From: Candidatus Daviesbacteria bacterium
GTDB lineage: Bacteria; Patescibacteriota; Microgenomatia; Daviesbacterales; UBA10151
Direction: 5' to 3'
NCBI GenBank assembly: GCA_028687915.1
Contig: JAQTZF010000001.1
Location: 546,634-610,633, forward strand
Length of the DNA stretch: 64,000 bases
The number at the start of each line of letters is the position of its first letter. Positions within the stretch are counted from its first letter, which is position 1. This document shows, one piece after another, positions 1 through 64,000 of this stretch. Both the position numbers and the translations under genes were made by a program. The notes under the pieces were generated by a model that was given only the letters and a program-made list of their open reading frames with translations, did no database searches and was not told the DNA's origin.

Positions 1-104
1 TTTAAGATATTACCCGTCACCAATTTGGGTGAGAATAACTGTGTGGTTAGGTATTCTCGTTTCAATGTTTCTTATTTGGAAGACTGCAAGGAGGGTAATT
101 TCGC

Positions 105-998
105 GTGGTTGAGTTGGCAATTGTGATAGTGAATTTTAATACTGAAAAATTAATATTAGATTGTTTAGAGTCAATTTATAAGAATAAACCAAAAGTTAGC
201 TTTGAGATATGGGTGGTTGATAATTGTTCAACAGATCAATCTGTGTCTTTAATAAAAAAACACTTTCCAAATGTTCATTTGATTGAAAGTGACAAAAATT
301 TGGGGTTTGCTGGTGGAAATAATCTGGCGCTTAAAAAAGCCTCTGCAAAAAATTATTTATTACTTAATTCTGATACTTTGGTAAAGAGCAATTCTTTGGA
401 TAATCTGGTTGATTTTGCATCTTCATCTGATTATGGCATTTGCTCATGCAAATTGGTTTATAAAAATGGGGCTTTTCAACCAAATGCCGGTGAATTGCCT
501 ACCTTTTTCCCAATGTTTTTTTGGATTTCAGGGTTAGATGATATTTTAGAGAAAGTGCTTTTTATAAAATCATATCAGGCAAGAGATAAAAACTATTACT
601 TTGATAAAGCTACCGTGGGATGGGTTTCAGGTTCTGTTATGTTAGTTAAAGATGAAGTTATAAAGAAAATAGGATTATTGGATGAGGCAATTTTTATGTA
701 TGGTGAGGATGTAGAATACTGTTTTAGAGCAAATAAGGCAGGCTTTATAACTGGTTGGACAAATTCTGCAGAAATTATCCATATTGGTGGTGGTAGCTCT
801 ACCTCTCCAAAATATAATCAATGGTTTGGAGAATTTAAAGGGTTAATTTATATCTACAATAAGTTATTTGGGACATTGGCAATGTATTTTATTAAGTTTA
901 TGTTATATTCTTTTATCTTAGTGAGAACTTTAATCTTTTTATTATTAGGTAAAGTATCATATTCAAAAACATATGCAAAAATCTTTATCAATCTTTAA
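105..998 (+). CDS. Family 2 glycosyltransferase
   Basis: The N-terminus IVIVNFNTEKLILDCLESI...VVDNCSTDQS is a typical GT2 GT-A fold with a DxD region. It is the first gene of the glycan cluster. Confidence 0.7.
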   Translation: MVELAIVIVNFNTEKLILDCLESIYKNKPKVSFEIWVVDNCSTDQSVSLIKKHFPNVHLIESDKNLGFAGGNNLALKKASAKNYLLLNSDTLVKSNSLDNLVDFASSSDYGICSCKLVYKNGAFQPNAGELPTFFPMFFWISGLDDILEKVLFIKSYQARDKNYYFDKATVGWVSGSVMLVKDEVIKKIGLLDEAIFMYGEDVEYCFRANKAGFITGWTNSAEIIHIGGGSSTSPKYNQWFGEFKGLIYIYNKLFGTLAMYFIKFMLYSFILVRTLIFLLLGKVSYSKTYAKIFINL

Positions 999-2433
999 TA
1001 AATACTTTTTTTGGGTTGTGCTATTTTTAATGGCCTTTATTCCTTTGTACCCAAAATTTCCAATTTTAAATGTAGCTGGTACTTTTGTGGCTATTAGAAT
1101 TGAAGACTTTTTAATCGCTGTTATTTTAGGCATTTGGATTTTGAAGATTATTTTGACTAAGCAAATCTTTGCTGTTTTTTCAGAAGAAACTAATAAAATA
1201 TTAATGGTTTTTTTCTTTGTTGGGTTGGTGTCTTTATTTTCTGCGATATTTTTAACTCAAACTGTTATACCATCGCTTGCTTTGCTGCACTTTTTTAGAA
1301 GAGTTGAGCTAATGTTGCTGCTGCCACTTGCAGTAAGCGTAGTAACAACCCGTAAACAACTCATAGCCTTATTGGTAGCAGGCTTAGTAATTGTATCTTT
1401 AGTAAATGGATATGCTTTTGGACAAAAGTATTTTGATTGGCCTGTAATATCTACTGGTAATTCGGAATTTTCAAAAGGCTTAATTTTACATTTGAGCCCA
1501 GAGGCCAGAGTTAGTTCAACTTTTGCCGGACATTATGACTTAGCTGTTTTTATGGTTATGGTGTTATCAATTGGCTCAGCAGTTTTTTTCAGTCTAAAAA
1601 AGTTATATATGAAAGCAATAACATTTATTATTCTTTTGTCATCAGTAATAGTGTTAGTAATGACTGCAGCCAGATTATCTTTTGTATCAGTTCTAATAGG
1701 AATTGCGCTTTCATTACTTTTAACAGGTAAGAAGTGGTTTATATTAGTGATGATTATTGTTTCTGTTGCAATATTGGCTTACCCGTCTCAACTTCGCGAG
1801 CGTTTAATTGCTACTGTTTCTGTTAGTATTCTGCAAGAAGGGGAGAGATATGTTAGTACTAACGCTGACCAACAGCAGGAAAGCTTGATCAATATACCAA
1901 CGTTATTACTACAAACCTCTAGTTCTTCTGGTTTAAGACATAATACTTCAAGTAATTCTGCAAGTCCTTCAGCAGAGTCAACGATAGCCGCACAAATATC
2001 AGATATAGTTCCAGGAGAACCTACAAATATTACTGATTTAGCAGTTTATCGTTCATACGGTATTCGTTTTGATCAAGAGTGGCCACGAGCTATCCGGGCA
2101 GTGATAAAAAATCCCTTTCTTGGTACTGGATATTCATCTTTAGGATTAGCTACAGATAATGATTTTCTAAGATCTTTGGGTGAAGTTGGGTTATTGGGAA
2201 CAATTTCTTTTTCATTGATAATATTAACAATTCTTAAACAATTATGGTTATCTTTTCAAAAATCAAAAGATAAATTAATTAAATATTCTTTAGCAGGGGT
2301 AATGGCAATGATTATAGCGTTTATTTCTAATGGAATATTTATTGACGTGTTTGAAGCTTCAAAAGTAGCTACACTATTTTGGTTATTTTGTGGATTTGGC
2401 CTAGCTTTAACTAAATTAAATGAAAATTCTTAA
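973..2433 (+). CDS. Polytopic membrane protein, O-antigen ligase / Wzy_C-like
   Basis: The ORF track shows about 10-12 hydrophobic helices and a large Ser/Thr-rich loop (TSSSSGLRHNTSSNSASPSAE), which resembles the O-antigen ligase family. It is embedded among glycosyltransferase genes. The start is uncertain; 1030 is an alternative. Confidence 0.45.
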   Translation: MQKSLSIFNKYFFWVVLFLMAFIPLYPKFPILNVAGTFVAIRIEDFLIAVILGIWILKIILTKQIFAVFSEETNKILMVFFFVGLVSLFSAIFLTQTVIPSLALLHFFRRVELMLLLPLAVSVVTTRKQLIALLVAGLVIVSLVNGYAFGQKYFDWPVISTGNSEFSKGLILHLSPEARVSSTFAGHYDLAVFMVMVLSIGSAVFFSLKKLYMKAITFIILLSSVIVLVMTAARLSFVSVLIGIALSLLLTGKKWFILVMIIVSVAILAYPSQLRERLIATVSVSILQEGERYVSTNADQQQESLINIPTLLLQTSSSSGLRHNTSSNSASPSAESTIAAQISDIVPGEPTNITDLAVYRSYGIRFDQEWPRAIRAVIKNPFLGTGYSSLGLATDNDFLRSLGEVGLLGTISFSLIILTILKQLWLSFQKSKDKLIKYSLAGVMAMIIAFISNGIFIDVFEASKVATLFWLFCGFGLALTKLNENS

Positions 2434-3898
2434 ATTTATATTTAATCAATATACTTGTTTGTTTCTAATTCTGGTAATTGGATTTTTGGTACGTTTATAT
2501 AAAATTGATACTCCTCTTGCTGATTGGCATTCCTGGAGACAGGCTGATACAGCTGCTGTTGCCAGAAATTTTTATAAGGAAGGTTATACTCCCTTTATTC
2601 CAAAATATGATGATATGTCCGGAGTTGCTGAAAACCCAATACCAAATCCTAATCGTTATCGTTTTGTGGAGTTTCCTATATATAACAGCTTAGTTTATTT
2701 TGCTTATGTAATTAACGGTGGTGTAGATATTAGGTTAGCCAGATTGGTTTCGATAATTATGTCACTTGGTTCAATTATCTTTTTGTTCCTTACTGTAAGA
2801 AGGCAGCTGGATAGAGCAACTGCTTTAACTGCTGCTTTTGTCTTTGCAGTTTTGCCGTATAGTATCTTTTATTCAAGAGTAATTTTGCCTGAACCAACAT
2901 TGATTTTCTTCTCCCTGGGAATGCTTTACTTCGTAGATCGTTGGATCTACGAAGACAGCCTTCGGCTGTATTTTGTAAGCGTTTTCTTTACTATATGCGC
3001 TTTTTTGGTTAAACCGGTAGCTGGATTTTATTTGTTGCCATTACTTTATTCATACTATAAAAAGGAAGGTAAATTATGGCCTCCAAAAAGATATTTCCTT
3101 TGGATAATACCTGCGCTTGCACCTTTTATTGCCTGGAGAATATGGATGTCTAATTTCCCTGAAGGTATACCTGCATCAAATTGGTTATTTAATGGAACGC
3201 ATATAAGATTTAGACCTGCTTTTTGGAGGTGGATATTTGGTGATCGGTTTGGCAGGGAAATATTAGGTATGGCAGGATCATTTTTATTCTTCTTTGGTTT
3301 AATTAAGAAACCAGAAACTGGAAAATATTTACTTCATTTCCTGGTACTCTCATCTTTTTTATATCTTTTGGTTTTTGCTACAGGAAACGTTACTCATGAT
3401 TATTATCAAACCATCATAATTCCTGCCTTATCAGTTTTTGTTGCTGTTGGTTTAGTAACCCTCTTTCGAGGATTTAATGGAATGATTCCTCGTATTTTTA
3501 CCATTCCATTAGCAATTTTTATGTTTACTCTAATGATTTATTTGGGATGGAATGAGGTTAAGGGCTTGTATCAAATTAATAATGGCGTGATTGTTGAAGC
3601 AGGAGAGTTTGCAGATAAGATCTTACCTAAAAATGCTGTTGTAGTTGCTCCTTATGGAGGAGACACTGCTTTTTTATATCAAGTTAACAGACCTGGGTTT
3701 GCTTACTCTGTACTTCCTGTTAAAGATTTAGTGAATAAGTTTGGTGTTAAATATTATGTTTCAGTTGATTATAACGATAAAACAAATTGGGTAATAAGAA
3801 ATTTTAAAACATTAGAAAAAAATCCAAAGTTTGTGATCGCAGATCTAAGTCAGCCAATCTCAACAACTGGTGCAGTATTAGAAGTTGAGCCAAACTAA
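2420..3898 (+). CDS. GT-C fold membrane glycosyltransferase, ArnT/PMT-like (GT39/GT83-like)
   Basis: It is a multi-TM protein with the N-terminal motif YKIDTPLADWHSWRQADTAAVARNF, which is characteristic of the dolichyl/undecaprenyl-phosphate-sugar dependent GT-C transferases (PMT_2/ArnT family). Confidence 0.6.
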   Translation: MKILKFIFNQYTCLFLILVIGFLVRLYKIDTPLADWHSWRQADTAAVARNFYKEGYTPFIPKYDDMSGVAENPIPNPNRYRFVEFPIYNSLVYFAYVINGGVDIRLARLVSIIMSLGSIIFLFLTVRRQLDRATALTAAFVFAVLPYSIFYSRVILPEPTLIFFSLGMLYFVDRWIYEDSLRLYFVSVFFTICAFLVKPVAGFYLLPLLYSYYKKEGKLWPPKRYFLWIIPALAPFIAWRIWMSNFPEGIPASNWLFNGTHIRFRPAFWRWIFGDRFGREILGMAGSFLFFFGLIKKPETGKYLLHFLVLSSFLYLLVFATGNVTHDYYQTIIIPALSVFVAVGLVTLFRGFNGMIPRIFTIPLAIFMFTLMIYLGWNEVKGLYQINNGVIVEAGEFADKILPKNAVVVAPYGGDTAFLYQVNRPGFAYSVLPVKDLVNKFGVKYYVSVDYNDKTNWVIRNFKTLEKNPKFVIADLSQPISTTGAVLEVEPN

Positions 3899-3899
3899 T

Positions 3900-5096
3900 A
3901 TGAAAATTTTAATGTTAACCCCTTATTTACCATATCCCCCTTCATCTGGCGGACAAATTAGATCTTATAATTTAATAAAACAGCTATCAAAAAAACATGA
4001 AATCACTTTGTATTCCTTAATTAAATACGAGAGTGAAACAAAATATGTTGCTGAGCTGGAAAAATATTGTAAAACTGTAAAGATTTTTAGAAGACCACAA
4101 AAGCCATGGACACCTGTAAATATTTTTAGAACAGCTGTAAGTCTGTATCCATTTTTAGTTATAAGAAATTTTTCTGCAGATGAGAAAAGAGATATTACTG
4201 AAACTTTAAAGAATGAGACATTTGATTTAATTCACGCAGAAACATTTTATGTAAGCCCTCATATTCCTAAAACAAACATTCCAATGGTTTTAGTTGATCA
4301 GACTATAGAATTCCAGGTTTATCAACACTATGTACACACTTTTAAGTGGATCTTTTTAAAACCAATTCTTTTGATAGATGTTTTAAAAATTAAATTTTGG
4401 GAAACTTATTTCTGGAAAAAAGCTAAAAAGGTGGTTGCAGTTTCAGAATCAGATGCCAAAAAAATGAGGCAATTAGCTCCGGGTTTAAATGTCTCAGTCG
4501 TACCAAATGGTGTGGGTGAAGATTTAATGGATGATATTCCTTTGCACTTTTCCCAAACAGTACTTTTTATGGGTAATTATGCTTGGTTGCAAAATATTGA
4601 AGCTGCAAGAATTTTAGCGAAAGAAGTATTTCCTTTGATAAAGAAAGAGCTTCCGGAAGTTAAATTAATTATTGCAGGACAATATACAGAAAAGATAGAA
4701 GAATTAAAATCTGAAGATATTAAATTAGTAAATCTTGGATTAGATGATATTGATGGAGTAAAGAAAGCTTATCAGGAAAATGGTATTTTGGTTGCTCCTC
4801 TTTATGGCCCTGGTGGAACAAGATTAAAGATATTAGCTGCCATGGCAGCTAAGTTACCAGTAGTAACTACTAATGTGGGAATTGAAGGGATAGAAGCTGT
4901 AAATGGTGAACATGTTTTATTTGGACAAACACCAGAATTATTAGCTAAATTAGCAATCAAATTACTAACTGATAAAAAGTTATATTCTGATATTGCAACT
5001 AATGCCAGAAAGTTAGTTGAGGAAAGATATTCTTACTTTTCAGTTGCTGAGCAGCTCGATAAAATTTACAGAGAGGTGCAAAACAATGAAGGATAA
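3900..5096 (+). CDS. Family 4 (group 1) glycosyltransferase
   Basis: The N-terminus MKILMLTPYLPYPPSSGGQIRSYNLIKQLS and the C-terminal motif EGIEAVNGEHVLF are typical of the GT4/GT-B fold. The track ORF begins at a TTG at 3885; the ATG at 3900 follows the upstream stop at 3898. Confidence 0.7.
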   Translation: MKILMLTPYLPYPPSSGGQIRSYNLIKQLSKKHEITLYSLIKYESETKYVAELEKYCKTVKIFRRPQKPWTPVNIFRTAVSLYPFLVIRNFSADEKRDITETLKNETFDLIHAETFYVSPHIPKTNIPMVLVDQTIEFQVYQHYVHTFKWIFLKPILLIDVLKIKFWETYFWKKAKKVVAVSESDAKKMRQLAPGLNVSVVPNGVGEDLMDDIPLHFSQTVLFMGNYAWLQNIEAARILAKEVFPLIKKELPEVKLIIAGQYTEKIEELKSEDIKLVNLGLDDIDGVKKAYQENGILVAPLYGPGGTRLKILAAMAAKLPVVTTNVGIEGIEAVNGEHVLFGQTPELLAKLAIKLLTDKKLYSDIATNARKLVEERYSYFSVAEQLDKIYREVQNNEG

Positions 5097-5961
5097 ATTA
5101 TCTATTGTAATAGTTAATTATAATTCAGGGAATTATCTGTTAAGTTGTTTAAAATCTATTGAGGTAAATAAAGGAGAGTTAGATTTAGATATCTGGGTAG
5201 TTGATAGTTCCTCAGATGATGAGAGCTTTGAATTAGCGAAAAAACATTTTCCTAATCTTAACTATATTTCCAATAAGGAAAATGTAGGATTTACTAAAGC
5301 AAATAATCAGGCTTTAAGAAAAATAGAAAATGAATATATATTAATTTTAAATCCTGATACTGAAGTCTTCTCTGATACATTAAGTTATATGCTTAACTTC
5401 CTGAAACAAAATGAAAATATAGGTGCGACAACATGCAAGGTAGAATTAGCTAATAATAAGCTTGACTGGAGTTCTCACAGAGGTTTCCCTACTCCTCTTG
5501 CCTCGTTTTTTTATTACTTTCTCCGTAATGATAAATATTATCATTTAAGTGATTTAAATATGAGCAAGACTCATGAAGTTGATGCTGTAACAGGAGCTTT
5601 TTTATTAACACGAAAATCAGTACTAGATAAAGTAGGGTTATTTGATGAGGATTATTTTATGTATGGTGAAGACTTGGATTTATGTTTCAGAATAAAACAG
5701 GCAGGATATAAAATTGTTTTTGTGCCAGACGTGAAAATTATCCATTATAAGGGTGTCTCTTCTGGGATAAAAGGCCATAGCCAACAATTGACAAAAGCTA
5801 ACATTGAATCAAAAACACTTGCTTTTAATTCATTTTATAAAACTATGAAAATATTTTATAAAAAAAACCTTTCATCACGGTATCCATTTTTTATTAACTG
5901 GATTGTGTATTTAGGTATTGATTTAAAATGGATTTTAGCTAGAAGGAAACTTCATGTATGA
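5086..5961 (+). CDS. Family 2 glycosyltransferase
   Basis: LSIVIVNYNSGNYLLSCLKSI...VVDSSSDDES is a GT2 domain. The ATG at 5086 overlaps the upstream stop by 11 nt. The track ORF at 5017 is a 5' over-extension. Confidence 0.7.
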   Translation: MKDKLSIVIVNYNSGNYLLSCLKSIEVNKGELDLDIWVVDSSSDDESFELAKKHFPNLNYISNKENVGFTKANNQALRKIENEYILILNPDTEVFSDTLSYMLNFLKQNENIGATTCKVELANNKLDWSSHRGFPTPLASFFYYFLRNDKYYHLSDLNMSKTHEVDAVTGAFLLTRKSVLDKVGLFDEDYFMYGEDLDLCFRIKQAGYKIVFVPDVKIIHYKGVSSGIKGHSQQLTKANIESKTLAFNSFYKTMKIFYKKNLSSRYPFFINWIVYLGIDLKWILARRKLHV

Positions 5962-7076
5962 AAATTGTGATTGATGCCAGGTTATGGTCTGAGAGTGGAT
6001 TGGGAAGATATATCAGGAATTTAGTCCAGGAATTATCAAAAGCAGATCTTGAAAATAAGTATTATATCCTACTTTTAAAAAAAGATTTTGATAATGTAAA
6101 TTTATCAAATCAAAACTTTGAAAAGGTTTTAGCTGACTTTAAATGGTACAGTTTATCTGAACAAATTAAGTTGCCAAAGTTATTAAATAGTTTAAAACCA
6201 GATCTTGTACATTTTCCTCATTTTAATGTTCCTATTTTATACAGAGGAAAATTTATTGTTACAATCCATGATTTAATTCATCAGCATTATAAAACCAGAA
6301 AAGCAAGCACTCACAATATTATTCTTTATCATTTTAAAAATTTCAGTTATAAAAAAGTATTTGGATTTGCTGTTAACCATTCTATAAAAATAATTACACC
6401 TTCTGTATTTGTAAAAAAACAACTTATTGATGAATGGAAAATTGCAGCTGATAAAATAGAAGTAACCCCAGAAGGTGTTGATAATTCTATAATTGATCTT
6501 GTAAAACAAGTTGATTCAGGTGATTTTCAAAAAGTGAGTCACAAATTTGGTATTAATAAACCTTATCTATTTTATGTTGGTAATGCTCAACCACATAAGA
6601 ATATAAGTAATTTAATTAAATCATTTATTCAAATTAAAAATAAATTTTCCCAATACTCACTTGTTTTATCAGGACCTGAACACTATTTTTGGCGACTTTT
6701 AGAAAAAGAAAATAAAGTTAAGGATGTAATTTTTACAGGACATTTGAGTGAAAGAGAGCTTGTTGCTTTATATAAAAATGCGCAAGTTTTTATCATGCCA
6801 TCATTTGAAGAAGGATTTGGTTTACCAATACTTGAGGCAATGGCTTGTAGGGTACCTGTTTTATCTTCAAATGCTGCATCCTTACCTGAGGTTGGAGGAG
6901 AGGCTGCTATATATTTTAATCCTGGTGATACGACAGATATATTTGAAAAAACTAGCAAGCTACTAGAAGACAGTAAATTACGAAAAGAATTAATTAAAAA
7001 AGGAGAAAAAAGATTTAGAGAATTTAGCTGGAAAAAGTTAACCAGAGAAACTTTAGATGTTTATCAAAAATCTTAA
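5958..7076 (+). CDS. Family 4 (group 1) glycosyltransferase
   Basis: The C-terminal motif [21 protein letters not shown] is a hallmark of GT4 retaining glycosyltransferases. Confidence 0.7.
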
Positions 7077-7984
7077 ATCTTCTCTGCTGCACGGAGTTTA
7101 GCGCTGCGTGAACGGGGGTTGTCTTGTATTTCCTTCTCTTCTGGTTCAAGGGGTTTTTGAGTAATGACTCTGACAGTATTATTTTCTTCTTCTGCCTTAA
7201 AAAAGTTTTTAACAATTCTATCCTCTAGTGAATGAAAACTTATTATGACTAATCTGCCAAAAGGTTGTAAAATTTCTAAAGCCTGAGGTAATGTTTCTTC
7301 CAGGTTAGTTAGTTCATCATTTACTGCAATTCGTAAAGCCTGAAAAACTTTTGTTGCAGGATGAATTTTTTTAGACTTATCAATCTTCTTAACAGATAAA
7401 ATTATTTGAGCTAACTTTTCTGTTGTATCTATCTTTTCATGGCTTCTATATTCAACTATTCTTCTTGCTATTGGTTTGGCAAATTGCTCTTCACCATATT
7501 TCCAAAATAGTTCTGCCAATTCATTAACATATAAACCATTAACCAAATCAGCTGCAGTCAGAGTCTGAGTTCTATCCATCCTCATATCTAATGGAGCATT
7601 TTTATTAAAACTAAATCCTCTGGTATCTGTTTCAAGTTGATAAGAAGATAGTCCTAAATCAAACAGTATTCCTGCTGGAGATTGGGGAAGAAGAGAAGAA
7701 GATATTTCTTTTATCTGAGAAAAGTTTGCCTGGCAAATAATTAAAGACTCTGATATGGCTTGAAAACGGTCATTAATTAAATTAAGGGTTAATCCGTACT
7801 TTTGGGAAACTTGTTTTATGGCATCTAAATCACAATCTATGCCAAGTACTTTTCCTCCTGCATTTAATATCCTTTCTGTATGGCCACCTCCACCCAAGTT
7901 ACAATCAATATACCAGGCGCCTTTCTGCACCTTTAAATAAGTAATTGCCTCTTCTGGCATAACTGGAATATGATAAGACCCCAT
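7073..7984 (-). CDS. rsmH: 16S rRNA (cytosine1402-N4)-methyltransferase RsmH (MraW)
   Basis: HIPVMPEEAITYLKVQKGAWYIDCNLGGGGHTERIL is the canonical RsmH N-terminus with its SAM-binding motif. The gene is on the minus strand, separated from mraZ. Confidence 0.85.
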   Translation of the reverse strand: MGSYHIPVMPEEAITYLKVQKGAWYIDCNLGGGGHTERILNAGGKVLGIDCDLDAIKQVSQKYGLTLNLINDRFQAISESLIICQANFSQIKEISSSLLPQSPAGILFDLGLSSYQLETDTRGFSFNKNAPLDMRMDRTQTLTAADLVNGLYVNELAELFWKYGEEQFAKPIARRIVEYRSHEKIDTTEKLAQIILSVKKIDKSKKIHPATKVFQALRIAVNDELTNLEETLPQALEILQPFGRLVIISFHSLEDRIVKNFFKAEEENNTVRVITQKPLEPEEKEIQDNPRSRSAKLRAAEKI

Positions 7985-8029
7985 GTTTGCATTTTAGCAT
8001 TCTGATACAATTTTAAATATATTAATAAT

Positions 8030-9118
8030 ATGTATAAAAAATTAAAAGTAGCATTGGTACATGATGATTTGGTTCAGTGGGGAGGGGCAGAACGCGTTTT
8101 AGTAACTTTAAGCCAGATGTTTCCGGATGCACCCATCTACACTTCAGTCTTTGATAAAAAAAATAGAATGCTTAGAAGACATTTTGAGAATCGAAAAGTA
8201 ATTACTTCATTTATTCAAAAAATACCTTTTTGGAAAAATCTATATAGAATATTATTGCCTTTTTACTCATTTGCTTTTGAACTATTTGATTTTTCTGAAT
8301 ATGATTTAGTAATATCTCAAACTACCCGTTTTGCAAAGTCGGTTCTAACTAAATCAGGAACTCTTCATATAAGCTATGTGCATACACCCCCTAGATTTTT
8401 GTGGGATTTTTCAGGAGGTAAAATAATTGGTTTGGCTCAATTATTTTTCTCATTTCAACGGATTTTAGATCAAATTGTCAGTTCTCGTGTAGATATTTGG
8501 TTAGCTGGTTCGGTGAACTCAAGAAAAAGAATCAAAAAGATTTATAAAAGAGAGGCAAAAGTTATCTATCCTTTTGTTGATTTGGCTAGATTTTCTAAAG
8601 TAACTCCATTTGAGGGTGGATATTTATTAGTAGTTTCAAGACTCAATAACTATAAAAGAGTTGATCTTGTCATTCAGGCAGCTAACACAATGAATGTTCC
8701 CTTAAAAATAGTTGGAACAGGTCCGCAGGAAGAAAAATTAAAGAAGTTAGCTGGACCTTCAGTTGAATTTATTGGTTCTGTTGATGAGGAGCTTTTAACT
8801 CTGTTAATTTCTGGATGTAAGGCATTAGTTATAGCTGCAGAAGAAGATTTTGGGTTAATGCCTTTGGAGGCACAGGCCTTATCTAAACCAGTAATTGCTT
8901 ATAAAAGGGGAGGTGTAGTAGAGACTGTTATTGAAGGTAAAACAGGCTTCTTTTTTGACTATCAGACTGTTGAAAGTATTATGCAAGCATTGGTTAAATT
9001 AGACAAACATGGGTATAATAAGACACAGTGCCTTACTCAGGCCCGGTTATTTTCTAAGGAAAAATTCATTAAGGAATTTAATGGTATCATAAACTTGTCT
9101 ATGAGAAATATAAAATAA
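8030..9118 (+). CDS. Family 4 (group 1) glycosyltransferase
   Basis: VALVHDDLVQWGGAERVLVTL is a typical GT4 N-terminus, and a GT-B C-terminal region follows. Confidence 0.65.
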   Translation: MYKKLKVALVHDDLVQWGGAERVLVTLSQMFPDAPIYTSVFDKKNRMLRRHFENRKVITSFIQKIPFWKNLYRILLPFYSFAFELFDFSEYDLVISQTTRFAKSVLTKSGTLHISYVHTPPRFLWDFSGGKIIGLAQLFFSFQRILDQIVSSRVDIWLAGSVNSRKRIKKIYKREAKVIYPFVDLARFSKVTPFEGGYLLVVSRLNNYKRVDLVIQAANTMNVPLKIVGTGPQEEKLKKLAGPSVEFIGSVDEELLTLLISGCKALVIAAEEDFGLMPLEAQALSKPVIAYKRGGVVETVIEGKTGFFFDYQTVESIMQALVKLDKHGYNKTQCLTQARLFSKEKFIKEFNGIINLSMRNIK

Positions 9119-9120
9119 TT

Positions 9121-9801
9121 ATGCAGGATTTAGAAACAAACGAAGAATATTTACCTTCCTTGCAAGAAGATAAAAGTTTTAATTTTTACAAGAGATTAAT
9201 AGATATTTTAGGCGGAATTGTTGGGATTATTATATTCTCTCCTATTATGATAATTACAGCAATTTGTATTAAACTTGATTCAAAAGGACCAGTTTTTGCA
9301 GATACTCCAATGAGGGTTGGTAAGAATGGAAAACATTTTAAAATGTATAAATTCCGTTCTATGGTTGTAAATGCTCATAAAATTCTTCAAAAAGACCAAA
9401 AACTATTAGAAGAGTATAAAAAGAATAGCTATAAAATTATTGATGATCCACGAATTACAAATGTGGGTAAGCTTATTAGGAAAGTATCTATTGATGAAAT
9501 GCCACAATTCTTTAATGTATTAAAAGGTGATATGAGTATTGTTGGAATCAGGCCTTATTATCCTTTTGAGCTAGAAGAGCAACAACAGAAGTATCCTCAA
9601 AGTAAAAAATTTGTTAAGATAGTTTTACAGTCTAAACCAGGAATTACTGGTGTATGGCAGGTATCAGGCCGGTCGAATATAAATTTTGATAAAAGGGTTG
9701 AAATGGATGCAGGTTATGTACAAAAGAAGTCAATTCTTTATGACCTTCAGCTTATTTTAAGAACAATACCTGTTGTTTTATTAGGCAAGGGTGCGATTTA
9801 A
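9121..9801 (+). CDS. Small monotopic phosphoglycosyl transferase (bacterial sugar transferase, WbaP/PglC-like initiating enzyme)
   Basis: It has a single N-terminal helix, followed by KGPVFADTPMRVGKNGKHFKMYKFRSM and GIRPYYP...VKPGITG, which are the bacterial sugar-transferase family motifs. Confidence 0.75.
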   Translation: MQDLETNEEYLPSLQEDKSFNFYKRLIDILGGIVGIIIFSPIMIITAICIKLDSKGPVFADTPMRVGKNGKHFKMYKFRSMVVNAHKILQKDQKLLEEYKKNSYKIIDDPRITNVGKLIRKVSIDEMPQFFNVLKGDMSIVGIRPYYPFELEEQQQKYPQSKKFVKIVLQSKPGITGVWQVSGRSNINFDKRVEMDAGYVQKKSILYDLQLILRTIPVVLLGKGAI

Positions 9802-9811
9802 ATTTACTGCC

Positions 9812-11722
9812 ATGAATATTACTAATTTAAATAAAAAACTTAATACCCTAAAACGCGCAGATGCTTCAAAAAGATCCAAAAAGGGTTGGAAATCAAGATT
9901 AATAAAATCTCTAGTTATTTTGGGAATTTTATTTCTAATTGTTTATCTGCCAGCCAGAAATATTTATTCTTCAGCAAAAAAAGCTGTTATTGGATTAAAT
10001 CAGATAAATGCAGGTATGAAAGCAGAGAATCTGCAGGATATTAGAGCTGGAGTAGATACTACTAAGGCTTCTATAGATAGTATTAGTTTTTCATTAAATT
10101 TCTATTTTTACCTTAGAATTATTCCTTTCGTAGGAGGATATTATGGTGATATTAAACATTTTGCTGAGGCAGCAAGCGATGAAATGCAAGCTGCTCAAAT
10201 AATTATTAAGGAGCTAGAGCCATATAAAAATGAACTAGGTTTTACAGGTCAATCCACAGCTGGTCAGGACAGGATTGCACAAGTGGTGAAGGTATTGGAT
10301 AAAACCTTGCCTGCAATTGATAAATTTGAACCATACATGAAAAAAGCCCGTAATGAAGTAAGTAGTATTGATGTAAATAAATATCCAGAGACTATTGGTG
10401 GGAGAATGTTAAAAAATAGGATTGATGAAGCTAAAAACTTTATTGTGGGAGCTCATATAGCTGTAACAGATGCCAGACCGGTACTTGAAGTTGCACCAAG
10501 TGTATTAGGGGAACCCAGCGCTAAAACTTATCTTATGTTGTTTCAAAATGATAAAGAGCTTCGAGCAACCGGAGGTTTTTTGACTGCCTATACTTTCTTA
10601 AAATTAGACCGGGGACATTTAACTACCACCCAATCTGATGATATTTATAGATTGGATGAAAGACTATTAAAAGTTTGTTTAAATAAGGTTTGTCCCTTGA
10701 CTCCTCCGGCACCAATTGTGAGATATTTACCAGAAGTAACAGGAAAACCCCGTACTGCATGGTCAATGAGGGATTCCAATCTTTCTCCTGATTTGCCAAC
10801 TTCAGTGAAAGACTTTGAAAGAATGTATGCAATGGTAGATAGCGCAAATGCATACAACGGAATTATTACTATTGATACTAATGTGGTAGAAGAGCTAATT
10901 AAAATTACAGGACCCATAGAGGTAAATGGTACAAAATATAGTGCAGAAATTGATAAAAGGTGTAATTGCGCTAATGTTATCTATGAATTAGAACATTATG
11001 CTGAGGTTGCTTCAAAAGGAGAAGCAGATAGGAAGGAAGTTGTTGGAACACTGATGCAAAGTATTTTGGCAAAACTTTTGGGATCTGGTATTGATAAAAT
11101 ACCAACCTTTATAAATGTGGGAGTAAAGTTAGCAAATGATAAACATATCATGATGTATATGGATGATCAAAAAGCCCAACAAGCTTTTGCCCAACTTAAC
11201 TGGACTGGTGAAATTAAAAAGGATGTTTTGGGTGATTATCTGCATATTAATGATTCTAATTTTGCCGGAGGAAAATCTAATTTATATGTGACAGAAAAAG
11301 TGACTTTAGAAATTAAAGTTAATGGAGATGGATCAGTTAAAAATAAGGTAACCATAGATTACAAAAACCCTCAGCCATTTAGTCTCTGGTTAAATGGTAT
11401 AAATCGTAGTTATGTTCGAATTTATGCCCCCAGGGGCTCTAAATTGACATATTCCAAAGGATCAGACGATCCTGTAAATGAGGTTGATGATGAGGTTTTA
11501 AACAAAACATATTTTGAAGGTTTCGTACAAGTCAGACCACAAAATTCCAGAACTTTAGTTCTAGAATATACTTTGCCATTTAAAGTTACAGATAAGAAAT
11601 ACCCTTTATTAATTCAAAAGCAGCCTGGTACAAAAGATTATCATTACACAGTTAAGATTAATGGTGTCACTAAAGCAGATCTTGATTTAAATACTGATAA
11701 AACACTTAATTTAACCTACTAA
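9812..11722 (+). CDS. Large membrane-anchored extracytoplasmic protein of unknown function
   Basis: It has one N-terminal TM helix (LVILGILFLIVYLPA) followed by an exported domain of about 600 aa. No motif I can name was recognised. It lies at the end of the glycan cluster. The ATG at 9812 is preferred over the GTG at 9791. Confidence 0.4.
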   Translation: MNITNLNKKLNTLKRADASKRSKKGWKSRLIKSLVILGILFLIVYLPARNIYSSAKKAVIGLNQINAGMKAENLQDIRAGVDTTKASIDSISFSLNFYFYLRIIPFVGGYYGDIKHFAEAASDEMQAAQIIIKELEPYKNELGFTGQSTAGQDRIAQVVKVLDKTLPAIDKFEPYMKKARNEVSSIDVNKYPETIGGRMLKNRIDEAKNFIVGAHIAVTDARPVLEVAPSVLGEPSAKTYLMLFQNDKELRATGGFLTAYTFLKLDRGHLTTTQSDDIYRLDERLLKVCLNKVCPLTPPAPIVRYLPEVTGKPRTAWSMRDSNLSPDLPTSVKDFERMYAMVDSANAYNGIITIDTNVVEELIKITGPIEVNGTKYSAEIDKRCNCANVIYELEHYAEVASKGEADRKEVVGTLMQSILAKLLGSGIDKIPTFINVGVKLANDKHIMMYMDDQKAQQAFAQLNWTGEIKKDVLGDYLHINDSNFAGGKSNLYVTEKVTLEIKVNGDGSVKNKVTIDYKNPQPFSLWLNGINRSYVRIYAPRGSKLTYSKGSDDPVNEVDDEVLNKTYFEGFVQVRPQNSRTLVLEYTLPFKVTDKKYPLLIQKQPGTKDYHYTVKINGVTKADLDLNTDKTLNLTY

Positions 11723-11775
11723 ACTAACCCATAATAATTGAAAATATCCTAACTTTGTGCTAAACTGCGTCGGTT

Positions 11776-12207
11776 ATGGCTAATAAAGAATTACCTCCTA
11801 TAATTCCAGATGAAGGACCTATTCCGGTAGGATCTATTATTCGTGCCAAAAGGCAATTTCTTGGAATTGCTATAGAAGATTTTGCAAGACAAATAAAATA
11901 TAATCCAGCATATGTTGGTCAGATGGAATCTGGATATAGGAATCAAAAACCTGGTCCTGTTTTTTTAGCTAAGGCTGCAAATAGATTAAATTTTGATTCA
12001 GTTCAACAACTTAGAGAAACTTCCCGAGAACAAATAACTGAATGGCGGGGAGGAGATAATGTTTTTGCGGATATAAAGATGCCGGAAGGGGATGATGCTT
12101 CGATACTGGAAAATAGTGAAAACAGGTCTGGTCTTTTACGGGCTTTAGCATGGCATACACAAAGAATCGATCAAATTATCAATAAGCTAAAGCAGCTAGA
12201 AAAATAA
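11776..12207 (+). CDS. Helix-turn-helix (XRE-like) DNA-binding protein
   Basis: IRAKRQFLGIAIEDFARQIKYNPAYVGQMESG resembles an XRE-family HTH. Confidence 0.45.
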   Translation: MANKELPPIIPDEGPIPVGSIIRAKRQFLGIAIEDFARQIKYNPAYVGQMESGYRNQKPGPVFLAKAANRLNFDSVQQLRETSREQITEWRGGDNVFADIKMPEGDDASILENSENRSGLLRALAWHTQRIDQIINKLKQLEK

Positions 12208-12237
12208 AAAAGATTATTCTTATGGATTCTTTAGAAA

Positions 12238-13086
12238 TTAAAGAATGTGGTTTTCGAAGATAAATTTACCTATTTCATTACTAATTAAATAGATCCCTTT
12301 TGGAGAAGGGTGAATATAATCATCTTTACTAACATAATCTAAATTTAAATCACCATCAGAACCCAGAGATTTTGAGAAGACATCTATTACTGGAATATTG
12401 TGAGATTTAGCATATTCCATATGATTTTTAATATAAGCAATCCTTTCTTCTGCCCATTTTTGTCTTACTTCTGGTGTTAAATTATTTATTTTTTCAGCAT
12501 AATGTTTTTTACTGGGAGCAATAGTTGCTACAAAAACAATTTTGGCATGATTATTATTATCTCTGATTGTTTTAACAATATTATCCAATGCTTCTGTTTG
12601 TTTTTGTAATCCTTCTGGTAGTGGTAATTCTGATAAAGGATTGTGTCCAAATGATTCAATTAAAATTAAATCAAACTCAATTTCTGTAATTGGACGAAAT
12701 ACTCTTCCATGAAATGTATCACCTTCTAACCTTTGTTGAACTGAGAGTATATTGGTTGAACCAAAACCGTAATTTAAGACTTCAAAGCTGTTCCTGGGGT
12801 AATTTTTAGCCAGGTTTGCCCGTAATTCATCACTGTTACCCAGAGCTTCAGTCATAGAATCACCCAGTAATAAAAGTGTATAGTCTTCCTGGTATTTAAC
12901 TTTCTTCTTACCATTAACCACAAATTCTTTAGGTTTATAAGTGTAGGAAACGCTACTTACACTTTTGTCTTTTATCTTTTTTGTTAAAAAGTTTTTGATA
13001 TCTGTGGATTTTGCAAGAAGTACAGCTATGAAAATAGCTGATGCAAGTAATACAAAAAAGAAAACTAACGATTTAGTTTTTTGCAT
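12238..13086 (-). CDS. SGNH/GDSL-family hydrolase, membrane-anchored
   Basis: It has an N-terminal TM helix. The GDS motif lies in LLLLGDSMTEAL and the DxxH motif in DYIHPSPKG. Confidence 0.6.
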   Translation of the reverse strand: MQKTKSLVFFFVLLASAIFIAVLLAKSTDIKNFLTKKIKDKSVSSVSYTYKPKEFVVNGKKKVKYQEDYTLLLLGDSMTEALGNSDELRANLAKNYPRNSFEVLNYGFGSTNILSVQQRLEGDTFHGRVFRPITEIEFDLILIESFGHNPLSELPLPEGLQKQTEALDNIVKTIRDNNNHAKIVFVATIAPSKKHYAEKINNLTPEVRQKWAEERIAYIKNHMEYAKSHNIPVIDVFSKSLGSDGDLNLDYVSKDDYIHPSPKGIYLISNEIGKFIFENHIL

Positions 13087-13156
13087 GCCTTACTATGCTC
13101 ATACTTAAGCAATTAATTCAAGTTATAAACCTGGAATCAGGTATAATGCAAGTGAA

Positions 13157-13798
13157 ATGGTATCTACTACAGAAGGAATTATTATAAAAAGAAGTAACTA
13201 TGGTGAGGCTGACAGGATTTTGACAGTAGTTACTCCCTATAAAGGAAAAATTAAGATTGTTGCCAAAGGTGTAAGAAGAATTACGTCTCGGCGTGGAGGT
13301 AATGTAGAACTTTTAAATAAAGTTAGGCTGCATATTTATGAAGGTAAGGGGATGCCAATTTTAACAGAAGCTGAATCTATACAAACATTTCCTAAAATAA
13401 AAAGTGATTTAGTGATGTTGTCATATGGTTCATATATTATTGAGCTAGCAGAAAAGTTATTACCCGAAGAACAGGCTAATCCTGCTGCTTATCAATTATT
13501 AGCTTCGATTTTAGGTTTACTTGAAACAAATCCAAGACAAATATTTATCAGGGCATATGAAATAAAGCTACTATCTGTGATGGGTTTTTGGTCACCAGAT
13601 GAAGTTTCTGTGTCTTCTGAAATAAGAAATCTTTTAGAAAATCTACAAAGAGAAAGCTGGGATAATATAGAAAAAATGAATATTAATCAAAATCAGGCTA
13701 TGGAACTAGAGAAACTAGTGCGTTATTATATAGAAAAGATTTTGGAGCACCCAATGCAGTCTGTTAAAATACTCCAGAAACTAAAACAAAATGGATAA
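13157..13798 (+). CDS. recO: DNA repair protein RecO
   Basis: The N-terminal OB-fold pattern EGIIIKRSNYGEADRILTVVTPYKGKIKIVAKGVRR matches RecO. Confidence 0.6.
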   Translation: MVSTTEGIIIKRSNYGEADRILTVVTPYKGKIKIVAKGVRRITSRRGGNVELLNKVRLHIYEGKGMPILTEAESIQTFPKIKSDLVMLSYGSYIIELAEKLLPEEQANPAAYQLLASILGLLETNPRQIFIRAYEIKLLSVMGFWSPDEVSVSSEIRNLLENLQRESWDNIEKMNINQNQAMELEKLVRYYIEKILEHPMQSVKILQKLKQNG

Positions 13799-15188
13799 AG
13801 ATTTACTAGAAAAAGTTGTAGCATTATGTAAAAGACGGGGTTTTATATTCCCTGGATCTGAAATATATGGAGGACTTGCCAATACCTATGATTTTGGCCC
13901 TCTTGGAGCAGAGTTGAAACGTAATTTAACTAATTATTGGTGGCAGAACTTTGTATCAAAAAGAGAAGATATGTTAGGTTTGGATTCATCTATTTTAATG
14001 AGCCCAAAAGTTTGGGAGGCATCAGGTCATACAGCCAGCTTTACCAACGTATTAATAGATTGCACGACTTGTAAACTTCGAACCAGGGCTGATCATCTGA
14101 TAGAGGATGCCATGCCTGAAGTAAAAGATGTTGAAGGACTACCATTGGAAGAGTTGGATAAAATAATAGAAGAGAATAAAATTAAGTGTCCAAATTGTGG
14201 AAAAACAACCTGGACAAAGTCACGAAATTTTAATCAGTTATTTGAAACTCAGGTTGGAATTATTACTTCTGATAAAAATACAGCATATTTAAGGGGAGAA
14301 TTGGCTCAGGGAATGTTTGTTAATTTTAAACAGGTTTTAGACAGTATGCACCCCAAGCTTCCTTTTGGTTTAGCCCAATCCGGTAAGGTTTTTAGGAACG
14401 AAATAACCATGGGTAAATTTACTTTTAGGACCCTGGAGTTTGATTTAGCAGAATTTGAATATTTTGTACGCCCAGATGAATGGGAAAAGCACTTTGAATA
14501 TTGGAAACAAGAAATGTGGCAATTTGCATTATCTTTAGGACTTGATGAGAATAAATTACGCTGGAGATCACACAGCGTAAAAGAATTGTCCCATTATTCC
14601 AAAAGAACTGAGGATTTAGAATATGAATTCCCCTGGGGATTTAAAGAAATGTGGGGTTTAGCATATCGAACTGATTTTGATCTAAAAAATCATATGGAAC
14701 AATCCGGAATAGATTTAAGATACATGGATCCATATACCAATGAAAGATTTATTCCGCATGTTATTGAACCAACTTTTGGTGTGTCTCGTTTGATAACAAT
14801 ATTATTAATGAATGCTTATTTTGAAGACACTGAAAAACAAAGAGTTGTCTTAAAGCTACCAATAAAGTTAGCTCCTTTTAAAGCAGCTGTATTTCCATTG
14901 CTTTCCAATAAACCGGAATTGGTAAAGAAGGCCAGAGATATTTATCTTGATTTGAAAAAAGATTTTGTTGTTGCCTGGGATGAACGGGGTAATATTGGAA
15001 AAAGGTATGCCTCACAAGATGAAGCAGGTACACCACTTTGTTTAACTATTGACTTCCAAACGATGGAGGATGATACAGTAACTATTAGAGATCGTGACAG
15101 CGCAAAACAAGAAAGAATTGCGGTTAATAAAATTCATGAATTTATTGAGGAAAAATTAAATGGCAGACTTAGAGGGTTATCTTCATAG
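13791..15188 (+). CDS. glyQS: Glycine--tRNA ligase (class II, alpha2 type)
   Basis: LCKRRGFIFPGSEIYGGLANTYDFGPLGAELKRNL, and the zinc-ribbon insertion CPNCGK, are characteristic of dimeric GlyRS. Confidence 0.8.
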   Translation: MDKDLLEKVVALCKRRGFIFPGSEIYGGLANTYDFGPLGAELKRNLTNYWWQNFVSKREDMLGLDSSILMSPKVWEASGHTASFTNVLIDCTTCKLRTRADHLIEDAMPEVKDVEGLPLEELDKIIEENKIKCPNCGKTTWTKSRNFNQLFETQVGIITSDKNTAYLRGELAQGMFVNFKQVLDSMHPKLPFGLAQSGKVFRNEITMGKFTFRTLEFDLAEFEYFVRPDEWEKHFEYWKQEMWQFALSLGLDENKLRWRSHSVKELSHYSKRTEDLEYEFPWGFKEMWGLAYRTDFDLKNHMEQSGIDLRYMDPYTNERFIPHVIEPTFGVSRLITILLMNAYFEDTEKQRVVLKLPIKLAPFKAAVFPLLSNKPELVKKARDIYLDLKKDFVVAWDERGNIGKRYASQDEAGTPLCLTIDFQTMEDDTVTIRDRDSAKQERIAVNKIHEFIEEKLNGRLRGLSS

Positions 15189-15362
15189 GGATGCTCATTT
15201 GTATATGTATACAAATGAAAAAATAAGAATAGCATCTACAAATTGGAGGGTTTTCAGGCAAATGTTTGAATTAGAAATGCAGCGTAGGGATGAGTCTGTA
15301 ATGAATAAGAAACTATATTCTTATCGTACTGGTACAGAAAGAAGTAAATAATTTTACAAAAA

Positions 15363-16244
15363 ATGCTAACTTTAAAGAGTGTCATTAGTAATAAATTTAA
15401 TTTCATACTTATTCTTATTGTCCTATTACTTTTAGGTGGAGGATTTTTTGCCTATCAAAAATTTGTTGCTTCCAGGGCACAAGAACAAGTACTGGAGGAG
15501 GTTGATTTAGCTTTTGATGCAGAAGGCCCTTATGCTATTCTTTATCCAAGAAGAGATGGGAATGCCTTAGTTTTAAATCTTAAAAGAACTGGTTCCTACG
15601 ATAAAATTAGTTATGATTTGGCTTATGTTAGTGATAATGGTGATAATACTGAAGCAGGTTCTGATGGGGCGTCTGCCGGAATAGATAGAGGTGTGTCTGG
15701 AGATATTAATACTAAGGATAAAAAAGGTGAATATGAACAAGAAATATTATTTGGAACATGTAGTAAGAATATTTGTAAGTATGATACCGGCGTAGAGAAT
15801 GGGACATTAACCCTTCATATTCAAAAAGGAAATAAAGCCTACAGGATGATTACACAATGGCATATTCAAAAACCAGATGTAGCTTTAGGTAAATTGACTT
15901 CAGGAGACACTCATCTTGTTTATCAGATTGATAAAAGTTCAGCAAATGAATTATCTTTAACTAGTTATTCTATAATCAATGATTTATCAGGTGCTCCTAA
16001 ATTACCTTCTGATAAACAGGTTATGGGTAAAGTTTATGCAGTAAATGTACCAGTGGCTAAAATTATGCCTCCTGGATCAATTACAATTGAGCTTGCAGAG
16101 GCACCTCCACAAGACGCAAAGATAACCCGTTTTGACGAAACTTCCGGTAAATGGATAGAGATGGATACAAAAATAAATGGCAGTACGCTAACTGCTTCAA
16201 GCGACAGCGCAGGGGTTATTACAGTCCTTTCCTCTAAAAAATAA
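15363..16244 (+). CDS. Hypothetical exported protein, N-terminal TM anchor
   Basis: It has a hydrophobic N-terminus (FNFILILIVLLLLGGGFFAY). No recognisable domain was found. Confidence 0.35.
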   Translation: MLTLKSVISNKFNFILILIVLLLLGGGFFAYQKFVASRAQEQVLEEVDLAFDAEGPYAILYPRRDGNALVLNLKRTGSYDKISYDLAYVSDNGDNTEAGSDGASAGIDRGVSGDINTKDKKGEYEQEILFGTCSKNICKYDTGVENGTLTLHIQKGNKAYRMITQWHIQKPDVALGKLTSGDTHLVYQIDKSSANELSLTSYSIINDLSGAPKLPSDKQVMGKVYAVNVPVAKIMPPGSITIELAEAPPQDAKITRFDETSGKWIEMDTKINGSTLTASSDSAGVITVLSSKK

Positions 16245-16315
16245 TTCATTTTCACAGGATTTTAATTTTTCTCTATTAGCTTCATAATTTGTGTTTTTTT
16301 CGTGAAAAAAGGGTC

Positions 16316-16343
16316 TTGACATATTATCTGTATGGTTTATTAT
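16316..16343 (+). promoter_or_regulatory. Candidate sigma70-type promoter upstream of mraZ (TTGACA-N16-TATTAT)
   Basis: TTGACA at 16316-16321 and TATTAT at 16338-16343 lie about 75 nt upstream of the mraZ start, in the position expected for a Pmra-like promoter. Confidence 0.4.
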
Positions 16344-16419
16344 GGTAAAAGATGGTGAAAAAAGGTGAAATCATTTAATTAATGATTTTATCAATATATT
16401 CTGCCCAGAAAGACACTAT

Positions 16420-16839
16420 ATGTTTTTGGGCGAATATCAAACAAAGTTTTCTGGACAAGGAAGAATTGTACTACCTAAAAAGTTTCGTAAGGAACTAATT
16501 AATGGTAAGGAGATTGTTTTAAGCAGAGGATTTGATGGGTGTATTTGGGGTTATTCTGTGACAGGTTTTACTAAAGAAGCAGAGAGGCAACTGGCAATCT
16601 CTCCCACAGAAGAAGGAGCCAGACATTTAAGAAGGTATTTGTTTTCAGGAGCAGAGGAAACAATATTAGATGAGCAGGGAAGATTTATTATTCCGAAGCA
16701 ACTGATTGATTATGCAAACATAACAGATGAGGTTGTTTTAATAGGAACAGGTGATCATTTTGAAATCTGGAATCCTAAAAAATGGAATGAGTTGATAAAC
16801 AAAATTTTAAAGAAGGGAAAACAAGATGACAATAATTAA
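16420..16839 (+). CDS. mraZ: Transcriptional regulator MraZ
   Basis: MFLGEYQTKFSGQGRIVLPKKFR plus a second repeat match the MraZ double SpoVT/AbrB-like fold. It is the first gene of the dcw cluster. Confidence 0.85.
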   Translation: MFLGEYQTKFSGQGRIVLPKKFRKELINGKEIVLSRGFDGCIWGYSVTGFTKEAERQLAISPTEEGARHLRRYLFSGAEETILDEQGRFIIPKQLIDYANITDEVVLIGTGDHFEIWNPKKWNELINKILKKGKQDDNN

Positions 16840-16896
16840 AAAAATATGGTTATTAAATTCATTAATGAAACTTTGGATAGCTCCTATTAAATAAAT

Positions 16897-17214
16897 ATGA
16901 AAAGAATTATTTTAGAAGATAAAAAGAGAAGATTAGTGCCAGTGCGTTTAGTAGTAATGGGCTTAAGTATTTTTTTAGTTGTATTGTTTTTAGAAATTTG
17001 GGTAGTAAACAGAACTTCTACCTATGGTGATAAGATTTATCAGTTAAAACAAGCTCAAGCTGCTTTAGAACTTGAAAATCAGGTTCTATCTAATAAAATT
17101 GCTGAAACATCAGCAATGGTATTACTCGAGAAAAAAGCTAATAACTTAGGTTTTAATACAATTAATCAAATAGATTACATCAAATTCTCTGATAAACTTG
17201 CTTCTGCTAATTAG
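16897..17214 (+). CDS. ftsL: FtsL-like cell division protein (TM plus coiled coil)
   Basis: It is 105 aa, with a single TM helix and then a heptad-like segment QLKQAQAALELENQVLSNKI. It sits between mraZ and ftsI. Confidence 0.5.
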   Translation: MKRIILEDKKRRLVPVRLVVMGLSIFLVVLFLEIWVVNRTSTYGDKIYQLKQAQAALELENQVLSNKIAETSAMVLLEKKANNLGFNTINQIDYIKFSDKLASAN

Positions 17215-17259
17215 TTTGTGTAAGAATTATTTTGGTTCCAAATTTAAGAGTATTTTCCC

Positions 17260-18975
17260 ATGAGGCTAAAGCTGGTTAAAATAATTTATTACTTTTTTAT
17301 TTTCCTAATAATTGTCAGATTATTTTATTGGCAGGTAATAAGATTTGATGATATGTCTGCATTGGCAGAGAAACAGCATTTAACGACTTCTTCTATAAGT
17401 GCTCCCAGAGGTTTAATTCTTTCAGAGGATGGTGGAATTTATGCCACAAATAAACCAGTTTATACTCTGTTTGTTAATCCTTTATTACTTAAGGATAAGA
17501 AAATAGTTGCTTCACAACTGGCAAAAATTATTGTTTTATCAAAAAATGTTTCTGAAACTGACTTTAAACAAGCACTCTTAACTAAACAGGATGAATTAAG
17601 TAATAAACTTAATCAAAATTTAAGCTGGGTTGCTTTGGAGAGAAATATTGAATTAGAAACAAAAAATTCAATTGAAGAATTAAAAATCCCGGGATTAGGC
17701 TTTGATGAAAGTTCTGCCAGGCTTTATCCGGAAGCTTCTTCTGCTGCTAATATTTTAGGGTTTGTGGGTTCTGATAAATTAGGAAATCCAAAGGGTTATT
17801 TTGGGATAGAAGGATATTATGACCGGCAATTAACCGGAGTTAGGGGAGAAGTAACAGAAGAAAAAGATGCTGGTGGTTTACCTATTTTGATGGGAACTTT
17901 TTTACAGCAGGAATCTAAAAAGGGCTATGATTTAACCTTAAATATTGATCGGGGTGTGCAATATATTGTGGAAAAGAAGTTAAAAGCAGGCTTAGAAAAA
18001 TATGGAGCCAAATCTGGTTCAGTTGTAATTATGGAGCCAAAAACGGGTGCTATTTTAGCAATGGCAAATTATCCAAATTACGACCCAAATAATTATACAA
18101 ATTTTTCAAAAGAAGCCTTTAAAAATTTAGTGGTTGCTGATACTTATGAACCTGGTTCAACTTTTAAAACCTTAATTATGGCAGCCGGTATTAATGAAAA
18201 TGTGGTTAAGCCAGATACTAAATGTGATACTTGTGATGGTCCTGTCACCATTGGGGAGTATAAGATACGTACCTGGGATAATAAATATCGAAAAGACGAG
18301 ACAATGCAGGATGTTCTTACTCAGTCTGATAATACAGGAATGGTTTTTGTGGGCAATAAATTGGGTCAGGATAAACTGCTTAATTATATTCAGAAATTTG
18401 GGATAGGTAAGTTAACTCAGATTGATTTAGAGGATGAGGTAAGCCCTGATATAAGGCTTAAAAAAGACTGGAAAGAGATTGATTATGCAACAGCAACATT
18501 TGGACAGGGAATTGCTGTTACACCAATTCAGATGATTCGGGCAGTTGCATCTATTGCTAATGGAGGGTATTTAGTAGAACCTCATGTTGTGAAGTCTATT
18601 AACACTAAAGATAAAGTTACAACAATTAAGCCAAAAATTATTGGTCAGCCAATTTCCAGGGAAACTGCTTATACAGTAACTCAAATGATGGTAAAGGCAG
18701 TTGATGAGGGTGAGGCTGGTAGTTATGCACCAAAAAATTATAAGATTGCCGGTAAGACTGGAACCGCTCAAATTCCAATTGCAGGTCATTATGACGCAGC
18801 CAGATATGTTGCATCATTTGTTGGGTTTGCCCCAGCAGATAACCCTAAATTTATAATGCTTGTTCGTTATGTTGAGCCAACATCTTCTATATATGGAACT
18901 TCAACAGCTGCCCCAACATTTTTTGAAATAGCTAAAGAACTTTTTTCTTATTATCAAATTACGCCTGACCGATAG
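17260..18975 (+). CDS. ftsI: Penicillin-binding protein transpeptidase (FtsI/PBP2-like)
   Basis: An N-terminal TM helix is followed by the STFK, SDN and KTGT (KTGTAQ) transpeptidase motifs. Confidence 0.8.
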   Translation: MRLKLVKIIYYFFIFLIIVRLFYWQVIRFDDMSALAEKQHLTTSSISAPRGLILSEDGGIYATNKPVYTLFVNPLLLKDKKIVASQLAKIIVLSKNVSETDFKQALLTKQDELSNKLNQNLSWVALERNIELETKNSIEELKIPGLGFDESSARLYPEASSAANILGFVGSDKLGNPKGYFGIEGYYDRQLTGVRGEVTEEKDAGGLPILMGTFLQQESKKGYDLTLNIDRGVQYIVEKKLKAGLEKYGAKSGSVVIMEPKTGAILAMANYPNYDPNNYTNFSKEAFKNLVVADTYEPGSTFKTLIMAAGINENVVKPDTKCDTCDGPVTIGEYKIRTWDNKYRKDETMQDVLTQSDNTGMVFVGNKLGQDKLLNYIQKFGIGKLTQIDLEDEVSPDIRLKKDWKEIDYATATFGQGIAVTPIQMIRAVASIANGGYLVEPHVVKSINTKDKVTTIKPKIIGQPISRETAYTVTQMMVKAVDEGEAGSYAPKNYKIAGKTGTAQIPIAGHYDAARYVASFVGFAPADNPKFIMLVRYVEPTSSIYGTSTAAPTFFEIAKELFSYYQITPDR

Positions 18976-19116
18976 AGTATAATTGTCTCGATTTCATCTC
19001 GCGCTTGAAACTCTAGCGAGTTATAATCGTCTCGATTTCATCTCGCGCTTGAAACTCTAGCGAGTTATAATCGTCTCGATTTCATCTCGCGCTTGAAACT
19101 CTAGCGAGTTATAATA
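18976..19116. repeat. Intergenic 44-bp tandem repeat x3, each unit carrying a hairpin and a TATAAT hexamer
   Basis: The unit GTCTCGATTTCATCTCGCGCTTGAAACTCTAGCGAGTTATAATC recurs with period 44, starting at 18985, 19029 and 19073. The first copy has 2 substitutions. Each unit contains the inverted repeat CTCGC...GCGAG. Confidence 0.85.
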
Positions 19117-19121
19117 TTATA

Positions 19122-20345
19122 ATGTTGAAAACTTTAAAAAAGCATATTCCACTTTCTGTGATCAATTATGGTAAGCATTTGCCAGAGGCAGTGTTGGCAA
19201 ATGTCCAAAATGGTTTTCCTGGAAAAAAACTTAAAGTAATTGGGGTGACAGGAACTGATGGAAAAACAACAACTGTAAATATGATTTATCGGATTCTACA
19301 AGCAGCTGGGAAAAAAGTTTCAATGATTTCTACCATTAATGCTGAAATTGGAGGTAAAAGTTATGATACTGGCTTACATGTTACCAGCCCTAAAACTTCT
19401 GACTTGCAGGCATTTATGAAAAAATCTGTTGAGAATGGAGACGAACTAATGGTGCTTGAAGTTTCATCTCATGCTATTTCTCAATTCAGAGTCTGGGGAG
19501 TAAATTTTGAAATTGGTGTAATTACAAATATTACACCTGATCATTTGGATTATCATGGCAGTTTTGAAAATTATGTGAAGGCTAAAGGCAGCTTATTGTC
19601 TAATGTAAAATATGCGGTTTTAAATAAGGATGATAAACAATTTGATCTTCTAAAAAAAATGACAACTGGCAAAGTGCTTACTTTCAGTAAGAATAATGAT
19701 GCGGATATTAATTATAGAAATCTACAGTTAAAATTAAAAGTTCCCGGAGAGTATAATCAATTAAATGCAGAGGCAGCTTTTTTAGTTGGGCAGGCTTTAG
19801 GAATTGAGAAAAAAGTTATTGTGGATGCCTTAAACAATTTTACAGGGCTAACAGGGAGGATGGAATCCATAGATAATAATTTAGGAATATCAGTATTCGT
19901 GGATTTTGCAACCACTTCAAATGCTTATGAAAATATTTTAGAAGACTTAAAAGCAAAAACAAAAGGTAAATTAATAATTTTATTTGGTTCTGCTGCGGAG
20001 AGGGATTCTTCCAAGAGGTCTAAAATTGGGGAAATTGCTGCCAGGTTTGCAGATATTACAATATTAACTGATGATGATCCCAGATTTGAGGATAGAAATA
20101 AAATTATGGAGGAGATTGCAGTAGGTTATTATAAAGTTAGAGGTAAGGATGATTCTCATCTATATAAACAATTGGGTCGCAAAGAAGCAATAGAATTGGC
20201 TTTTAAGCTTGCAAAAAAAGGTGATGTTATTGCACTAATAGGCAAAGGCCATGAAAAAAGTATGGCTATAGAAGGTAAAGAATTACCATGGTCTGATCAG
20301 GAAGCAGCTCTTTCCATAATTAAAAAACTTCAGTCTAAGTCCTAA
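19122..20345 (+). CDS. murE: UDP-N-acetylmuramoyl-tripeptide ligase MurE (N-terminally minimal)
   Basis: It carries the Mur ligase P-loop GVTGTDGKTTT and the motif ITPDHLDYHG. The DDPR motif (compare MurE DNPR) suggests meso-DAP type. The gene follows ftsI as in dcw clusters. At 407 aa it lacks the usual N-terminal domain. Confidence 0.65.
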   Translation: MLKTLKKHIPLSVINYGKHLPEAVLANVQNGFPGKKLKVIGVTGTDGKTTTVNMIYRILQAAGKKVSMISTINAEIGGKSYDTGLHVTSPKTSDLQAFMKKSVENGDELMVLEVSSHAISQFRVWGVNFEIGVITNITPDHLDYHGSFENYVKAKGSLLSNVKYAVLNKDDKQFDLLKKMTTGKVLTFSKNNDADINYRNLQLKLKVPGEYNQLNAEAAFLVGQALGIEKKVIVDALNNFTGLTGRMESIDNNLGISVFVDFATTSNAYENILEDLKAKTKGKLIILFGSAAERDSSKRSKIGEIAARFADITILTDDDPRFEDRNKIMEEIAVGYYKVRGKDDSHLYKQLGRKEAIELAFKLAKKGDVIALIGKGHEKSMAIEGKELPWSDQEAALSIIKKLQSKS

Positions 20346-20353
20346 GCCATACC

Positions 20354-20941
20354 ATGCAAAATAAAATTAATTTAATTATTAGTCAGTTAGGTGAGCTAAG
20401 GGTAAAAAAAGATATTGATTTAAGGGATTATGTTCAGTTTAACAATGATAAAAAGGCTAGCGCTATCTTTATAGCTACCTCTGTTTCAGAACTTTCTAAG
20501 GCTGTTTCTTTGTGTAAAGAATTACATGTTCCATACATTGTGATTGGGTCAGGCAGTAAGGTTGTATTTAAAGATCCTATGTTTTTAGGCTTGGTTATTA
20601 AAAATCGTAGCCAAAATCTAAAGATTTTTGGAATTAAAGGACAGGTTTCAAGGGCTGGAATTGGAATAAGAGAAGCTTTTATTGAGGCTGATTCAGGTGT
20701 TATTTTATCTGATTTATTTATGTTTTCAGATAAACAGGGGCTAAAGGGCTTTGATGATTTAAAGACCTCAAAAGGAACTGTTGGAGGTTCAGTTTTCAGT
20801 AATCTAAGTTTAATTGAAAAACTTACTCAAATTATTGTATTAGATAGCCAGGGGTCAGAGAAGATTAGAGATAGTAGTGACTTATCTAATCAGGATGTTA
20901 TTTTAAGAGCAATTTTTCATTTAAAAGCTAAGGAAGTTTAA
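20354..20941 (+). CDS. Truncated MurB-like protein (UDP-N-acetylenolpyruvoylglucosamine reductase FAD-binding domain only)
   Basis: It aligns by eye with the MurB N-terminal domain: VIGSGSKVVF versus LGEGSNVLF, GLVIKN, and KGTVGGSVFSN versus GCVGSSPIQN. At 195 aa it lacks the C-terminal substrate domain. Confidence 0.5.
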   Translation: MQNKINLIISQLGELRVKKDIDLRDYVQFNNDKKASAIFIATSVSELSKAVSLCKELHVPYIVIGSGSKVVFKDPMFLGLVIKNRSQNLKIFGIKGQVSRAGIGIREAFIEADSGVILSDLFMFSDKQGLKGFDDLKTSKGTVGGSVFSNLSLIEKLTQIIVLDSQGSEKIRDSSDLSNQDVILRAIFHLKAKEV

Positions 20942-20976
20942 AATTAGAATTATTTAAAGTATAATTCTATGCGTGT

Positions 20977-22164
20977 ATGGAGATTCAAAACCATCCAATT
21001 TGGAATAATATAAAGTCCTACAAAAAACCTGCTCACATGGCCAGGTTTTTTGTATCAAGGCATTTTGCTAATCTTTTCCCAAGATCTACCTTTGTGGGTA
21101 TTACAGGTTCTGTTAGTAAAACCAGTACAACTATGAGTTGCTTAAGTGTGCTTTCAGAAAAATTTCCTACTATTGCTACAGATATAAATTTAGATTCAAT
21201 ATTAAATATTCCAATAACAATCTTAAAAATAAAGCCAAAAACTAAAAAAGTGATTTTAGAAATGGGAGTGGAGTATCCAGGAGAGATGGACTTTTATTTG
21301 TCCTTAGTGAAGCCTGCTACTGCTATTATTACAAAAATTTCTTATGCTCATAGTGAATTTTTAGGAAATATAGAAGGAATCTATAATGAAAAAGCACCGC
21401 TTGTGAGACAACTTCCAAAAAATGGATTTGCAATTTTAAATTATGATGATTCTTATTGCCGGAAACTTGCAAAAGAAACTGAGGCGCAGGTAATCTTTTT
21501 TGGGATGGATTCCGATAAATGTGATATTTGGTCTTCAAATATCAGACTTGAGGATGGATTTACAAGATTTGAATTGAATTATGGGGTAGAAAGAGTAGAG
21601 GTAGCTTTTAAATATTTAGGAAGGCATATGGTTTATCCAGCTTTGGCTGCAGCTGCCTTAGGGCTTAGTTGTGATATGAGTCTTTTGCAAATTAAAAAGG
21701 GTCTGGAAAAAGTTAAATCAGTTCCACATAGATTACAGTTGATGGAAGGAATAAATGGATTTAACGTGATTGATGATACACACAATTCATCTCCTGCAGC
21801 TGTTGAAGAATCATTAAATGTATTAAATGAGTTACCTGCCAAAAAGAGAATAGCAGTTTTAGGGGAAATGAAAGAATTAGGCAAATATTCAGAAGCTCTT
21901 CACCGTGGTATTGCTCAAAAGATTTATAAGGATCGAGTTGATTTAGTTTTACTTGGTTCAGGAGATGCGCTATTTATTATTGATGAATTAATAAAGTTAG
22001 GCTTTCCAAGTGAACGGGTTGAGGCTAACTTATCTAATACACAATTAGTTAATAAGATAATAAGATATGCAGGTAAAGGAGATATTGTATTGGTAAAAGG
22101 CTCACATGCTGTTAAGCTAAGTGAAGTTGTTCAAAGAATAACTAAACAAAGTAAACATAAATAA
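20977..22164 (+). CDS. murF: UDP-N-acetylmuramoyl-tripeptide--D-alanyl-D-alanine ligase MurF (N-terminally minimal)
   Basis: It has the Mur ligase P-loop GITGSVSKTSTT. VIDDTHNSSPAAVEESL matches the MurF DDSYNANP region. It lies immediately upstream of mraY. Confidence 0.65.
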   Translation: MEIQNHPIWNNIKSYKKPAHMARFFVSRHFANLFPRSTFVGITGSVSKTSTTMSCLSVLSEKFPTIATDINLDSILNIPITILKIKPKTKKVILEMGVEYPGEMDFYLSLVKPATAIITKISYAHSEFLGNIEGIYNEKAPLVRQLPKNGFAILNYDDSYCRKLAKETEAQVIFFGMDSDKCDIWSSNIRLEDGFTRFELNYGVERVEVAFKYLGRHMVYPALAAAALGLSCDMSLLQIKKGLEKVKSVPHRLQLMEGINGFNVIDDTHNSSPAAVEESLNVLNELPAKKRIAVLGEMKELGKYSEALHRGIAQKIYKDRVDLVLLGSGDALFIIDELIKLGFPSERVEANLSNTQLVNKIIRYAGKGDIVLVKGSHAVKLSEVVQRITKQSKHK

Positions 22165-23177
22165 TGACTGAATTACTTGGATTAATTATTATTTCATTTT
22201 TTACCACCAGTCTTTTCTTGTTGCCATTTATTGATCTTCTTTATTATTTTAGATCTAAAAAAATTGCCTCTTCCCAAACATCAGTGAGTAAGAAATCAAA
22301 CACGCCAATCCATGATCAATTAATGAAAAAAGACTTTGATACACCTGTTGGAGGAGGACTCTTAGTTATACCTATAGTACTTATCTTAAATATATTAGTT
22401 TTCTATTATTCCCATTTAAGGATTAATTGGGAAGTAATTGTCATATTCTTTACTATGATTACATTTGGGCTATTAGGATTAGCAGATGACTTAAGACACA
22501 TCTATTCAAATACATTAGGAAAGTTTAAAGGCTTATCAACTGGGACAATTCTTCTCTTTCAGGTTGTTTTTGCAATTTCAGTTGCTTTAATACTATTTTT
22601 TAAAGTAGGTTTGAATAATATTTATATTCCTGTTTTTGGTAACATAATATTAGGCTGGTGGTATATTCCGTTAGCAGTTTTTGCAATTGTAGCTTTTACC
22701 AATGCATATAATATTTCTGATGGATTAGATGGTTTATCAACAGGTCTTCTGACTATTTGTTTGTTTGCCTTTTTGGCTTTAGTAAATTCAGTATTTGATC
22801 AAAATTTATCTGTTTTTGTTGGGATATGGATTGGGGCATTAATAGCATATTTGTATTTTAATGTCTTTCCGGCACGTATTTATTTAGGAGATGCGGGAGC
22901 TTTTAGTTTTGGTGCAACACTGGCAGTAGTAGGACTTTTAACAGGGAAGATATTAGCCTTGGCTGTAATTGGAGGTATTTATGTAATGATTATTCTTTCA
23001 TCTTTATTGCAAATACTTTCTAAAAAGTTTCTTAAAAGAAAAATTATTCCTGTTGCACCTATTCATATGTATTTTAAATATATTGGTTGGGAGGAACCAA
23101 AAATTGTTATGAGGTTCTGGTTAGCTGGATCAGTATTTGCTATTTTTGGTTTATGGTTAGCATTACTCTCACGGTAA
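22164..23177 (+). CDS. mraY: Phospho-N-acetylmuramoyl-pentapeptide transferase MraY
   Basis: It is a polytopic membrane protein with NAYNISDGLDGLSTG, the MraY/WecA D-D-x-x-D signature region. Confidence 0.85.
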   Translation: MTELLGLIIISFFTTSLFLLPFIDLLYYFRSKKIASSQTSVSKKSNTPIHDQLMKKDFDTPVGGGLLVIPIVLILNILVFYYSHLRINWEVIVIFFTMITFGLLGLADDLRHIYSNTLGKFKGLSTGTILLFQVVFAISVALILFFKVGLNNIYIPVFGNIILGWWYIPLAVFAIVAFTNAYNISDGLDGLSTGLLTICLFAFLALVNSVFDQNLSVFVGIWIGALIAYLYFNVFPARIYLGDAGAFSFGATLAVVGLLTGKILALAVIGGIYVMIILSSLLQILSKKFLKRKIIPVAPIHMYFKYIGWEEPKIVMRFWLAGSVFAIFGLWLALLSR

Positions 23178-23212
23178 CACTATTCTAAGGTTTAAACTGA
23201 TACAATTAATTA

Positions 23213-24313
23213 ATGAGGCATTTACACTCTATACCGCAAAAAAGAAAAATAGATATTATTTTGCTTATTACAGCAATCTTATTGGTTCTTTTGGGTTTAT
23301 TAGCAGTTTTTGATGCTTCTCAGTTTCAGGCTTTTCAGGAATTTGGAGATAAAATGTATTTTATACGTCAGCAACTAATTTCTGCGGCTCTTGGTTTTAT
23401 TCTATTAGTATTTTTTATTTTTTTTGATTATCATCGTTTAGAGAAAATTGCTCTGCCTTTTTTATTGGTCTCAATTTTATTATTAATTCTAGTATTTGTT
23501 CCTGGATTTGGTGTGCTTGCAGGAGGTGCTCATCGTTGGCTTAAATTTGCTGGATTTACTATTCAGCCAGCTGAAATAATAAAGTTATCAACTATCATTT
23601 ATTTTGCTTCTGTATTTCAAAATAAAGTACAGACTAAAACATTCGTTGTGATTTTGGGCATAGTTGCAGTAATTGTGGGTGTTTTTCAAAAGGATTTGGG
23701 TTCAGCAATAGTATATAGCCTGGTTGCTTTTTCTGTATATTTTATTGCAGGAGCTCCTACTTCTCATTTTTTAGGTTTACTATTTACCGGGATCTTTGGA
23801 GCAGTTTTTTTTATTGCAACTGCACCATATAGAATTCAAAGAGTTTTAGCTTTTTTAGATCCATTTGCTGATACCCAGGGTTTCACTTATCATATATCTC
23901 AGGTATTAATTGCAATTGGTTCCGGAGGAATTTTTGGTTTAGGTATAGGTCAATCCAGACAAAAGTTTTCTTATATTCCTGAAGTTACGACTGATTCGAT
24001 ATTCTCAATTATTGGAGAGGAGTTTGGTTTTATTGGATGTTTATTATTACTTACAGTTATTTGTTTTCTCATTTATAGATCATTTAAAATTGCTGAAAAT
24101 GCACCTGATAAATTTGGAAGACTTCTTGCTATTGGGTTAGTTGTTTGGCTGGGTTCTCAGGCTATTGTGAACTTAGCTGCAATGGTTTCCCTCTTGCCAC
24201 TTACAGGGGTACCACTGCCTTTTATTTCATATGGTGGATCAGCTCTTATTGCAAATCTTGTTACAGTTGGTATATTACTTAATATATCCAGGCAAGGACA
24301 TATTTCCAGATGA
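23213..24313 (+). CDS. ftsW: SEDS-family peptidoglycan glycosyltransferase FtsW
   Basis: It is a 10-TM protein with the SEDS motifs (PEVTTDSIFSIIGEEFGFIG, PLPFISYGGS). It sits between mraY and murG. Confidence 0.8.
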   Translation: MRHLHSIPQKRKIDIILLITAILLVLLGLLAVFDASQFQAFQEFGDKMYFIRQQLISAALGFILLVFFIFFDYHRLEKIALPFLLVSILLLILVFVPGFGVLAGGAHRWLKFAGFTIQPAEIIKLSTIIYFASVFQNKVQTKTFVVILGIVAVIVGVFQKDLGSAIVYSLVAFSVYFIAGAPTSHFLGLLFTGIFGAVFFIATAPYRIQRVLAFLDPFADTQGFTYHISQVLIAIGSGGIFGLGIGQSRQKFSYIPEVTTDSIFSIIGEEFGFIGCLLLLTVICFLIYRSFKIAENAPDKFGRLLAIGLVVWLGSQAIVNLAAMVSLLPLTGVPLPFISYGGSALIANLVTVGILLNISRQGHISR

Positions 24314-25443
24314 AGATTTTAATTACAGGAACACATTTAACACCATCTTTAGCAGTAATTAATGAGTTGCAAAAAGTTCAGGGAGTAGAAATAGTTTATA
24401 TTGGTCGTTCTACTACAATGGAAGGTGATAATACTAAATCTGTAGAATCACAGGTTTTAAAAGAATTAGGTGTGAATTTTTTGCCTATAATATCCGGAAG
24501 ATTGCAAAGAACTTTTACATTTAATATTATCCCTTCTTTGCTAAAGATTCCTTTGGGTATAATCCAGTCTGCATTTTATTTATTTAAAGAAAAACCGGAT
24601 GTTGTTTTATCAATGGGGGGATATATATCTGTTCCGGTAACAATTTGCGCCTGGTTTTATTCAATTCCAATTATTATTCATGAACAAACCCTTATTCCCG
24701 GACTTGCTAACACTATAAATAGTTGGTTTGCAGATAGGGTTGCAGTATCTTTTTCAGAAAATACTATTTTTAATAGGAATAAAACTATATTAACAGGAAA
24801 TCCATTACGTAAAGAAGTATTAGATCCCCAAAACACAAAAGACGAAGAGTTAAAAGAATTTATTAATTTAGCCAAAAAAGATAAACAACCTCTAATTTTA
24901 ATTACTGGTGGTAATCAGGGATCACATATTATTAACCAAACAATTTCAAAATCTCTTGAGGATTTACTTAGTAAAGCTTATGTAATTCATCAAACTGGCG
25001 ATTCAAAATACAAAGATTTTGAATCTTTAAATGAGCAAAGAAAATTACTTAAAAATCCGGAGAAGTATTTAGTCAGAAAATGGATAAATGGGGGTGATTG
25101 GGGAATTGTACTTAAAAATACTAATTTAGCTATATCCCGTGCAGGGATAAATACTTTGTTGGAACTTGCATATTTCTCCATACCCACAATCGTAATTCCA
25201 TTACTATCTACACATAATAAAGAGCAGTGCTTTAATGCGGAATTTTTTAAAAAATCTGGTCTGGTAAAAATAATATTTCAAAATGACCTTAACCCAGAAA
25301 TATTAAATAAAAATATTGAAGAGTCATTAAATAACTTAAGCTTACTTAAACAAAAAGCTCAGCCTTCTAAGCAGCTGGTTATTCCTGATGCTGCAAGTAG
25401 ACTGGCATTAGAAGTAATTATTTTAGCCAAGAAACCTCGATGA
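24310..25443 (+). CDS. murG: Undecaprenyldiphospho-muramoylpentapeptide beta-N-acetylglucosaminyltransferase MurG
   Basis: It has the GT28 fold. ITGGNQGSHIIN corresponds to the MurG GGSQGA motif. Its position in the dcw cluster agrees. Confidence 0.8.
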   Translation: MKILITGTHLTPSLAVINELQKVQGVEIVYIGRSTTMEGDNTKSVESQVLKELGVNFLPIISGRLQRTFTFNIIPSLLKIPLGIIQSAFYLFKEKPDVVLSMGGYISVPVTICAWFYSIPIIIHEQTLIPGLANTINSWFADRVAVSFSENTIFNRNKTILTGNPLRKEVLDPQNTKDEELKEFINLAKKDKQPLILITGGNQGSHIINQTISKSLEDLLSKAYVIHQTGDSKYKDFESLNEQRKLLKNPEKYLVRKWINGGDWGIVLKNTNLAISRAGINTLLELAYFSIPTIVIPLLSTHNKEQCFNAEFFKKSGLVKIIFQNDLNPEILNKNIEESLNNLSLLKQKAQPSKQLVIPDAASRLALEVIILAKKPR

Positions 25444-26225
25444 AAGTTAAAATTGTGTCTTTACTAGCCATCATTTTTTTTATAATTATCATATGGAGGT
25501 TAAACCTGCTATCTATTAGTACTGCTGAGGTAACAAATTTAGCAGGGTGTGTAAGCCTTGATCAGTTAAATAATGAAATAAATAGTATGGATAAAAACAT
25601 GATTTTAGTTAATGTTAATAAGCTAAAAGATAAATTGACATCAAAATATATGTGTATTAAAGATGTAAATGTTTCATATAAATTCCCTAAAACTATTAAG
25701 GTAGATATTTACGGAAGGGATTTGCTTACCAAAGTTGTTTCTGCTGATTTTGGCTCTAATTTAGTGGACATGGAATCATCAGCGTCATCACAAGCAGCTT
25801 TATTAGATTGGAATTTTCCCAGTGAGTCATCGGATGATGCTTTTGCTGTAGATGATAGTGGGTATGTTTTTATAAAAGTAAAATCAGATCATTTGATTCC
25901 TACCTTATTTTTAAATGAAGGTATAAATCTGGGGAAAAAGTTAGATCAAAAGACTTTTAATTCTGTTGGTCAAATTTTTTCAAAGATTTTGACATATGTT
26001 CCAATTTCTTATCAACCAAATTTTAAAGCAAAAGTTTATGGAACTACATTACTTGTTAATAGCTCTCCCAAGCTCGCATTTTCTTTGGAAAATGATATTT
26101 TGAGGCAACTCGCCTCTTTACAACTAATCTTGCAAAAAGCTAAAATAGATGAGAGAGCAGCTGAATTTATTGACTTAAGATTTGACAAGCCAGTAGTGCA
26201 ATATCATACAAATTTGAGTAAATAA
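25440..26225 (+). CDS. ftsQ: FtsQ/DivIB-like cell division protein
   Basis: It is a bitopic protein with an N-terminal TM helix and sits between murG and ftsA. Sequence similarity is weak, so the call is mostly positional. Confidence 0.45.
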   Translation: MKVKIVSLLAIIFFIIIIWRLNLLSISTAEVTNLAGCVSLDQLNNEINSMDKNMILVNVNKLKDKLTSKYMCIKDVNVSYKFPKTIKVDIYGRDLLTKVVSADFGSNLVDMESSASSQAALLDWNFPSESSDDAFAVDDSGYVFIKVKSDHLIPTLFLNEGINLGKKLDQKTFNSVGQIFSKILTYVPISYQPNFKAKVYGTTLLVNSSPKLAFSLENDILRQLASLQLILQKAKIDERAAEFIDLRFDKPVVQYHTNLSK

Positions 26226-26242
26226 AGTGTTAGAAAATATGT

Positions 26243-26351
26243 TTTATGGCAAAAGAGACGAGCAAGCTCTCTTTTGCAAAAAGAAAGTAAATTATGGCAA
26301 AAGATCAAAAAGTTGTCTTTTGCAAAAAGAAAGTAAATTATGGCAAAAGAT
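26243..26351 (+). repeat. Tandem triplication of the ftsA ribosome-binding/start region (TTTTGCAAAAAGAAAGTAAATTATGGCAAAAGA), creating two short upstream ORFs
   Basis: TATGGCAAAAGA occurs with an ATG at 26246, 26294 and 26340, the last being the ftsA start. The intervening units are about 46-48 bp and near-identical. The first short ORF, MAKETSKLSFAKRK, stops just before the second ATG. The second stops overlapping ftsA codons 4-5 in the +1 frame. Confidence 0.8.
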
Positions 26352-27638
26352 AAAGTAATATGTGCAATTGATGTAGGTTCCTCAAAAATCGCAACTTTGA
26401 TTGCTTCCATGGGAGAAGATGAGAAGATAAATTTAATCGGAGTGTCTGCTGTGACTTCAAAAGGAGTTAAAAAAGGCCAAATTGTAGATATTGAAGAGGC
26501 TGTGTCAGCTATTACAGAAAGCATAGAGGCTTCAGAAAGAATGGGTGGGTACTCAGTTTCTTCTGTTTTTGTGTCCATTGGAGGTCCGCATATTGAAAGT
26601 ATTAATTCGCACGCTGTGGTGGCAATAGCTAAGCCTGAAGGAGAGATTGAGGAGAATGATATTTTACGAGTTAATGATGCAGCACGTGCAGTTCCTCTTC
26701 CAACTTCTAAGGAAATATTACATGTTATTCCAAGAACCTTTACAGTTGATGGACAAGAAGGGATTAGAGATCCTATTGGTATGACTGGAGTAAGGCTTGA
26801 AACAGACACACACATTATTACAGGAGCAACTACAGCTATGAAGAATTTAATTAAGTGTATGGAATTAGTTGGAGTAAATGTAGAAGAGTTGGTTTTTACA
26901 GGAATTGCTTCAGCTCATGCAGTGTTAACTGATACAGAAAAAGAATTAGGTGTAATTTTAGTAGATATTGGAGGAGAAACTACAGATATTGTGATTTACG
27001 CAGATGGAGCGATTGCTTATTCTTCAGTTATTCCGGTTGGTGCAAGGCATATTACATCTGATTTAGCAGTTGGACTTAGAGTATCTTTAGAGTCAGCAGA
27101 GAAGATAAAGCTATATTTAGGTAAAGTTAATAAACAACCAACTATGCCGGAGGCAACTGAAAAAGAAGAAGAAAGACGAAGTTTGTCTAAACCGAAAGAA
27201 GAGCTGCTTGATGTTAGAAGCCTGGGAATTAATGAAGACATTCAAAAGATTTCTAAAAAAACTGTTGTTGATTCAATTATTAGACCAAGAGTAAGAGAAA
27301 TCTTTGAATTAGTGGGTAAAGAGGTTAAAAAGAGTGGGTTTGGAGCTCAAACTCCATCAGGCTTAGTTGTTTGTGGAGGTGGATCATTAACAGTTGGGCT
27401 TTTGGATCAGGCAAAATATGTGCTTGGTTATCCAGCACGACTCGGTAAAGTTGAAGGGTTGTCCGGCATGGTTGATGAAATAGATTCACCTGTTTTTGCA
27501 ACTGCTGCAGGATTAATAATATACGGTGCAAGAAGTGATATGAATTCACAATTTAGCTTGCCAGTACTTGCAAAAGGCTTACCAATTAAAGAAGTGGTAC
27601 AAAGAGGCATTAACTTGATAAAATCATTCTTGCCCTGA
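26340..27638 (+). CDS. ftsA: Cell division protein FtsA
   Basis: It has an actin-like ATPase fold with the motifs CAIDVGSSKIATLIA, DIGGETTDIVIY and VVCGGGS. Confidence 0.85.
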   Translation: MAKDKVICAIDVGSSKIATLIASMGEDEKINLIGVSAVTSKGVKKGQIVDIEEAVSAITESIEASERMGGYSVSSVFVSIGGPHIESINSHAVVAIAKPEGEIEENDILRVNDAARAVPLPTSKEILHVIPRTFTVDGQEGIRDPIGMTGVRLETDTHIITGATTAMKNLIKCMELVGVNVEELVFTGIASAHAVLTDTEKELGVILVDIGGETTDIVIYADGAIAYSSVIPVGARHITSDLAVGLRVSLESAEKIKLYLGKVNKQPTMPEATEKEEERRSLSKPKEELLDVRSLGINEDIQKISKKTVVDSIIRPRVREIFELVGKEVKKSGFGAQTPSGLVVCGGGSLTVGLLDQAKYVLGYPARLGKVEGLSGMVDEIDSPVFATAAGLIIYGARSDMNSQFSLPVLAKGLPIKEVVQRGINLIKSFLP

Positions 27639-27650
27639 TTTTAGCTGTTA

Positions 27651-27679
27651 TTGACGGTTAAGTATTTTACTGTTAGAAT
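27651..27679 (+). promoter_or_regulatory. Candidate sigma70-type promoter for ftsZ (TTGACG-N17-TAGAAT)
   Basis: TTGACG at 27651-27656 and TAGAAT at 27674-27679 lie in the 105-bp ftsA-ftsZ spacer. Confidence 0.4.
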
Positions 27680-27743
27680 CTGCCCAAAGAGAGTAAATTC
27701 ATGCTAATAAACTTTTTTATGAAAAAAAGTTTGAAAGCACCGA

Positions 27744-28979
27744 TTGAAAATATTATTTTCAATCTTAAATTTACAAGGTAAATTTATGCTTATAAAACCA
27801 GACGTACAAAAATTCGCAAAGATTAAAGTTATTGGCCTGGGTGGTGGAGGAACAAATGCCCTGTCTTCCATGATTGCTTTACAACAAATTCAGGGGGTTG
27901 AGTTTGTGGCTATAAATACTGATGCTCAAGCATTACTCGCAAATCAGTCCCCTACAAAAGTTCAAATTGGAGAAGCCTTAACAAAAGGTTTAGGTTCTGG
28001 AGGAAATCCTGATATAGGGCGTCAAGCTGCAGAGGAATCGGCTCAAAAGATAGAAGATGTAATACAGGATGCTGATATGGTTTTTTTAACTGCTGGAATG
28101 GGTGGAGGAACTGGAACAGGATCTATTGCTGTTGCTGCCTCAATCGCCCGTAAGTTAGGAGCTTTAACTGTTGCAGTTGTAACTAAACCTTTTAATTTCG
28201 AAGGTACCAGACGCATGATAGTTGCTGAAGAAGGAATTGAGGAACTTAGAGATAAGGTTGATGCTTTAATTGTTATCCCTAATCAAAGATTATTAGAAGT
28301 GATTGATCGTAACATGTCACTCCAAGAGGCTTTTAAAATGGCTGATAATGTTTTGGGTCAGGGTGTACAAGGTATTTCTGATTTGATTGTTATGCCAGGT
28401 TTAATTAATGTTGACTTTGCTGATGTTAAATCTATTATGACTGATGCTGGTTCTGCCTTAATGGGTATTGGTCAGGCTGGTGGTGAAAATAGGGCTGAAG
28501 TAGCAGCCAGAATGGCTATCGCTTCACACTTATTGGAAGTATCAATAGATGGTGCAAAAGGCGTGTTATTTAATATTGTTGGTGGTTCTGATTTAACTAT
28601 GGAAGAGGTTGATAAGGCTGCTAAGATTATTTCTGCAGCAGCAGACCCAGAAGCAAATATTATTTTTGGTGCAACAATTAAAGATGATCAGGAGCACTTT
28701 GACCAGATTAAAATTTCTGTTATTGCCACAGGTTTTGATCAAAATAGAGTAAGGCTCCGGGAATATGCAGGGACTGGAGCAGGAGTTGGAGTTAATCCAA
28801 TACCACAGATGAATTTTAATCAACCTCAATCTCAAAACCAGACTCAGTCCAATAGTTTTAATGCTTCAGATGACTCATCCACATCAGAAGACGAGGACGA
28901 TGTAACTATAAAACAGAATGAACCAGAAGATGATGAAAGCAGACTAGATATTCCCGCATTTCTTCGCCGTAACAATTAA
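27744..28979 (+). CDS. ftsZ: Cell division GTPase FtsZ
   Basis: It has the tubulin signature GGGTGTG and the N-terminus GLGGGGTNA. The C-terminal peptide DIPAFLRR is conserved. Confidence 0.9.
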
Positions 28980-29002
28980 TACTTCTCTGATATAATAATT
29001 TT

Positions 29003-29560
29003 ATGTCAAAAGGATTAGTTGTATTTAATGGAAAAACCGAAAAAGGTTTAGATATTTTAGTGCGTTACCCAAACTCTGATGACGGACAGATTCTTTGTGA
29101 TTATATAAATACTCTTTCTAAAGAAAAAACCTTTATTCTTTTTCAGGGAGAACAGGTTAAATTAGATGAGGAACAAAAATATCTTGAGCTGCAGCTAAAA
29201 AATATTGAAAGAAACAAGTCTGTTTTATTGCTTGCATTTTATAATAATAGTTTAATTGGTGTTACTTCTATTGAAGGAAAGGACAAGGCTGAAAAACATA
29301 TTGCCAGTTTTGGAATATCTATTGCCCAGGGTTTTCGTGCAAAGGGTGTAGGTAAACTTTTTATGGATTTAATCATTAAAGAGGCAGAACAAAATTTGAA
29401 AGGCTTAAAAATTATTTTATTAAGTGTTTTCGGGGATAATGAGGTAGCTAAAAGTTTATATAATAAATTTGGGTTTCAGGAATTTGGTAGCTTACCAGGG
29501 GGCATTTTACATGCAGGTAAACCGGTAGACCATATCTATATGTATAAAAAAGTAGATTAG
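29003..29560 (+). CDS. GNAT-family N-acetyltransferase
   Basis: The acetyl-CoA binding region RAKGVGKLFMDLIIKEAE (Q/RxxGxG/A) is present. It is 185 aa. Confidence 0.55.
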   Translation: MSKGLVVFNGKTEKGLDILVRYPNSDDGQILCDYINTLSKEKTFILFQGEQVKLDEEQKYLELQLKNIERNKSVLLLAFYNNSLIGVTSIEGKDKAEKHIASFGISIAQGFRAKGVGKLFMDLIIKEAEQNLKGLKIILLSVFGDNEVAKSLYNKFGFQEFGSLPGGILHAGKPVDHIYMYKKVD

Positions 29561-29613
29561 TTTTATCCTTGTTACTAGTTTGATCTAATGTTTTTTGCTA
29601 GAATACTCCTATT

Positions 29614-32442
29614 ATGAGTAAGTTTAAACAAGTTTCTTCCCAGGTAAATTTTTTTACATTAGAGGAAGAAACATTAAAATATTGGAAAGAAAAAAAGATT
29701 TTTGAAAAATCTATTTCAATTCGTCCCGAAGATAAAACCTGGAATTTTTTAGATGGACCTCCTTTTGTAACAGGAATGCCACATTATGGTTCGCTTTTGT
29801 CCAGCATGCCAAAAGATTTATTTGGTAGATATTGGACTATGAAAGGCTATCGTGTAAGACGTGTTTGGGGATGGGATGGACATGGTTTACCAATAGAAAA
29901 TAAAGTTGAAAATAAACTTGGAATAAAACGAAAAAAGGATATTGAAGAAAAAGTTGGTGTAGCTAGGTTTATTAAAGAATGTTTAGGGTATGTAAATCAA
30001 ATATCTTCTGAATGGGAGTGGTATATAGATCATATTGGCAGGTGGGTAGATTTTAAAAATGCTTATAAAACCTGGGATATAAACTATATGGAGTCTGTAA
30101 TGTGGGTTTTTAAGCAGATGTATGACAAAGAATTGATATACAAAGGGCTTCGTGTATCTCTTTATTGCCCACATTGCGTTACTCCAATTTCTAACTTTGA
30201 AGTTGCAATGGATACAGAAAATTATAAGACTGTAACAGAACCTGCAACGACTTATAAATATCAATTAAAGGGAGAAGAAAATACCTACCTATTAGCCTGG
30301 TCTACAACACCCTGGAATAAATTAGCAACTCCAGCTTTAGCAGTAAATCCAAAATTAGATTATGTGAAAGTTAAACAGGGAGAAGATTATTATATCTTAG
30401 GCAAAAAAACTTTAGCCATGTTAAAAGATGAACCATACAAGATTTTAGAAGAGTTTAAAGGAGAAAAGTTGGTTGGAAAAGAGTTTGTCCCAAGTTACGA
30501 TTACTATAAAATTGAACCTGGAAAAAGAGCATTTGTGGTAATTCCCGGGGACTTTGTTACAGAGGAAGAAGGAACTGGTGTGGTAACTATTGCGGCTTAT
30601 GGTGAAGAGGATTTGGCAGTAATGAAAAAAGAAAATATCCAGGTCGTTTTGCATGTGGATGATGAGGGGTTTATAAAATCTTTTGTTCCAAAATTTGCTG
30701 GTATGTATTATCTCGATGCTAATGAAGCAGTAAATAAAGACTTAGCCGAGCGGGGATTTGTATATGATGAAAAACCATATACTCACTCAGTTGCTTATTG
30801 TTGGAGGTGTGCCACAAGACTTATTTATTCTCCAAAAGATGCTTGGTTTGTGGATGTTCAGCAATTAAAACCTAAGATGTTTAAAAATAATGAAGCCATA
30901 AATTGGTTTCCAAAACATTTTAAATATGGGCGATTTGCAAAAAGTATGGAAGCTGCACCAGATTGGAATATTTCAAGAAACAGATATTGGGGTTCTCCTG
31001 TACCTGTTTGGGAATGTGAATGTGGAGAAAGAATTGTTCCAGGGTCTATTGCAGAGTTAGAAAAGTTATCAGGACAAAAAATAACTAACTTACATAAACC
31101 AGAAATTGATGAGGTAAAAATAAAATGTCCAAAGTGTGATAAAAAAGCCACAAGAGTTCCTGAAGTATTGGATTCCTGGATAGAAGCAGGAAGTGCATCC
31201 TTTGCAGAAAGACATTTTCCTTTTGAAAAAGATCAAAAGCTAGAAGATTTTTTTCCTCCTGATTTTATTGCAGAATATACCGGCCAAATAAGAGCATGGT
31301 TTTATGTTATTCATGTTATTTCTTCTGCTTTGTATGACAGCCCTGGTTTTAAAAATGTTTTAGTAGAAGGAGTGTTATTGGGTAATGATGGAAGAAAAAT
31401 GAGTAAAAATTACAGCAATTTTCCAGATCCTAAAAATTTAATAGAACAATATGGAGGAGATGCTTTAAGAATTTATTTAATGGGTTCACCTTTAATGAAG
31501 GGTGAAGATATAGACTTTTCTAATGATGGTGTTCCAGAAGTAACCCGTGGATTTTTCTTAATTTTATGGAACTCTTATAAATACTTTATAGATTATGCAG
31601 TTACTTATGATTGGGATAAAGATGAATCAAATATTGAAAGTGAAAATTATTCAATTTTAGATAAGTGGATTTTAACCAGTTTAGAAAAAGTTGTATCCCA
31701 AGTTAGTGAATCTTTAGATAGCTATGATACATTAACAAGTATAAAATTGCTTCGAAGTTTTATTGTTGATGACTTTTCAACTTGGTATATTAGGCGCAGC
31801 CGCGATAGGGTAAATAATAATTCTGATGAAAAAGATCGAAGTATCGTTCTAAATGTTATGTATACAGTTTTAGTTAAATACAGCCAATTGCTAGCTCCTT
31901 TGGCACCGTTTATTTCAGAAGAAATTTTTAGAAGTTTAAGTGGAGGAGAATCTGTTCATTTAACAGACTATCCAAAATCAGATAAATCTTTAATAGATGA
32001 GGATTTAATTTCTCAAATGTCAGTTTTAAGAAAACTTGCGGAAATGGGACATGCACAAAGAAAAGATGCAGGCATTAAGTTGCGTCAACCATTAGCAAAA
32101 TTTACATACTTTTTACAAAAACAATTGAATCCAGAGCTGGAAACAGTTTTATCTGAAGAGCTAAATGTAAAACAAGTTGTGTTTAAAAAACATGAATCAA
32201 AAGATATAAAAGGGGAGATAGATATAAAGATTTCACCTGAATTACAGGCAGAAGGAGATACCAGAGAGTTAATTAGACAAATCCAATCACTTAGAAAAAC
32301 CCAGGGGTTAACTTTAAAAGATCAAATTAATATTACTGTACCTACTATTCCTGAAGAAGAAAATCTAAAACAGTTAATTTTAAAACAAACAAATGCTAAA
32401 CAAATTAAACTTGGGGATAGTGTTGAAATTGAAGTAGTTTAA
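29614..32442 (+). CDS. ileS: Isoleucine--tRNA ligase (class I, type 2-like)
   Basis: It has the HYGS (HIGH-like) motif, WDGHGLPIE and KMSKN. A zinc-binding CPHC/CPKC is present. At 942 aa it fits IleRS better than ValRS. Confidence 0.6.
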   Translation: MSKFKQVSSQVNFFTLEEETLKYWKEKKIFEKSISIRPEDKTWNFLDGPPFVTGMPHYGSLLSSMPKDLFGRYWTMKGYRVRRVWGWDGHGLPIENKVENKLGIKRKKDIEEKVGVARFIKECLGYVNQISSEWEWYIDHIGRWVDFKNAYKTWDINYMESVMWVFKQMYDKELIYKGLRVSLYCPHCVTPISNFEVAMDTENYKTVTEPATTYKYQLKGEENTYLLAWSTTPWNKLATPALAVNPKLDYVKVKQGEDYYILGKKTLAMLKDEPYKILEEFKGEKLVGKEFVPSYDYYKIEPGKRAFVVIPGDFVTEEEGTGVVTIAAYGEEDLAVMKKENIQVVLHVDDEGFIKSFVPKFAGMYYLDANEAVNKDLAERGFVYDEKPYTHSVAYCWRCATRLIYSPKDAWFVDVQQLKPKMFKNNEAINWFPKHFKYGRFAKSMEAAPDWNISRNRYWGSPVPVWECECGERIVPGSIAELEKLSGQKITNLHKPEIDEVKIKCPKCDKKATRVPEVLDSWIEAGSASFAERHFPFEKDQKLEDFFPPDFIAEYTGQIRAWFYVIHVISSALYDSPGFKNVLVEGVLLGNDGRKMSKNYSNFPDPKNLIEQYGGDALRIYLMGSPLMKGEDIDFSNDGVPEVTRGFFLILWNSYKYFIDYAVTYDWDKDESNIESENYSILDKWILTSLEKVVSQVSESLDSYDTLTSIKLLRSFIVDDFSTWYIRRSRDRVNNNSDEKDRSIVLNVMYTVLVKYSQLLAPLAPFISEEIFRSLSGGESVHLTDYPKSDKSLIDEDLISQMSVLRKLAEMGHAQRKDAGIKLRQPLAKFTYFLQKQLNPELETVLSEELNVKQVVFKKHESKDIKGEIDIKISPELQAEGDTRELIRQIQSLRKTQGLTLKDQINITVPTIPEEENLKQLILKQTNAKQIKLGDSVEIEVV

Positions 32443-32456
32443 TTTCCTTTTAAATC

Positions 32457-33518
32457 ATGAATAAGCGCGGAAGTTTTATTCCAGATCTTTTTATAACCAT
32501 TCCTACTGTGCTTTTAATTTCATTGGGAATTTTAGTGATCTTTTCTTCTGAGCCAAAATTAGCAATCCAACAATTAGTAATTGCAATTATAGGGTTAGCT
32601 TTATATTGGTTTTTCTCTTTTATAGACTTAAAGTTCTATAAAGATTATCTGAAGTATATATATGTGTTTATATTATTGCTCTTGGTGGTAGTTTTTATTT
32701 TGGGGTTTGAAACAAGGGGTTCTATTAGATGGATTCCTTTAGGCTTATTTAATTTTCAGCCATCAGAGTTTGTAAAGCCAATTATTATTTTACTTTTGGC
32801 AAAATTTTGGTCAGAAAATAATCCAACCTGGTTAAATATGGGTAAAAGTGCCTTAATAGTATTTCCAGCAGCAATTTTAATTTTTAGACAACCAGATTTA
32901 GGGACAACTTTAACCATATCTATGATTTGGCTTTTTATGTTAATTGGGTCAAATATATCAATCTTAAAACTATTAGTAATGTTTGTAACCAGCTTAATTT
33001 CAGCACCTCTGGGGTGGGTATTTTTAAAGGATTATCAAAAATATAGAATTACCAGTTTTTTATCTCCTGAAAAAGATCCTTTAGGTATAGGCTACAATGC
33101 TATTCAGTCAACAATTGCTGTAGGATCAGGAGAGGTTTTTGGTAGAGGTTTAGGAAGGGGAACACAATCAAGATTGCAGTTTTTACCGGAATTTAGAACA
33201 GACTTTATTTTTGCTTCCATTGCAGAAGAATTTGGGTTTTTAGGCTCATCAATATTACTTTTACTTTATTCAATTATTATTGGAAGAAGCATAAGAATAA
33301 TGTTTTACGCTAATAGCAGGTTTAATAACCTTGTGGTGTTGGGTGTTTTGGGTATGTTTTTCTTTCAAATTATAGTTAATATGGGCATGAATATAGGTAT
33401 ATTGCCTATAACAGGAATTACACTACCCTTACTATCATATGGGGGAAGTTCTCTGTTAACTACACTGATTTGTTTGGGTTTCATTGCATCGGTTGCCAAA
33501 TTCGGCAAAAAAGGGTAA
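32457..33518 (+). CDS. SEDS-family protein (RodA/FtsW paralogue)
   Basis: It is a 10-TM protein with PEFRTDFIFASIAEEFGFLG and LPLLSYGGSS. It is a second SEDS protein outside the dcw cluster. Confidence 0.7.
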   Translation: MNKRGSFIPDLFITIPTVLLISLGILVIFSSEPKLAIQQLVIAIIGLALYWFFSFIDLKFYKDYLKYIYVFILLLLVVVFILGFETRGSIRWIPLGLFNFQPSEFVKPIIILLLAKFWSENNPTWLNMGKSALIVFPAAILIFRQPDLGTTLTISMIWLFMLIGSNISILKLLVMFVTSLISAPLGWVFLKDYQKYRITSFLSPEKDPLGIGYNAIQSTIAVGSGEVFGRGLGRGTQSRLQFLPEFRTDFIFASIAEEFGFLGSSILLLLYSIIIGRSIRIMFYANSRFNNLVVLGVLGMFFFQIIVNMGMNIGILPITGITLPLLSYGGSSLLTTLICLGFIASVAKFGKKG

Positions 33519-33530
33519 AATGCCTTTTGT

Positions 33531-33878
33531 ATGCAATACAGTATCGTTCAAATCGGAAGCAGACAATATAAAATAGAACCAGGTCAAACAATTGAAGTTG
33601 ATAAATTGTCTGACGACTCTAAAAAGTTAATAATAGATAAAGTACTTTTAAAGGTTGATGGAGAAAAAGTTGAAATTGGTGCACCTTACCTTAAAGAAAC
33701 ACTTGAGCTTGAAGTTTTAGAAAATATTAAAAAAGCTAAAATTAGGGTATTAAAATTTAAATCCAAAGCTAATTATCGTAAAGTTACAGGGGCAAGAAGA
33801 CAGATGACTAAAGTAAGATTAGAGGGAAATCCTGAAAAAATTAAAGCAGAGAAAAAAGACACTGTGAAAAAGTCTTGA
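33531..33878 (+). CDS. rplU: 50S ribosomal protein L21
   Basis: MQYSIVQIGSRQYKIEPGQTIEVDKL matches the L21 N-terminus. Confidence 0.8.
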   Translation: MQYSIVQIGSRQYKIEPGQTIEVDKLSDDSKKLIIDKVLLKVDGEKVEIGAPYLKETLELEVLENIKKAKIRVLKFKSKANYRKVTGARRQMTKVRLEGNPEKIKAEKKDTVKKS

Positions 33879-33909
33879 CATAAATTTTCACGAAAGGTAT
33901 TCTTAGAAC

Positions 33910-34161
33910 ATGGCACATACAAAAGCAGGTGGAACAACTAAAACAAATAGAGATTCAATTTCAAAGCGATTAGGCGTGAAGCATTATGGTGGAGAAGCTG
34001 TTATTCCTGGAAATATAATTATTAGACAAAAAGGAAATAAATATTATGCAGGTGTAGGGGTAAAACAAGGTAATGACTATACACTTTTTGCTATAACTTC
34101 TGGGATCGTACAATTTGTTAAAAGAAAAGGACGTAACATTATAAATATAAATGGACGCTGA
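33910..34161 (+). CDS. rpmA: 50S ribosomal protein L27
   Basis: [24 protein letters not shown] matches the L27 N-terminus. Confidence 0.85.
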
Positions 34162-35002
34162 CGACCAGATTTACTTACTTGAAATAAACTTACTAGAACC
34201 AAATCCTTTACAACCGCGTGGCCTTATTACTCCAGAATCATTAGCAGAGCTTGCAGAGTCAATCCGTGAACACGGAATCCTGGAACCTATTGTAGTTGCA
34301 AAAACTCCAGCTGGTTTTCAAATCATTGCAGGAGAACGACGTTGGAGGGCATCTCGATTAGTAGGACTTCAAAAAGTACCAGTAGTGGTTAAAGAAACAA
34401 CTCCTCAGGGGATGTTAGAAATGGCAATTGTGGAAAATGTTCAGCGCCAGGATTTAAATCCACTGGAAAGAGCTCAGGCATATCGCCGTTTAATGGATGA
34501 GTTTGGTCTCCCAAATTCTGAAATTGCTCAAAAGGTTGGTAAAAGTCCTGCATATATCTCCAACACAATTAGATTACTTACCCTGCCTGATGCCTTAAAA
34601 GACGCCTTAATGTCTGGTCAAACTACAGAAGGTCATGTTAGAGCAATGTCTGCTTTAGAAGATCCACATTTGATTATAGAAGCTTATAAAGAAGTACTAC
34701 GTAAGAATTTATCAGTTAGAGGAACAGAAGAATTGGTCAGAAAAATGAAAGCCAAATTTGGGGTAGCTCCAAAAAGAAATGTTGATGTTGAAAGTATGCA
34801 CATCTTAAATGAGGAAGTTGATAGAATTCAGGAAGGTTTAGCAGAAGCTTTAACTTCAAATGATAAAAAAGCATCGGTTAAATATGTCTTAACAGGGAAT
34901 CATGCTCGTTTGGATATCAGACTTCCAGGTACTCCAGAACAAACTACAGATTTAATGAGAAGGGTGTATAAAGCAATAACTTCTTATCAAGAGATTAGTT
35001 AG
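34151..35002 (+). CDS. parB: ParB/Spo0J-like partition/nucleoid protein
   Basis: It has the ParB box [13 protein letters not shown] and an HTH ([18 protein letters not shown]). No adjacent parA is present. Confidence 0.7.
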
Positions 35003-35606
35003 TTTTAGCTCCAACAGGAATAATCATCGCTTTTTGAATTGGCCAATATCTTAATTCTGCCTGCCCAATAAGCAATTCTTCTTTTACCAGCCCAAAATCT
35101 CTTGAATCAGAACTATTTCTTCGATTATCACCCATCACAAAATAATTTCCCTGAGGAATATATACTTCATCACCCTCTTTTAAAAATCCTTCACCTGGAG
35201 TTTGTAAACCATCTTCTAAATATGGTTCTTGAAGAAGTGTTCCATTGATATAAACACTTCCATTTAATAATTTTATAGTTTCACCTGGTAAACCAATAAC
35301 TCTTTTAATAAAAACATCTTTTTCTGGATTTCTGGGATTCTTTATAATTATAACTTCACCCCTTTTTGGAGTAGAAAGACGGACTGATAGTTTATTCGTT
35401 ATTATATAATCATTATCATGAAAATTCGGCAACATTGAATTACCAGAAACTCTGTGTGGTTCAGCAATAAGAACACGGATAATCATCAAAATTGATGCGA
35501 CTATTGCTATAAATTGTATTAATTCGACGAGACTGTCTTTAAGTCTGGTTCCAAAACTTGGACCATCAATTTGATAATTTGGGGTAGCTTGTTGTGTAGG
35601 TTCCAT
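34995..35606 (-). CDS. lepB: Signal peptidase I
   Basis: It has the catalytic Ser region GNSMLPNF, the box GDNRRNSSDSRDFG and an N-terminal TM helix. Confidence 0.8.
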   Translation of the reverse strand: MEPTQQATPNYQIDGPSFGTRLKDSLVELIQFIAIVASILMIIRVLIAEPHRVSGNSMLPNFHDNDYIITNKLSVRLSTPKRGEVIIIKNPRNPEKDVFIKRVIGLPGETIKLLNGSVYINGTLLQEPYLEDGLQTPGEGFLKEGDEVYIPQGNYFVMGDNRRNSSDSRDFGLVKEELLIGQAELRYWPIQKAMIIPVGAKTN

Positions 35607-35676
35607 AGATATGTATTATCCCTATTTTTTATTTGTAAGACAAGAGGTTGAATGCTAAAATAAGCCAGTGTATTAC

Positions 35677-35750
35677 GGAGTCATAGCTCAGTTGGTTAGA
35701 GCGCTGCATTCACATTGCAGAGGTCTCTGGTTCGAATCCAGATGGCTCCA
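35677..35750 (+). tRNA. tRNA-Val (anticodon CAC)
   Basis: Folded by hand it gives the cloverleaf: acceptor GGAGTCA/TGGCTCC, D-arm GCTC-AGTTGGTTA-GAGC, anticodon arm CTGCA-TTCACAT-TGCAG, T-arm TCTGG-TTCGAAT-CCAGA, discriminator A. No CCA is encoded. Confidence 0.8.
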
Positions 35751-35759
35751 CTAGTTGCT

Positions 35760-37025
35760 TTAATCTTGTTGAAATATAAAAATTTCACGGTGGATAGTTT
35801 GGTCGGGACGCGAATAGATAATTGAACCTCTTTCTGAAACTTCAAGATTTAAATCTTTATATTTGGAATTTTCCTGAAAGTTTAGTGGAGAAAACCCAAG
35901 TTTAAATAGTTGAGGTAAGATATTTAAATAATGAAGTGTATTACCAAATTTAAATGCTGGGAAAATAATTACTATTTTTCCATTCTTTTTTAAAATATTT
36001 TTAAATTGATAAAACGCATCAAGATATAATTTTTCCAGTATTTTTATTTCATTTTCTATTTGGGGGATATTAAAATGTTTTGATTTAGGAGAACCTAAGA
36101 ATGGTTCAGTGATAATTGCATCAATGCCTTCTTCCTTGAATGTTTGATTTAATTTTCTGACATCATATGTAAAAGTTTTAATATTAAAGTCTGATTTAAC
36201 TAAATCTTGGTATTGTTGGAATAACCAATCAATATTCTGGTTAGTTTTTTCAATTTGCTCAGATTTAAAATCTGTTCCAATAATATTTTTATATCCCAGA
36301 AGAATTAGTTCCTGTAAAATAGTTCCATTTCCGCAAAATGGATCTAATAATGTATCATTTATATCTTTGCCCGCAATATTAATCATAATTTTTGCAAGTT
36401 TTGGAGGAAGCATACCTGCCTCTGCATCCCGACCTGGTCTTTGATAGTCCCTAAAACTATAATCCTCGAAATTCTGAACAGCTAATGTTTTTCCAAAAAG
36501 GATTGTTTGTTCTTCAATAAAAATAGCTAGTTCAAAACCTTCTGTAAGTAATTTATTCTTAACGACTGAAACACTAGAAATACTTCGTTCCTGTGGCTTA
36601 AAGAAACTAGCTCTATATGAAGTTTGTAAGAACTTTTTCATTTTTGGTAATGTTCTGGTTGCTTCTCTTAAAATACTATTAATTTGGTTTGTTGTTGTAC
36701 CAGCGTTATATACACTAATTCCAAAAGTGATTTTTTGTAACTGAGGGTCGAAAAGCTTACTTAAAAAATTAATATCTGTTGCAAGTGAGGGAAACTGCTC
36801 AGTAAAATCTCCTGGTGCTAAAGAATCTACAATTTCCCCAACTTTGATTGTTCCTCCTAGTTTTACAATAAGGTCATGGGGGTTAATTTCTTGTGCAGTT
36901 TCTAAAATTAGCACCTCTTTAGATGATGTTATAATTTTTAAATCCTCAGTTTCCCCAAAAAAAGCTAGAATTTCAACTTTTGAAAGGTTGGGATTGCTTC
37001 CTAAAACAAAAAAATACTTATGCAT
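35760..37025 (-). CDS. Putative RNA (guanine-N2/adenine-N6-type) methyltransferase, UPF0020/Trm11-like with N-terminal THUMP-like region
   Basis: GMLPPKLAKIMINIAG...DPFCGNGTIL is the class-I MTase motif I / DPPF-type region of the Trm11/RlmL-like family. Confidence 0.5.
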   Translation of the reverse strand: MHKYFFVLGSNPNLSKVEILAFFGETEDLKIITSSKEVLILETAQEINPHDLIVKLGGTIKVGEIVDSLAPGDFTEQFPSLATDINFLSKLFDPQLQKITFGISVYNAGTTTNQINSILREATRTLPKMKKFLQTSYRASFFKPQERSISSVSVVKNKLLTEGFELAIFIEEQTILFGKTLAVQNFEDYSFRDYQRPGRDAEAGMLPPKLAKIMINIAGKDINDTLLDPFCGNGTILQELILLGYKNIIGTDFKSEQIEKTNQNIDWLFQQYQDLVKSDFNIKTFTYDVRKLNQTFKEEGIDAIITEPFLGSPKSKHFNIPQIENEIKILEKLYLDAFYQFKNILKKNGKIVIIFPAFKFGNTLHYLNILPQLFKLGFSPLNFQENSKYKDLNLEVSERGSIIYSRPDQTIHREIFIFQQD

Positions 37026-37050
37026 GAGGGTAGTTTAGCATGAATGACGC

Positions 37051-37812
37051 CTAATCTCCATTTTTCCTGGCCACGATTAATATATAAGCACATAGATTCT
37101 TTAACCCTAAGGAAAACATAATGAGTTCATAAAAAATAGAAATAATATAAAAAGGTACAAAAAAGCTGAAATATCTGGATTGATAATAACTTAAACTTAT
37201 TCTTTCAACCTTAAATCCTGTCTTTATAAAAACATTAATTATTGAACTGTAATAACAATAATTATAATTTGTTTTAAATCCACGAATATGTTTACTATTT
37301 AGTACTAAATTATTTAATAAAAGTTTGGAAAGTTGTTGTGGAATTATTTGGTTAAGCAAAGCAAAGATAGCAAACTTACAGGAAAATAAATTAATAGATA
37401 GACCGCCATTTTTTAATGATTTATTAGAATTCAATAGGAAGTTCGGAATATCATTTAAATGCTCAAATACATAACGAGAAGTAATAATATCTACTGAGTT
37501 ATTTTTTAATGGAAGTGTATTGTTTAAATTAGCAATAATAACCTTATTTGCATTAAGATTTTTTTCTAATTCTTTTTTATCTTCATCAATTACAATTAAT
37601 TCATGTTTTAAGTTAGGTTTTAAATATTTAAAGTATGGGGTAAGTCTCCCTCCTCCAATATCCACAATAGTAGGTGTATGTTTTTGATTAGCATATTTTG
37701 AAACTACTGTTGAATATTCTTCTGTAATATCTTTTTTTGCCTGTGGAAGTTTGCCTTCAATAACAAGGCATACTTTTTGATTAATTTCTATAAACTTTTT
37801 TATTATATCCAT
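37051..37812 (-). CDS. Class I SAM-dependent methyltransferase
   Basis: VDIGGGRLTPYF is a glycine-rich motif I, and VFEHLND follows. It is divergent from the ABC-transporter glycan module. Confidence 0.45.
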   Translation of the reverse strand: MDIIKKFIEINQKVCLVIEGKLPQAKKDITEEYSTVVSKYANQKHTPTIVDIGGGRLTPYFKYLKPNLKHELIVIDEDKKELEKNLNANKVIIANLNNTLPLKNNSVDIITSRYVFEHLNDIPNFLLNSNKSLKNGGLSINLFSCKFAIFALLNQIIPQQLSKLLLNNLVLNSKHIRGFKTNYNYCYYSSIINVFIKTGFKVERISLSYYQSRYFSFFVPFYIISIFYELIMFSLGLKNLCAYILIVARKNGD

Positions 37813-37875
37813 TATTCTTGTAAGCTTGATTTATTATACCTTTATCACTAAAATTGATTCCAGGTTTAACAATAA

Positions 37876-38658
37876 ATGATTTTAGAAAAATATAAAATAT
37901 TTAAGTATAAGGATTTGTTTTGGCAGCTCACACTTAGGGATATTAGAGCAAAATATAAACAATCAATACTGGGTTATTCCTGGGTAATATTAGTACCCCT
38001 GATTAACCTAACTGTTTTAAGTATTGTTTTTACTTTTGTTTTTAAAGTTCCTACAGGACCTGTTCCTTATCCAGTATATTTATTTACAGCCTTAGTTCCC
38101 TGGTTGTTTATGTCTAACGCAATAGTTGCAGCAACTGGTAGCGTTTTAGCTAATGCTTCCCTTGTTACAAAAATTTATTTACCCAGAGAAATTTTGCCTT
38201 TATCAGCTATAGCTTCAAAACTTGTAGATTTATTTTTGACTGCACTTATTTTAGGATTTTTTATGCTTGTATATGGTGTGCCGTTTCACGCAACAATATT
38301 ATTTGTACCATTTATATTATTAACTCAATTAATGCTAATAACTGGTGTTTCATTTATTTTATCAGCCAGTAATGTTTTTTACAGAGACATCGAACATGCA
38401 ATTGGTGTAATTTTAGGAGTGTGGATGTATTTAACTCCAGTTGTTTATTCTCCAGATTTAATCCCAGCAAATTTAAAAATCTTTTTTTATCTTAATCCAA
38501 TGAGTGGAATAATAGATGCTTACCGAGCAACTATTTTATATGGAGTTATTCCTATTTGGCCAGCATTTTTATATTCTTGTTTATTTTCTATAACTATTTT
38601 TATTGTTGGATTAATTTATTTTAGAAAAAATTCTAAGTATTTTGCAGAGGTTATTTAA
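37876..38658 (+). CDS. wzm: ABC-2 type polysaccharide export permease (Wzm/TagG-like)
   Basis: It has 6 TM helices. KYKQSILGYSWVILVPLINL is the ABC-2 N-terminal signature. Confidence 0.75.
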   Translation: MILEKYKIFKYKDLFWQLTLRDIRAKYKQSILGYSWVILVPLINLTVLSIVFTFVFKVPTGPVPYPVYLFTALVPWLFMSNAIVAATGSVLANASLVTKIYLPREILPLSAIASKLVDLFLTALILGFFMLVYGVPFHATILFVPFILLTQLMLITGVSFILSASNVFYRDIEHAIGVILGVWMYLTPVVYSPDLIPANLKIFFYLNPMSGIIDAYRATILYGVIPIWPAFLYSCLFSITIFIVGLIYFRKNSKYFAEVI

Positions 38659-38661
38659 AAT

Positions 38662-39396
38662 ATGAATGATAATATAGCGATAAACTTAGATAACGTTAGT
38701 AAGAGGTTTAAAAGAGGGCATAAACTTCTTTTAAAAGAGGCTTTACTTGATTTTTTTAGACCAACAAGACAAGAAGACTTTTGGGCTTTAAAGAATATTA
38801 GTTTTAAAGTTAAAAAAGGAGAAGCATTAGGAATAATCGGAACAAATGGGTCTGGAAAAAGTACAGTTTTAAAACTAATTGCCGGGGTTTTAAGTCCAAC
38901 CAAAGGAACAATTAGTGTTAATGGAAGAATAGGTCCCTTAATAGAATTAGGTGCGGGATTTCATCCTGAGTTAACTGGCAGAGAAAATATCTATTTAAAT
39001 GGAACAATCTTAGGTCTATCTATTAAAGAAATTAACGAGAAATTTAATGCAATTGTTAATTTTTCAGGGTTAGATGATTTTATTGATACTCCCGTAAAAC
39101 ATTATTCTTCTGGTATGTATATGAGACTTGGTTTTTCCATTGCTGTTCATGTTGAACCTGATATTTTATTAGTTGATGAAATTTTAGCAGTAGGGGATGC
39201 AGGTTTTCAAAAAAAATGTTTAGAGAAAATGAAAGAGTTCCATGATAAAGGAGTTACTATCATAATAATCTCGCATTCTGCTGACCTAATTAAATCGTTT
39301 TGTAAAAAAGCTATATTAATTAATCACGGAAAAATTGTAGTAATTGACTCAGTAGAAAAAGTAATTAATAAATATAGTAAATTAATTGATGGATAG
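38662..39396 (+). CDS. wzt: Polysaccharide export ABC ATPase (Wzt/TagH-like), nucleotide-binding domain only
   Basis: It has the Walker A motif GTNGSGKST, the signature SSGMYMRLGFS and Walker B LLVDE. At 244 aa it lacks a C-terminal carbohydrate-binding extension. Confidence 0.8.
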   Translation: MNDNIAINLDNVSKRFKRGHKLLLKEALLDFFRPTRQEDFWALKNISFKVKKGEALGIIGTNGSGKSTVLKLIAGVLSPTKGTISVNGRIGPLIELGAGFHPELTGRENIYLNGTILGLSIKEINEKFNAIVNFSGLDDFIDTPVKHYSSGMYMRLGFSIAVHVEPDILLVDEILAVGDAGFQKKCLEKMKEFHDKGVTIIIISHSADLIKSFCKKAILINHGKIVVIDSVEKVINKYSKLIDG

Positions 39397-39398
39397 AT

Positions 39399-42119
39399 AT
39401 GAAAAATAGCAAAGCAAAATTAGATTTTACCGGAGAAAGGTTAATTCCAGAGATAAATAAAGGGGAATCCTTTTACTATGAACACTTGGCTAGATACTTG
39501 TTTGCAAGTTCTTTTGTAAAGGGTAAGAGGGTTTTAGATGCGGGATGTGGTAGTGGATATGGAAGTAATATATTAGCAAGTTACGGAGGCGCAGCTAAGG
39601 TAACTGCAGTGGATCAGTCTAGTGAAGCAATAAACTATGCTTCAGATAAATATAAGCGTTCAAATATAGAATTTATTGTTAGTGATATATTAAAACTTGA
39701 TATTTCTAAGGATAAAGCTGAAGTTATTACTGCTTTTGAAATTATTGAACATCTTAAAGAGTATTCCTTATTCCTGGAAGTATTAAAAAGTTCATTAAAA
39801 CCAAATGGATTACTAATTGTTTCAACACCAAATAAAAATGCTTCTACTCAAGATAATCCTTATCATACACAAGAATTTACTCCAGAACAGTTTGTTAATC
39901 TTTTAAAAAAGTATTTTAAATTTGTAAACATTTTTTATCAAGGCTATGAATTTTCTCAAGTTATAAAATCAAATGAAAAAATTGATTTTAAATTAGAGGA
40001 AGATTATATTAAGTTGCAACAAGATGTTTATGGGCCTAAAGCCAATACTAAAAATTCACAATATTTAGTTGCAGTGTGTAGTAACACTAAGAATCAATTA
40101 CAAACAAAGACTGTTTCAGTAAATACTGATCGTGTGGATAGCTATGATTTAACTCAGGGTTTAGTTTCTTTGGAAAAGCAATTTTCTACTCTACATAAAT
40201 TTATTGAAAGCCTGAATGAAAGAAATAAAAGAACGGAATTTGAATTAGATAGTGTAAGAGGAGAGTTGGATTATATTAAGTATTCAAAATTTTTTATTTT
40301 ATGGCCATATTACATAAAAGTTAGAGATGTATTTAGGTCGTTCGCAAGTTTTATTTTTAAACTTAAATTAATTGCGAATTTGAATTCAAATTTTGACGCT
40401 TATCAAAAATGGTTTGCTATTAATTATCCTTCTAAGAAAAAATTACTTCAACAGCAAAAAGAAGCTGAAGGATTTAAACTGAAACCAAAAATTTCTATTA
40501 TAACACCAACTTTTAACACCCCGGAAAGGTTTTTAAGAGATTGTATTGAATCAGTTCAAAATCAAAGTTATCAAAATTTTGAACTTTGTATCGCGGATGA
40601 TGCTTCAACTGATCCAAAAGTGAGAGAAATTATTAGAGAATATGCTCATAAAGATAAGCGGATTAAATATATTTTTCGAAAAGAGAATGGTCATATATCA
40701 CAGGCTTCAAACTCGGCACTAGAAATTGCTACTGGTGGATATATTGGGTTACTTGATCATGATGATATATTATGGCCTAACGCATTATTCGAGCTAGTAA
40801 AAGCGCTTAATAATCATCCCAAAGCAGAGTTTTTCTATTCAGACGAAGATAAACTAGATGAAGATGGTAGAACACATGTAAACCCATTTTTTAAACCAGA
40901 TTGGAGCCCGGATTATTTAAGATCAATTAATTATATTACTCATTTTTCTGTATTAAAAAGATCACTGGTAAATAAAATAAATGGATTTAGAGTTGGTTTT
41001 GAGGGATCTCAGGATTTGGATTTATTTTTAAGGGCAACTAATCAAATTGATGATTCTTCAAAAATTATCCATATTCCTACAATTCTATACAGTTGGAGAA
41101 AATCTCCTTTTTCTACTGCTTCAGAAAAGAATGGACTTTCTGTTAAAAGTTATGCTTACAGAAATCAGCAAAAAAGTTTAGTAGAAGATTTAAAATTAAG
41201 AGGTTATGTAGGGAATGTTGTGCAAACAAAGAATTTAGGTAGTTGGAGAGTACGTTATGATATTATAGGTAATCCACTGGTCTCTATTATTATTCCTACT
41301 AAAAATCAATTTAGAAATATTTCCAATTGTTTGAATTCAATTATTCAAAAATCTACTTATCGTAATTTTGAATTAATTATTTTAGATACTGGGTCTACAG
41401 AATCAGGCGTTCGAGATTTTTATGATTTGATTAAGAAAAAGCATCCTAAAACGCAAATAATTAATTGGACTAATGAGTTTAATTTTTCCTCTGTTTCAAA
41501 TTTTGGTGCTGAAAAAGCAAAGGGTGAATATTTAGTATTTTTAAATAATGATACTGAGGTAATTACGCCTGATTGGATTGAAAGCTTATTAGAACATGCT
41601 CAGCGTAAGGAGGTAGGGGCTGTTGGGGCAAAATTATTGTATCCAGATAAAAAAATTCAACATTTGGGAGGAGTATTGGGGGTATGCACTAACAAAGAAA
41701 AAAAAGGATTTGCGGGGCATGCTTATAAATACATTCCATCAGAAACTTTCATAAATTTTGATTCTTATGCTATAAAAAATTATAGCTTTGTGACAGCTGC
41801 ATGTTTAATGGTTTCAAAAAAGAAATTTAAAGAAGTAGGCGGTTTTGATGAAAAATTTAAAATAGCTTTTAATGACATAGATCTATGTTTAAAATTATAC
41901 AAAGATAAGAAATATTTTAATTTAATTAATCCTAATGCAGAACTATTTCATAAAGAATCTGCAACCATTCAAACTATAGATAAAAAAGAGCGCGATACTA
42001 ATCTATGGAGAAACGAAACTTTATTTTTTCATAATAAGTGGGGAGAGGTGGTGAGTAAGGATCCTTTTTATAATCCTCATCTGACTAAGGATAAAGAGGA
42101 CTTTAGTGTTGGAGTATAA
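39399..42119 (+). CDS. Trifunctional fusion: N-terminal SAM methyltransferase, coiled-coil linker and two GT2 glycosyltransferase domains
   Basis: The methyltransferase motif I is VLDAGCGSGYGSN. A coiled-coil-like segment of about 100 aa follows. The two GT2 modules are marked by ISIITPTFNTPERFLRDCIESVQNQSY...ADDASTD and VSIIIPTKNQ...LDTGST, each with a DxD. Confidence 0.7.
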   Translation: MKNSKAKLDFTGERLIPEINKGESFYYEHLARYLFASSFVKGKRVLDAGCGSGYGSNILASYGGAAKVTAVDQSSEAINYASDKYKRSNIEFIVSDILKLDISKDKAEVITAFEIIEHLKEYSLFLEVLKSSLKPNGLLIVSTPNKNASTQDNPYHTQEFTPEQFVNLLKKYFKFVNIFYQGYEFSQVIKSNEKIDFKLEEDYIKLQQDVYGPKANTKNSQYLVAVCSNTKNQLQTKTVSVNTDRVDSYDLTQGLVSLEKQFSTLHKFIESLNERNKRTEFELDSVRGELDYIKYSKFFILWPYYIKVRDVFRSFASFIFKLKLIANLNSNFDAYQKWFAINYPSKKKLLQQQKEAEGFKLKPKISIITPTFNTPERFLRDCIESVQNQSYQNFELCIADDASTDPKVREIIREYAHKDKRIKYIFRKENGHISQASNSALEIATGGYIGLLDHDDILWPNALFELVKALNNHPKAEFFYSDEDKLDEDGRTHVNPFFKPDWSPDYLRSINYITHFSVLKRSLVNKINGFRVGFEGSQDLDLFLRATNQIDDSSKIIHIPTILYSWRKSPFSTASEKNGLSVKSYAYRNQQKSLVEDLKLRGYVGNVVQTKNLGSWRVRYDIIGNPLVSIIIPTKNQFRNISNCLNSIIQKSTYRNFELIILDTGSTESGVRDFYDLIKKKHPKTQIINWTNEFNFSSVSNFGAEKAKGEYLVFLNNDTEVITPDWIESLLEHAQRKEVGAVGAKLLYPDKKIQHLGGVLGVCTNKEKKGFAGHAYKYIPSETFINFDSYAIKNYSFVTAACLMVSKKKFKEVGGFDEKFKIAFNDIDLCLKLYKDKKYFNLINPNAELFHKESATIQTIDKKERDTNLWRNETLFFHNKWGEVVSKDPFYNPHLTKDKEDFSVGV

Positions 42120-43101
42120 AATGGTAGATGTTTCTGTAATAATTCCAAATTGGAACGGAGCAGATTTGCTATTTGATTGTCTAGTATCCTTAAAGAAACA
42201 GACATATAAGAATTTTGAAATAATTGTTGTAGACAATGGTTCAACAGACACTTCTGTAAATTTTATTAAAGAAAATTATCCAAAAATAAAGATAGTTATT
42301 TTAGATAGGAATTATGGATTTGCAAAAGCGATTAATAGTGGTGTTAAATTATCTAAAGCTAAGTATGTAGCTTTTTTAAATAATGACACAGAGGTAGATA
42401 AAAGCTGGTTAAATAATTTAGTAAAAACTATAGATAAACATCCTGAGGCTGCTTCGGTTGGATCAAAATTATTAAATTTTTATAACAGAAAAATTATTGA
42501 TGGAGTAGGTATTCAAATTAATGAGGTGGGACAGGCAAAATCAATTGGCTGGAATGAAAAAGACAAAGGTCAATACGAAAAAGAAATGTTAGTATTTGGT
42601 GTAACAGGAGGCGCTTCTCTTTTTCGGAGATCTATATTTATTAAAGTAGGAATGTTTGATGAAAACTATTTTATGTACTGCGAAGAAGTTGACTGGGCTT
42701 TTAGGGCACAGTTTTCAGGATACAAGGCAATTTATTGTCCGAATGCTATTGTTTATCATAAACATAAAATGTCCTCCAAAAAAACACCACAACATTTGGA
42801 ATATTGGCAATTTAGAAATATGACACAAACAATAATTAAAGATTTTCCAATGAATATCTTATTAAAACAAGGAAGATGGTTAAAAATAGTTTTGGTCCAT
42901 TTAAATACCTATATTTATATGTTTAAAAATGGTTTTTATTGGCCATCACTTTTAGCCGATTTTTGGATAATATTACACTTACCAATTCTTTTAAAAATGC
43001 GTTTTAGCATTCAGAGTTCCAAAAAGATTAAAGATGATGAAATCGAGAAATTTTTGTTTTCTAAAAATATTACATATTGGGGTTTATTAAAAAAGAAATA
43101 A
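42106..43101 (+). CDS. Family 2 glycosyltransferase
   Basis: VSVIIPNWNGADLLFDCLVSLKKQTYKNFEIIVVDNGSTDTS is a GT2 domain. Confidence 0.7.
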   Translation: MLEYKMVDVSVIIPNWNGADLLFDCLVSLKKQTYKNFEIIVVDNGSTDTSVNFIKENYPKIKIVILDRNYGFAKAINSGVKLSKAKYVAFLNNDTEVDKSWLNNLVKTIDKHPEAASVGSKLLNFYNRKIIDGVGIQINEVGQAKSIGWNEKDKGQYEKEMLVFGVTGGASLFRRSIFIKVGMFDENYFMYCEEVDWAFRAQFSGYKAIYCPNAIVYHKHKMSSKKTPQHLEYWQFRNMTQTIIKDFPMNILLKQGRWLKIVLVHLNTYIYMFKNGFYWPSLLADFWIILHLPILLKMRFSIQSSKKIKDDEIEKFLFSKNITYWGLLKKK

Positions 43102-43108
43102 TTTTTTA

Positions 43109-43849
43109 TTAAGATTTGTAAGTTACTTTACGTGTAACTTGTATTGAGTTTCCTGCAATATCTGTGGCAATAATAGTGATATTGTTCTCTCCTTCATTTA
43201 TATCTATGGTTCTGGAGAATTTGCCATCAGAATCTACAATTGTTCTGGTTCCATTTATAGTAATGGAGATATCTTTGTCGGAATTTGTTTTTCCAGTGAC
43301 AGTAACCTTTTTGTCTCCTCCATTAATTTCTTGATTATCTGTGGGAGATTGAATCTCCAATATAGGTTTCTCGTTTGAATAAACAATTAATATTGGTTTT
43401 GAAGAAAGGCTTTTATTGCCATTACTGTCAATTGTTATTCCTGAAATTTTATTAGTACCTAAACTTAGATCAATAGGTTCACTCACAAAGCTTCCGTCAC
43501 CACTTGTATCAATAGATGATTTTAGTTCTCCGTCTAAGTATATTTCTACTTTTGTATTTGAAAGAGAATAGCCTTTGACAAGGATTTGTGCTGACGATGT
43601 TGCTTCATAAGGAATATTTAAAACAGGAGGAGCAAGGGATGCGTTTTCTGTGATTGATTCTTGAGATTTAACAGGTTCTTTAAAGCGGTTCAACAAAGAA
43701 AGGCTACCTATAAAGTTTGGGATAAACCAGGCAACTAATATATATAGTAAAACTGCACAAATTATTAAGGTTAAATAAAATCTCTTTTTGCTTTTTCTTT
43801 CCAGTCTTCTTGATAAAAATGATTTATTTGAATATTTTTTACGTTTCAT
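43109..43849 (-). CDS. Membrane-anchored surface protein with tandem Ig-like/beta-sandwich repeats
   Basis: An N-terminal TM helix is followed by repeated segments of the form KVTVTGKTNSDKDISITINGT / NKISGITIDSNGN, which are typical of bacterial Ig-like domains. Confidence 0.4.
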   Translation of the reverse strand: MKRKKYSNKSFLSRRLERKSKKRFYLTLIICAVLLYILVAWFIPNFIGSLSLLNRFKEPVKSQESITENASLAPPVLNIPYEATSSAQILVKGYSLSNTKVEIYLDGELKSSIDTSGDGSFVSEPIDLSLGTNKISGITIDSNGNKSLSSKPILIVYSNEKPILEIQSPTDNQEINGGDKKVTVTGKTNSDKDISITINGTRTIVDSDGKFSRTIDINEGENNITIIATDIAGNSIQVTRKVTYKS

Positions 43850-43863
43850 ATTAATTGTTACTC

Positions 43864-43883
43864 TCGGAGCCAGCGGTGAGAAT
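43864..43883 (-). repeat. 20-nt direct repeat of the 3' end of tRNA-Thr (TCGGAGCCAGCGGTGAGAAT), 68 nt downstream of the tRNA
   Basis: The 20-mer is identical at 43864-43883 and at 43952-43971. The second copy overlaps the tRNA-Thr T-loop and acceptor 3' end. Confidence 0.8.
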
Positions 43884-43955
43884 AAGATAGGCTTGTGCTG
43901 CGCAAGCTTAGCACACTTCCTTCTTTATCACACCTTGTCTCCTCATTGCTTTCGG

Positions 43956-44027
43956 AGCCAGCGGTGAGAATTGAACTCACGACCCATCCCTTACGAAGGG
44001 AGCGCTCTACCGCTGAGCTACGCTGGC
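43956..44027 (-). tRNA. tRNA-Thr (anticodon CGU)
   Basis: Reverse-complemented, it folds as acceptor GCCAGCG/CGCTGGC, D-arm GCTC-AGCGGTA-GAGC, anticodon loop TTCGTAA, T-arm GTGAG-TTCAATT-CTCAC, discriminator U. Confidence 0.75.
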
Positions 44028-44133
44028 AGTATTATGCCAAACTGTTTATACATTTTACAAAAAAATACAAAGGTTTACGAGTCATCAGTTAGGTAGACAG
44101 GCTTTTAAAAAATACATAGAATAAGAAGAACAT

Positions 44134-45777
44134 ATGTTTTCTTATTCAACCTTAATATATATTATTTCCTCAGCTGTAACCTATGCTCTAATTTACTTTC
44201 ATCTATCTACTGCAAATTTTCAGCAAATAACAGCTGTATTACTTTTTGCGATATTAATATTGTTAGGGCGAATTATGATGGTTCGCAATGATTTTGTATT
44301 TGGAAAGTTAGGGTACTTTATTGGATTGTTTTTAAGTTCATTTTTTGTGCAGATATTAATTTTGGCTACAGGGGGAATATATAGTTCTTTTTTGATTTTG
44401 ATACATCTTTTTACTTTAGGATCTAGCTTTTTGGTAAATATTTCTTCATCAATGGTTTTTTTAGCATTAACACTATCAATTTTAGTTACAAGCATATATT
44501 CAAATCCGCAAATGTTAGCTATTTTTAAAGATGATCCCGGGTCAGCAGCTTTATACTTTATTTCATTTATAGTCATTCTTCCAATGGCGCAATATATTGT
44601 TTATAGATATCACCTAAAAGATACGATCTTTAAAGTTATAAAAGAATATGCAGAAACAGGGGAACAAAGAGAAGCCTCGATACTAAATAATATTGCTGAA
44701 TTAGTTGTAGTTACAGATAAAAATTTACAAATTCTTTCAATCAACGAAGCTTTAGAACAATCTCTTAATATTGTTCAGGAAGACTGTATAGGCCGCTCTA
44801 TATTAGAAATAGTGCCTCTAAAGAATGAGAAAAATGAAAGTGTCACTATGGATGAATTATCTATTTCTCAAGTATTAGCAGATAAGGCAACCAGAATTAT
44901 GGATGGGTTTTACTACAAAGAGCTAAAAAGCTCTAAACTTCGTTCTATTGCTATTCAAATTCGTCCTGTTTTAGATTCTAACGGGGTAGTTAGTCAGATT
45001 GTCTTTTTAATAACTAACCCCCGAAGAAATGCTGAGCTGCAACGACATGCTGATTTACAAGAAGCATTTACAAAACAAAAATTAATGTTTGAAGATTTAA
45101 AAAGCACATTAATTAAGGCAGGGTTAAATAATATTATCTCTAAGGTTGAACTTTTTAATAAATCAGAGACTGACTTGGTGTTGGCTTATGAAATTCAGGA
45201 TCATTCAATAAAACCTGTAATAAGTCCGGATGATATTGCTCTTATTGGTAAACAGGCTGTTGCCAGTAAACAAGCATTGGCACAACATTTAGGTGTAAGT
45301 ATTCAATTTATTTTGCCAAAAGAAGAAATAGCTGAAGCTAGTCGGTTAAGTTTAATTGACACTCATGTGGAAGCAGAAGCTTTGCCTTTATCATCTTTTA
45401 CAGCTCCTGTAGATAAAGCATGGTTTATGGTTTTGCTTCAAAAGTTATTAGATATTAGTTTGCTACTTGCCTCAGAGAAAACTAATCAACAAATAGACCT
45501 GTTAGTCAGACACTCTGTTTCAGATGAAAATATAATAGAGTTGGTGATATCTACACCATACCAAAGTATTTCTGATCAAGAAATAGATAAGCTTTTTATT
45601 CAATATTATCCCGATTTTACAACCAGAAGTAATCTTTATTTAGGAAGTGGTTTAGAGGGTTATATTGCTAAAAACATTATTAATCATTTGAATATCCCTT
45701 TTGTGGCACAATTTAATCCAGCAAAGTCTATACTTACATTTACTTTTACAATTACAAAAACACTTGATTTGCTATAA
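44134..45777 (+). CDS. Membrane sensor protein with PAS domain and histidine-kinase-like ATPase C-terminus
   Basis: About 5 N-terminal TM helices are followed by a PAS-like segment (NIAELVVVTDKNLQILSINEAL...CIGRSILEI). The C-terminal region has a G2-box-like GSGLEGYIAKNII. No clear H-box was seen. Confidence 0.45.
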   Translation: MFSYSTLIYIISSAVTYALIYFHLSTANFQQITAVLLFAILILLGRIMMVRNDFVFGKLGYFIGLFLSSFFVQILILATGGIYSSFLILIHLFTLGSSFLVNISSSMVFLALTLSILVTSIYSNPQMLAIFKDDPGSAALYFISFIVILPMAQYIVYRYHLKDTIFKVIKEYAETGEQREASILNNIAELVVVTDKNLQILSINEALEQSLNIVQEDCIGRSILEIVPLKNEKNESVTMDELSISQVLADKATRIMDGFYYKELKSSKLRSIAIQIRPVLDSNGVVSQIVFLITNPRRNAELQRHADLQEAFTKQKLMFEDLKSTLIKAGLNNIISKVELFNKSETDLVLAYEIQDHSIKPVISPDDIALIGKQAVASKQALAQHLGVSIQFILPKEEIAEASRLSLIDTHVEAEALPLSSFTAPVDKAWFMVLLQKLLDISLLLASEKTNQQIDLLVRHSVSDENIIELVISTPYQSISDQEIDKLFIQYYPDFTTRSNLYLGSGLEGYIAKNIINHLNIPFVAQFNPAKSILTFTFTITKTLDLL

Positions 45778-45839
45778 GCCTTTTAGATCGTTGACAATTA
45801 TTAGTTAGAATGTATTAATTAATAAAGACTATAAAATAA

Positions 45840-46508
45840 ATGGCGAGAGCTAAACAATCAACAATTAGTGTTTTGAGGCATTTTTCTTTTGCTCAAAATA
45901 GCAATGTGAAATTAGCTGTTTTGACCTCTGTTTTAAGCTTGGTTTTATTCTTTACAGTTGCATCTTTATCACCTTTTAAAAATATGCTGCTGTCATCGCT
46001 TTTTCCCAAACAAGCATCATACGCTTCAATTACTTCTACACCAGCTCCTACCACTGGTTTAAATTTATTGAAAAATGGTTCTTTTGAAGAAGGAGTGGCT
46101 CCCTGGTTTCTAAATGTTACACCTCCAGCAGCAGGTAGTTTATTATCAGCAACAAATACCGCAATTGACGGGAGATCTTCTGCTACAGTCAATATTAACT
46201 CTAATGCATCGCAATCTTGGTATGTACAATTCCGCCAGGACAACCTTTCTCTTCTTGCTGGTAAATCTTATACTCTTACTTTTTGGGCAAAAGCAGATAA
46301 GCGATTAAAAATTGATTATGCATTACAGCAAATGGAGAGTCCTTATACAGTATATTTTGGGAAGTCAATAAATTTATCAACAAAATGGCAAAAGTATAGT
46401 TACTTTTACAATGCGACAGCTAACTTAAGTAATGTTTTTCTCGGCTTTAACTTAGCTAGTACAAAAGCCAGTATTTGGATAGATAATGTTTCACTTGTTT
46501 CAAACTAA
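45840..46508 (+). CDS. Secreted carbohydrate-binding module protein (CBM4/9/22-like)
   Basis: A signal/TM region is followed by LLKNGSFEEGVAPW...SWYVQFRQDNLSLLAGKSYTLTFWAKAD, the classic CBM_4_9 beta-sandwich pattern. Confidence 0.55.
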   Translation: MARAKQSTISVLRHFSFAQNSNVKLAVLTSVLSLVLFFTVASLSPFKNMLLSSLFPKQASYASITSTPAPTTGLNLLKNGSFEEGVAPWFLNVTPPAAGSLLSATNTAIDGRSSATVNINSNASQSWYVQFRQDNLSLLAGKSYTLTFWAKADKRLKIDYALQQMESPYTVYFGKSINLSTKWQKYSYFYNATANLSNVFLGFNLASTKASIWIDNVSLVSN

Positions 46509-46512
46509 AAAT

Positions 46513-49500
46513 ATGGATTCTTTACAGAAAGCTGATAATCGTTTGCATAGGTTTATAAGAAGATTTTCAAAAAAGCACCTTATTCTTTTTGTTCTGATTC
46601 TGTCTGTTATTTCTATATCAATGGTTGTGTTTATTGGTAATCAACTAAACCCCTCTGTTTCTATTGCCTCTGAGAGCTTAATTTATAGTGACTCACTATC
46701 CTCTGGTTGGTATAACTGGTCATGGAGTGCTAATATAGATTTCTTTTCTACCACTATAGTTAGGTCTGGAAATACTTCAATTGCCTTTACACCACAAGCC
46801 TGGGGTGGATTATCTCCAGCTATGGCCAGTGGAACACTGGATACAAATCCCTATACCAATTTACGTTTTTATATTAATGGAGGATCTGCTGGTGGACAAC
46901 GATTAAATATTGAAATTCGTAATGGAGATATAGTTGGTCCATCAATTAATATTAATAATTATATTGAAGGGGGTAGTATTGCAGCTAATCAATGGAGAAA
47001 AGTAGATATTCCATTAAGTATATTAAAAGGGAGTGTTTTAACTAATGGGATAATTAATAGAATTGCTTTAAAAGAAGCACTTGGTATTTCTGAATCAACT
47101 GTATATATTGATGATCTTGGCTTTTATACTGCAGCTGTTTTAACTCCTACTCCAACTTTAACCTCAACCCCTACAGTAACCCCAATACCTACCAATACTG
47201 TTACTCCTTCTCCTACCTCCAGTATCTCTTCACCAGTAATTTATTCTGATTCTTTAGCAAAAGGATGGGCAAACTGGTCGTGGAGTTCAACAGTTAACCT
47301 GTCTTCAACAAAGAATTCTTATTCAGGCAATAGATCTATAGCCTTTACCCCTGCAGGTGGGGGTGGATTTTCTCCTGCCTTAACAAGCGGTTCTTTTGAT
47401 ATTTCTCCATATAACCAAATTACCTTTTATATAAACGGAGGAACAGTTGGAAATCAATTATTTGCACTTGAATTACGAGATAGTTCAACTATTGGACCAA
47501 GGGTGCCGATAAATAATTATATTGAAGGAGGTAGAGTTGCAGCTAATCAATGGAAAAAGGTGGCTATCCCACTAAGTGTTTTAAAGGGTTCTGTTTTAGG
47601 AAATTCAATAAACAGGTTAGCTTTGGTGTCGACAAGCGGATCTTCTCAGGACACTGTTTATCTTGAAGATATAATTTTTGTGAATGGGTCGGATATTATT
47701 ACTCCTCTACCAACCTCCACTATCATTCCTACTATAACGCCTACACCAACCTTAAGCATAACTCCCACAAGAATAAATACACCAACCCCAACAAGTGTAA
47801 TTACTGTTTCTCCTTCTCCAACAGTCACAGCACCACCAATAACTGAAGTATGTACAGCTTCACTTGCAGCTTGGTCTGCATCTGCAAACCCGGTAATTGA
47901 AGGAACTTTAACTAACTTAAATGTAATTACCTCTGGTAACTGTGATGGAAAAACAGTGTCTTTTGAGGTTTGGGCGGCAACCGGTGTTGCAGGGGTTGGA
48001 GATACCAGATCGCGTGTTTCGCCATCCAATGCTGTAATTGTGAATAATCAGGCTACTGGTTCTTGGGTAGCAGAATATATTCAGCCTGCACAAGTAGGTG
48101 TATTTCAGCAAATAGTTTCTTTCTTTGAAAATATTATTACACCACAAGCAGCTACTGCTTCAGAGTATTACTTTAAGGTAAATATGGTTGGTGATACACA
48201 TACAGTAACTTCTGCAGATCCAAAAATGGTTGTTAATCAGCAACCACCTGTACCCAGTGGCGATGTAGTTAGTATTAATACTGAAAGTACAGTAGGGACA
48301 ATCAGTGCTGATTTTTATGGTAACAATTTAACTCCGTATGGTGGACCATCTATGACTAAAAATCAAAATTTTATTAATAAAGTTGCTCCCTTGAAATACA
48401 ACACAATAAGAATTCCTGGTGGGTATGAGGCTGATGGTTATCATTGGTGGAATGGAACAATGCAAGTTTTAGCTGACAGAGGTTATATGTGGACTGGCAC
48501 TCCTCCACAGCTTGTAGATTACCTATACTTTACAGAATCAGTTGGAGCAAAGCCTATGATTACCGTTAATTACAGAAGCGGTACTCCCAGAGAAGCTGCT
48601 AACTGGGTGGAATATATGAATAGTCCGGTGCCTGCAAATCCTGGTGCAGGATGGACCACATCCTCTTATGCTGGTAATCAGGCAGCTCCAAAAGGCTATT
48701 TTGCTTGGTTAAGAGCTCAACCGGGGCCAACAACAACATGCAAAGTTTGTGCTGGACATCCAGCTCCTTATGGGGCAAAGTATTGGGAAGTTGGTAATGA
48801 AATTTACTATCATAGGGATGGAAACAGAAATTTAATAGATAATCCAGAACATTATGCTGTTGCCTATGTTCCGTTTGCTGATGCTATGAAAGCAGTAGAT
48901 CCTTCTATAAAAGTAGGCTTTGTTATGGAAGCTTATGATAAATATGTAGGTTCCTGGACTGATAGATCAATAAAGGCATTGGCTGCCAATAATACTCTTG
49001 GAAAGGTAGACTTTCTTGTTGTTCATTGGTATAGATATTGGGATGATGGTTCATATAATACATGGGGTATTGAACGTCAGCAGAATGCGGCGTATGGGCA
49101 TAATGATTTTGTAAAATACGCAGGTTCTTACCCTAAGATTGCAGCAGATTGGATGAGAGGATTGCTTGAGGCTGCTTCTCCGGGTAGCTCTAATAGAATT
49201 GAGTTAAATTTGACGGAGTGGGGGCCAAATTCCGGTGAACCCTGTGATTGGGATGTCTTAAGTATATACAGCCATTTATTTGCCATGCGAACCCTGGCAG
49301 AGGCACAGTTGTCAAATTATTTTTCTACAACCTACTGGAATATTAACCAAGGTACTAGTAATTTCTCTATGATCCAAGATAATTATCAAGTTGGACCAAT
49401 TTACTGGGCATTTGACATGATGAAAGATTTTGGAAGAGGTGGAGATAAACTGGTTTCTGCTTCTTCTGGTAATCCAAATGTTTATACTTATGCTTCAAAA

Positions 49501-51099
49501 CTAAGTAATGGGTCTTTAAGTATTTTGTTACTTAATAATAGTAGTAATTCTTCAAATATGACTGTTAAATTATCCGGGTTTACCCCATCCGGTACTGCAA
49601 CACTTCGACAATATGATCAGGCTCTTTTGGGAACGAGTTTTAAGGAGTATCCAAAAGATTGTTCTCAGAATCAACCCGCTTTACCTCAGGATTGTTGTAC
49701 TCACGGAGCAACCAACCGAAACGGTGGACCTCAAACACCACCCAGACAATCATCTTTAAATGGTATTGGTAATCAGTTTAATATTTCATTGCCAGCAGAT
49801 AGTTCAACTATTTTAGTGATACCATCATCATCGGGAACTGTAACACCCACTCTCACATTAACACCAACAATAACTCAAACTTCCACTCCGGTACCCACTT
49901 TAACTACTACTCCTGCACCAACCTCTCCTCCAACTGGGAGTATGTCTCCTAATATGATAATTTCGCGAGGTAAAACAGTATCTGCTTCATCTGGAGATGG
50001 ACAAAGCCTGGTTAATGGAATTTATAATGATTATGGTTGGAGACCTGGAATTCCTACTGCTTCCAGTCCTGCCTGGATAGCAATTAATATAGGATCTGGA
50101 CCATCCAGATTATTATTAAATTGGACTAATACAGCTAGCTATAATTACACAGATACAGGTTATGGAACCCCAAGTGACTATGTAATTCAAACATCTGGTA
50201 ATTCAACAAATGGAAGAGATGGAACATGGTCAAATGTGGTAACTGTAGCTGCAAATAATGTTAGAAATAGAGCTCACAGCTTTGATTTTAGTGGTAAAAG
50301 CTGGGTGAGGTTATATATTACAAAGACTACTGCAAGCAGTTGGAATAATATGTATGGAGTTGCTTTGGATGAAATTGATATTCATGATGTTTCACGTTCA
50401 TCTTCAGATACTTGGTTTTTTATGGGTGATAGCCTTACCGCAAATGACAATCGATCGAATCAGCCTGATTATGCAGCTAGTATTAATGCCTTTAATTCCA
50501 GTTATTATCCAGCCGAAATTAATGGTGGGATTGGATTTGAAACCAGTGCGAATGGTGTTTCACATATTGATAATTGGCTTTCATTAAATCCTGATATGAA
50601 ATATTGGGCAATTAATTACGGAGGAAATGATGCTGCAGGGAATAATTCAAATACTACGAATTTTAGAAATAACATGCAAATAATTATTAATAAAATTAAA
50701 GCAGCAGGCAAGATTCCTGTGATTGCCAGAATTCATTATATTGCTGATGGAAATCATAATAATATAGCTGCTTTTAATACAGTTATTGATGATTTAGCTA
50801 GGACAAATGGTTTAATCCCAGGGCCGGATTTATATACCTGGTTTTATAACCATCAAAATGAATTAGGTCCTGATCGTTTACATCCAAATAGTTTAGGATC
50901 AGTCTCTATTAACAGATTATGGTCAGAAAGCATGAGAGGACTTTATACAAATGCTGGTTCTGCAAGTACAAGCACTGTTGCCAGCACGACAAATAATGGT
51001 TTTGGAATTCAAACAATTACAGATTTTGGTCAGACAGCTGTTCAAACTATACAAGATTTTGCAACTCAAGTAATCCAACTTTATAATCAACCAAAATAG
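46513..51099 (+). CDS. Giant membrane-anchored multidomain polysaccharide-active enzyme
   Basis: - An N-terminal TM helix anchors the protein.
- Two CBM-like beta-sandwich repeats of about 190 aa follow, each with the pattern YSDSL..GW.NWSWS...FYINGG...NNYIEGG..AANQW.KV.IPLS.LKGSVL.
- Pro/Thr-rich linkers (TPTPTLTSTPTVTPIPT and TPTLTLTPTITQTSTPVPT) separate the modules.
- A clan GH-A (beta/alpha)8 glycoside hydrolase carries YWEVGNE and LNLTEWGP.
- An F5/8 type C (discoidin) domain is present.
- A C-terminal SGNH/GDSL esterase carries FFMGDSLT, GGNDA and DRLHPN.
- The ATG at 46513 is preferred over 46486. Confidence 0.7.
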   Translation: MDSLQKADNRLHRFIRRFSKKHLILFVLILSVISISMVVFIGNQLNPSVSIASESLIYSDSLSSGWYNWSWSANIDFFSTTIVRSGNTSIAFTPQAWGGLSPAMASGTLDTNPYTNLRFYINGGSAGGQRLNIEIRNGDIVGPSININNYIEGGSIAANQWRKVDIPLSILKGSVLTNGIINRIALKEALGISESTVYIDDLGFYTAAVLTPTPTLTSTPTVTPIPTNTVTPSPTSSISSPVIYSDSLAKGWANWSWSSTVNLSSTKNSYSGNRSIAFTPAGGGGFSPALTSGSFDISPYNQITFYINGGTVGNQLFALELRDSSTIGPRVPINNYIEGGRVAANQWKKVAIPLSVLKGSVLGNSINRLALVSTSGSSQDTVYLEDIIFVNGSDIITPLPTSTIIPTITPTPTLSITPTRINTPTPTSVITVSPSPTVTAPPITEVCTASLAAWSASANPVIEGTLTNLNVITSGNCDGKTVSFEVWAATGVAGVGDTRSRVSPSNAVIVNNQATGSWVAEYIQPAQVGVFQQIVSFFENIITPQAATASEYYFKVNMVGDTHTVTSADPKMVVNQQPPVPSGDVVSINTESTVGTISADFYGNNLTPYGGPSMTKNQNFINKVAPLKYNTIRIPGGYEADGYHWWNGTMQVLADRGYMWTGTPPQLVDYLYFTESVGAKPMITVNYRSGTPREAANWVEYMNSPVPANPGAGWTTSSYAGNQAAPKGYFAWLRAQPGPTTTCKVCAGHPAPYGAKYWEVGNEIYYHRDGNRNLIDNPEHYAVAYVPFADAMKAVDPSIKVGFVMEAYDKYVGSWTDRSIKALAANNTLGKVDFLVVHWYRYWDDGSYNTWGIERQQNAAYGHNDFVKYAGSYPKIAADWMRGLLEAASPGSSNRIELNLTEWGPNSGEPCDWDVLSIYSHLFAMRTLAEAQLSNYFSTTYWNINQGTSNFSMIQDNYQVGPIYWAFDMMKDFGRGGDKLVSASSGNPNVYTYASKLSNGSLSILLLNNSSNSSNMTVKLSGFTPSGTATLRQYDQALLGTSFKEYPKDCSQNQPALPQDCCTHGATNRNGGPQTPPRQSSLNGIGNQFNISLPADSSTILVIPSSSGTVTPTLTLTPTITQTSTPVPTLTTTPAPTSPPTGSMSPNMIISRGKTVSASSGDGQSLVNGIYNDYGWRPGIPTASSPAWIAINIGSGPSRLLLNWTNTASYNYTDTGYGTPSDYVIQTSGNSTNGRDGTWSNVVTVAANNVRNRAHSFDFSGKSWVRLYITKTTASSWNNMYGVALDEIDIHDVSRSSSDTWFFMGDSLTANDNRSNQPDYAASINAFNSSYYPAEINGGIGFETSANGVSHIDNWLSLNPDMKYWAINYGGNDAAGNNSNTTNFRNNMQIIINKIKAAGKIPVIARIHYIADGNHNNIAAFNTVIDDLARTNGLIPGPDLYTWFYNHQNELGPDRLHPNSLGSVSINRLWSESMRGLYTNAGSASTSTVASTTNNGFGIQTITDFGQTAVQTIQDFATQVIQLYNQPK

Positions 51100-51268
51100 A
51101 GAGTTTTAATTTTAGAGCGAGAGATGCAAGTTATTCCGAACTCTTTCTGCCTCAAATACTATCTCATTTTAACAATTTAATGGAGGTGTATTTAAACTGA
51201 AAAAATTGGGGTGATAGTCCTCTTACTGCTTAACACTGTGTACTATGAAAATCTATCTAGAAAAAGAG

Positions 51269-51538
51269 TTATAACTTCAGCAATATATCCCCAAAAGCTA
51301 TAAGAATAAAAATTAAGCCAACAAAAAAGTACACCAAACCTACCATTGTGGCTTTTCTACCTTTTAGATTCCTTTCTCCTATAATTTGATAAAGGATTTT
51401 ATCTATAATGCTTCCAATTGATTGATCATTAAGTTTTCGTTGTTTACTTAATAATGTTGGTATAGCATCAAACCAGGTAAATAACCCAAACACGAGAAAA
51501 GCCCAATCTAATCCACTTAAACGATTAATAAATTCCAT
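51269..51538 (-). CDS. Small hydrophobic protein (2 TM)
   Basis: It is an 89-aa ORF with two hydrophobic helices and no recognisable motif. Confidence 0.25.
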   Translation of the reverse strand: MEFINRLSGLDWAFLVFGLFTWFDAIPTLLSKQRKLNDQSIGSIIDKILYQIIGERNLKGRKATMVGLVYFFVGLIFILIAFGDILLKL

Positions 51539-51593
51539 AAGTTTAAATTACCTTTTTTGATAAATGACTATTTTATTGTAATATATAATTAAT

Positions 51594-51977
51594 ATGTTTA
51601 AAAGAAATTTCCTTTTAACAATGATTTTTGGCCTTGTTCCTTCCTTTTTTCTTTACAGAGCTGTTTATGGTTTTCTACACGATCAGGTTGTTTGGAAAAA
51701 TTTAGGATGGTCTGTTTCCTCTCGTTTTTATTCTGGCAGTGGTCTAAAAATACAAGCGCTAGAGGATTTGTTAATCTATTTAGGTTTTGTATTATTCTTT
51801 AGCTACCGACTTAATTCTAGTGAAAACTTAGTAGGAGGCAACGGATCACTAGATAAAAGGTTTGTAACTTTTTTCACTCAAGCATTTAACCCATCCACCT
51901 TATTTATCATCATTTTAGTAAGTATTATTTATCTACCATTAGTTTTTCTACTTGGGCAATCTATAAACCCTTGGTAG
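51594..51977 (+). CDS. Small membrane protein, unknown function
   Basis: It is 127 aa with N- and C-terminal hydrophobic helices. Confidence 0.25.
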   Translation: MFKRNFLLTMIFGLVPSFFLYRAVYGFLHDQVVWKNLGWSVSSRFYSGSGLKIQALEDLLIYLGFVLFFSYRLNSSENLVGGNGSLDKRFVTFFTQAFNPSTLFIIILVSIIYLPLVFLLGQSINPW

Positions 51978-52072
51978 CAAATACTAACCGCTTTTATGTT
52001 TATTTAGCCAAACCACTATTTCGAGCCTAAAATCAATAAAAGGGACTATTCTGGGGACACTGTCCCGTCTGG

Positions 52073-52143
52073 AGCGGGGTACGAGAATCGGACTCGCTTC
52101 TCTACCTTGGGAAGGTAGCATACTACCGGTGTACTAACCCCGC
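52073..52143 (-). tRNA. tRNA-Gly (anticodon CCC)
   Basis: Reverse-complemented, it folds as GCGGGGT-TA-GTAC-ACCGGTA-GTAT-G-CTACC-TTCCCAA-GGTAG-AGAA-GCGAG-TCCGATT-CTCGT-ACCCCGC-U. The U73 discriminator is typical of Gly. C55 in the T-loop is unusual. Confidence 0.65.
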
Positions 52144-52352
52144 ACGAATAATTTCTTGAACCCATTCCCGCCTTTATAAGACTTTATTTGTTTTTCTCTT
52201 CTGCAACATTCAAGATATTCATTATACTCTTCCGTGTAGACTACCTCCCATATTCCTTTTTGTCTTGTAGATTTAGTATGCCCTCTATTATGTTCAGAAA
52301 GGCGCCTTACTAAAAACATCTGACTGGCTTCTCTATCTTGGGAAGGCGGCAT
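52134..52352 (-). pseudogene. Decayed GIY-YIG (UPF0213/YhbQ-like) nuclease gene lacking the N-terminal GIY motif; its 3' end overlaps tRNA-Gly
   Basis: FLVRRLSEHNRGHTKSTRQKGIWEVVYTEEYNEYLECCRREKQIKSY aligns to the C-terminal two-thirds of the intact copy at 54231-54494, and about 23 N-terminal residues (the GIY-YIG block) are missing. The first 9 codons of the track ORF are read from the degenerate tRNA copy. The stop TAG is tRNA-Gly positions 8-10. Confidence 0.6.
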
Positions 52353-52375
52353 ACTACCGGTGTACTAATCCCGCG
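52328..52375 (-). repeat. Partial diverged duplicate of tRNA-Gly(CCC) 5' portion (acceptor 5' strand, D-arm, anticodon loop) upstream of the GIY-YIG remnant
   Basis: The reverse complement GCGGGATTAGTACACCGGTAGTATGCCGCCTTCCCAAGATAGAGAAGCC matches tRNA-Gly positions 1-48 with a disrupted anticodon stem. Confidence 0.7.
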
Positions 52376-52413
52376 TTAACTTATTTCTGAATAATTATAC
52401 ACTCAAATTTAAA

Positions 52414-53088
52414 TTAGCGTGGGATTTTTAACACCATTCCTGGTTGGATGAGATCAGGGTTTGCGATATTGTTTGCTTCAGCGAGTTTGTTGAATTGCAT
52501 AATATCACCATAAGCTCTTCCAGATATTTTTGATAACCAGTCGCCTTCAACTACTGTATATGTATTTCCAGTAATTTTTTCACCCCAAGTTGTTTGGTTC
52601 TCTGAACCTCCTGTTGCTATTTCATTTGTGGTTGAGGCAGATGAAGTTGCAGTTTGAGTTATAGTTGGGGTTGCAGCTGCAGTTGTTTCTTCAAGCTTAG
52701 GAATTTCTAAAACTTGTCCGGTATTAATGGAGTCTGCATTAGTTAAATTATTAGCTTTAGTTATCTCAGTATATTTAAATCCATTATTATAGTATTTTTG
52801 AGCTATTGTAAATAAAGTATCTCCATTCTTTACTGTGTATTTTCCTGGTAAATTATCAGGTGTTACATCAGCCTGGGCTGTTTCTTCTATTTGATTAGAA
52901 GGACCAATGGTAGCTTTGTTTGTTTTAAAATAGTTAAATACTAAAATTCCAGCAATTACTACTATTAATAAACCCAAAACTAAACTTAAATAAGATTGAT
53001 CTAGTTTAAGTTGTTCTTGAAGTTTTTGTAATAATGATTGGTTTTTGTTTGTTATTTCGTTGTTAACAGTTTTTTTAGATCTTGGCAA
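52414..53088 (-). CDS. LysM-domain peptidoglycan-binding protein (2 LysM repeats), membrane-anchored
   Basis: YTVKNGDTLFTIAQKYY and YTVVEGDWLSKISGRAYGD...VLKIPR are LysM motifs. An N-terminal TM helix and a Thr/Ala-rich linker are present. Confidence 0.7.
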   Translation of the reverse strand: MPRSKKTVNNEITNKNQSLLQKLQEQLKLDQSYLSLVLGLLIVVIAGILVFNYFKTNKATIGPSNQIEETAQADVTPDNLPGKYTVKNGDTLFTIAQKYYNNGFKYTEITKANNLTNADSINTGQVLEIPKLEETTAAATPTITQTATSSASTTNEIATGGSENQTTWGEKITGNTYTVVEGDWLSKISGRAYGDIMQFNKLAEANNIANPDLIQPGMVLKIPR

Positions 53089-53321
53089 TTAAATTCACCT
53101 CCTTTTTTATTGGGCAGAATTCGGGGCAGAGCAAAAACATTACTTTGAGCAGAAAAATTATGTTGATTTATATTTAATTGATTCAGGAATTTTTGTCAAG
53201 TGGATATAATATATTTGTGGGCTTGAAGCAAAAAATCTGGAACTCTTATTCAAATGTTTTGTACATCAATATAAAGTGTTAAATAGCTTACAAATTTTTG
53301 CCTAAATTGTTATAGTTAGGT

Positions 53322-53711
53322 ATGGATAACCTGACATCTCCGAATTCCGATAAAGTTTTTTATGAAGATGAAAAAGTTTATGCTTGTTTAGCAAGTTTTC
53401 CAATTACAAAAGGTCATTCTATAGTAGTTTGGAAAAAACCAGTAACAGATTTACACCTATTATCAAGAGAAGATTATGAATATTTAATGAACATAGTTGA
53501 TAAGACTAGAGATACTTTGATGAAGGTTATGAAAGTAGATAAAGTATATTTAATGTACATGGATGAAATTAAGCATGTGCACTGGCATTTAATTCCCAGA
53601 CACAATTTAATGGGATTTAATTTATTAAAACACAAGCCTAAAAAACTTACTTCTTTTAAACTTGTTGAGAAATTAACTGGTATGAAAGAATTAGCGAATA
53701 ACAATAGGTAG
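53322..53711 (+). CDS. HIT-family (histidine triad) hydrolase
   Basis: KHVHWHLIPRH is the HxHxHxx histidine-triad motif. It is 129 aa. Confidence 0.65.
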   Translation: MDNLTSPNSDKVFYEDEKVYACLASFPITKGHSIVVWKKPVTDLHLLSREDYEYLMNIVDKTRDTLMKVMKVDKVYLMYMDEIKHVHWHLIPRHNLMGFNLLKHKPKKLTSFKLVEKLTGMKELANNNR

Positions 53712-54113
53712 AATTTTTCTTTTATCAATAGGCAATCCTAATCGTTTGCTAGTTTCTTGCAGCTCTGTTTCTAACGATTCAGCATCTAGCTCTATTACAT
53801 CTGCGTAGAAGTCTTCTCCTCCACCGGACATTTGATCAAAAGAAAATAAAGAAAAACTCAAAATAGTTCCTGCAGAGCCTGACTCCCTTCTCAAAATTTC
53901 AATTTGACGGTAAATAGAAGCACCTATTTCAGGAGTTTCCCCTTTTATCACTACTTGTCTGCTAGTGTAACCTTGTTCAACTAATTCCTGTAGGGTTTTA
54001 GAGGCTAAACGATCTATTTTTAAATACATGTTATTATCCAAAAAATCAATCTCTTCGTCTATCTCTATTTTAAATTGTTCAAATTCATATGGATCAAAAT
54101 CCGGCTGACTCAT
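53691..54113 (-). CDS. Hypothetical acidic protein
   Basis: It is a 140-aa ORF with no recognisable motif. It lies immediately downstream, in tRNA orientation, of tRNA-Asp. Confidence 0.3.
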   Translation of the reverse strand: MSQPDFDPYEFEQFKIEIDEEIDFLDNNMYLKIDRLASKTLQELVEQGYTSRQVVIKGETPEIGASIYRQIEILRRESGSAGTILSFSLFSFDQMSGGGEDFYADVIELDAESLETELQETSKRLGLPIDKRKILPIVIR

Positions 54114-54167
54114 TAGTAAATTATATCTAAATATTATAGGTTATTCAAGAAGTAAAAACCTATCTAG

Positions 54168-54240
54168 CGGGACCGACGGGATTCGAACCCGCAACCTCTT
54201 CCGTGACAGGGAAGCGCTCTAACCATTGAGCTACGGCCCC
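54168..54240 (-). tRNA. tRNA-Asp (anticodon GUC)
   Basis: Reverse-complemented, it folds as GGGGCCG-TA-GCTC-AATGGTTA-GAGC-G-CTTCC-CTGTCAC-GGAAG-AGGTT-GCGGG-TTCGAAT-CCCGT-CGGTCCC-G. The G73 discriminator is typical of Asp. Confidence 0.8.
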
Positions 54241-54494
54241 AATAAAATGATTCCTTCTCGAATCATCCTTTCAAGTATATTCTTGTTTTTAAACTTCTTC
54301 AGTTTTAATTCAATCTTTCTGGCTTCTATCAAAGAAGAATATTCTTGATGTAATACCAGTTTTACAGGTCTTATAAACTTAAGGCTTTTAGTCTTACCAT
54401 TATTATGCTCCGCTAACCTTCGTTTAAGATCGTTTGTTGATCCAATATAGTACCGACTATTTACTTCTGATTGCACTATATAAACATAAGCCAT
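54231..54494 (-). CDS. GIY-YIG family nuclease (UPF0213/YhbQ-like, URI domain), intact
   Basis: MAYVYIVQSEVNSRYYIGSTNDLKRRLAEHNNG...HQEY.S...AR.IELKLKKFKN carries the GIY and YIG blocks, the Arg, and the Glu/Asn of the URI catalytic domain. The last codons LLGP-stop are encoded by tRNA-Asp positions 1-10. Confidence 0.8.
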   Translation of the reverse strand: MAYVYIVQSEVNSRYYIGSTNDLKRRLAEHNNGKTKSLKFIRPVKLVLHQEYSSLIEARKIELKLKKFKNKNILERMIREGIILLGP

Positions 54495-54553
54495 AATAAG
54501 GCAACCTGTCCGATGTCACATCGGACCGCTCTAACCATTGAGCTACGGCCCCA
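54495..54553 (-). repeat. Partial duplicate of tRNA-Asp 5' portion (positions 1-26, substituted hairpin, variable loop) immediately upstream of the GIY-YIG start codon
   Basis: The reverse complement is GGGGCCGTAGCTCAATGGTTAGAGCG-GTCCGATGTGACATCGGAC-AGGTTGC. It is identical to tRNA-Asp over positions 1-26 and over AGGTTGC. The anticodon arm is replaced by a perfect 6-bp hairpin. Confidence 0.8.
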
Positions 54554-54625
54554 AGACTGTGATATTGTATCAGAGCCTGGCTACACGGTCAATTAAATAC
54601 CTTCTATGGTAATATAAAGTTAACA

Positions 54626-54790
54626 TGTCTTTTGCTTTTTATTTATTGTTAACCTGTATCATTTCTGCAATTATAACGGTTGTTGGTTTTGTGAAAAATA
54701 TCACAATACTGAAGCTAATAGGAACTGTTTTTCTTCTAACTGGCATTTCTTTAGCTATTGCACTAGCTTTCTCCGTGAGAACTATGTAAA
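54626..54790 (+). CDS. Small hydrophobic peptide (54 aa, 2 TM), not in the ORF track
   Basis: The ORF ATG...TAA encodes MSFAFYLLLTCIISAIITVVGFVKNITILKLIGTVFLLTGISLAIALAFSVRTM. This was read directly from the sequence. Confidence 0.25.
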
Positions 54791-54841
54791 CAATTTTAGT
54801 AAATAGGTAATATTAGGTGGGTTTGTGATATATTATTTTTA

Positions 54842-56584
54842 ATGGATTTTAGTAATGCTAAAGTTGCGCACATGCTTCGTGATGTAGCCACGGCCTATAC
54901 CCTTAAAAAAGCTAATAATTTTCAGATTAGAGCTTATGAAAATGCAGCTGATACTATTGAACGTTTAACCAGTGAATTAAAGGATTTATGGCAGGATCAG
55001 CAATTAGATAATGTACCAGGAATTGGAGAAAGCCTAAAGGCTTATTTAGATGAGCTATTTAGGACAGGAGAAGTAAAGCATTGGATAGATATAAAAAAGG
55101 ATATCCCAGAGTCTGTTTTTAGTTTTCTGGATATTCCTGGAGTAGGCCCTCAGACGGCCTTAAAGCTATCTTCTGCTGGTGTAGTAGATTTAGTTGATCT
55201 GGAGAACAAGTTGGAAAACAGAGAACTTCAAAAAGCAGATTTTTCACAAAAGTTATTAGATAAGCTAAAAATTGGACTAAAACAATCACAATCCTTAAAA
55301 ACAGGCAGAATGCTACTTCCTTATGCCTTTATTCAGGCTCAGAAAATTCTAGATTATTTAAAACAAGATAATAGTGTTCTAAAAGCAGATGTTTTAGGAA
55401 GCCTTAGGAGGATGGTAGCAACTGTAGGGGATTTAGATTTTGCAATATCTACAAATAATCCAGAAAAGGTTATGAAACATATCTTAAATATGCCTGGAAT
55501 AAAAGAAGTTATAGAAAAAGGTGAAACAAAAGCTGCGATTTTTATATCAGAAGGTATTCATGTTGATTTTTTAATCGCAAAGCCGGAAGTATATGGTGCT
55601 TTGTTACAGCATTTTACAGGTTCAAAAAGCCATAATATTCACCTTAGGTCATATGCAGAGTCAAAAGGATTTTCATTATCTGAGTATGGTCTTTTAAAAG
55701 TAAAAAATAAGGAATTAATTAATTGTGAAACAGAAGAAGAAGTTTATAGTAATTTAGGAATGCAAACACCTATTCCTGAGATAAGAGAAAATACAGGTGA
55801 AATAGAGATGGCAATAAAGCATAGTTTACCTACTTTTATTAAGCCTGAAGATATAAAAGGGGATTTACACCTACATTCAAATTTTAATATTGAGCCTTCC
55901 CACGACCTTGGGGTAAGTACAATGCATCAATTAATAGAAAAAGGTCAGTCTCTTGGTTATGAATATATTGGGGCCTCAGAACATCAACCATCTAAGGCTA
56001 ATCATAGTCCAGAACAGGTAATTGAACTCATAAATAATAAGAAAAAAGTGGTTGAACAACTTAATTACTCACAGAAAAGTGTTCGAGTACTAAATTTACT
56101 CGAATTAGACATTATGACTGATGGATTAGTTTCTGTGCCTGAAGAAGGGCTTAAACTTTTAGATTTTGCTTTGGCAGGAGTGCATTCTTCTCATCACCAG
56201 CCTAAGGAAGAAATGACAAAGCGGTTGATTAAGGCTTTAGAGAATCCATATATTAAAGTTATTACCCATCCTACAGGAAGGCTTTTAAATGAAAGGGAAG
56301 CATCAGATGCTGATTGGGATTTAGTTTTTAAAACTGCTGCTACGCATAAAAAAGCTTTAGAAATTAGTGCTTACCCAAATAGACTAGACCTTTCTGATTA
56401 TTTAGTACGGAGGGCAAAAGAATATGGAGTTAAGTTTGTTATTAGTACAGATTCACATGAGGTTTCACAAATGGATTTAATGTTTTTTGGAATATCCGTT
56501 GGCAGACGTGGGTGGCTAACAAAGGAAGATGTAGTTAATGCCTGGGATTGGCCTAAATTTGCAAAATGGTTCAATTTGGATTAA
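54842..56584 (+). CDS. polX: DNA polymerase X family protein with C-terminal PHP phosphoesterase domain (PolX)
   Basis: It has HhH motifs (NVPGIGESLKAYLDEL, IPGVGPQTALKL). The Pol beta nucleotidyltransferase region is GSLRRMVATVGDLDFAI. The PHP motifs are GDLHLHSNFN and ISTDSHE. Confidence 0.8.
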   Translation: MDFSNAKVAHMLRDVATAYTLKKANNFQIRAYENAADTIERLTSELKDLWQDQQLDNVPGIGESLKAYLDELFRTGEVKHWIDIKKDIPESVFSFLDIPGVGPQTALKLSSAGVVDLVDLENKLENRELQKADFSQKLLDKLKIGLKQSQSLKTGRMLLPYAFIQAQKILDYLKQDNSVLKADVLGSLRRMVATVGDLDFAISTNNPEKVMKHILNMPGIKEVIEKGETKAAIFISEGIHVDFLIAKPEVYGALLQHFTGSKSHNIHLRSYAESKGFSLSEYGLLKVKNKELINCETEEEVYSNLGMQTPIPEIRENTGEIEMAIKHSLPTFIKPEDIKGDLHLHSNFNIEPSHDLGVSTMHQLIEKGQSLGYEYIGASEHQPSKANHSPEQVIELINNKKKVVEQLNYSQKSVRVLNLLELDIMTDGLVSVPEEGLKLLDFALAGVHSSHHQPKEEMTKRLIKALENPYIKVITHPTGRLLNEREASDADWDLVFKTAATHKKALEISAYPNRLDLSDYLVRRAKEYGVKFVISTDSHEVSQMDLMFFGISVGRRGWLTKEDVVNAWDWPKFAKWFNLD

Positions 56585-56594
56585 GATTTAATTA

Positions 56595-57146
56595 ATGAAT
56601 ATATTTCTAATTATTGGAGCTGTTTTATTAGTAATATTTGGTTGGTTGTTTATGACTTATAACAGCTTGGTTACTCTTCGTAATCGTGTCCGTGAAGCCT
56701 GGTCACAAATTGATGTCCAATTGAAAAGAAGATCGTCTTTAATTCCAAACTTAGTAGAAACTGTTAAAGGTTATGCTAAACACGAAAAAGAAGTATTTGA
56801 AAATGTAACTAAAGCCAGAAGTGCTTTGATGCAGGCAAAAGGACCGGCTGATGCAGCTGTAGCAAGTGATCAAATGTCCGGAGCTTTGAAAACATTATTT
56901 GCAGTGGCAGAAAATTATCCTGATTTAAAAGCATCTGATAATTTTAAAACTTTACAAACTGAAATTTCTGACACAGAAACTAAAGTAGCTGCTTCCAGGC
57001 AGTTTTATAATACAAATGTTCTAGATTACAATAATTCTCTTGAGGTTATGCCAACTGCATTAATTGCAGGGATTTTTCACTTCCAGAAAACAGATTTTTT
57101 CCAGGCAACTGAAGCTGAGAAAAAAGACGTTGAAGTTAAAATGTAG
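56595..57146 (+). CDS. lemA: LemA family membrane protein
   Basis: An N-terminal TM helix is followed by [55 protein letters not shown], which is the canonical LemA core. Confidence 0.75.
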
Positions 57147-57608
57147 ATGATTGAGGTTTGGGAGCAAAAAGGCAGAAAACCGACTGTAGTTTCTTCAGAA
57201 GCGTTTCCATGTGAGGTAGAGAATATTTCTTCAGAGTTTTTAGGTTTTGCTGCTGAGGCGGAGGCAACCAGAGGAATAGTCGCTTTTTTAACTACATTAC
57301 AAGAAATAGAAGGAGTGGAAGGAGTTGCTTTCTCCTTGATTACTGAACATCTTGCACCGAGAGCTTGGAATTCTGTTGTAAAAGTTCCTTTTTATGATCA
57401 AGCCTCAGAACGCACACTAAAGACTTATAGAGCTATAAAAGAAGCTAATGCAGAATTAGGTAAAAAACTCGATCCGGTTATGCCTAGTGGATTAAGAATT
57501 AATAAGTCAACAGATTTTACACCACGCTCTTTCGTAACTGCTTTACGGAGAAGATGTGGTAGAAGTAAAACTGAAGAATTAATTGGTGTTTTTCTTTTTA
57601 AAAAATAA
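57147..57608 (+). CDS. Hypothetical protein (between lemA and htpX)
   Basis: It is 153 aa with no recognisable motif. It is translationally coupled to lemA (stop and start adjacent). Confidence 0.35.
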   Translation: MIEVWEQKGRKPTVVSSEAFPCEVENISSEFLGFAAEAEATRGIVAFLTTLQEIEGVEGVAFSLITEHLAPRAWNSVVKVPFYDQASERTLKTYRAIKEANAELGKKLDPVMPSGLRINKSTDFTPRSFVTALRRRCGRSKTEELIGVFLFKK

Positions 57609-57648
57609 TCCATTGGATACATTGTTGGAAGAATGTTAAAATTACTCC

Positions 57649-58575
57649 ATGACAACGATTAATACTGCTTGGGATCAGGTTTCGGGAAACATCTTCAAAA
57701 CATATCTCATTATGTTTTTATTTTCTTTATTTACTGTTATTGTAGTTTATATTCTTGCAAGGGGATTTGGTTATGGAGAAGTAGGGACTTTGGGGATTGT
57801 AGGTTTTGCTCTAATTATTGCAGGGATAATGAATTTTGTTTCTTACTTTTTTTCAGATCAAATTGTTTTAGGAATTTCTGGTGCTAAGTTAATTGAACAT
57901 GATAAAAATCCTGAAATTTATCATCTTGTTGAAAATCTTTGTATTGCAGGAGGACTCCCAGTTCCAAAAATATATGTAATAGATGACAGTGCTCCCAATG
58001 CTTTTGCTACTGGCAGAGATGCAAAACATGCAGCAATTGCTTTGACTTCTGGTATTTTAGATAAGCTGAACAAACAAGAGCTAGAAGGAGTAATTGCTCA
58101 TGAGTTATCTCATATTGGTAACAGAGATACACTATTAATGGCAGTGGTAGCAATTTTAGTAGGTTCTATTGCTTTACTTTCTGATTTTTTCTTAAGATCA
58201 ATGTGGTTTGGTGGTAGGGATAATGATAGAGAAAATAATAATACTTTAATGTTAATCCTGGCAATTATAGCTGCTATTTTAGCTCCTCTTATTGCAACCC
58301 TTATCCAATTAGCAATTTCCAGAAGAAGAGAATTTCTAGCTGATGCTTCTGGTGTACTTTTAACAAGATATCCTCAGGGGTTGGAAAATGCTCTTATTAA
58401 AATTTCTTCAGATAAAGAACCTTTGGAAGTAGCGAATAGGGGAACTGCTCATATGTATATAGTTAATCCGTTAAAGGGTAAAGATTTAACAGGCTGGTTT
58501 GCAGGTCTTTTTAATACACATCCTTCAGTTGAAGATCGTCTTAAAGCTTTGCGTGGGATGGCAGGTCAAGTTTAA
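57649..58575 (+). CDS. htpX: Zinc metalloprotease HtpX (M48 family)
   Basis: TM helices and GVIAHELSHIGNRD (the HExxH zinc motif) fit the M48 HtpX topology. Confidence 0.8.
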   Translation: MTTINTAWDQVSGNIFKTYLIMFLFSLFTVIVVYILARGFGYGEVGTLGIVGFALIIAGIMNFVSYFFSDQIVLGISGAKLIEHDKNPEIYHLVENLCIAGGLPVPKIYVIDDSAPNAFATGRDAKHAAIALTSGILDKLNKQELEGVIAHELSHIGNRDTLLMAVVAILVGSIALLSDFFLRSMWFGGRDNDRENNNTLMLILAIIAAILAPLIATLIQLAISRRREFLADASGVLLTRYPQGLENALIKISSDKEPLEVANRGTAHMYIVNPLKGKDLTGWFAGLFNTHPSVEDRLKALRGMAGQV

Positions 58576-59145
58576 TTAAATTAAAGGGCAATTATGGCAA
58601 GGGTTTTTGCATTTTCCATAAAGACTTCTTATTTTCCCGATATATGATTTTTCATCCGTAGAATATTTTAAACCTAAAAGAGATGCGATAACCCTGTATC
58701 TTTCATGTGCATTTTCTGATTCAACATGATCCATGCCGGACATAAGAAAAGGAAAAGATATCCTCTCGGCTAACTTAGATTGAAGTAGAAAACAACCGAT
58801 CGTCTCTATTTGATCCGCGGAGAACCAGTTTATATTTAAGCCTGTTGTTAGGCGGTAAGATATTCTGTTGCGTGCTCCTTGAATCTGTAATACCGAAAGA
58901 ATTCCGTCTTTTTCTTCTAAGCTGATAGTGAGTCCATCATATTTGCGTCCATCACGCTCATAGCTCGTAACTAAACTACCATCACCGGTATAAGTAGTAG
59001 ATAAATATCGCTCCCGATAATCGCCCAGTAAGAATTCTGTGCTTATTCTGGCAATATCTAAAGGTGGATTTATGCCTCTCCTTAGATAAGGTAAATAACT
59101 TTCATTGTTTAATGGATATAGATTTGTTAGTAGCTCTAATGACAT
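58576..59145 (-). CDS. Hypothetical protein with Cys-rich C-terminus
   Basis: It is 189 aa and ends GKCKNPCHNCPLI. No known domain was recognised. Confidence 0.3.
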   Translation of the reverse strand: MSLELLTNLYPLNNESYLPYLRRGINPPLDIARISTEFLLGDYRERYLSTTYTGDGSLVTSYERDGRKYDGLTISLEEKDGILSVLQIQGARNRISYRLTTGLNINWFSADQIETIGCFLLQSKLAERISFPFLMSGMDHVESENAHERYRVIASLLGLKYSTDEKSYIGKIRSLYGKCKNPCHNCPLI

Positions 59146-59208
59146 AATCTGAAATTATATTAAAAAATTAAGTTAAACGCAAACTATGGGTTACATATAT
59201 AGATATGA

Positions 59209-60177
59209 ATGTTATATACTATACATATGTTAATTGATGAAGTAGATATTATTATTAGAGGAGGGCATGGAGGAGCTGGAAAAGTTTCTTTTTTCCCTGG
59301 ACATTATGGTGGCCCTGATGGTGGAAACGGGGGTAAGGGTGGAGATGTTTATATTAGAACTGTTTCTGATTTAACTGCTTTAAATCAATTTTCCAGAAAA
59401 AAAATTGTTGAGGGAAAAAACGGTGATCCTGGTGGAAGTAATGTAAAATCAGGTTTAAATGCTGAAGATATAGAAATTATTATGCCTGTTGGGGTAACAA
59501 TGACAAATAAAAAAACAGGTGAGGAGATTGATTTAACTGAAGTCGATCAAAGAATTTTAATTGCTAAAGGTGGTTTAGGTGGAAGAGGAAATACAGAATT
59601 TAAGTCTTCACTTAGAACAACTCCAAAGTTTGCTCAACCTGGTTTACCTGGTGAAGAATTCTTCTTTAAAGTAAATTTAAAATTAATAGCAGATTATGGA
59701 CTTATTGGTTTACCAAATGCCGGTAAAAGTAGTTTATTAAATGAGCTAACAAAAGCAAATGTAAAAACTGCAAATTATCCTTTTACCACTCTAGAACCTA
59801 ACTTAGGAGTAATGAATACTAAGATTTTAGCTGATATTCCTGGGCTTATTGAAGGAGCATCAGAGGGAAAAGGGCTTGGAATAAGATTCTTAAAACATAT
59901 AGAAAAAGTTAATTTATTATTACATTGTATTTCTGCAGAATCAGAAACTCCACTTGAAGATTATAAAGTAGTTAAAGATGAAATGGAAAAATTTAATCCT
60001 GAGATATTAAAAAAGAAAGAAATAATATTACTTACTAAAACAGATTTGGTAGAAAAAAAACAAATAGCTGAAAAGTTAAAAGTATTAAAAAAGTTAAAAA
60101 AAGAAATTATTCCAGTTTCAATTCATGATTGGGATAGTTTGGAAGCATTAAAAGAGTATTTAAAAAGTAACTCTTAA
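59209..60177 (+). CDS. obg: GTPase Obg (short form, lacks C-terminal TGS domain)
   Basis: The Gly-rich Obg fold is GGHGGAGKVSF...GGPDGGNGGKGGDVYI. G1 is GLPNAGKSSLLN, G3 is DIPG and G4 is TKTD. The true start may be the ATG at 59227 (MLIDEVDI). Confidence 0.8.
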   Translation: MLYTIHMLIDEVDIIIRGGHGGAGKVSFFPGHYGGPDGGNGGKGGDVYIRTVSDLTALNQFSRKKIVEGKNGDPGGSNVKSGLNAEDIEIIMPVGVTMTNKKTGEEIDLTEVDQRILIAKGGLGGRGNTEFKSSLRTTPKFAQPGLPGEEFFFKVNLKLIADYGLIGLPNAGKSSLLNELTKANVKTANYPFTTLEPNLGVMNTKILADIPGLIEGASEGKGLGIRFLKHIEKVNLLLHCISAESETPLEDYKVVKDEMEKFNPEILKKKEIILLTKTDLVEKKQIAEKLKVLKKLKKEIIPVSIHDWDSLEALKEYLKSNS

Positions 60178-60208
60178 CACCAGCCATTTAGTAACGTATA
60201 ATCTCTTC

Positions 60209-60502
60209 ATGAAGCTTTCTCAAGATCAGGTAAAAAAAGTAGCAAATCTTGCAAATCTAACACTTACTTCCGAAGAAGAAGATAAGTATGCAGATCAATT
60301 ATCTGATGTTCTGAGTTATATTGATCAGTTAAACTTAGTAGATACAAAAAGTGCTGAACCTACCTTTAATGTTACAGATTTAAGTAATGTTTTAGCTGAT
60401 GATGAAATTACCCCAAGTTTAGAACAAGATGCTGTTTTGCAAAATGCTTCTGCCAAAAAAGATGGTTTCTTTGTAACAAAAGGAGTGTTTGAAAATGAAT
60501 AA
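60209..60502 (+). CDS. gatC: Asp-tRNA(Asn)/Glu-tRNA(Gln) amidotransferase subunit C
   Basis: LSQDQVKKVANLANLTLTSEEEDKYADQLSDVLSYIDQL is a GatC signature. It lies upstream of gatA. Confidence 0.8.
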   Translation: MKLSQDQVKKVANLANLTLTSEEEDKYADQLSDVLSYIDQLNLVDTKSAEPTFNVTDLSNVLADDEITPSLEQDAVLQNASAKKDGFFVTKGVFENE

Positions 60503-61856
60503 TGATATTACAAACTTATCCTTGATTGAAACCCTAAAGTCTTTAGAGGAAAAGAAATTTTCTAAAGAAGAATTAAATAAAGCTTATTTAGAAAGAATTA
60601 AGGAATTAAATCCAAAACTTAATGCATATATAAAAGTTATTGATGAAGCTTCTGAAGTACCTGTAGCTATAAAGGATATAATTTGTACTCAAAATATTGA
60701 GACAACAGCAGGCTCTAAAATATTGAGCAATTTTTTACCTCAATATAATGCAACTGTGGTTGATAAATTGGTTTCAAAGGGTATGGGAATTATTGGAAAA
60801 GCAAATATGGATGAATTTGCCATGGGTTCTTCCGGGGAAAATTCAGCTTATGGTGTAACAAATAACCCCTGGGATTTAAATAAAGTTCCTGGAGGTTCAT
60901 CCTCAGGTTCTGCAGCTGCTGTTGCAGCAGATCTTTGTGTTTTTGCACTTGCTACTGATACAGGTGGATCCATTAGGCAGCCAGCGTCTCTTTGTGGAGT
61001 AGTAGGTTTAAAACCAAGTTATGGCAGAGTTTCCCGCTATGGAGCCATGGCAATGGCATCTTCTTTAGATCAAATAGGACCTATTACTAAAACAGTAGCT
61101 GATGCCAGAAAAGTTTTGGAATGGATTTCAGGGCCTGATGGGTTTGATTCTAACTGTATTGAAGATGGATTTAAGAGTAAAGATTTAAAACTTAAGAATG
61201 ATCTAAATGGATTAAAGGTTGGGGTACCAAAAGAGTATTTTGGTAAAGGGTTAGACTCTGGGGTAGAAAAAGTTATTAAGGAAGCTATTTCCAAATTAGA
61301 AGAATTGGGGGCAGAAATCATAGAAATAAGTTTGCCTCATACTGAATATGCTGTAGCAGCCTACTATGTTTTAATGGCTTCAGAAGTTTCTTCTAACTTT
61401 GCCAGATTTGATGGGATTAGGTTTGGTACAAAAAGGGAGGATTTTGGGGAAGAAGTAAAAAGAAGAATAATGTTGGGAACTTTTGCCCTTTCTACTGGCT
61501 ATTATGATGATTATTTTGCTAAGGCTGCTAAAGTCAGAAATCTAATAAAGCTGGACTTTGAAAAAGCTTATGATGAATGTGATGTGATTGTTGGTCCTGT
61601 TTCTCCAACAGTTGCCTGGAATATAGGTGAAAAAATAAATGATCCTTTAACTATGTATTTATCTGACATCTATACTATTCCTGCAAATTTAGCAGGAATT
61701 CCAGGGTTATCTGTTCCTTGTGGTTTTTCTGAAGGTTTACCTGTAGGATTACAGATTTTAGGAAAATATATGGATGAAGAAACTATCTTAAATGTGGGAG
61801 AAGTTTATGAACAAAATACTGAGTGGCATAATAAAAAGCCAGATTTAGGAATATAG
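60489..61856 (+). CDS. gatA: Glutamyl-tRNA(Gln) amidotransferase subunit A
   Basis: It has the amidase signature GGSSGGSAAAVAA and the catalytic Ser in DTGGSIRQPA. Confidence 0.85.
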   Translation: MKMNNDITNLSLIETLKSLEEKKFSKEELNKAYLERIKELNPKLNAYIKVIDEASEVPVAIKDIICTQNIETTAGSKILSNFLPQYNATVVDKLVSKGMGIIGKANMDEFAMGSSGENSAYGVTNNPWDLNKVPGGSSSGSAAAVAADLCVFALATDTGGSIRQPASLCGVVGLKPSYGRVSRYGAMAMASSLDQIGPITKTVADARKVLEWISGPDGFDSNCIEDGFKSKDLKLKNDLNGLKVGVPKEYFGKGLDSGVEKVIKEAISKLEELGAEIIEISLPHTEYAVAAYYVLMASEVSSNFARFDGIRFGTKREDFGEEVKRRIMLGTFALSTGYYDDYFAKAAKVRNLIKLDFEKAYDECDVIVGPVSPTVAWNIGEKINDPLTMYLSDIYTIPANLAGIPGLSVPCGFSEGLPVGLQILGKYMDEETILNVGEVYEQNTEWHNKKPDLGI

Positions 61857-61860
61857 ATTA

Positions 61861-63186
61861 ATGAATAAATACGAGACAGTAATAGGGCTAGAGGTCCATG
61901 TAGAACTTAATACAAAATCAAAAATGTTTTGCAGATGCTCTGTAGATTATTTTGGTGCAAAACCAAATACACATACTTGTCCTGTTTGTTTGGGCCTGCC
62001 TGGTGCTTTGCCTTATATAAATAAACAAGCAATAGAAGATTGTATGGAAATTGGTTTGGCATTAAATTGTGAGATTTCCAATCTTTCTAGATTTGAAAGA
62101 AAAAATTATTTTTATCCAGATTTAGCCAAAGGTTATCAGATCTCTCAATACCGCTGGCCTCTTTGTATAAATGGATGGCTGGAAGTAGAAAATGAAAAAG
62201 GTGAAAAAGTAGTAATCCGCATTAACCGTGCTCACCAGGAAGAGGATACTGGTAAATTAACTCACTCAAATGGTGAAACTTTAATTGATTACAACCGTTC
62301 CAGTGTTCCTTTGGTTGAAGTTGTAACAGAACCAGACTTTCGTGATACTGCAGAAGTTCGGGATTATGCTAAAAAGCTCCAGCAGCTATTTAGATATTTA
62401 GGGGTTTCTAATGCAGATATGGAAAGAGGGGATATGAGGCTGGAGGCAAATGTTAGTGTTCGTTTAGAAGGAACTAAAGAGTTACCTAGCTACAGAGTAG
62501 AACTCAAAAATATTAACTCTTTTAGGTTTATGGTGGCTGCTATTGAATATGAAGTGAAAAGACAAATTGAAGCTTTAGAAAAGGGTGAAAAGCTAGTTCA
62601 GGAAACAAGAGGATGGGATGAAAATAAAAAACAAACATTTGTTCAAAGAGTAAAAGAAGAGGCAAATGATTATCGGTATTTTCCAGATCCTGATTTACCA
62701 GTACTGGAGTTTACCAGTGCTGAAGTTGGTCAAATGAAAAATGATTTACCAGAATTACCTTGGGAAAAATTAGAAAGATTTGTGGAAGATTATGAGATCT
62801 CACTTAATAATGCCAAAATTTTAACAGAAGAAAGAATTTCTGCAGATTTATTTGAAGAAGCTATAAAACAAGGATTAGAAAAACAAATCAAACCACAGCA
62901 GATTGCTAATTTTATTGTAAACCAAAAAATTAAACTAGATTCTGAGGAAGATATTGCTTCTATTTTAGAAAGTATTGCCAATAAGAAAGTTGACATGATT
63001 GAAGATGAAAGTGAACTTATAAGATTAGTTCAAGAAGCAATAACAGAGAATAAAGATTCAGCAGACGCTTATAAAAGTGGTAAATTAGGTGCTTTAAACG
63101 TTATCTTAGGTTCAGTAATGAAGAAATCAAATGGTAAAGTTAACGCAGATAAAATCCGTCAATTATTAGAAGATAATTTAAAATAA
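61861..63186 (+). CDS. gatB: Aspartyl/glutamyl-tRNA amidotransferase subunit B (short C-terminus)
   Basis: YETVIGLEVHVELNTKSKMFC...GLPGALP is the GatB N-terminal catalytic region. At 441 aa it has a reduced YqeY-like tail. Confidence 0.85.
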   Translation: MNKYETVIGLEVHVELNTKSKMFCRCSVDYFGAKPNTHTCPVCLGLPGALPYINKQAIEDCMEIGLALNCEISNLSRFERKNYFYPDLAKGYQISQYRWPLCINGWLEVENEKGEKVVIRINRAHQEEDTGKLTHSNGETLIDYNRSSVPLVEVVTEPDFRDTAEVRDYAKKLQQLFRYLGVSNADMERGDMRLEANVSVRLEGTKELPSYRVELKNINSFRFMVAAIEYEVKRQIEALEKGEKLVQETRGWDENKKQTFVQRVKEEANDYRYFPDPDLPVLEFTSAEVGQMKNDLPELPWEKLERFVEDYEISLNNAKILTEERISADLFEEAIKQGLEKQIKPQQIANFIVNQKIKLDSEEDIASILESIANKKVDMIEDESELIRLVQEAITENKDSADAYKSGKLGALNVILGSVMKKSNGKVNADKIRQLLEDNLK

Positions 63187-63236
63187 ACTCCCTCTTGAAA
63201 TAGGTGTCTATACAGCTGGTAGAATATTAGCCGTAC

Positions 63237-64000
63237 ATGCCTAAATTTGTTCATCTTCATGGTCATAGTGAATATTCTCTGCTTGATGGTTTATCAAAGA
63301 TAAAAAAGCTGGTTAAATTAGCAAAAGATTTTGATATGCCAGCCATCGCAGTGACTGATCACGGAGTCATGTATGGAGCAATAGAATTTTATAAAGCAGC
63401 CTTGGAGGAAGAAATTAAACCTATTGTTGGTTGTGAAGTATATGTAGCAAAAAGATCTCACACAGACAAAGAAGGAAAAATAGATACTGAACCCTATCAT
63501 TTAACTCTTTTAGCTAAAAATTATGAAGGTTATAAAAACTTGATGAAGTTGGTGTCTATTGCACACCTTGATGGCTATTATTACAAACCCAGGGTAGACA
63601 GAGAATTATTAAAAACTTATCACGAAGGAATTATTGCTTTATCTGGTTGTCCTGGAGGTGAATTTGCAGAAAGTTTAAAAGAAGATAGCTTTAAAGATGG
63701 TGAAGAAGTTGCCAGAAAATATTTAGAAATTTTTGGTGAAGGTAATTATTTCATGGAGTTACAGGACCATGAATATGAAACCATTTTAAAAAATAACCCG
63801 AGGTTTGATCCTAAAATAAAAGCAGATTTAGAAAGAATGGCAACTTTTCAAAATCTTTGGTGGAAGGCAGTTAAAGAAATTAGTCCTAAATTAAGCATTC
63901 CAATAGTAGCTACCAATGATTATCACTATGTAAGAGAGGATGATGCTAATGCTCAGGATGCCTTGCTTTGTGTGCAAACAGGAAAGTTCATTAAAGACAT
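63237..64000 (+). CDS. dnaE: DNA polymerase III alpha subunit, N-terminal PHP domain (partial, continues beyond window)
   Basis: [47 protein letters not shown] is the canonical DnaE PHP N-terminus. The reading frame stays open to the window end. Confidence 0.85.

Follow-up and report, generated by a model that had tools for sequence, protein, structure and literature searches.

A MurB derivative lacking domain III occupies the ancestral murB position in the dcw cluster of Candidatus Daviesbacteria

To our knowledge, MurB is regarded as a drug target and as a universal enzyme that consists of one polypeptide with three domains; its catalytic residues are Arg159, Ser229 and Glu325 in Escherichia coli, with Ser239 and Glu335 in Pseudomonas aeruginosa. 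A MurB/C fusion has been described in Verrucomicrobium, and Tannerella forsythia, in which MurA and MurB are dispensable, makes peptidoglycan without either enzyme by scavenging MurNAc through the AmgK/MurU bypass. Among PCMH-clan proteins, FAD subunits of the CoxM/XdhB type are separate polypeptides, the catalytic and substrate-binding parts being supplied by other subunits. Domain III of MurB forms the shared NADPH/UNAGEP site with a conserved serine and glutamate residue (PMC3689657), and the FAD pocket also uses domain III together with the loop between domains II and III (PMC4408115). A described counterpart of a shortened MurB is the split form of LucY, a Bacillus MurB, whose domain 1+2 fragment was used in a protein-fragment complementation assay and whose fragments express well (PMC4408115). 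A literature search on the peptidoglycan gene content of Daviesbacteria or CPR bacteria returned nothing relevant.

We analysed a 64-kb stretch of DNA (hereafter the window) from Candidatus Daviesbacteria, in which a 195-aa ORF (20354..20941, + strand), encoding a protein of ~22 kDa, lies between murE and murF. A preliminary description of the locus had proposed a truncated MurB-like gene retaining only the FAD-binding half, and profile searches bore this out: the product matched Pfam FAD_binding_4 (PF01565) over residues 36–151 (40.6 bits; cut-off, 26.4 bits), and no match to MurB_C (PF02873) was obtained in the Pfam search. The NCBIfam MurB models aligned to the protein over profile positions 12–166 of 303 only and scored far below the MurB equivalog thresholds (NF010480, 55.9 bits against a cut-off of 259; TIGR00179, 34.6 bits against 144.5), the MurB alignment stopping at the boundary between domains II and III. 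The AF2 model of the protein had a pLDDT of 90.7 and a pTM of 0.86, and its top PDB fold matches were the MurB structures 3tx1, 4jay and 1hsk (E about 1e-12, TM 0.72–0.76). Read directly, the spacer between the stop codon and the murF start is 35 nt long (20942..20976), and MurB_C would not fit into it. Thus the DNA coding for domain III is absent and no frameshift correction can restore a full MurB, which excludes the correctable frameshift at 20.9–21.0 kb that the preliminary description had named as its own refutation. The exact 195-aa protein was also present, with identical gene order, on an independently assembled contig. The short ORF is a genuine gene under selection, a MurB derivative cut to domains I and II.

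The surrounding cluster lies on the + strand and begins with mraZ (16420..16839), which was matched by a custom HMM in all loci and whose equivalents in L001 and L003 carry PF02381. It is followed by a 105-aa small membrane protein (16897..17214) with no Pfam match, taken as ftsL-like from its position between mraZ and ftsI, and by ftsI itself (class B PBP; 17260..18975), whose L001 and L003 orthologues have PBP_dimer and Transpeptidase domains. The genes on either side of the short ORF, murE (19122..20345; 407 aa) and murF (20977..22164; 395 aa), both encode Mur_ligase_M and Mur_ligase_C and lack Mur-ligase domain 1. MurE scored 361 bits with TIGR01085 (cut-off 257) and aligned to Thermotoga maritima MurE (4bub) from residue 88, and MurF scored 273.9 bits with TIGR01143 and aligned to E. 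coli MurF (1gg4) from residue 101. The idea that these short N-termini are lineage-specific and offset by the short MurB was rejected: the same short ligases occur alongside a full-length MurB in Curtissbacteria and Woesebacteria. After murF the order proved to be as first described: mraY (22164..23177; PF00953), ftsW (23213..24313; PF01098, 341.9 bits), murG (24310..25443; PF03033 and PF04101), ftsQ (25440..26225; POTRA_1), ftsA (26340..27638; orthologues with SHS2_FTSA and FtsA) and ftsZ (27744..28979; orthologues with Tubulin and FtsZ_C). The mraW (rsmH) gene is displaced from the cluster to 7073..7984 on the − strand (PF01795, 325.8 bits). The reported lack of murC, murD and ddl was likewise borne out, as neither these genes nor murA nor a second MurB-like ORF was found in the 64-kb window; full-length murB and murI were not found there either, and over the 48 genomes described below none of full-length murB, murC, murD, ddl and murI was found within 10 kb on either side of the cluster.

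The same ~195-aa gene was found in the same place in ~74 protein clusters and 48 species-level genomes, the carriers being titled mostly Candidatus Daviesbacteria or Microgenomates. The 73 short homologues are about 192–204 aa long with identities of 37–96%, and 43 representatives at 50% clustering outscored the first full-length MurB. All 48 GTDB species loci, including one closed chromosome, had the short-gene architecture, which is fixed across the Daviesbacteria lineage; the lineage comprises at least 48 species and ~40 clusters at 50% identity. The gene is under purifying selection: comparison with a homologue of 96% identity gave a dN/dS of 0.13 (13 synonymous and seven non-synonymous changes), and values were 0.07–0.19 over other short-gene pairs, similar to murE and slightly above murF. 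The dN/dS near 1 and variable length of a pseudogene were not seen across the 48 species.

The preliminary description had taken the slot between murE and murF to be normally empty. This did not hold, since in sister Microgenomates the order is murE-murC-murB(full)-murA-(ddl)-murF-mraY-(murI/L)-murD, with murC-murB-murA-(ddl) filling the interval. A full-length murB is found at the same slot in Curtissbacteria, Woesebacteria and other Microgenomates (L005–L007, L075–L086), and the short gene has the position of this orthologous murB; it is thus the ancestral murB, reduced in place by loss of domain III. An intact murA that keeps its catalytic residues directly follows the short gene in half (24) of the 48 genomes (median gap 1 nt), and in these relatives mraW is inside the dcw cluster. 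A single deletion removing the C-terminal half of murB together with murA and ddl was rejected, because murA adjoins the short gene in these 24 genomes. For the 23 murA-less genomes, neither murA, murC, murD, ddl nor murI/L was found within 10 kb on either side of the cluster. In an NJ tree, five stand-alone murA genes grouped exclusively with the dcw-linked murA of Daviesbacteria (bootstrap 99/100), one of them sharing its sample with a genome of the window's sublineage; contig Ga0172379_10000002 (753 kb) was not among the murA matches in the 600 listed hits of a metagenome scan. Judging from gene order, the ancestral Daviesbacteria state would have been murE-shortMurB-murA-murF with mraW in the cluster, and murA and mraW would have left it later in the window's sublineage. 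Since murA in relatives is either behind the short gene or relocated, and mraW has relocated, the missing genes most likely lie elsewhere, and murC, murD and ddl were probably dispersed in the genome rather than lost. The preliminary description had offered genes located elsewhere or a non-canonical role as alternatives; both parts gained support, the former from the relocation of murA and mraW and the latter from the absent substrate-binding domain, and it was their mutual exclusion that failed.

The short protein is homologous to canonical type II MurB (Listeria monocytogenes 3TX1, Staphylococcus aureus 1HSK) over domains I and II, the PCMH/VAO-type FAD-binding module, whereas domain III, the NADPH/UNAGEP cleft and the Ser/Glu pair are all missing from it. 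Compared with the MurBs of sister Microgenomates, domain III is gone cleanly at the domain boundary, and there are two short internal deletions. The short family is missing the stretch following GTVGG that wraps around the isoalloxazine ring (NxGxYG region), no member of the family retains the segment corresponding to the F.YR.S motif, and the asparagine of the GxGSN loop is replaced by lysine. The glycine-rich FAD-contacting loops GxGS, GTxGG and ADSG are nearly invariant in the family. The protein of the window itself has a degenerate N-terminal FAD motif (FNNDKKASA), and GGPA is present in 22 of the 24 murA-linked forms compared with 12 of 23 unlinked forms. The short family has 20 invariant columns, including Lys69, Glu46, Gly102 and Glu111, positions that are different or variable in full-length MurBs, and a conserved hairpin, KGKVSxxGIGxEEA, that is specific to it. 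Because both substrate sites (NADPH and UDP-GlcNAc-enolpyruvate) and the catalytic serine and glutamate residues fall in the absent domain III, the 195-aa protein would not be an autonomous UDP-MurNAc dehydrogenase, and on sequence grounds we infer that it cannot do the job of MurB alone.

We reasoned that the short protein may be kept as a nucleotide- or flavin-binding accessory subunit, of the pseudoenzyme type, of the Mur machinery, the reading that we favour and to which we assign a probability of roughly 0.4. It would be co-translated and act jointly with the cytoplasmic Mur enzymes encoded next to it (MurE upstream, MurA or MurF downstream), the partner being guessed from operon position only, and the family-specific hairpin is a candidate interaction surface. 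The reduction of UDP-GlcNAc-enolpyruvate would then be carried out by a protein encoded elsewhere. Natural MurC–MurB fusions among the relatives (e.g. P0422, 767 aa), in which MurB is physically coupled to a Mur ligase, make a partnership of the short MurB with Mur ligases plausible, although these fusions contain a complete three-domain MurB, unlike the short protein. Several points count against an accessory subunit. It requires a second MurB activity, and no full-length MurB was retrieved on contigs >208 kb in an uncapped protein search, which yielded short forms on contigs of up to 1.13 Mb. The near invariance of the FAD-contacting loops is more readily explained by retained cofactor binding and a redox function than by a purely structural role, and redundant proteins are rarely kept in CPR genomes.

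The main rival is a split or minimal MurB, in which the 195-aa module would bind FAD and transfer hydride with a partner in trans. That partner could be a domain III encoded separately, a non-homologous protein, or MurA with its product still bound; we consider this possible but rather doubtful. The intact murA translationally coupled to the short gene in half of the 48 species implies that MurB activity is needed there, and both the near-invariant loops with the GGPA distribution and the failure of long Daviesbacteria contigs to yield a full-length MurB point in the same direction. We know of no natural precedent for such a split; the short family has lost the NxGxYG region together with the equivalent of the YR.S segment, and the N-terminal FAD motif of the window's protein is degenerate. 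An engineered precedent is the LucY pair, which is cut at exactly the same boundary and reassembles into an FAD-binding protein (PMC4408115), showing domains 1+2 to be viable as a stand-alone polypeptide; the LucY fragments, however, are an artificial construct in which the FAD pocket is rebuilt only with a tethered domain 3, whereas the short protein is natural and carries further deletions. A further point against the split is that both substrate sites, like the known catalytic residues, belong to the deleted parts (PMC3689657). The CoxM/XdhB-type subunits belong to FAD_binding_5 and transfer electrons within molybdoenzymes, and no such partners occur at the Daviesbacteria locus. MurA and MurB_C were searched in a 5.8-billion-protein database, for which the best 120 of 8000 candidates were considered. 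A stand-alone MurB_C partner was not found among these 120, the matches being mostly contig-end fragments, but Daviesbacteria MurA was also not among the best 120 of 8000, though proven present at dcw loci, so neither negative carries weight. Two stand-alone MurB_C proteins from long contigs, P0304 and P0351, were rejected as the missing half, as they come from frameshift-riddled long-read assemblies of non-CPR diderm bacteria; P0255 was rejected too, being a MurB of another Microgenomates lineage broken by an internal deletion or frameshift, with its halves adjacent. We think it unlikely that Daviesbacteria lack a canonical MurB altogether, the essential reduction, a target of antibiotics, being performed by the flavin module with an unrecognised protein in trans or with MurA, its translationally coupled neighbour in the presumed ancestral arrangement.

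The early cytoplasmic pathway (MurA–D, Ddl and MurI) may have been lost in the window's lineage, with precursors scavenged from a host and the short protein a recruited leftover. Reduced metabolism and a symbiotic way of life are typical of CPR bacteria, the example of T. forsythia makes loss of MurA and MurB conceivable, and murA, murC, murD, ddl and murI/L were found neither in the 64-kb window nor in the 10-kb flanks of the cluster in the 23 murA-less genomes. However, in half of the clade murA is intact and retains its catalytic residues, murA genes belonging to the Daviesbacteria clade also stand alone outside the dcw context, mraW illustrates exit from the cluster by relocation, and MurE, MurF, MraY, MurG, FtsW and FtsI are all intact and under strong constraint. 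Unlike T. forsythia, which has neither murA nor murB, Daviesbacteria retain murA together with a conserved remnant of MurB; AmgK/MurU was not seen at the Daviesbacteria cluster, and the NTP-transferase gene adjoining murC in sister lineages is absent from the window's cluster. We also know of no import route for UDP-MurNAc-dipeptide, and regard scavenging as improbable. Still less credible is a functionless relic, a decaying fragment whose frame carries translation from murE into murF. The short gene does overlap or abut its neighbours and has lost the catalytic half, but the dN/dS of 0.07–0.19, a length held at 192–205 aa down to about 35% identity, the invariant family-specific residues and the compact, confidently predicted fold are hard to reconcile with decay. 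Although frameshift-split MurBs are known in other assemblies (L012, L013, L143), an artefact of sequencing or assembly, that is, a frameshifted full-length murB, is refuted by the 35-nt gap, the identical protein in an independent assembly and the shared architecture of 48 species genomes including a closed chromosome, and its probability is negligible.

Taken together, our results show that in an order-level lineage of uncultured, ultra-small CPR bacteria the ancestral murB slot holds only a strongly conserved remnant without the catalytic domain. The fate of mraW and murA illustrates that dcw genes 'missing' from CPR clusters can mean dispersal and not loss of the pathway. If a canonical murB is encoded elsewhere, the short gene would be a clear natural example of an enzyme domain that has come to serve the Mur machinery as an accessory or pseudoenzyme subunit; if not, the MurB step would be done in an unknown way, and a flavin module working with a partner in trans, if true, would give a new architecture to a reaction regarded as invariant among bacteria that make peptidoglycan.

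The dcw cluster of the window (G+C ~32%) is compact and lies on the + strand, running from mraZ (16420–16839) through an ftsL-like ORF (16897–17214), ftsI (17260–18975), murE (19122–20345), the 195-aa ORF (20354–20941) and murF (20977–22164) to mraY, ftsW, murG, ftsQ, ftsA and ftsZ, which ends at 28979. Against Pfam, the 195-aa product matched FAD_binding_4 (40.6 bits, residues 36–151) and nothing else of note, and it covered only profile positions 12–166 of 303 in the NCBIfam MurB equivalogs (55.9 bits, cut-off 259). The preliminary description had considered a frameshift whose correction restores full-length MurB. However, the stop codon of the ORF is only 35 nt from the murF start, so the MurB C-terminal domain has no DNA to hide in and the truncation stands. 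Scanning every six-frame ORF of the window with phmmer revealed neither another Mur ligase nor a second MurB-like ORF, and Pfam scans found no murA, murC, murD, ddl, alr or murI among its remaining genes.

To place the short gene among its homologues, 5.8 billion proteins were searched, giving a complete list of 119 matches from 321 candidates. Seventy-four clusters (~192–204 aa, PF01565 only, 37–96% identity), whose named members were Candidatus Daviesbacteria or Microgenomates, were followed by ~45 full-length MurBs (PF01565 plus PF02873, 298–339 aa, 27–39% identity) from sources including Curtissbacteria and Woesebacteria. When 1.84 billion representatives were searched exhaustively with an HMM, 43 ranked above the first full-length MurB; of these, 33 were 180–213 aa long and the others were fragments. 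Scanning one genome per GTDB species, we found the short gene in 48 genomes (15 titled Candidatus Daviesbacteria), among them CP066688.1, a closed chromosome of 820,589 bp, and one contig of 1.13 Mb. This is a conserved family rather than an accident. Our literature search found no paper on this family or on the Daviesbacteria peptidoglycan gene set.

Several records deserve separate mention. Many TPA MAG records with a Daviesbacteria-type cluster (L014, L019, L020, L029–L031 and others) are titled 'uncultured Gammaproteobacteria bacterium', evidently a mislabel. The 429-aa protein P0395 matches the short family over residues 1–126, followed by ~300 residues without a Pfam match, and may be a fusion or read-through. 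Two loci from one JGI sample (L010:3–1702 and L001:8829–10588) encode murE products 97% identical and short MurBs only 66% identical, which points to recombination, or a chimera made in assembly, with its breakpoint at the murE/short-murB junction. In Microgenomates bacterium GW2011_GWA2 (GCA_001002845.1, L143:9546–10390), an internal deletion or frameshift in a murC-murB-murA context has split MurB into a 153-aa FAD_binding_4 ORF and a 129-aa MurB_C ORF; the gene is a pseudogene or the assembly is in error.

In related Microgenomates with a full-length MurB, murB is placed between murE and murF; therefore the short gene sits in the ancestral murB slot. The order in Curtissbacteria is mraZ-mraW-ftsL-ftsI-x-murE-(NTP-transferase/HAD-murC fusion)-murB-murA-ddl-murF-mraY-murL-murD-ftsW-murG; Woesebacteria and others differ little, having murI instead of murL, and a dozen more metagenomic loci share this type of order. 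The Curtissbacteria locus L006 encodes the 874-aa NTP_transferase, HAD and MurC fusion upstream of murB (7374–9998) and a MurL-type epimerase adjoining murD (15492–16853). Other Microgenomates examined have a separate NTP_transferase ahead of murC; a MurU-like connection to MurNAc salvage is possible. Full-length Microgenomates MurBs carry F.(F/Y)(G/D/S)YD.S in place of the canonical catalytic-Arg motif F.YR.S (alignment A1: P0075, P0084, P0088, P0094, P0101), and from this alignment Asp appears to substitute for the catalytic Arg. The MurE (407 aa) and MurF (395 aa) of the window are themselves without the N-terminal, UDP-binding Mur-ligase domain 1, aligning from residue 88 of Thermotoga maritima MurE and residue 101 of Escherichia coli MurF respectively. 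Curtissbacteria and Woesebacteria (L005–L007) share the short MurE and MurF, and their MurC and MurD retain the N-terminal domains.

The 48 species loci were then scanned 10 kb either side using HMMs made from the reference dcw genes of sister Microgenomates. All 48 showed murE-shortMurB-...-murF-mraY-ftsW-murG-ftsA-ftsZ, and within this range none had murC, murD, ddl, murI/L or a MurB_C domain. Half of them (24/48) had mraW in the cluster and a full-length murA (418–421 aa) directly behind the short gene (stop to start, median 1 nt, range −4 to 12, one gap of 93). This murA holds the expected catalytic motifs SGNKN, HPGGD.IG.R (Asp occupying the Cys115 position), FPTDLMS and PDIRAG. Domain III was therefore lost alone, with no larger deletion, and parsimony with the sister lineages makes murA linkage the ancestral state. 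In the genomes nearest the window (L014–L025, 44–61% identity), murA and mraW are missing from the cluster. The mraW (rsmH) of murA-linked Daviesbacteria lies between mraZ and ftsL/ftsI; that of the window is at 7073–7984 on the − strand, 9 kb upstream of the cluster among glycosyltransferase genes, indicating relocation rather than loss. A JGI metagenome scan with an alignment of Daviesbacteria MurA sequences returned dcw-linked copies and, among the matches listed, at least five stand-alone murA genes (56–59% identity) with zero dcw genes within 6 kb, gltX directly upstream in two of five and obg downstream in two of five. One of them (Ga0172379_10046796, GC 0.33) shared its sample with two genomes of the window's sublineage. 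The five and the dcw-linked Daviesbacteria MurAs formed an exclusive clade (99/100 bootstrap; NJ, 61 taxa, 416 columns), with the stand-alone proteins branching outside the linked group. We infer that these genes, on contigs not tied to a short-MurB genome, represent the relocated murA of murA-unlinked Daviesbacteria.

Comparison with full-length MurBs revealed what the short protein has lost. It ends directly behind the last domain II strand (..ILxAxFxLKAK) and is without the eight residues behind the GTVGG loop (the NxH/GxYG segment, flavin-wrapping in MurB) and the ten equivalent to the F.YR.S motif. Many members, that of the window included (FNNDKKASA), have a degenerate N-terminal T.FK.GGPA motif, GGPA being kept in 22/24 murA-linked and 12/23 unlinked forms (Fisher p=0.003, without correction for phylogeny). 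Its glycine-rich GxGS, GTxGG and (E)ADSG loops are kept and nearly invariant. Over 27 diverse members 20 alignment columns were invariant. Lys69 in the GxGSN loop, where 100% of full-length MurBs have Asn, is invariant and family-specific, as are Glu46, Cys54 and the hairpin KGKVSxxGIGxEEA (residues 95–108), a segment that varies among full-length Microgenomates MurBs. An AlphaFold2 model from a 99-sequence alignment (pLDDT 90.7, pTM 0.86) matched MurB best in a Foldseek search of the PDB (3tx1, 4jay, 1hsk; E ~1e-12, TM 0.72–0.76), followed by other VAO/PCMH flavoenzymes.

Three facts on function pull different ways: all features making MurB a UDP-GlcNAc-enolpyruvate reductase are gone; the loops holding the FAD dinucleotide are invariant, with GGPA kept more often in murA-linked forms; and, of the family-specific elements, the one under strongest conservation is a surface-type hairpin, constraint on the short gene persisting where murA has left the cluster. 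We tentatively favour an accessory, pseudoenzyme-like subunit still binding nucleotide or flavin (probability roughly 0.4), which would act with the co-translated enzymes, MurE and MurA or MurF. MurB does associate with Mur ligases, as natural MurC–MurB fusions among relatives show. The main rival, possible although somewhat less probable, is that the protein still supplies the flavin half of the genuine MurB reaction, its partner acting in trans. The nearest analogue is artificial: the domain 1+2 fragment of split LucY/MurB expresses well and can reassemble with domain 3 given in trans (PMC4408115). The rival is strengthened by the complete 5.8-billion-protein list, in which no full-length MurB lay on a contig >208 kb and short forms lay on contigs of 218 kb–1.13 Mb; this search, however, relies on shared 5-mers, which a xenologous MurB would escape.

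Loss of the pathway with scavenging of precursors is unlikely. Early-pathway function has evidently been kept in the Daviesbacteria clade and the late enzymes in the window are intact and constrained, so murC, murD and ddl are most probably encoded elsewhere in the genome. A functionless relic is very improbable: the short gene gave dN/dS 0.134 against a 96%-identical homologue (Nei–Gojobori; dS 0.114, 13 synonymous and seven non-synonymous changes) and 0.07–0.19 in other pairs of both sublineages. In the closest pair, murF and murE gave 0.05 and 0.04, murE climbing to ~0.15 at greater distance. We give almost no credence to an artefact; a 7.2-kb contig from an independent assembly carries the window's exact short protein and the same neighbour genes.

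Two dense blocks of envelope-polysaccharide genes flank the dcw region (105–11722 and 37876–43101), holding GT2 and GT4 glycosyltransferases, a Wzy_C-like protein, PMT_2, Bac_transf, DUF4012, an ABC-2 exporter pair and a 906-aa methyltransferase/double GT2 fusion. A rodA-like second SEDS gene (32457–33518; PF01098, 316 bits) directly follows ileS and precedes rplU and rpmA, with no mreB or pbp2 seen adjoining it. The region 45840–51099 (G+C 0.37–0.40 against a background of 0.32) encodes a 222-aa CBM_4_9 protein and then a 1537-aa ORF that combines CBM-like regions with a GDSL lipase/acylhydrolase domain at its C-terminus; this could be a large surface protein, perhaps gained by horizontal transfer.

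Compared with MurB, the 195-aa protein is homologous and lies at an orthologous locus. It cannot be a self-sufficient MurB, because domain 3 and the domain 2–3 loop form part of the FAD pocket (PMC4408115). As it fails on domain III, catalytic residues and equivalog scores, the name 'UDP-N-acetylmuramate dehydrogenase', which JGI gives some short MurBs, is unsuitable, and the NCBI name 'FAD-binding protein' is safer. The family is of moderate interest now, and would be of high interest if complete genomes prove to be without any other MurB.

Follow-up and report, generated by a model that had tools for sequence, protein, structure and literature searches.

A glycan export and polymerization operon

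The window analyzed here covers 64 kb out of the 1.1-Mb genome of a Candidatus Daviesbacteria (CPR) bacterium. It contains a tightly packed operon of four genes, encoding Wzm, Wzt, a 906-residue fusion protein and a GT2 glycosyltransferase, with gaps of 2-3 nt between wzm, wzt and the fusion gene. The open reading frame positions given by an earlier, sequence-only reading of the window were matched exactly, and the E-values of the Pfam domain matches in the operon were far beyond chance. The operon and the features around it are as follows:

37876..38658, + strand: wzm, ABC-2 type permease of the glycan exporter, 260 aa (Pfam ABC2_membrane, E 2e-14)
38662..39396, + strand: wzt, nucleotide-binding subunit, NBD only, 244 aa (ABC_tran only)
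39399..42119, + strand: putative polymerase-terminator, methyltransferase + helical spacer + GT2 + GT2, 906 aa (Pfam, NCBIfam, AlphaFold2)
39438..40094, + strand: class I SAM-dependent methyltransferase domain, residues 14-232, proposed cap enzyme (motifs, model)
40152..40280, + strand: heptad-periodic helix, residues 252-294, candidate coiled-coil spacer/ruler (heptad register, helix model)
40287..40424, + strand: second long helix, residues 297-342, possible membrane-proximal or oligomerization element (helix model)
40485..41198, + strand: first GT2 module (GT-A fold), residues about 363-600 (Glycos_transf_2 at 366-526)
41274..42053, + strand: second GT2 module (GT-A fold), residues about 626-885 (Glyco_tranf_2_2 at 629-852)
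42106..43101, + strand: single-domain GT2, candidate adaptor or third linkage transferase, 331 aa (Glycos_transf_2, E 2e-33)
37051..37812, - strand: small class I methyltransferase, 253 aa, divergent from wzm (Methyltransf_11, E 9e-10)
35760-37025: UPF0020/TIGR01177/Trm14-like RNA methyltransferase (methyltransferase domain)
43109..43849, - strand: membrane-anchored Ig-like protein, 246 aa (Glucodextran_B, E 4e-22; Big_7)
9121..9801, + strand: small Bac_transf phosphoglycosyl transferase (Pfam Bac_transf, E 5e-61)

The wzm product has six hydrophobic segments and weak matches to the NCBIfam models of galactan Wzm/RfbD and KpsM. At the same chromosomal site in related genomes, wzm is 88% (L002), 62% (L087) and 61% (L003) identical to that of the window. 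The downstream GT2, with 331 residues from a GTG start or 326 from an ATG at 42121 (the call of an independent assembly), matches the rhamnosyltransferase subfamily TIGR01556 (E 1e-19). It also directly follows the polymerase in L003 (48% identity) and L087 (41%), and in L001 a homologue (40% identity) sits upstream of wzm.

Two further, divergent methyltransferase genes upstream of wzm had been pointed out in the sequence-only reading. Their domains were confirmed, but 35760-37025 encodes a housekeeping RNA methylase. The 253-residue protein, which has a C-terminal hydrophobic segment, has a homologue in L002 only (58% identity); L003 and L087 lack one at the corresponding site, and the small methyltransferases of L001, L005 and L089 are unrelated to it. 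Since one gene is housekeeping and the other is found in L002 only, neither can be counted among the constant genes of the module. We regard the 253-residue protein as an optional accessory. The Ig-like protein has an N-terminal hydrophobic segment at residues 21-39. Members of its family adjoin the polymerase in L003, L088, L004 and L092, and in the latter two also lie beside a Wzy_C protein, making it a conserved module neighbor with a putative link to the glycan. The sole priming candidate in the window is the Bac_transf gene, 28 kb away. WsaP, a WbaP-type enzyme, primes an analogous pathway in Geobacillus (PMC2943079), and our guess is that the Bac_transf product might do so for the window glycan.

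Domains of the 906-residue protein

A domain HMM scan returned a methyltransferase and two GT2 domains; with the spacer between them, this is the layout originally described. Pfam Methyltransf_31/11/25 matched residues 35-157 (E 1e-20 to 1e-16), and motif I (VLDAGCGSGYGS) and D72 are present. Comparison of 25 family members identified 26 invariant methyltransferase residues. All were kept in the window protein, in which the SAM-binding residues are intact, and also in P0002 and P0052, which belong to the same clade with NBD-only Wzt. The AlphaFold2 model of the domain, built from a 25-sequence alignment, reached a pLDDT of about 90. The fold is a generic class I fold, with NodS, ToxA and Hen1 among the best matches; WbdD was absent from the top 60 PDB profile and the top 50 Foldseek matches to the methyltransferase module. 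A more specific assignment comes from gene neighborhoods. Among loci seeded on the methyltransferase family, 33 of the 37 having wzt encode an extended Wzt, and Pfam Wzt_C was found in all extended Wzt proteins tested (35/35). Stand-alone relatives usually lie 3-7 nt downstream of a Wzt_C-bearing wzt. By this association, the window methyltransferase probably belongs to a family of cap enzymes.

A coiled-coil spacer had been placed at about residues 200-330. The helical spacer was recovered, but with other boundaries, about 250-342, as the methyltransferase fold still includes residues 183-232. In the AlphaFold2 model from the 25-sequence alignment, the spacer forms a long helix at 255-294 and another at 297-342, with pLDDT values of 85-97. 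A single unbroken heptad register extends only over residues 245-296 or so. The heptad helix (252-294) would measure about 6 nm if extended and likely forms a coiled coil, although the two helices may fold back on each other in the monomer model. WbdD and WbbB have extended rulers, next to which the heptad stretch, at about 45 residues, is short. The fused homologues have spacers of 54 to 111 aa, and one homologue carries tandem 7-residue repeats. The second helix starts right after a conserved S-x-x-F/W-K-L motif (Ser296) that is kept in both fused and stand-alone forms. Residues 300-327 are moderately amphipathic (hydrophobic moment 0.42-0.52), and no transmembrane segment was found in helix 297-342.

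The two Glycos_transf_2 stretches (366-526 and 629-852) matched with E 7e-54. The first module has the invariant residues D453, D455 and D456 inside LLDHDD and a pLDDT above 90; the second, also modeled confidently by AlphaFold2, has N716, D718 and E720 inside FLNNDTE, plus H851/E853. The best structural matches of the modules are the two-GT-A polymerases K4CP and PmHS2. Residues 321-906, which include both modules, are 44% identical to the dual GT2 protein of an Enterococcus avium EPA-type rhamnan locus.

Missing cap reader and rival readings

The window Wzt covers all 244 positions of the galactan Wzt/RfbE model, matches TagH models over the NBD part of these models only, and has ABC_tran as its sole domain. 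As the 906-residue open reading frame starts 2 nt past the wzt stop, a C-terminal domain would not fit in, in agreement with the proposal that this Wzt is NBD-only. It is 70-75% identical to the NBD-only Wzt proteins of L002, L003 and L087. NBD-only Wzt beside this methyltransferase family, found in the window and in the two syntenic relatives L002 and L003, is a conserved anomaly. Coupling of termination and export therefore probably differs from that in E. coli O9a, as the sequence-only reading had suggested. Its term "streamlined" fits less well: in a sister Daviesbacteria genome (L087/L088), the same chromosomal site carries wzm, an NBD-only wzt, a dual GT2 gene without methyltransferase, and a GT2 gene. 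For this reason, it seems that an uncapped, CBM-less system gained the capping module by grafting, and not that a capped one was trimmed. Comparable fusions of modifier, spacer and dual GT2 are also found together with an NBD-only Wzt in Nostoc, Oscillospiraceae and Thaumarchaeota.

That the fusion stems from an assembly error or a frameshift, or that the methyltransferase is a decaying, functionless relic, is largely refuted and highly improbable. A split version does occur in L089, where a 339-residue methyltransferase-spacer gene overlaps a 606-residue dual GT2 gene by 4 nt, and in P0022, one of the fused homologues, 11 of the 26 invariant methyltransferase residues are gone. However, at least 11 full-length fused homologues (41-56% identity) exist, 11 of which, from independent samples, align across a homologous linker. 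Moreover, an identical 906-residue gene is present on an independent assembly contig, and the search in related genomes found synteny at this site to be conserved in L002 and L003. The three members of the NBD-only clade have kept all 26 invariant residues, although their methyltransferase domains are mutually just 47-54% identical. It is also improbable, though less so, that export is still gated by a cap whose reader acts in trans, either a free-standing carbohydrate-binding protein or an additional transporter with Wzt_C, encoded elsewhere in the genome. Consistent with such a reader, another Daviesbacteria genome (L090) pairs a canonical Wzt_C-bearing Wzt, with an NBD 67% identical to the window Wzt, with a stand-alone methyltransferase-spacer gene. 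The NBD and CBM of the O9a Wzt reportedly can work as separate polypeptides. However, the Wzt C-terminal domains of four relatives gave no tblastn match in the whole window (best E 0.59), the flanking DNA of the syntenic L002, L003 and L087 loci contains no Wzt_C-like sequence, and no split CBM gene was seen among the loci examined. Since the window covers 64 kb of 1.1 Mb, a cap reader, like sugar-nucleotide genes and a final ligase, may be encoded elsewhere.

A stronger, but still unlikely, competitor is a methyltransferase that decorates internal residues of each repeat or of a subset, with a helix that merely dimerizes or positions the enzyme. Without a cap, no cap reader would be needed, which fits the NBD-only Wzt of the window, L002 and L003. 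The shortness of the heptad stretch and the sister locus that works without any methyltransferase point the same way, and the fused sulfotransferase or CmcI-like methyltransferase domains of other CBM-less loci could equally decorate. Against this, the same methyltransferase family adjoins Wzt_C-bearing transporters, a signature of cap enzymes, and a length-variable heptad spacer, which a simple decorator would not need, is kept in fused and stand-alone forms. WsaE, with the same layout, methylates the terminal rhamnose (PMC2943079).

Proposed pathway and comparison with known systems

Most likely, a methyl cap stops elongation without gating export. We give a probability of about one half to the full reading, in which the operon directs an ABC-transporter-dependent, polyprenol-linked surface glycan, terminated by a fused, grafted capping module and exported without cap gating. 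A phosphoglycosyl transferase encoded elsewhere, possibly the Bac_transf protein, would supply the lipid-linked primer, which the 331-residue GT2 would extend as adaptor or third linkage enzyme. The two GT-A modules, polymerase-like in fold and family, would alternate in the cytoplasm, possibly with dTDP-rhamnose as donor, as their EPA/WsaE-type kinship suggests. The two spacer helices would hold the methyltransferase off the GT modules. O-methylation of the non-reducing terminal sugar would then block elongation, as family association and the architecture shared with WsaE and O7 ORF6 suggest. Wzm and NBD-only Wzt would export the chain with its cap unread, similar to the CBM-less transporters of Klebsiella pneumoniae O1/O2a and Vibrio cholerae O1; in V. 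cholerae O1 and K. pneumoniae O1, caps are not needed for export (PMC10629545). Historically, methyltransferase and spacer from a canonical capped system may have been fused to the polymerase of an uncapped, CBM-less locus, the presumed ground state in this Daviesbacteria clade.

The fusion of modifier and polymerase is not new in itself: WsaE and, in K. pneumoniae, WbbB of O12 and ORF6 of O7 are biochemically characterized examples. In the S-layer glycan system of Geobacillus stearothermophilus NRS 2004/3a (other members Wzm, Wzt, WsaC, WsaD, WsaF), WsaE combines an N-terminal 2-O-methyltransferase with two rhamnosyltransferase domains and is encoded directly after wzm-wzt (PMC2943079); its methyltransferase caps the terminal sugar (PMC2943079, PMC9415975). 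The likeness, judged by described layout, includes the N-terminal SAM methyltransferase and two GT domains on one chain, touching or overlapping codons after wzm-wzt, additional single-domain GT2 enzymes and a monoderm-type host. According to the model in a review, however, the Geobacillus Wzt would bind the methylated chain, for which the window Wzt has no domain.

The dual GT2 of the E. avium locus (L023: RmlB, RmlD, wzm, wzt) resembles residues 321-906, but no N-terminal methyltransferase was confidently detected on it, and its Wzt is extended (401 aa). An adjacent 1073-residue GT2 protein gave a 16-bit methyltransferase HMM match. The enterococcal proteins EF2180 and EF2181 have reported homology to the rhamnosyltransferase domain of WsaE (PMC7188991). 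By analogy, rhamnose may be the donor sugar of the window enzyme.

ORF6 (methyltransferase-kinase, coiled coil, two GT2) and WbbB share with the layout proposed for the window protein an N-terminal terminator, a coiled coil and two C-terminal GT2 domains as polymerase, and their clusters likewise encode Wzm, Wzt and a separate GT2 adaptor (PMC11231755). ORF6 differs by its kinase, internal Ig-like CBM, methyl-phosphate cap and longer coiled coil, and in WbbB a Kdo transferase serves as terminator; the window protein has only a methyltransferase and the shorter heptad helix. ORF6 and WbbB both pair with a cap-reading CBM on Wzt, unlike the window protein. E. coli O9a and K. pneumoniae O3 share with the proposed window pathway the methyl-type cap, ABC-transporter export and a coiled-coil spacer between terminator and membrane-proximal polymerase. 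In O9a, however, the terminator (WbdD, which includes a kinase) is a protein apart from the polymerase (WbdA), the CBM is essential, and WbdA consists of GDP-mannose-dependent mannosyltransferase modules instead of GT2.

NBD-only Wzt is shared with K. pneumoniae O2a/O1 and V. cholerae O1 Ogawa. The modifying enzymes of K. pneumoniae O1 and V. cholerae Ogawa are stand-alone proteins not known to have a coiled coil, whereas the window modifier, a member of a coiled-coil terminator family, shares one chain with the polymerase. The terminal pyruvate (K. pneumoniae O1) or 2-O-methyl group (V. cholerae Ogawa) is not required for export (PMC10629545, PMC11231755), and these two modifications are described as an added epitope that does not set chain length (PMC10629545). 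Because all coiled-coil terminator systems studied by experiment have a CBM on their transporter (PMC11231755), a capped glycan with NBD-only Wzt has no characterized precedent in this architecture. The window operon encodes a known enzyme type, and its only unusual point is an exporter missing the module that checks the cap.

Gene content of the operon and its surroundings

The glycan module consists of four tightly packed plus-strand genes, with gaps of 2-3 nt or a short overlap between them. The spacing of wzm and wzt is 3 nt, and the polymerase ORF begins 2 nt past the wzt stop.

Genes of the glycan operon and two genes upstream of it (window coordinates)
35760-37025, minus strand: UPF0020/TIGR01177/Trm14-like RNA guanine-N2 methyltransferase; adjoins tRNA-Val (35677-35751)
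37051-37812: 253-aa methyltransferase
37876-38658, plus strand: wzm; Pfam ABC2_membrane
38662-39396, plus strand: wzt, 244 aa; ABC_tran only, with the NCBIfam TagH and galactan Wzt/RfbE models over the NBD
39399-42119, plus strand: 906-aa ORF; class I methyltransferase at residues 35-157, Glycos_transf_2 at 366-526 and 629-852
42106-43101 (an independent contig has the start placed at the ATG at 42121), plus strand: 331-aa GT2, single GT2 domain (Pfam/NCBIfam)

The Pfam and NCBIfam calls agree with the operon and domain content assigned by the sequence-only reading. An ABC-2 permease and a Wzt/TagH-type NBD are encoded together, as is characteristic of a Wzm/Wzt-dependent glycan pathway. Beside the transporter lies a cytoplasmic multi-GT polymerase with two GT2 modules, intact acidic motifs, and no transmembrane segment found in its 906 residues. 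A promoter/terminator scan was uninformative (42 promoter-like sites vs 45 expected). The locus is a genuine operon of a known kind, with a polymerase-terminator of the WsaE/ORF6 type (see below) and an ABC exporter, found here in a CPR bacterium of the Microgenomates, Candidatus Daviesbacteria.

The two upstream methyltransferase genes were considered as parts of the module, which did not hold up. In L004, one of the loci compared in other genomes, a homologue of the RNA methylase gene is flanked by the genes for ribosomal proteins L27 and L21, and the gene is therefore regarded as housekeeping and outside the glycan module. The 253-aa methyltransferase has a homologue in L002 only, the nearest relative; it is absent from L003 and L087, and unrelated to the small methyltransferases of other loci. 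Neither gene is a constant part of the module.

A membrane-anchored Ig-like protein (about 240 aa, Glucodextran_B/Big) adjoins the polymerase in five CPR loci.

Positions of the Ig-like protein
Window: 43109-43849, minus strand
L003: 11180-11929
L088: 9827-10546
L004: 2078-2797
L092: 2806-3534

In L004 and L092, the Ig-like protein lies beside a Wzy_C protein (O-antigen ligase / O-oligosaccharyltransferase family). By analogy with Geobacillus, this neighbourhood hints at ligation or protein O-glycosylation, and the Ig-like protein could be a glycan acceptor or a ligase partner. It was ruled out as a cytoplasmic cap reader, because a basic N-terminus followed by one hydrophobic segment places the Ig domains outside the cell.

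The window contains a second glycan-synthesis cluster at 105-11722.

Genes of the second cluster, in order
105-998: GT2
973-2433: protein of 486 aa without Pfam match; 10 hydrophobic segments, C-terminus weakly Wzy_C-like
2420-3898: PMT_2/GT-C
Next: GT4, GT2, GT4, GT4
9121-9801: Bac_transf
9791-11722: DUF4012 protein

Amid this cluster, mraW (7073-7984) runs in the opposite direction, separated by about 9 kb from the remaining dcw genes (17260-28979). At the position expected for murB, between two Mur ligase genes, a 195-aa FAD_binding_4 ORF was found (20354-20941). Typical MurB proteins have about 300 aa, and the ORF is much shorter. On the other side of the operon, at 45840-51099, the gene for a 222-aa CBM_4_9 protein overlaps the next gene, whose 1537-aa secreted product combines repeated carbohydrate-binding-like modules and long Pro/Thr linkers with an ASD1_dom (arabinofuranosidase-like) and a GDSL lipase/esterase domain. 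The GC content of this stretch reaches 0.37-0.40, compared to about 0.32 window-wide. Further along, downstream of a tRNA-rich stretch (tRNA-Gly 52070-52143, tRNA-Asp 54167-54240), a 580-aa DNA polymerase of family X (pol beta-like), containing HHH_8 and DNA_pol_B_thumb, is encoded at 54842-56584.

The 906-aa protein and precedents for its architecture

A protein in NCBI matches the 906-aa protein with 100% identity. In an alignment of 12 full-length homologues (41-56% identity), the SAM-binding residues D47, G51, and G55 of motif I (VLDAGCGSGYGS) and D72 were invariant, as were the motifs of the first (D453/D455/D456 in LLDHDD) and second GT2 module (N716/D718/E720 in FLNNDTE). All 26 methyltransferase residues that are unchanged across 25 family members are kept in the proteins of the window, L002 and L003, bearing out the earlier assignment of a SAM methyltransferase. 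In P0022 (L092 6001-8694), a fused protein without an adjacent ABC transporter, 11 of the 26 have been lost, some of them in the glycine-rich SAM loop, and its sequence may represent a decaying capping domain.

AlphaFold2 predicted with confidence a methyltransferase domain up to residue 232 or so, and a pair of GT-A domains at about 365-600 and 628-885. When residues 1-345 were modelled separately with 25 relatives (pLDDT 89.5), long helices emerged at 255-294 and 297-342. A simple heptad scan restricted a single unbroken register to about 245-296, i.e. about 45 residues, or about 6-7 nm if extended; the second helix comes after a conserved S-x-x-F/W-K-L motif and is moderately amphipathic. 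From the methyltransferase fold to this motif, the spacer measures 54-111 residues among fused homologues. The heptad stretch of the window protein is short beside the prototypes WbdD, WbbB and ORF6-O7. A coiled-coil spacer, proposed earlier for residues 200-330, is thus likely, but it is short and located at about 250-342. In P0114 (L091 6001-8802), another fused homologue, the spacer consists of tandem seven-residue repeats (THQQLxS-like), a sequence pattern that suggests heptad duplication as a route of spacer-length evolution.

Foldseek matched the C-terminal two-thirds of the protein to the two-GT-A polymerases PmHS2 and K4CP. The methyltransferase has a generic class I fold (matches NodS, ToxA, Hen1). 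Kinship to the O9a enzyme WbdD was not found: WbdD was absent from 55 phmmer PDB matches, the best 60 of 226 profile matches, and the top 50 Foldseek matches. Pfam detected no kinase domain in the 906-aa protein, which does not belong to the WbdD methyltransferase-kinase type, and the AlphaFold2 secondary structure contained no extra beta-rich domain that might be a hidden carbohydrate-binding module (CBM).

The sequence-only reading had presented the fusion as a departure from the paradigm of separate proteins. This premise is outdated, because fused enzymes have already been characterized. WsaE of G. stearothermophilus combines an N-terminal 2-O-methyltransferase, which caps the terminal rhamnose, with two rhamnosyltransferase domains, and its gene comes after wzm and wzt with overlapping codons (PMC2943079). 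In K. pneumoniae O7 ORF6, a methyltransferase-kinase and a coiled coil precede two GT2 modules at the C-terminus, and WbbB of K. pneumoniae O12 also carries terminator and polymerase on a single chain (PMC11231755). The fusion is therefore a known architecture and no novelty. It is also no assembly artefact: fused homologues come from many independent samples, an identical gene is found on an independent contig, and the linker is homologous among fused forms. A split form exists in L089, where a 339-aa methyltransferase and spacer gene overlaps a 606-aa dual GT2 gene by 4 nt in a locus that otherwise matches the fused locus L005, indicating that fusion and fission are natural variation.

Absence of the cap reader

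In all terminated O-polysaccharide examples, Wzt has a CBM (PMC11231755), the C-terminal module (Pfam Wzt_C, PF14524) that acts as cap reader. Residues 1-345 of the window protein have more than 1,400 relatives, the best of which are mostly stand-alone proteins of 280-460 aa that also cover the spacer. Metagenome loci were seeded on the methyltransferase module (match of at least 80 bits, plus wzt; n = 37). An extended Wzt was encoded in 33 of the 37, its gene usually ending 3-7 nt before the methyltransferase gene, and Wzt_C was present in 35 of 35 extended Wzt proteins tested. These frequencies mark the methyltransferase family as a cap-enzyme family by association, to which the window is an exception. 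The four loci with NBD-only Wzt were the window's own contig, two with wzt 4-5 kb away, and one with a 162-aa Wzt-like ORF 528 nt away.

The sequence-only reading was right to describe the window Wzt as NBD-only: ABC_tran alone covers the 244 aa, and tblastn with four Wzt C-terminal domains found no Wzt_C-like sequence in the 64-kb window (best E 0.59). The CBM that defines the capped, ruler-controlled subclass is also missing from the Wzt proteins of L002 (243 aa) and L003 (225 aa). An NBD-only Wzt would fit the uncapped, CBM-less class (K. pneumoniae O2a type), but that class has no modifier, and here an intact methyltransferase is fused to the polymerase. The interest of the locus lies in this conserved absence of a cap reader where presence is the family rule, with a hint of recurrence among fused forms. 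Divergent CBM-less systems of this kind may already be among those catalogued in a 2019 Glycobiology census of terminators and CBMs by Mann et al.

Synteny with relatives, named as a check by the sequence-only reading, was found: L002 (polymerase 56% identical) and L003 (42%, a Daviesbacteria MAG) have the same gene order as the window. The L003 operon is found at the same site of the chromosome, where it follows FtsW/RodA, L21, L27, ParB and signal peptidase. In a sister Daviesbacteria genome, represented by L087 and L088, this site contains wzm, an NBD-only wzt (243 aa), a dual GT2 of 626 aa that lacks a methyltransferase, a downstream GT2, and the Ig-like neighbour, and L087 fits the uncapped CBM-less class. 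L090, from another Daviesbacteria genome, has the canonical capped layout, in which a Wzt_C-bearing Wzt precedes a stand-alone methyltransferase and spacer gene, with GTs after it. The NBD of the window Wzt shares 70% identity with the L087 Wzt and 67% with the corresponding domain of the L090 Wzt. Judging from these sequences, the simplest history would start from an uncapped, CBM-less locus, whose polymerase then acquired a capping module by fusion.

The dual-GT2 module (about 330-906) occurs very widely, preceded by N-terminal extensions that range from 8 to about 980 residues. Modifier-fused polymerases occur with a CBM-bearing Wzt in L001, L009, L034, L036 and L091. In the L091 locus, Wzt has 432 aa and carries Wzt_C, and two additional small methyltransferases are encoded. 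An NBD-only wzt lies directly upstream in the window clade and in three further loci, all with a heptad-like spacer.

Other modifier-fused polymerases with an NBD-only wzt directly upstream
L013 (Nostoc), 8405-11683: sulfotransferase fused to dual GT2
L027 (Thaumarchaeota MAG), 8729-12178: CmcI/Methyltransf_24 fused to dual GT2
L052 (Oscillospiraceae MAG), 9860-12583: class I methyltransferase fused to dual GT2

Among fused modifier-spacer-dual-GT2 proteins with a recognized modifier, Wzt is NBD-only in about half of the lineages. Stand-alone methyltransferase and spacer genes with wzt within 700 nt are accompanied by an extended Wzt in about 30 loci, and by a full-length NBD-only Wzt in none. 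Counting all stand-alone loci with extended Wzt (32 with vs 0 without CBM) against fused lineages (5 with vs 4 without), Fisher's test gives p of about 0.001, with kinship ignored and the samples drawn differently. A greater share of NBD-only Wzt among fused than among stand-alone forms is thus a lead, not a result.

A more far-reaching reading, with a probability of about 0.3, is that the fusion of modifier, heptad spacer and polymerase couples termination to export in a third, distinct and recurrent mode: the cap would end elongation in cis once the ruler-set length is reached, and the exporter would need no reader. Three rivals stand against the most likely mechanism, which is described below. 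The short spacer and the CBM-less exporter would suit a methyltransferase that decorates internal residues, so that no cap is made and no reader needed. Such an activity is plausible but fits poorly with the tight linkage of the family to Wzt_C and with WsaE, and we consider it less likely. Alternatively, the cap might be read in trans by a protein encoded elsewhere in the genome. A candidate was not seen in any syntenic flank, and we regard this explanation as improbable. An artefactual fusion, or a methyltransferase that is only a relic, is hardly credible: the independent fused homologues, the independent identical contig, and the 26/26 residues kept in the NBD-only clade largely refute it.

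Proposed chain assembly and comparison with known systems

The mechanism that we consider most likely builds on the observed gene content, folds, intact catalytic residues, lack of a reader in the window, and family link to capped systems. The 331-aa GT2 would extend a lipid-linked primer. The primer may be made by the small Bac_transf phosphoglycosyl transferase at 9121-9801, the sole candidate primase in the window, 28 kb away; MraY of the dcw cluster was excluded as a priming candidate. The two GT-A modules would then polymerize the chain, until the methyltransferase, kept distant by the spacer, methylates the non-reducing terminus and growth stops. Wzm/Wzt would export the chain with its cap unchecked. 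For later steps, Pfam identified no LCP family match among about 38 window ORFs scanned, and the sole Wzy_C-like ligase match in the window was weak (973-2433, E 8.5e-4).

Residues 321-906 are 44% identical to a dual GT2 from an E. avium EPA-type locus with RmlB, RmlD, wzm and wzt, and the E. faecalis counterparts are reported to be rhamnosyltransferases of WsaE-like type (PMC7188991). For the donor sugar, none of the NCBIfam models reached its curated cut-off. As a guess from this similarity, the donor may be dTDP-rhamnose.

In the current view of the field, a coiled-coil terminator and the cap-reading CBM of Wzt are a linked pair that sets and preserves chain length. The window locus is a conserved natural system with a terminator-type module and spacer but without the reader, and both comparison states exist among its close relatives, uncapped and CBM-less in L087, canonically capped and CBM-bearing in L090. 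The three loci form a ready-made set for asking if a cap by itself is enough to set chain length when export has no quality control. The locus also brings this assembly strategy to light in CPR bacteria, a group with barely characterized envelopes, and a compact 906-aa polymerase-capper could serve glycoengineering.

There is precedent for caps that are dispensable for export with a CBM-less transporter, namely the terminal 2-O-methyl group of V. cholerae O1 Ogawa and the terminal pyruvate of K. pneumoniae O1 (PMC10629545). Neither system has been described with the coiled-coil fusion of the window protein. In its arrangement, the window protein resembles WsaE, going by the published description of the latter: a single polypeptide, whose gene comes straight after wzm-wzt, carries a SAM methyltransferase at its N-terminus and two GT domains behind it (PMC2943079). 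If this ordinary reading alone is true, the locus is another glycan operon of the WsaE/ORF6 type.

Follow-up and report, generated by a model that had tools for sequence, protein, structure and literature searches.

A predicted six-module carbohydrate-active enzyme of Daviesbacteria with a GH51-like core and an SGNH esterase cassette

Why would a member of the Daviesbacteria (CPR) carry a 4.6-kb gene joining a glycoside hydrolase (GH), an esterase and several binding modules, and on which glycan would the product act? The gene lies at 46513..51099 (+; stop TAG at 51097-51099) of the window, the 64,000-nucleotide stretch of a 1.10-Mb contig analysed here, and its description in the original prediction as a large investment for a minimal organism seems fair. 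The longest ORF (46486..51099, +) encodes 1,537 aa, but its ATG at 46486 runs into the preceding gene, and a start at Met10 of this ORF, at 46513, is more likely: it gives 1,528 aa, the length of NCBI record PHQ59_03160 ('MAG: hypothetical protein', Candidatus Daviesbacteria bacterium), and the same Met is the first residue of P0002, the sole full-length homolog. The coordinates first proposed thus stand, whereas the accompanying length of 1,537 aa, that of the ORF from 46486, is nine residues too long because these coordinates begin at Met10. The preceding gene (45840..46508, +) encodes 222 aa with an N-terminal hydrophobic segment and a CBM_4_9 domain (E 9.7e-17); its stop is only 4 nt ahead of the start at 46513, and the two genes are therefore probably co-transcribed.

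The protein is probably a six-module carbohydrate-active enzyme that would be exported and either tethered to the cell or secreted. After an anchor or signal come two CBM8-like modules, a module that we call X, a GH51-like retaining glycosidase, a CBM32-like domain and an SGNH esterase; each kind of module is already known, and their combination is rare. The earlier view that a single polypeptide unites hydrolase, esterase and binding modules was borne out within one ORF, all five of its module calls were confirmed and its four motifs were located (WEVGNE 767-772, TEWG 910-913, GDSLT 1314-1318 and DRLHPN 1463-1468), but it had overlooked the sixth module, residues 454-589. At the N terminus, a Lys/Arg-rich sequence precedes a hydrophobic segment (residues 32-51; 46579..46638, +; Kyte-Doolittle mean 3.1 over 19 residues) that may serve as a signal anchor or belong to a long signal peptide as its core. 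A Ser-Ile-Ala/Ser site downstream of this helix could be cut by signal peptidase, making the putative anchor cleavable; of the N-terminal transmembrane anchor first proposed, the hydrophobic helix was found, whereas anchoring itself relies on hydropathy and a cleaved signal peptide would fit too. Three Pro/Thr/Ser linkers, consistent with the Pro/Thr-rich linkers expected, occupy residues 217-254 (47128..47229, +), 405-453 (47686..47844, +) and 1113-1157 (49822..49941, +), and the protein ends, on reading of its sequence, in a stretch rich in Ser and Thr and then a ~30-aa C-terminal peptide (50941..51096, +), the latter recognizable in P0002 too.

Module X (residues 454-589, 135 aa; 47845..48252, +) was delimited by alignment with related modules, which places it in an uncharacterised family of ~115-aa domains with an invariant Cys pair; the residues C, W, C, W, Y and F are invariant in the alignment, and the copy here bears a ~17-aa insertion. 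Searches against Pfam and the PDB, including a profile search, returned no match for it, and the family recurs in tandem copies within other giant modular proteins.

The GH core (residues 590-1112; 48253..49821, +) was modelled with AF2 as a (beta/alpha)8 barrel followed by a C-terminal beta-sandwich (pLDDT 85.5). A profile built from its family, for which 2,431 homologs were found, matched GH51 structures over the full length (E 5e-62, 213 bits) and other families far less well (GH44 75 bits, GH79 67, GH39 55), and Foldseek likewise returned GH51 as the top family (E 2.5e-28, TM 0.67-0.73), with GH44 endoglucanases/xyloglucanases second. In the GH51 alignment, the Glu of the G-N-E motif aligns to E172 of TmAFase and that of the T-E motif to E281, which marks E772 (48799-48801, +) as the putative acid/base and E911 (49216-49218, +) as the putative nucleophile; the G-N-E motif is invariant in the family and the nucleophile Glu is present in 39 of 41 sequences, and in the model E772 stands immediately past a strand and E911 inside one. 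Curated Pfam and NCBIfam models gave no match at cut-off to the core: the best Pfam match, GH39, scored 15.5 bits where 26 are required, and ArfA of NCBIfam 32 bits where 625 are. Profile, fold and conserved Glu pair together confirm, at the level of sequence and model, the predicted membership of clan GH-A, with GH51 as the nearest family.

The claim that the core hydrolyses a polysaccharide backbone is not supported as it stands: GH51 enzymes are mainly exo-alpha-L-arabinofuranosidases, that is, debranching enzymes, the curated models stay below cut-off, and two of nine conserved residues are missing. An endo-acting enzyme of the endoglucanase or endoxylanase type, with the esterase clearing acetyl groups ahead of it, as first proposed, is a tentative and rather doubtful reading. 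GH51 does include endoglucanases and an arabinofuranosidase/endo-xylanase with the same Glu pair (PMC4666033), and the loss of two conserved arabinofuranosidase residues, the second-best fold match to GH44 and the occurrence elsewhere of the CBM8-like module with endo-acting GH44, GH26 and GH5 enzymes all agree with it, but the core retains the other seven of the nine residues and its top profile and fold matches are all exo-arabinofuranosidases.

The C-terminal part of the protein comprises a beta-sandwich seen in the predicted structure (CBM32-like, discoidin or F5/8 type C-like; residues 1153-1304; 49942..50397, +) and an SGNH/GDSL esterase (residues 1305-1485; 50398..50940, +) that passes the Lipase_GDSL_2 threshold (45 bits, cut-off 32.9). 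The catalytic and oxyanion set comprises S1316 (50431-50433, +), G1348, N1381, D1463 and H1466 (50881-50883, +), with S, D and H conserved in 42 of 42 aligned homologs and G and N in 41; the SGNH esterase originally called, with its Ser-His-Asp in the C-terminal region, is thus present with its triad and oxyanion residues intact. In a two-domain model (pLDDT 94.6, pTM 0.92), the CBM32-like domain packs directly on the SGNH domain. Searches with the CBM32-like domain of this protein found no Pfam or PDB sequence match, and the Pfam model F5_F8_type_C was reached by four of 42 cassette homologs; its fold nonetheless upholds the discoidin call, with structural matches to 4zz5 and 4zxe (TM 0.70-0.73, the higher value to 4zz5; 23-24% identity), closest neighbours that bind chitosan. 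The best matches to the whole model are the AcXE acetyl-xylan esterases 7toh and 7toj, CE2 (2waa) and Ape1; AcXE enzymes draw their ligand-binding residues partly from the CBM (PMC9105624). By sequence, the nearest SGNH proteins are TesA-type lysophospholipase/thioesterases and a 'putative polyesterase' (9otv) rather than members of a CE family, and non-carbohydrate esters may also be substrates. CBM32 and SGNH domains occur together, as a widespread and pre-formed cassette, in at least 193 proteins, many of them from Sorangium.

It is very improbable that the gene specifies no working bifunctional enzyme, whether as a chimera created by assembly or because its catalytic domains have decayed and the product serves in binding or adhesion. 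Identity to P0002 is far lower in the core (35%) than in the flanking modules (59-77%), and the protein has unique Cys-containing insertions that were modelled at low confidence; however, the catalytic residues of both enzymes are all intact, and the models of core and cassette are of high confidence. Nor does the gene appear to be a chimera, because P0002, from an independent sample, has the identical module order and GC3 is even along the gene and equal to that of neighbouring genes. In P0009, a protein of 2,495 aa, a region like the cassette, a domain of this GH family (hhalign probability 99.9%) and a region resembling module X stand in another order; this is a second, independent fusion of the cassette to the GH51-like family.

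The two N-terminal repeats (~56-225 and ~243-410) are 54% identical (alignment score 474, against 37 +/- 6 for shuffled sequences), and both match CBM8 of Dictyostelium (DdCBM8, PDB 7t7y): module 1 covers residues 61-214 (46666..47127, +; E 2.6e-16) and module 2 residues 249-400 (47230..47685, +; E 3.9e-13, with weak CIA30 and CBM30 matches). The predicted CBM-like repeats are thus real, at ~150 aa each rather than the ~190 aa proposed. DdCBM8 binds cellulose and glucomannan and has the ligand residues W572, W574, Y600 and Q686 (PMC9079177). Three of these four positions are retained in module 1 (W78, W80 and W106 align to W572, W574 and Y600, with K196 for Q686) and two in module 2 (W264 and W266, with G292 and V381 at the others). 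Related CBM8-like modules occur on GH44, GH26 and GH5 enzymes and, in L024, joined to this GH51-like family, other members of which carry CBM2, CBM3, CBM60, CBM96 and ricin domains; the GH family is abundant in Streptomyces, Ktedonobacteria and Verrucomicrobia.

Between the host cell wall and the hemicellulose named in the original prediction, these partners tip the balance, though not decisively, towards plant-type or hemicellulosic glycans, and we moderately favour a bifunctional surface enzyme predicted to cleave and deacetylate a hemicellulose-type glycan. The CBMs would keep the enzyme bound to a glycan, insoluble or polymeric, while the SGNH domain would strip O-acyl groups, most likely acetyl, with S1316 as nucleophile, H1466 and D1463 completing the triad and G1348 and N1381 forming the oxyanion hole; binding of the sugar chain would probably be aided by the CBM32-like domain, which is packed tightly against it. 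The GH core would next cut a glycosidic bond by the retaining double-displacement mechanism of clan GH-A, E772 serving as acid/base and E911 as nucleophile, and the products would feed a fermentative small-genome cell. Module identities, intact catalytic residues, the conserved architecture and the recurring fusion are shown here, whereas export, the preference for acetyl groups, the exo or endo mode of cleavage and the substrate are inferred; the likeliest target would be a decorated, acetylated polysaccharide of the xylan, xyloglucan, glucomannan or beta-glucan class. CPR bacteria, Microgenomates especially, are already known to have GHs for hemicellulose side chains (PMC5581439). We counted the CBM8 partners, the GH-family CBMs, the Sorangium cassettes and the adjacent CBM_4_9 gene for a hemicellulose target, and the chitosan-binding CBM32 neighbours, the partial CBM8 ligand residues and the glycan-biosynthesis neighbourhood against our overall interpretation.

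This neighbourhood is a cluster for making a surface glycan, not one for taking up sugars, and at both known loci it includes GT2s, an ABC2/ABC_tran exporter and a Glucodextran_B-domain protein, with a LysM protein also adjacent. It raises the unlikely alternative that the target is a cell-envelope glycan (O-acetylated peptidoglycan, a secondary cell-wall polymer, capsule or S-layer glycan) of a bacterial host, the CPR cell being presumably episymbiotic, or of the cell itself, from which the esterase would remove protective O-acetyl groups before the hydrolase cuts, serving attachment and feeding or remodelling. The synteny, however, may reflect mere common ancestry of two related genomes, and the LysM gene is on the strand opposite to the enzyme gene. 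The cassette model matches the peptidoglycan O-acetylesterase Ape1 (8gkd, 4k3u; E ~3e-9), but weakly (TM ~0.4, 9% identity) and with a different domain topology. Chitosan, bound by the nearest neighbours of the CBM32-like domain, is a GlcN polymer, and growth of Patescibacteria on host cell surfaces has been described (PMC11665869); against this, no peptidoglycan-type partner domains were seen among the GH or cassette homologs, and the partners of the CBM8-like modules and GH family (GH44, GH26, GH5, CBM2, CBM3 and CBM60) are plant-cell-wall modules.

The preferred reading, an enzyme for hemicellulose-type glycans, can be set against known systems module by module. Like the GH51 enzymes of Thermotoga (TmAFase, 3ug3/3s2c) and Geobacillus (AbfA, 1pz3), the core has a barrel and C-terminal beta-sandwich, an acid/base Glu in G-N-E and a nucleophile aligned with TmAFase E281 (E294 in AbfA numbering). 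Of the GH51 arabinofuranosidase residues, R69, N174, E175, H244, Y246, E294 and Q351 recur here as R642, N771, E772, H847, Y849, E911 and Q955, whereas Y647 takes the place of N74 (a position that is Ser in 27 of 41 clade members) and E29 is without a counterpart (T616 stands at that place in the MAFFT alignment); sequence identity is only ~17%, and the core sits in a multi-module protein predicted to be exported, unlike the cited GH51 enzymes, which are said to have no signal peptide. Both repeats align over their full length with the CBM8 of the Dictyostelium GH9 endoglucanase and share its W-x-W ligand pair, but Q686 is lost from both and the third aromatic residue is retained in repeat 1 only.

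The arrangement of esterase and hydrolase in one protein has a parallel in C. thermocellum, where CE2 is likewise joined to a glycoside hydrolase (Cel5C-CE2). The CBM+SGNH esterases (FjoAcXE, PbeAcXE and CspAcXE; CE2 enzymes CjCE2, 2waa, and CtCE2, 2wab) are the best structural matches to the complete cassette and share with it an N-terminal beta-sandwich held tight against a C-terminal SGNH domain (PMC9105624), the Ser-Asp-His triad and the Gly and Asn oxyanion residues. They differ in that identity is 12-14% and whole-model TM only 0.39-0.48, single domains matching where their relative orientation does not, and a sequence search for CE2/AcXE structures found none save a marginal 7toj (E 0.19). 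The cassette has GDSL(T) where AcXEs have their family-defining GNSI (PMC9105624), and its N-terminal domain is CBM32-like. That domain shares the beta-sandwich fold of the chitosan-binding DD1 and DD2 of the Paenibacillus IK-5 chitosanase/glucanase (4zxe, 4zz5) but is packed on an esterase instead of forming an independent module.

Behind an N-terminal hydrophobic helix, the window protein (PHQ59_03160) consists of six modules of defined kinds, namely two CBM8-like modules, a module termed here module X, a GH51-like core, a CBM32-like domain and an SGNH esterase, and this architecture is both conserved and recurrent. The long open reading frame (window 46486-51099, forward strand) ends in TAG and encodes 1,537 aa, on which residues are numbered here; the start at 46513 corresponds to its Met10 and yields 1,528 aa. 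The Met10 start is supported because the protein deposited as 'MAG: hypothetical protein PHQ59_03160 [Candidatus Daviesbacteria bacterium]' (contig of 1,096,538 bp) is 1,528 aa long, because P0002, the only full-length homolog (52% identity), begins at the Met10 equivalent, and because the ATG at 46486 falls within the preceding gene, the stop codon of which is 4 nt short of 46513. An assembly chimera was considered and rejected because P0002, which comes from an independent sequencing run, carries the identical module order. An exact-peptide-pattern scan of GTDB species representatives with the whole protein returned no close relative.

All four motifs quoted in the original prediction were recovered (WEVGNE at residues 767-772, TEWG at 910-913, GDSLT at 1314-1318 and DRLHPN at 1463-1468), and, judged by residue conservation, the catalytic machinery is intact in both the GH core and the SGNH domain. 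The N-terminal modules are indeed repeated, being 54% identical over ~170 aligned residues (score 474 versus 37 +/- 6 for shuffles), although each spans ~150 aa rather than the 190 proposed; likewise, the proposed list of repeats, GH, discoidin and SGNH domains was right as far as it went but overlooked module X (residues 454-589). Three Pro/Thr/Ser linkers occupy residues 217-254, 405-453 and 1113-1157, and residues 32-51, preceded by a basic N-terminus, form the sole strongly hydrophobic segment. This helix would tether the exported enzyme to the cell; it is also possible that the region is instead cleaved at the Ser-Ile-Ala/Ser site that follows it. At the other end of the protein, residues 1486-1537 (window 50941-51096) comprise a Ser/Thr-rich stretch and then a C-terminal peptide of ~30 aa (…GIQTITDFGQTAVQTIQDFATQVIQLYNQPK), which has a recognisable counterpart in P0002 and no match among known sorting signals.

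Both repeats aligned end to end with the CBM8 of a Dictyostelium GH9 endoglucanase (DdCBM8, PDB 7t7y; E = 2.6e-16 for repeat 1 and 3.9e-13 for repeat 2), the founding structure of family CBM8, and their Pfam matches to CBM30 and CIA30 were both sub-threshold. DdCBM8 binds cellulose and soluble glucomannan, with conserved ligand residues W572, W574, Y600 and Q686 (PMC9079177). At these positions repeat 1 has W78, W80, W106 and K196 (three of four kept or aromatic) and repeat 2 has W264, W266, G292 and V381 (two of four kept), such that the W-x-W platform is retained in both repeats while the binding sites otherwise differ from that of DdCBM8. The same module lies upstream of GH44 domains in four other proteins (P0010, P0015, P0016 and P0025), occurs in GH26- and GH5-bearing proteins (P0003 and P0012) and, at locus L024, stands ahead of the same GH family as the window core in a protein of 769 aa. 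The L024 contig is short and carries the taxon label Saccharimonadales (CPR), its taxonomy being that label only.

Module X (residues 454-589; window 47845-48252, forward strand) is a domain of ~115 aa in which a Cys pair is invariant and W, W, Y and F positions are conserved; in the window protein and P0002 it includes a ~17-residue insertion. Pfam gave a sub-threshold DUF6143 match alone, and neither sequence nor profile searches of the PDB found a relative. Homologs drawn from the first homology search of the protein place it in other giant modular proteins, with four copies in P0005, two in P0011 and three in P0013, in tandem in each of these, and one in P0018; P0011 also has a precomputed dockerin domain. 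From this context, we infer that module X is a binding or spacer beta-module.

The GH core (residues 590-1112) belongs to clan GH-A and has kept both glutamates. Its AlphaFold2 model (pLDDT 85.5, pTM 0.90) consists of a barrel of alternating strands and helices followed by a beta-sandwich, and the best 50 Foldseek matches of this model in the PDB all belong to clan GH-A, led by GH51 (E = 2.5e-28, TM 0.67-0.73) and followed by GH44 and GH79. A profile built from 41 family sequences aligned with Thermotoga GH51 arabinofuranosidases over the full length of the latter (E = 5e-62, 213 bits) and scored much lower against GH44 (75 bits), GH79 (67 bits), GH39 (55 bits) and then GH30, whereas the single GH-core sequence matched GH51 in two short stretches only (E = 7e-9). 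This profile alignment pairs the Glu of the G-N-E motif (E772) with E172, and that of the T-E motif (E911) with E281, of the Thermotoga arabinofuranosidase. In the 41-sequence alignment, E768, G770, N771, E772, Y790 and H847 are invariant, N771-E772 thus being kept in 41 of 41 members, and E911 is kept in 39 of 41. The modelled strand at domain residues 177-180 stops just before E183 (E772), and E322 (E911) is predicted to lie within strand 317-324. The clan assignment of the original prediction, which was examined for a Glu pair at beta-strands 4 and 7, therefore stands on the barrel fold of the model, the profile evidence and the presence of both E772 and E911, which would carry out retaining hydrolysis.

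None of the curated models reached its cut-off on the core, the best from Pfam being GH39 (15.5 bits versus 26); NCBIfam ArfA requires 625 bits and scored 32. PF22848 (ASD1_dom) is a precomputed annotation of the window protein. Nine residues are conserved in GH51 arabinofuranosidases (E29, R69, N74, N174, E175, H244, Y246, E294 and Q351; PMC4666033), and seven of these are kept in the window protein (R642, N771, E772, H847, Y849, E911 and Q955). The other two are lost: N74 is replaced by Y647, a position at which 27 of 41 clade members have Ser, and E29 has no equivalent (MAFFT places T616 there). By its sequence, the core is thus not a typical GH51; the enzyme may remove side chains, or it may cut a backbone as the original prediction proposed. 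An exhaustive homolog search found at least 2,431 cluster representatives (50% clustering) at E ≤ 1e-3, and family members come from Streptomyces and other actinomycetes, Ktedonobacteria, Verrucomicrobia and two Promethearchaeota metagenome-assembled genomes (MAGs), one Streptomyces copy bearing an LPXTG-type anchor. The Promethearchaeota (Asgard archaea) relatives, at loci L006 and L007, are 32% identical over residues 6-279 and sit on short MAG contigs whose taxonomy is a label only. A literature search on 'GH51-like' families and Daviesbacteria glycoside hydrolases found nothing specific.

The modules differ in their identity to P0002: 75% and 59% for the CBM8-like modules, 60% for module X and 74% and 77% for the cassette formed by the CBM32-like domain and the SGNH esterase, compared with 35% for the GH core. 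With P0026, a GH-only protein of 559 aa on a 64%-GC contig (locus L082), the window core shares 43-47% identity, and in a neighbour-joining tree these two group together, excluding the architectural ortholog P0002, in 93 of 100 bootstraps, the three forming one clade in 100 of 100. This grouping could reflect module exchange (a swap or horizontal transfer) or could be a product of long-branch attraction. Two Cys-containing insertions in the core are without a counterpart in P0002: residues ~744-760 (window ~48714-48765; …PGPTTTCKVC…) and residues ~1054-1082 (window ~49645-49730; …DCSQNQPALPQDCC…), the second falling where the GH model has low confidence (domain residues 472-488).

Another giant protein, P0009 (2,495 aa, from a Logan assembly), joins counterparts of three of these parts in a different order: a discoidin-SGNH-like region at residues 578-895, the GH family at 1305-1855, matched with an hhalign probability of 99.9%, and, at 2090-2241, a region resembling module X. 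This independent fusion is evidence that the cassette, the GH family and module X work together. It is tempting to go further and read the core jointly as a large uncharacterised clan GH-A family, sister to GH51 and with no curated model, that has a new specificity and is an obligate partner of the discoidin-SGNH deacylase cassette, and as a CPR GH module laterally exchanged with a high-GC bacterium within a conserved scaffold. The two independent fusions suggest the obligate partnership, but we consider the joint reading as a whole improbable.

The cassette (residues 1153-1485) is a pre-formed unit. It has at least 193 homologs, whose identity among the matches listed is 37-62% across 86-100% of the cassette; they are mostly stand-alone proteins of 360-440 aa, many of them in Sorangium genomes. 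The very high confidence of its structural model (pLDDT 94.6, pTM 0.92) implies that the two domains pack in a fixed arrangement. The SGNH half exceeds the Pfam cut-off for Lipase_GDSL_2 (45.4 versus 32.9 bits), is nearest by sequence to TesA-type enzymes and a putative polyesterase and, as modelled, matches the fold of TesA, Axe2 and others (TM 0.7-0.8 relative to target). Blocks I (Ser), II (Gly), III (Asn) and V (Asp-x-x-His) are all present; S1316, D1463 and H1466 are conserved in 42 of 42 homologs and G1348 and N1381 in 41 of 42, so that the predicted esterase retains its Ser-His-Asp residues. A dead esterase through a Gly-to-Phe change in block II (F1351) was rejected, as this column varies (G 29, F 4, S 3, R 3) and both G1348 and G1350 are conserved. 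The discoidin call for the N-terminal half holds at the level of fold: the half superposes on the chitosan-binding CBM32 modules 4zz5 and 4zxe (TM 0.70-0.73, 23-24% identity; 0.73 for 4zz5) and also matches a Clostridium perfringens CBM32 (CpGH89 CBM32-4), while sequence searches with the domain found no Pfam or PDB match. Pfam F5_F8_type_C was found in 4 of 42 cassette homologs. Aided by the packed CBM32-like domain, the SGNH domain would deacylate the substrate.

Immediately upstream, a forward-strand gene (window 45840-46508) encodes a protein of 222 aa, in which a hydrophobic N-terminal segment precedes a CBM_4_9 domain (E = 9.7e-17); it ends 4 nt ahead of the start of the big gene, with which it is probably co-transcribed, and has no counterpart upstream of P0002. 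Promoter and terminator scans gave site numbers no higher than in shuffled sequence. Between a tRNA-Thr gene (window 43954-44027) and the CBM_4_9 gene lies that of a 547-aa PAS-domain protein (window 44134-45777) with a multi-pass hydrophobic N-terminus, in which Pfam recognised no kinase domain and which may serve as a sensor associated with this locus. Farther upstream (window 37876-43849) lie genes for GT2 glycosyltransferases and for a protein with a Glucodextran_B domain, and downstream, on the opposite strand, that of a LysM protein (window 52414-53088). GT2 and Glucodextran_B genes upstream and a LysM gene (223-224 aa) downstream recur around P0002 (locus L001), indicating that in both genomes the enzyme adjoins a cluster for the biosynthesis of a surface glycan. 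Locus L001 also has ABC2_membrane and ABC_tran exporter genes, with which two window ORFs (37876-39396) agree in size. G+C content is 0.37-0.40 at window 46001-50000 versus ~0.32 elsewhere in the window; this excess sits at codon position 2 and is an effect of the amino-acid composition of a Ser/Thr/Pro/Ala/Gly-rich protein. Recent horizontal transfer as its cause was ruled out, since GC3 (0.22) equals that of neighbouring genes and so gives no sign of such transfer.

The partners that every module has in other proteins suggest that the substrate is a decorated hemicellulose-type glycan. The main alternative interpretation, in which the enzyme targets an envelope glycan of the host or of the cell itself, is plausible given the genomic neighbourhood of the gene and the CPR lifestyle. 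The protein is a testable candidate for extracellular sugar acquisition by a Daviesbacteria cell (~1.1 Mb contig). It also offers an entry point to three populous, uncharacterised module families, the GH51-like clade, the CBM32-SGNH cassette and module X. The two independent fusions that tie these families together offer a concrete guide to the choice of substrates for their characterisation.

Among known systems, the best Foldseek matches of the whole cassette are two-domain CBM+SGNH esterases: PbeAcXE, CspAcXE, a polyvinyl-alcohol esterase, Ape1 and CE2. The cassette shares the architecture of an N-terminal CBM and an SGNH domain with acetyl-xylan esterases of the FjoAcXE type (an unclassified CE family), which are its top matches, but membership of that family was ruled out: identity is 14%, and the GNSI signature around the catalytic Ser (PMC9105624) is absent, the motif being GDSLT in the window protein and GDSIT in most homologs. 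Membership of CE2 was likewise ruled out, as there was no CE2_N Pfam match and sequence searches, those with the family profile included, found no CE2 structure, the likeness being at fold level alone (2waa, E = 3e-9, 12% identity, TM 0.39). Bifunctional, multi-modular enzymes that unite a hydrolase with an esterase are familiar from plant-biomass degraders. CPR bacteria, Microgenomates above all, have been reported to encode GHs for hemicellulose side chains (PMC5581439). On both counts the present finding overturns nothing, since bifunctional enzymes of this type and hemicellulose-active GHs in CPR bacteria were each already on record.
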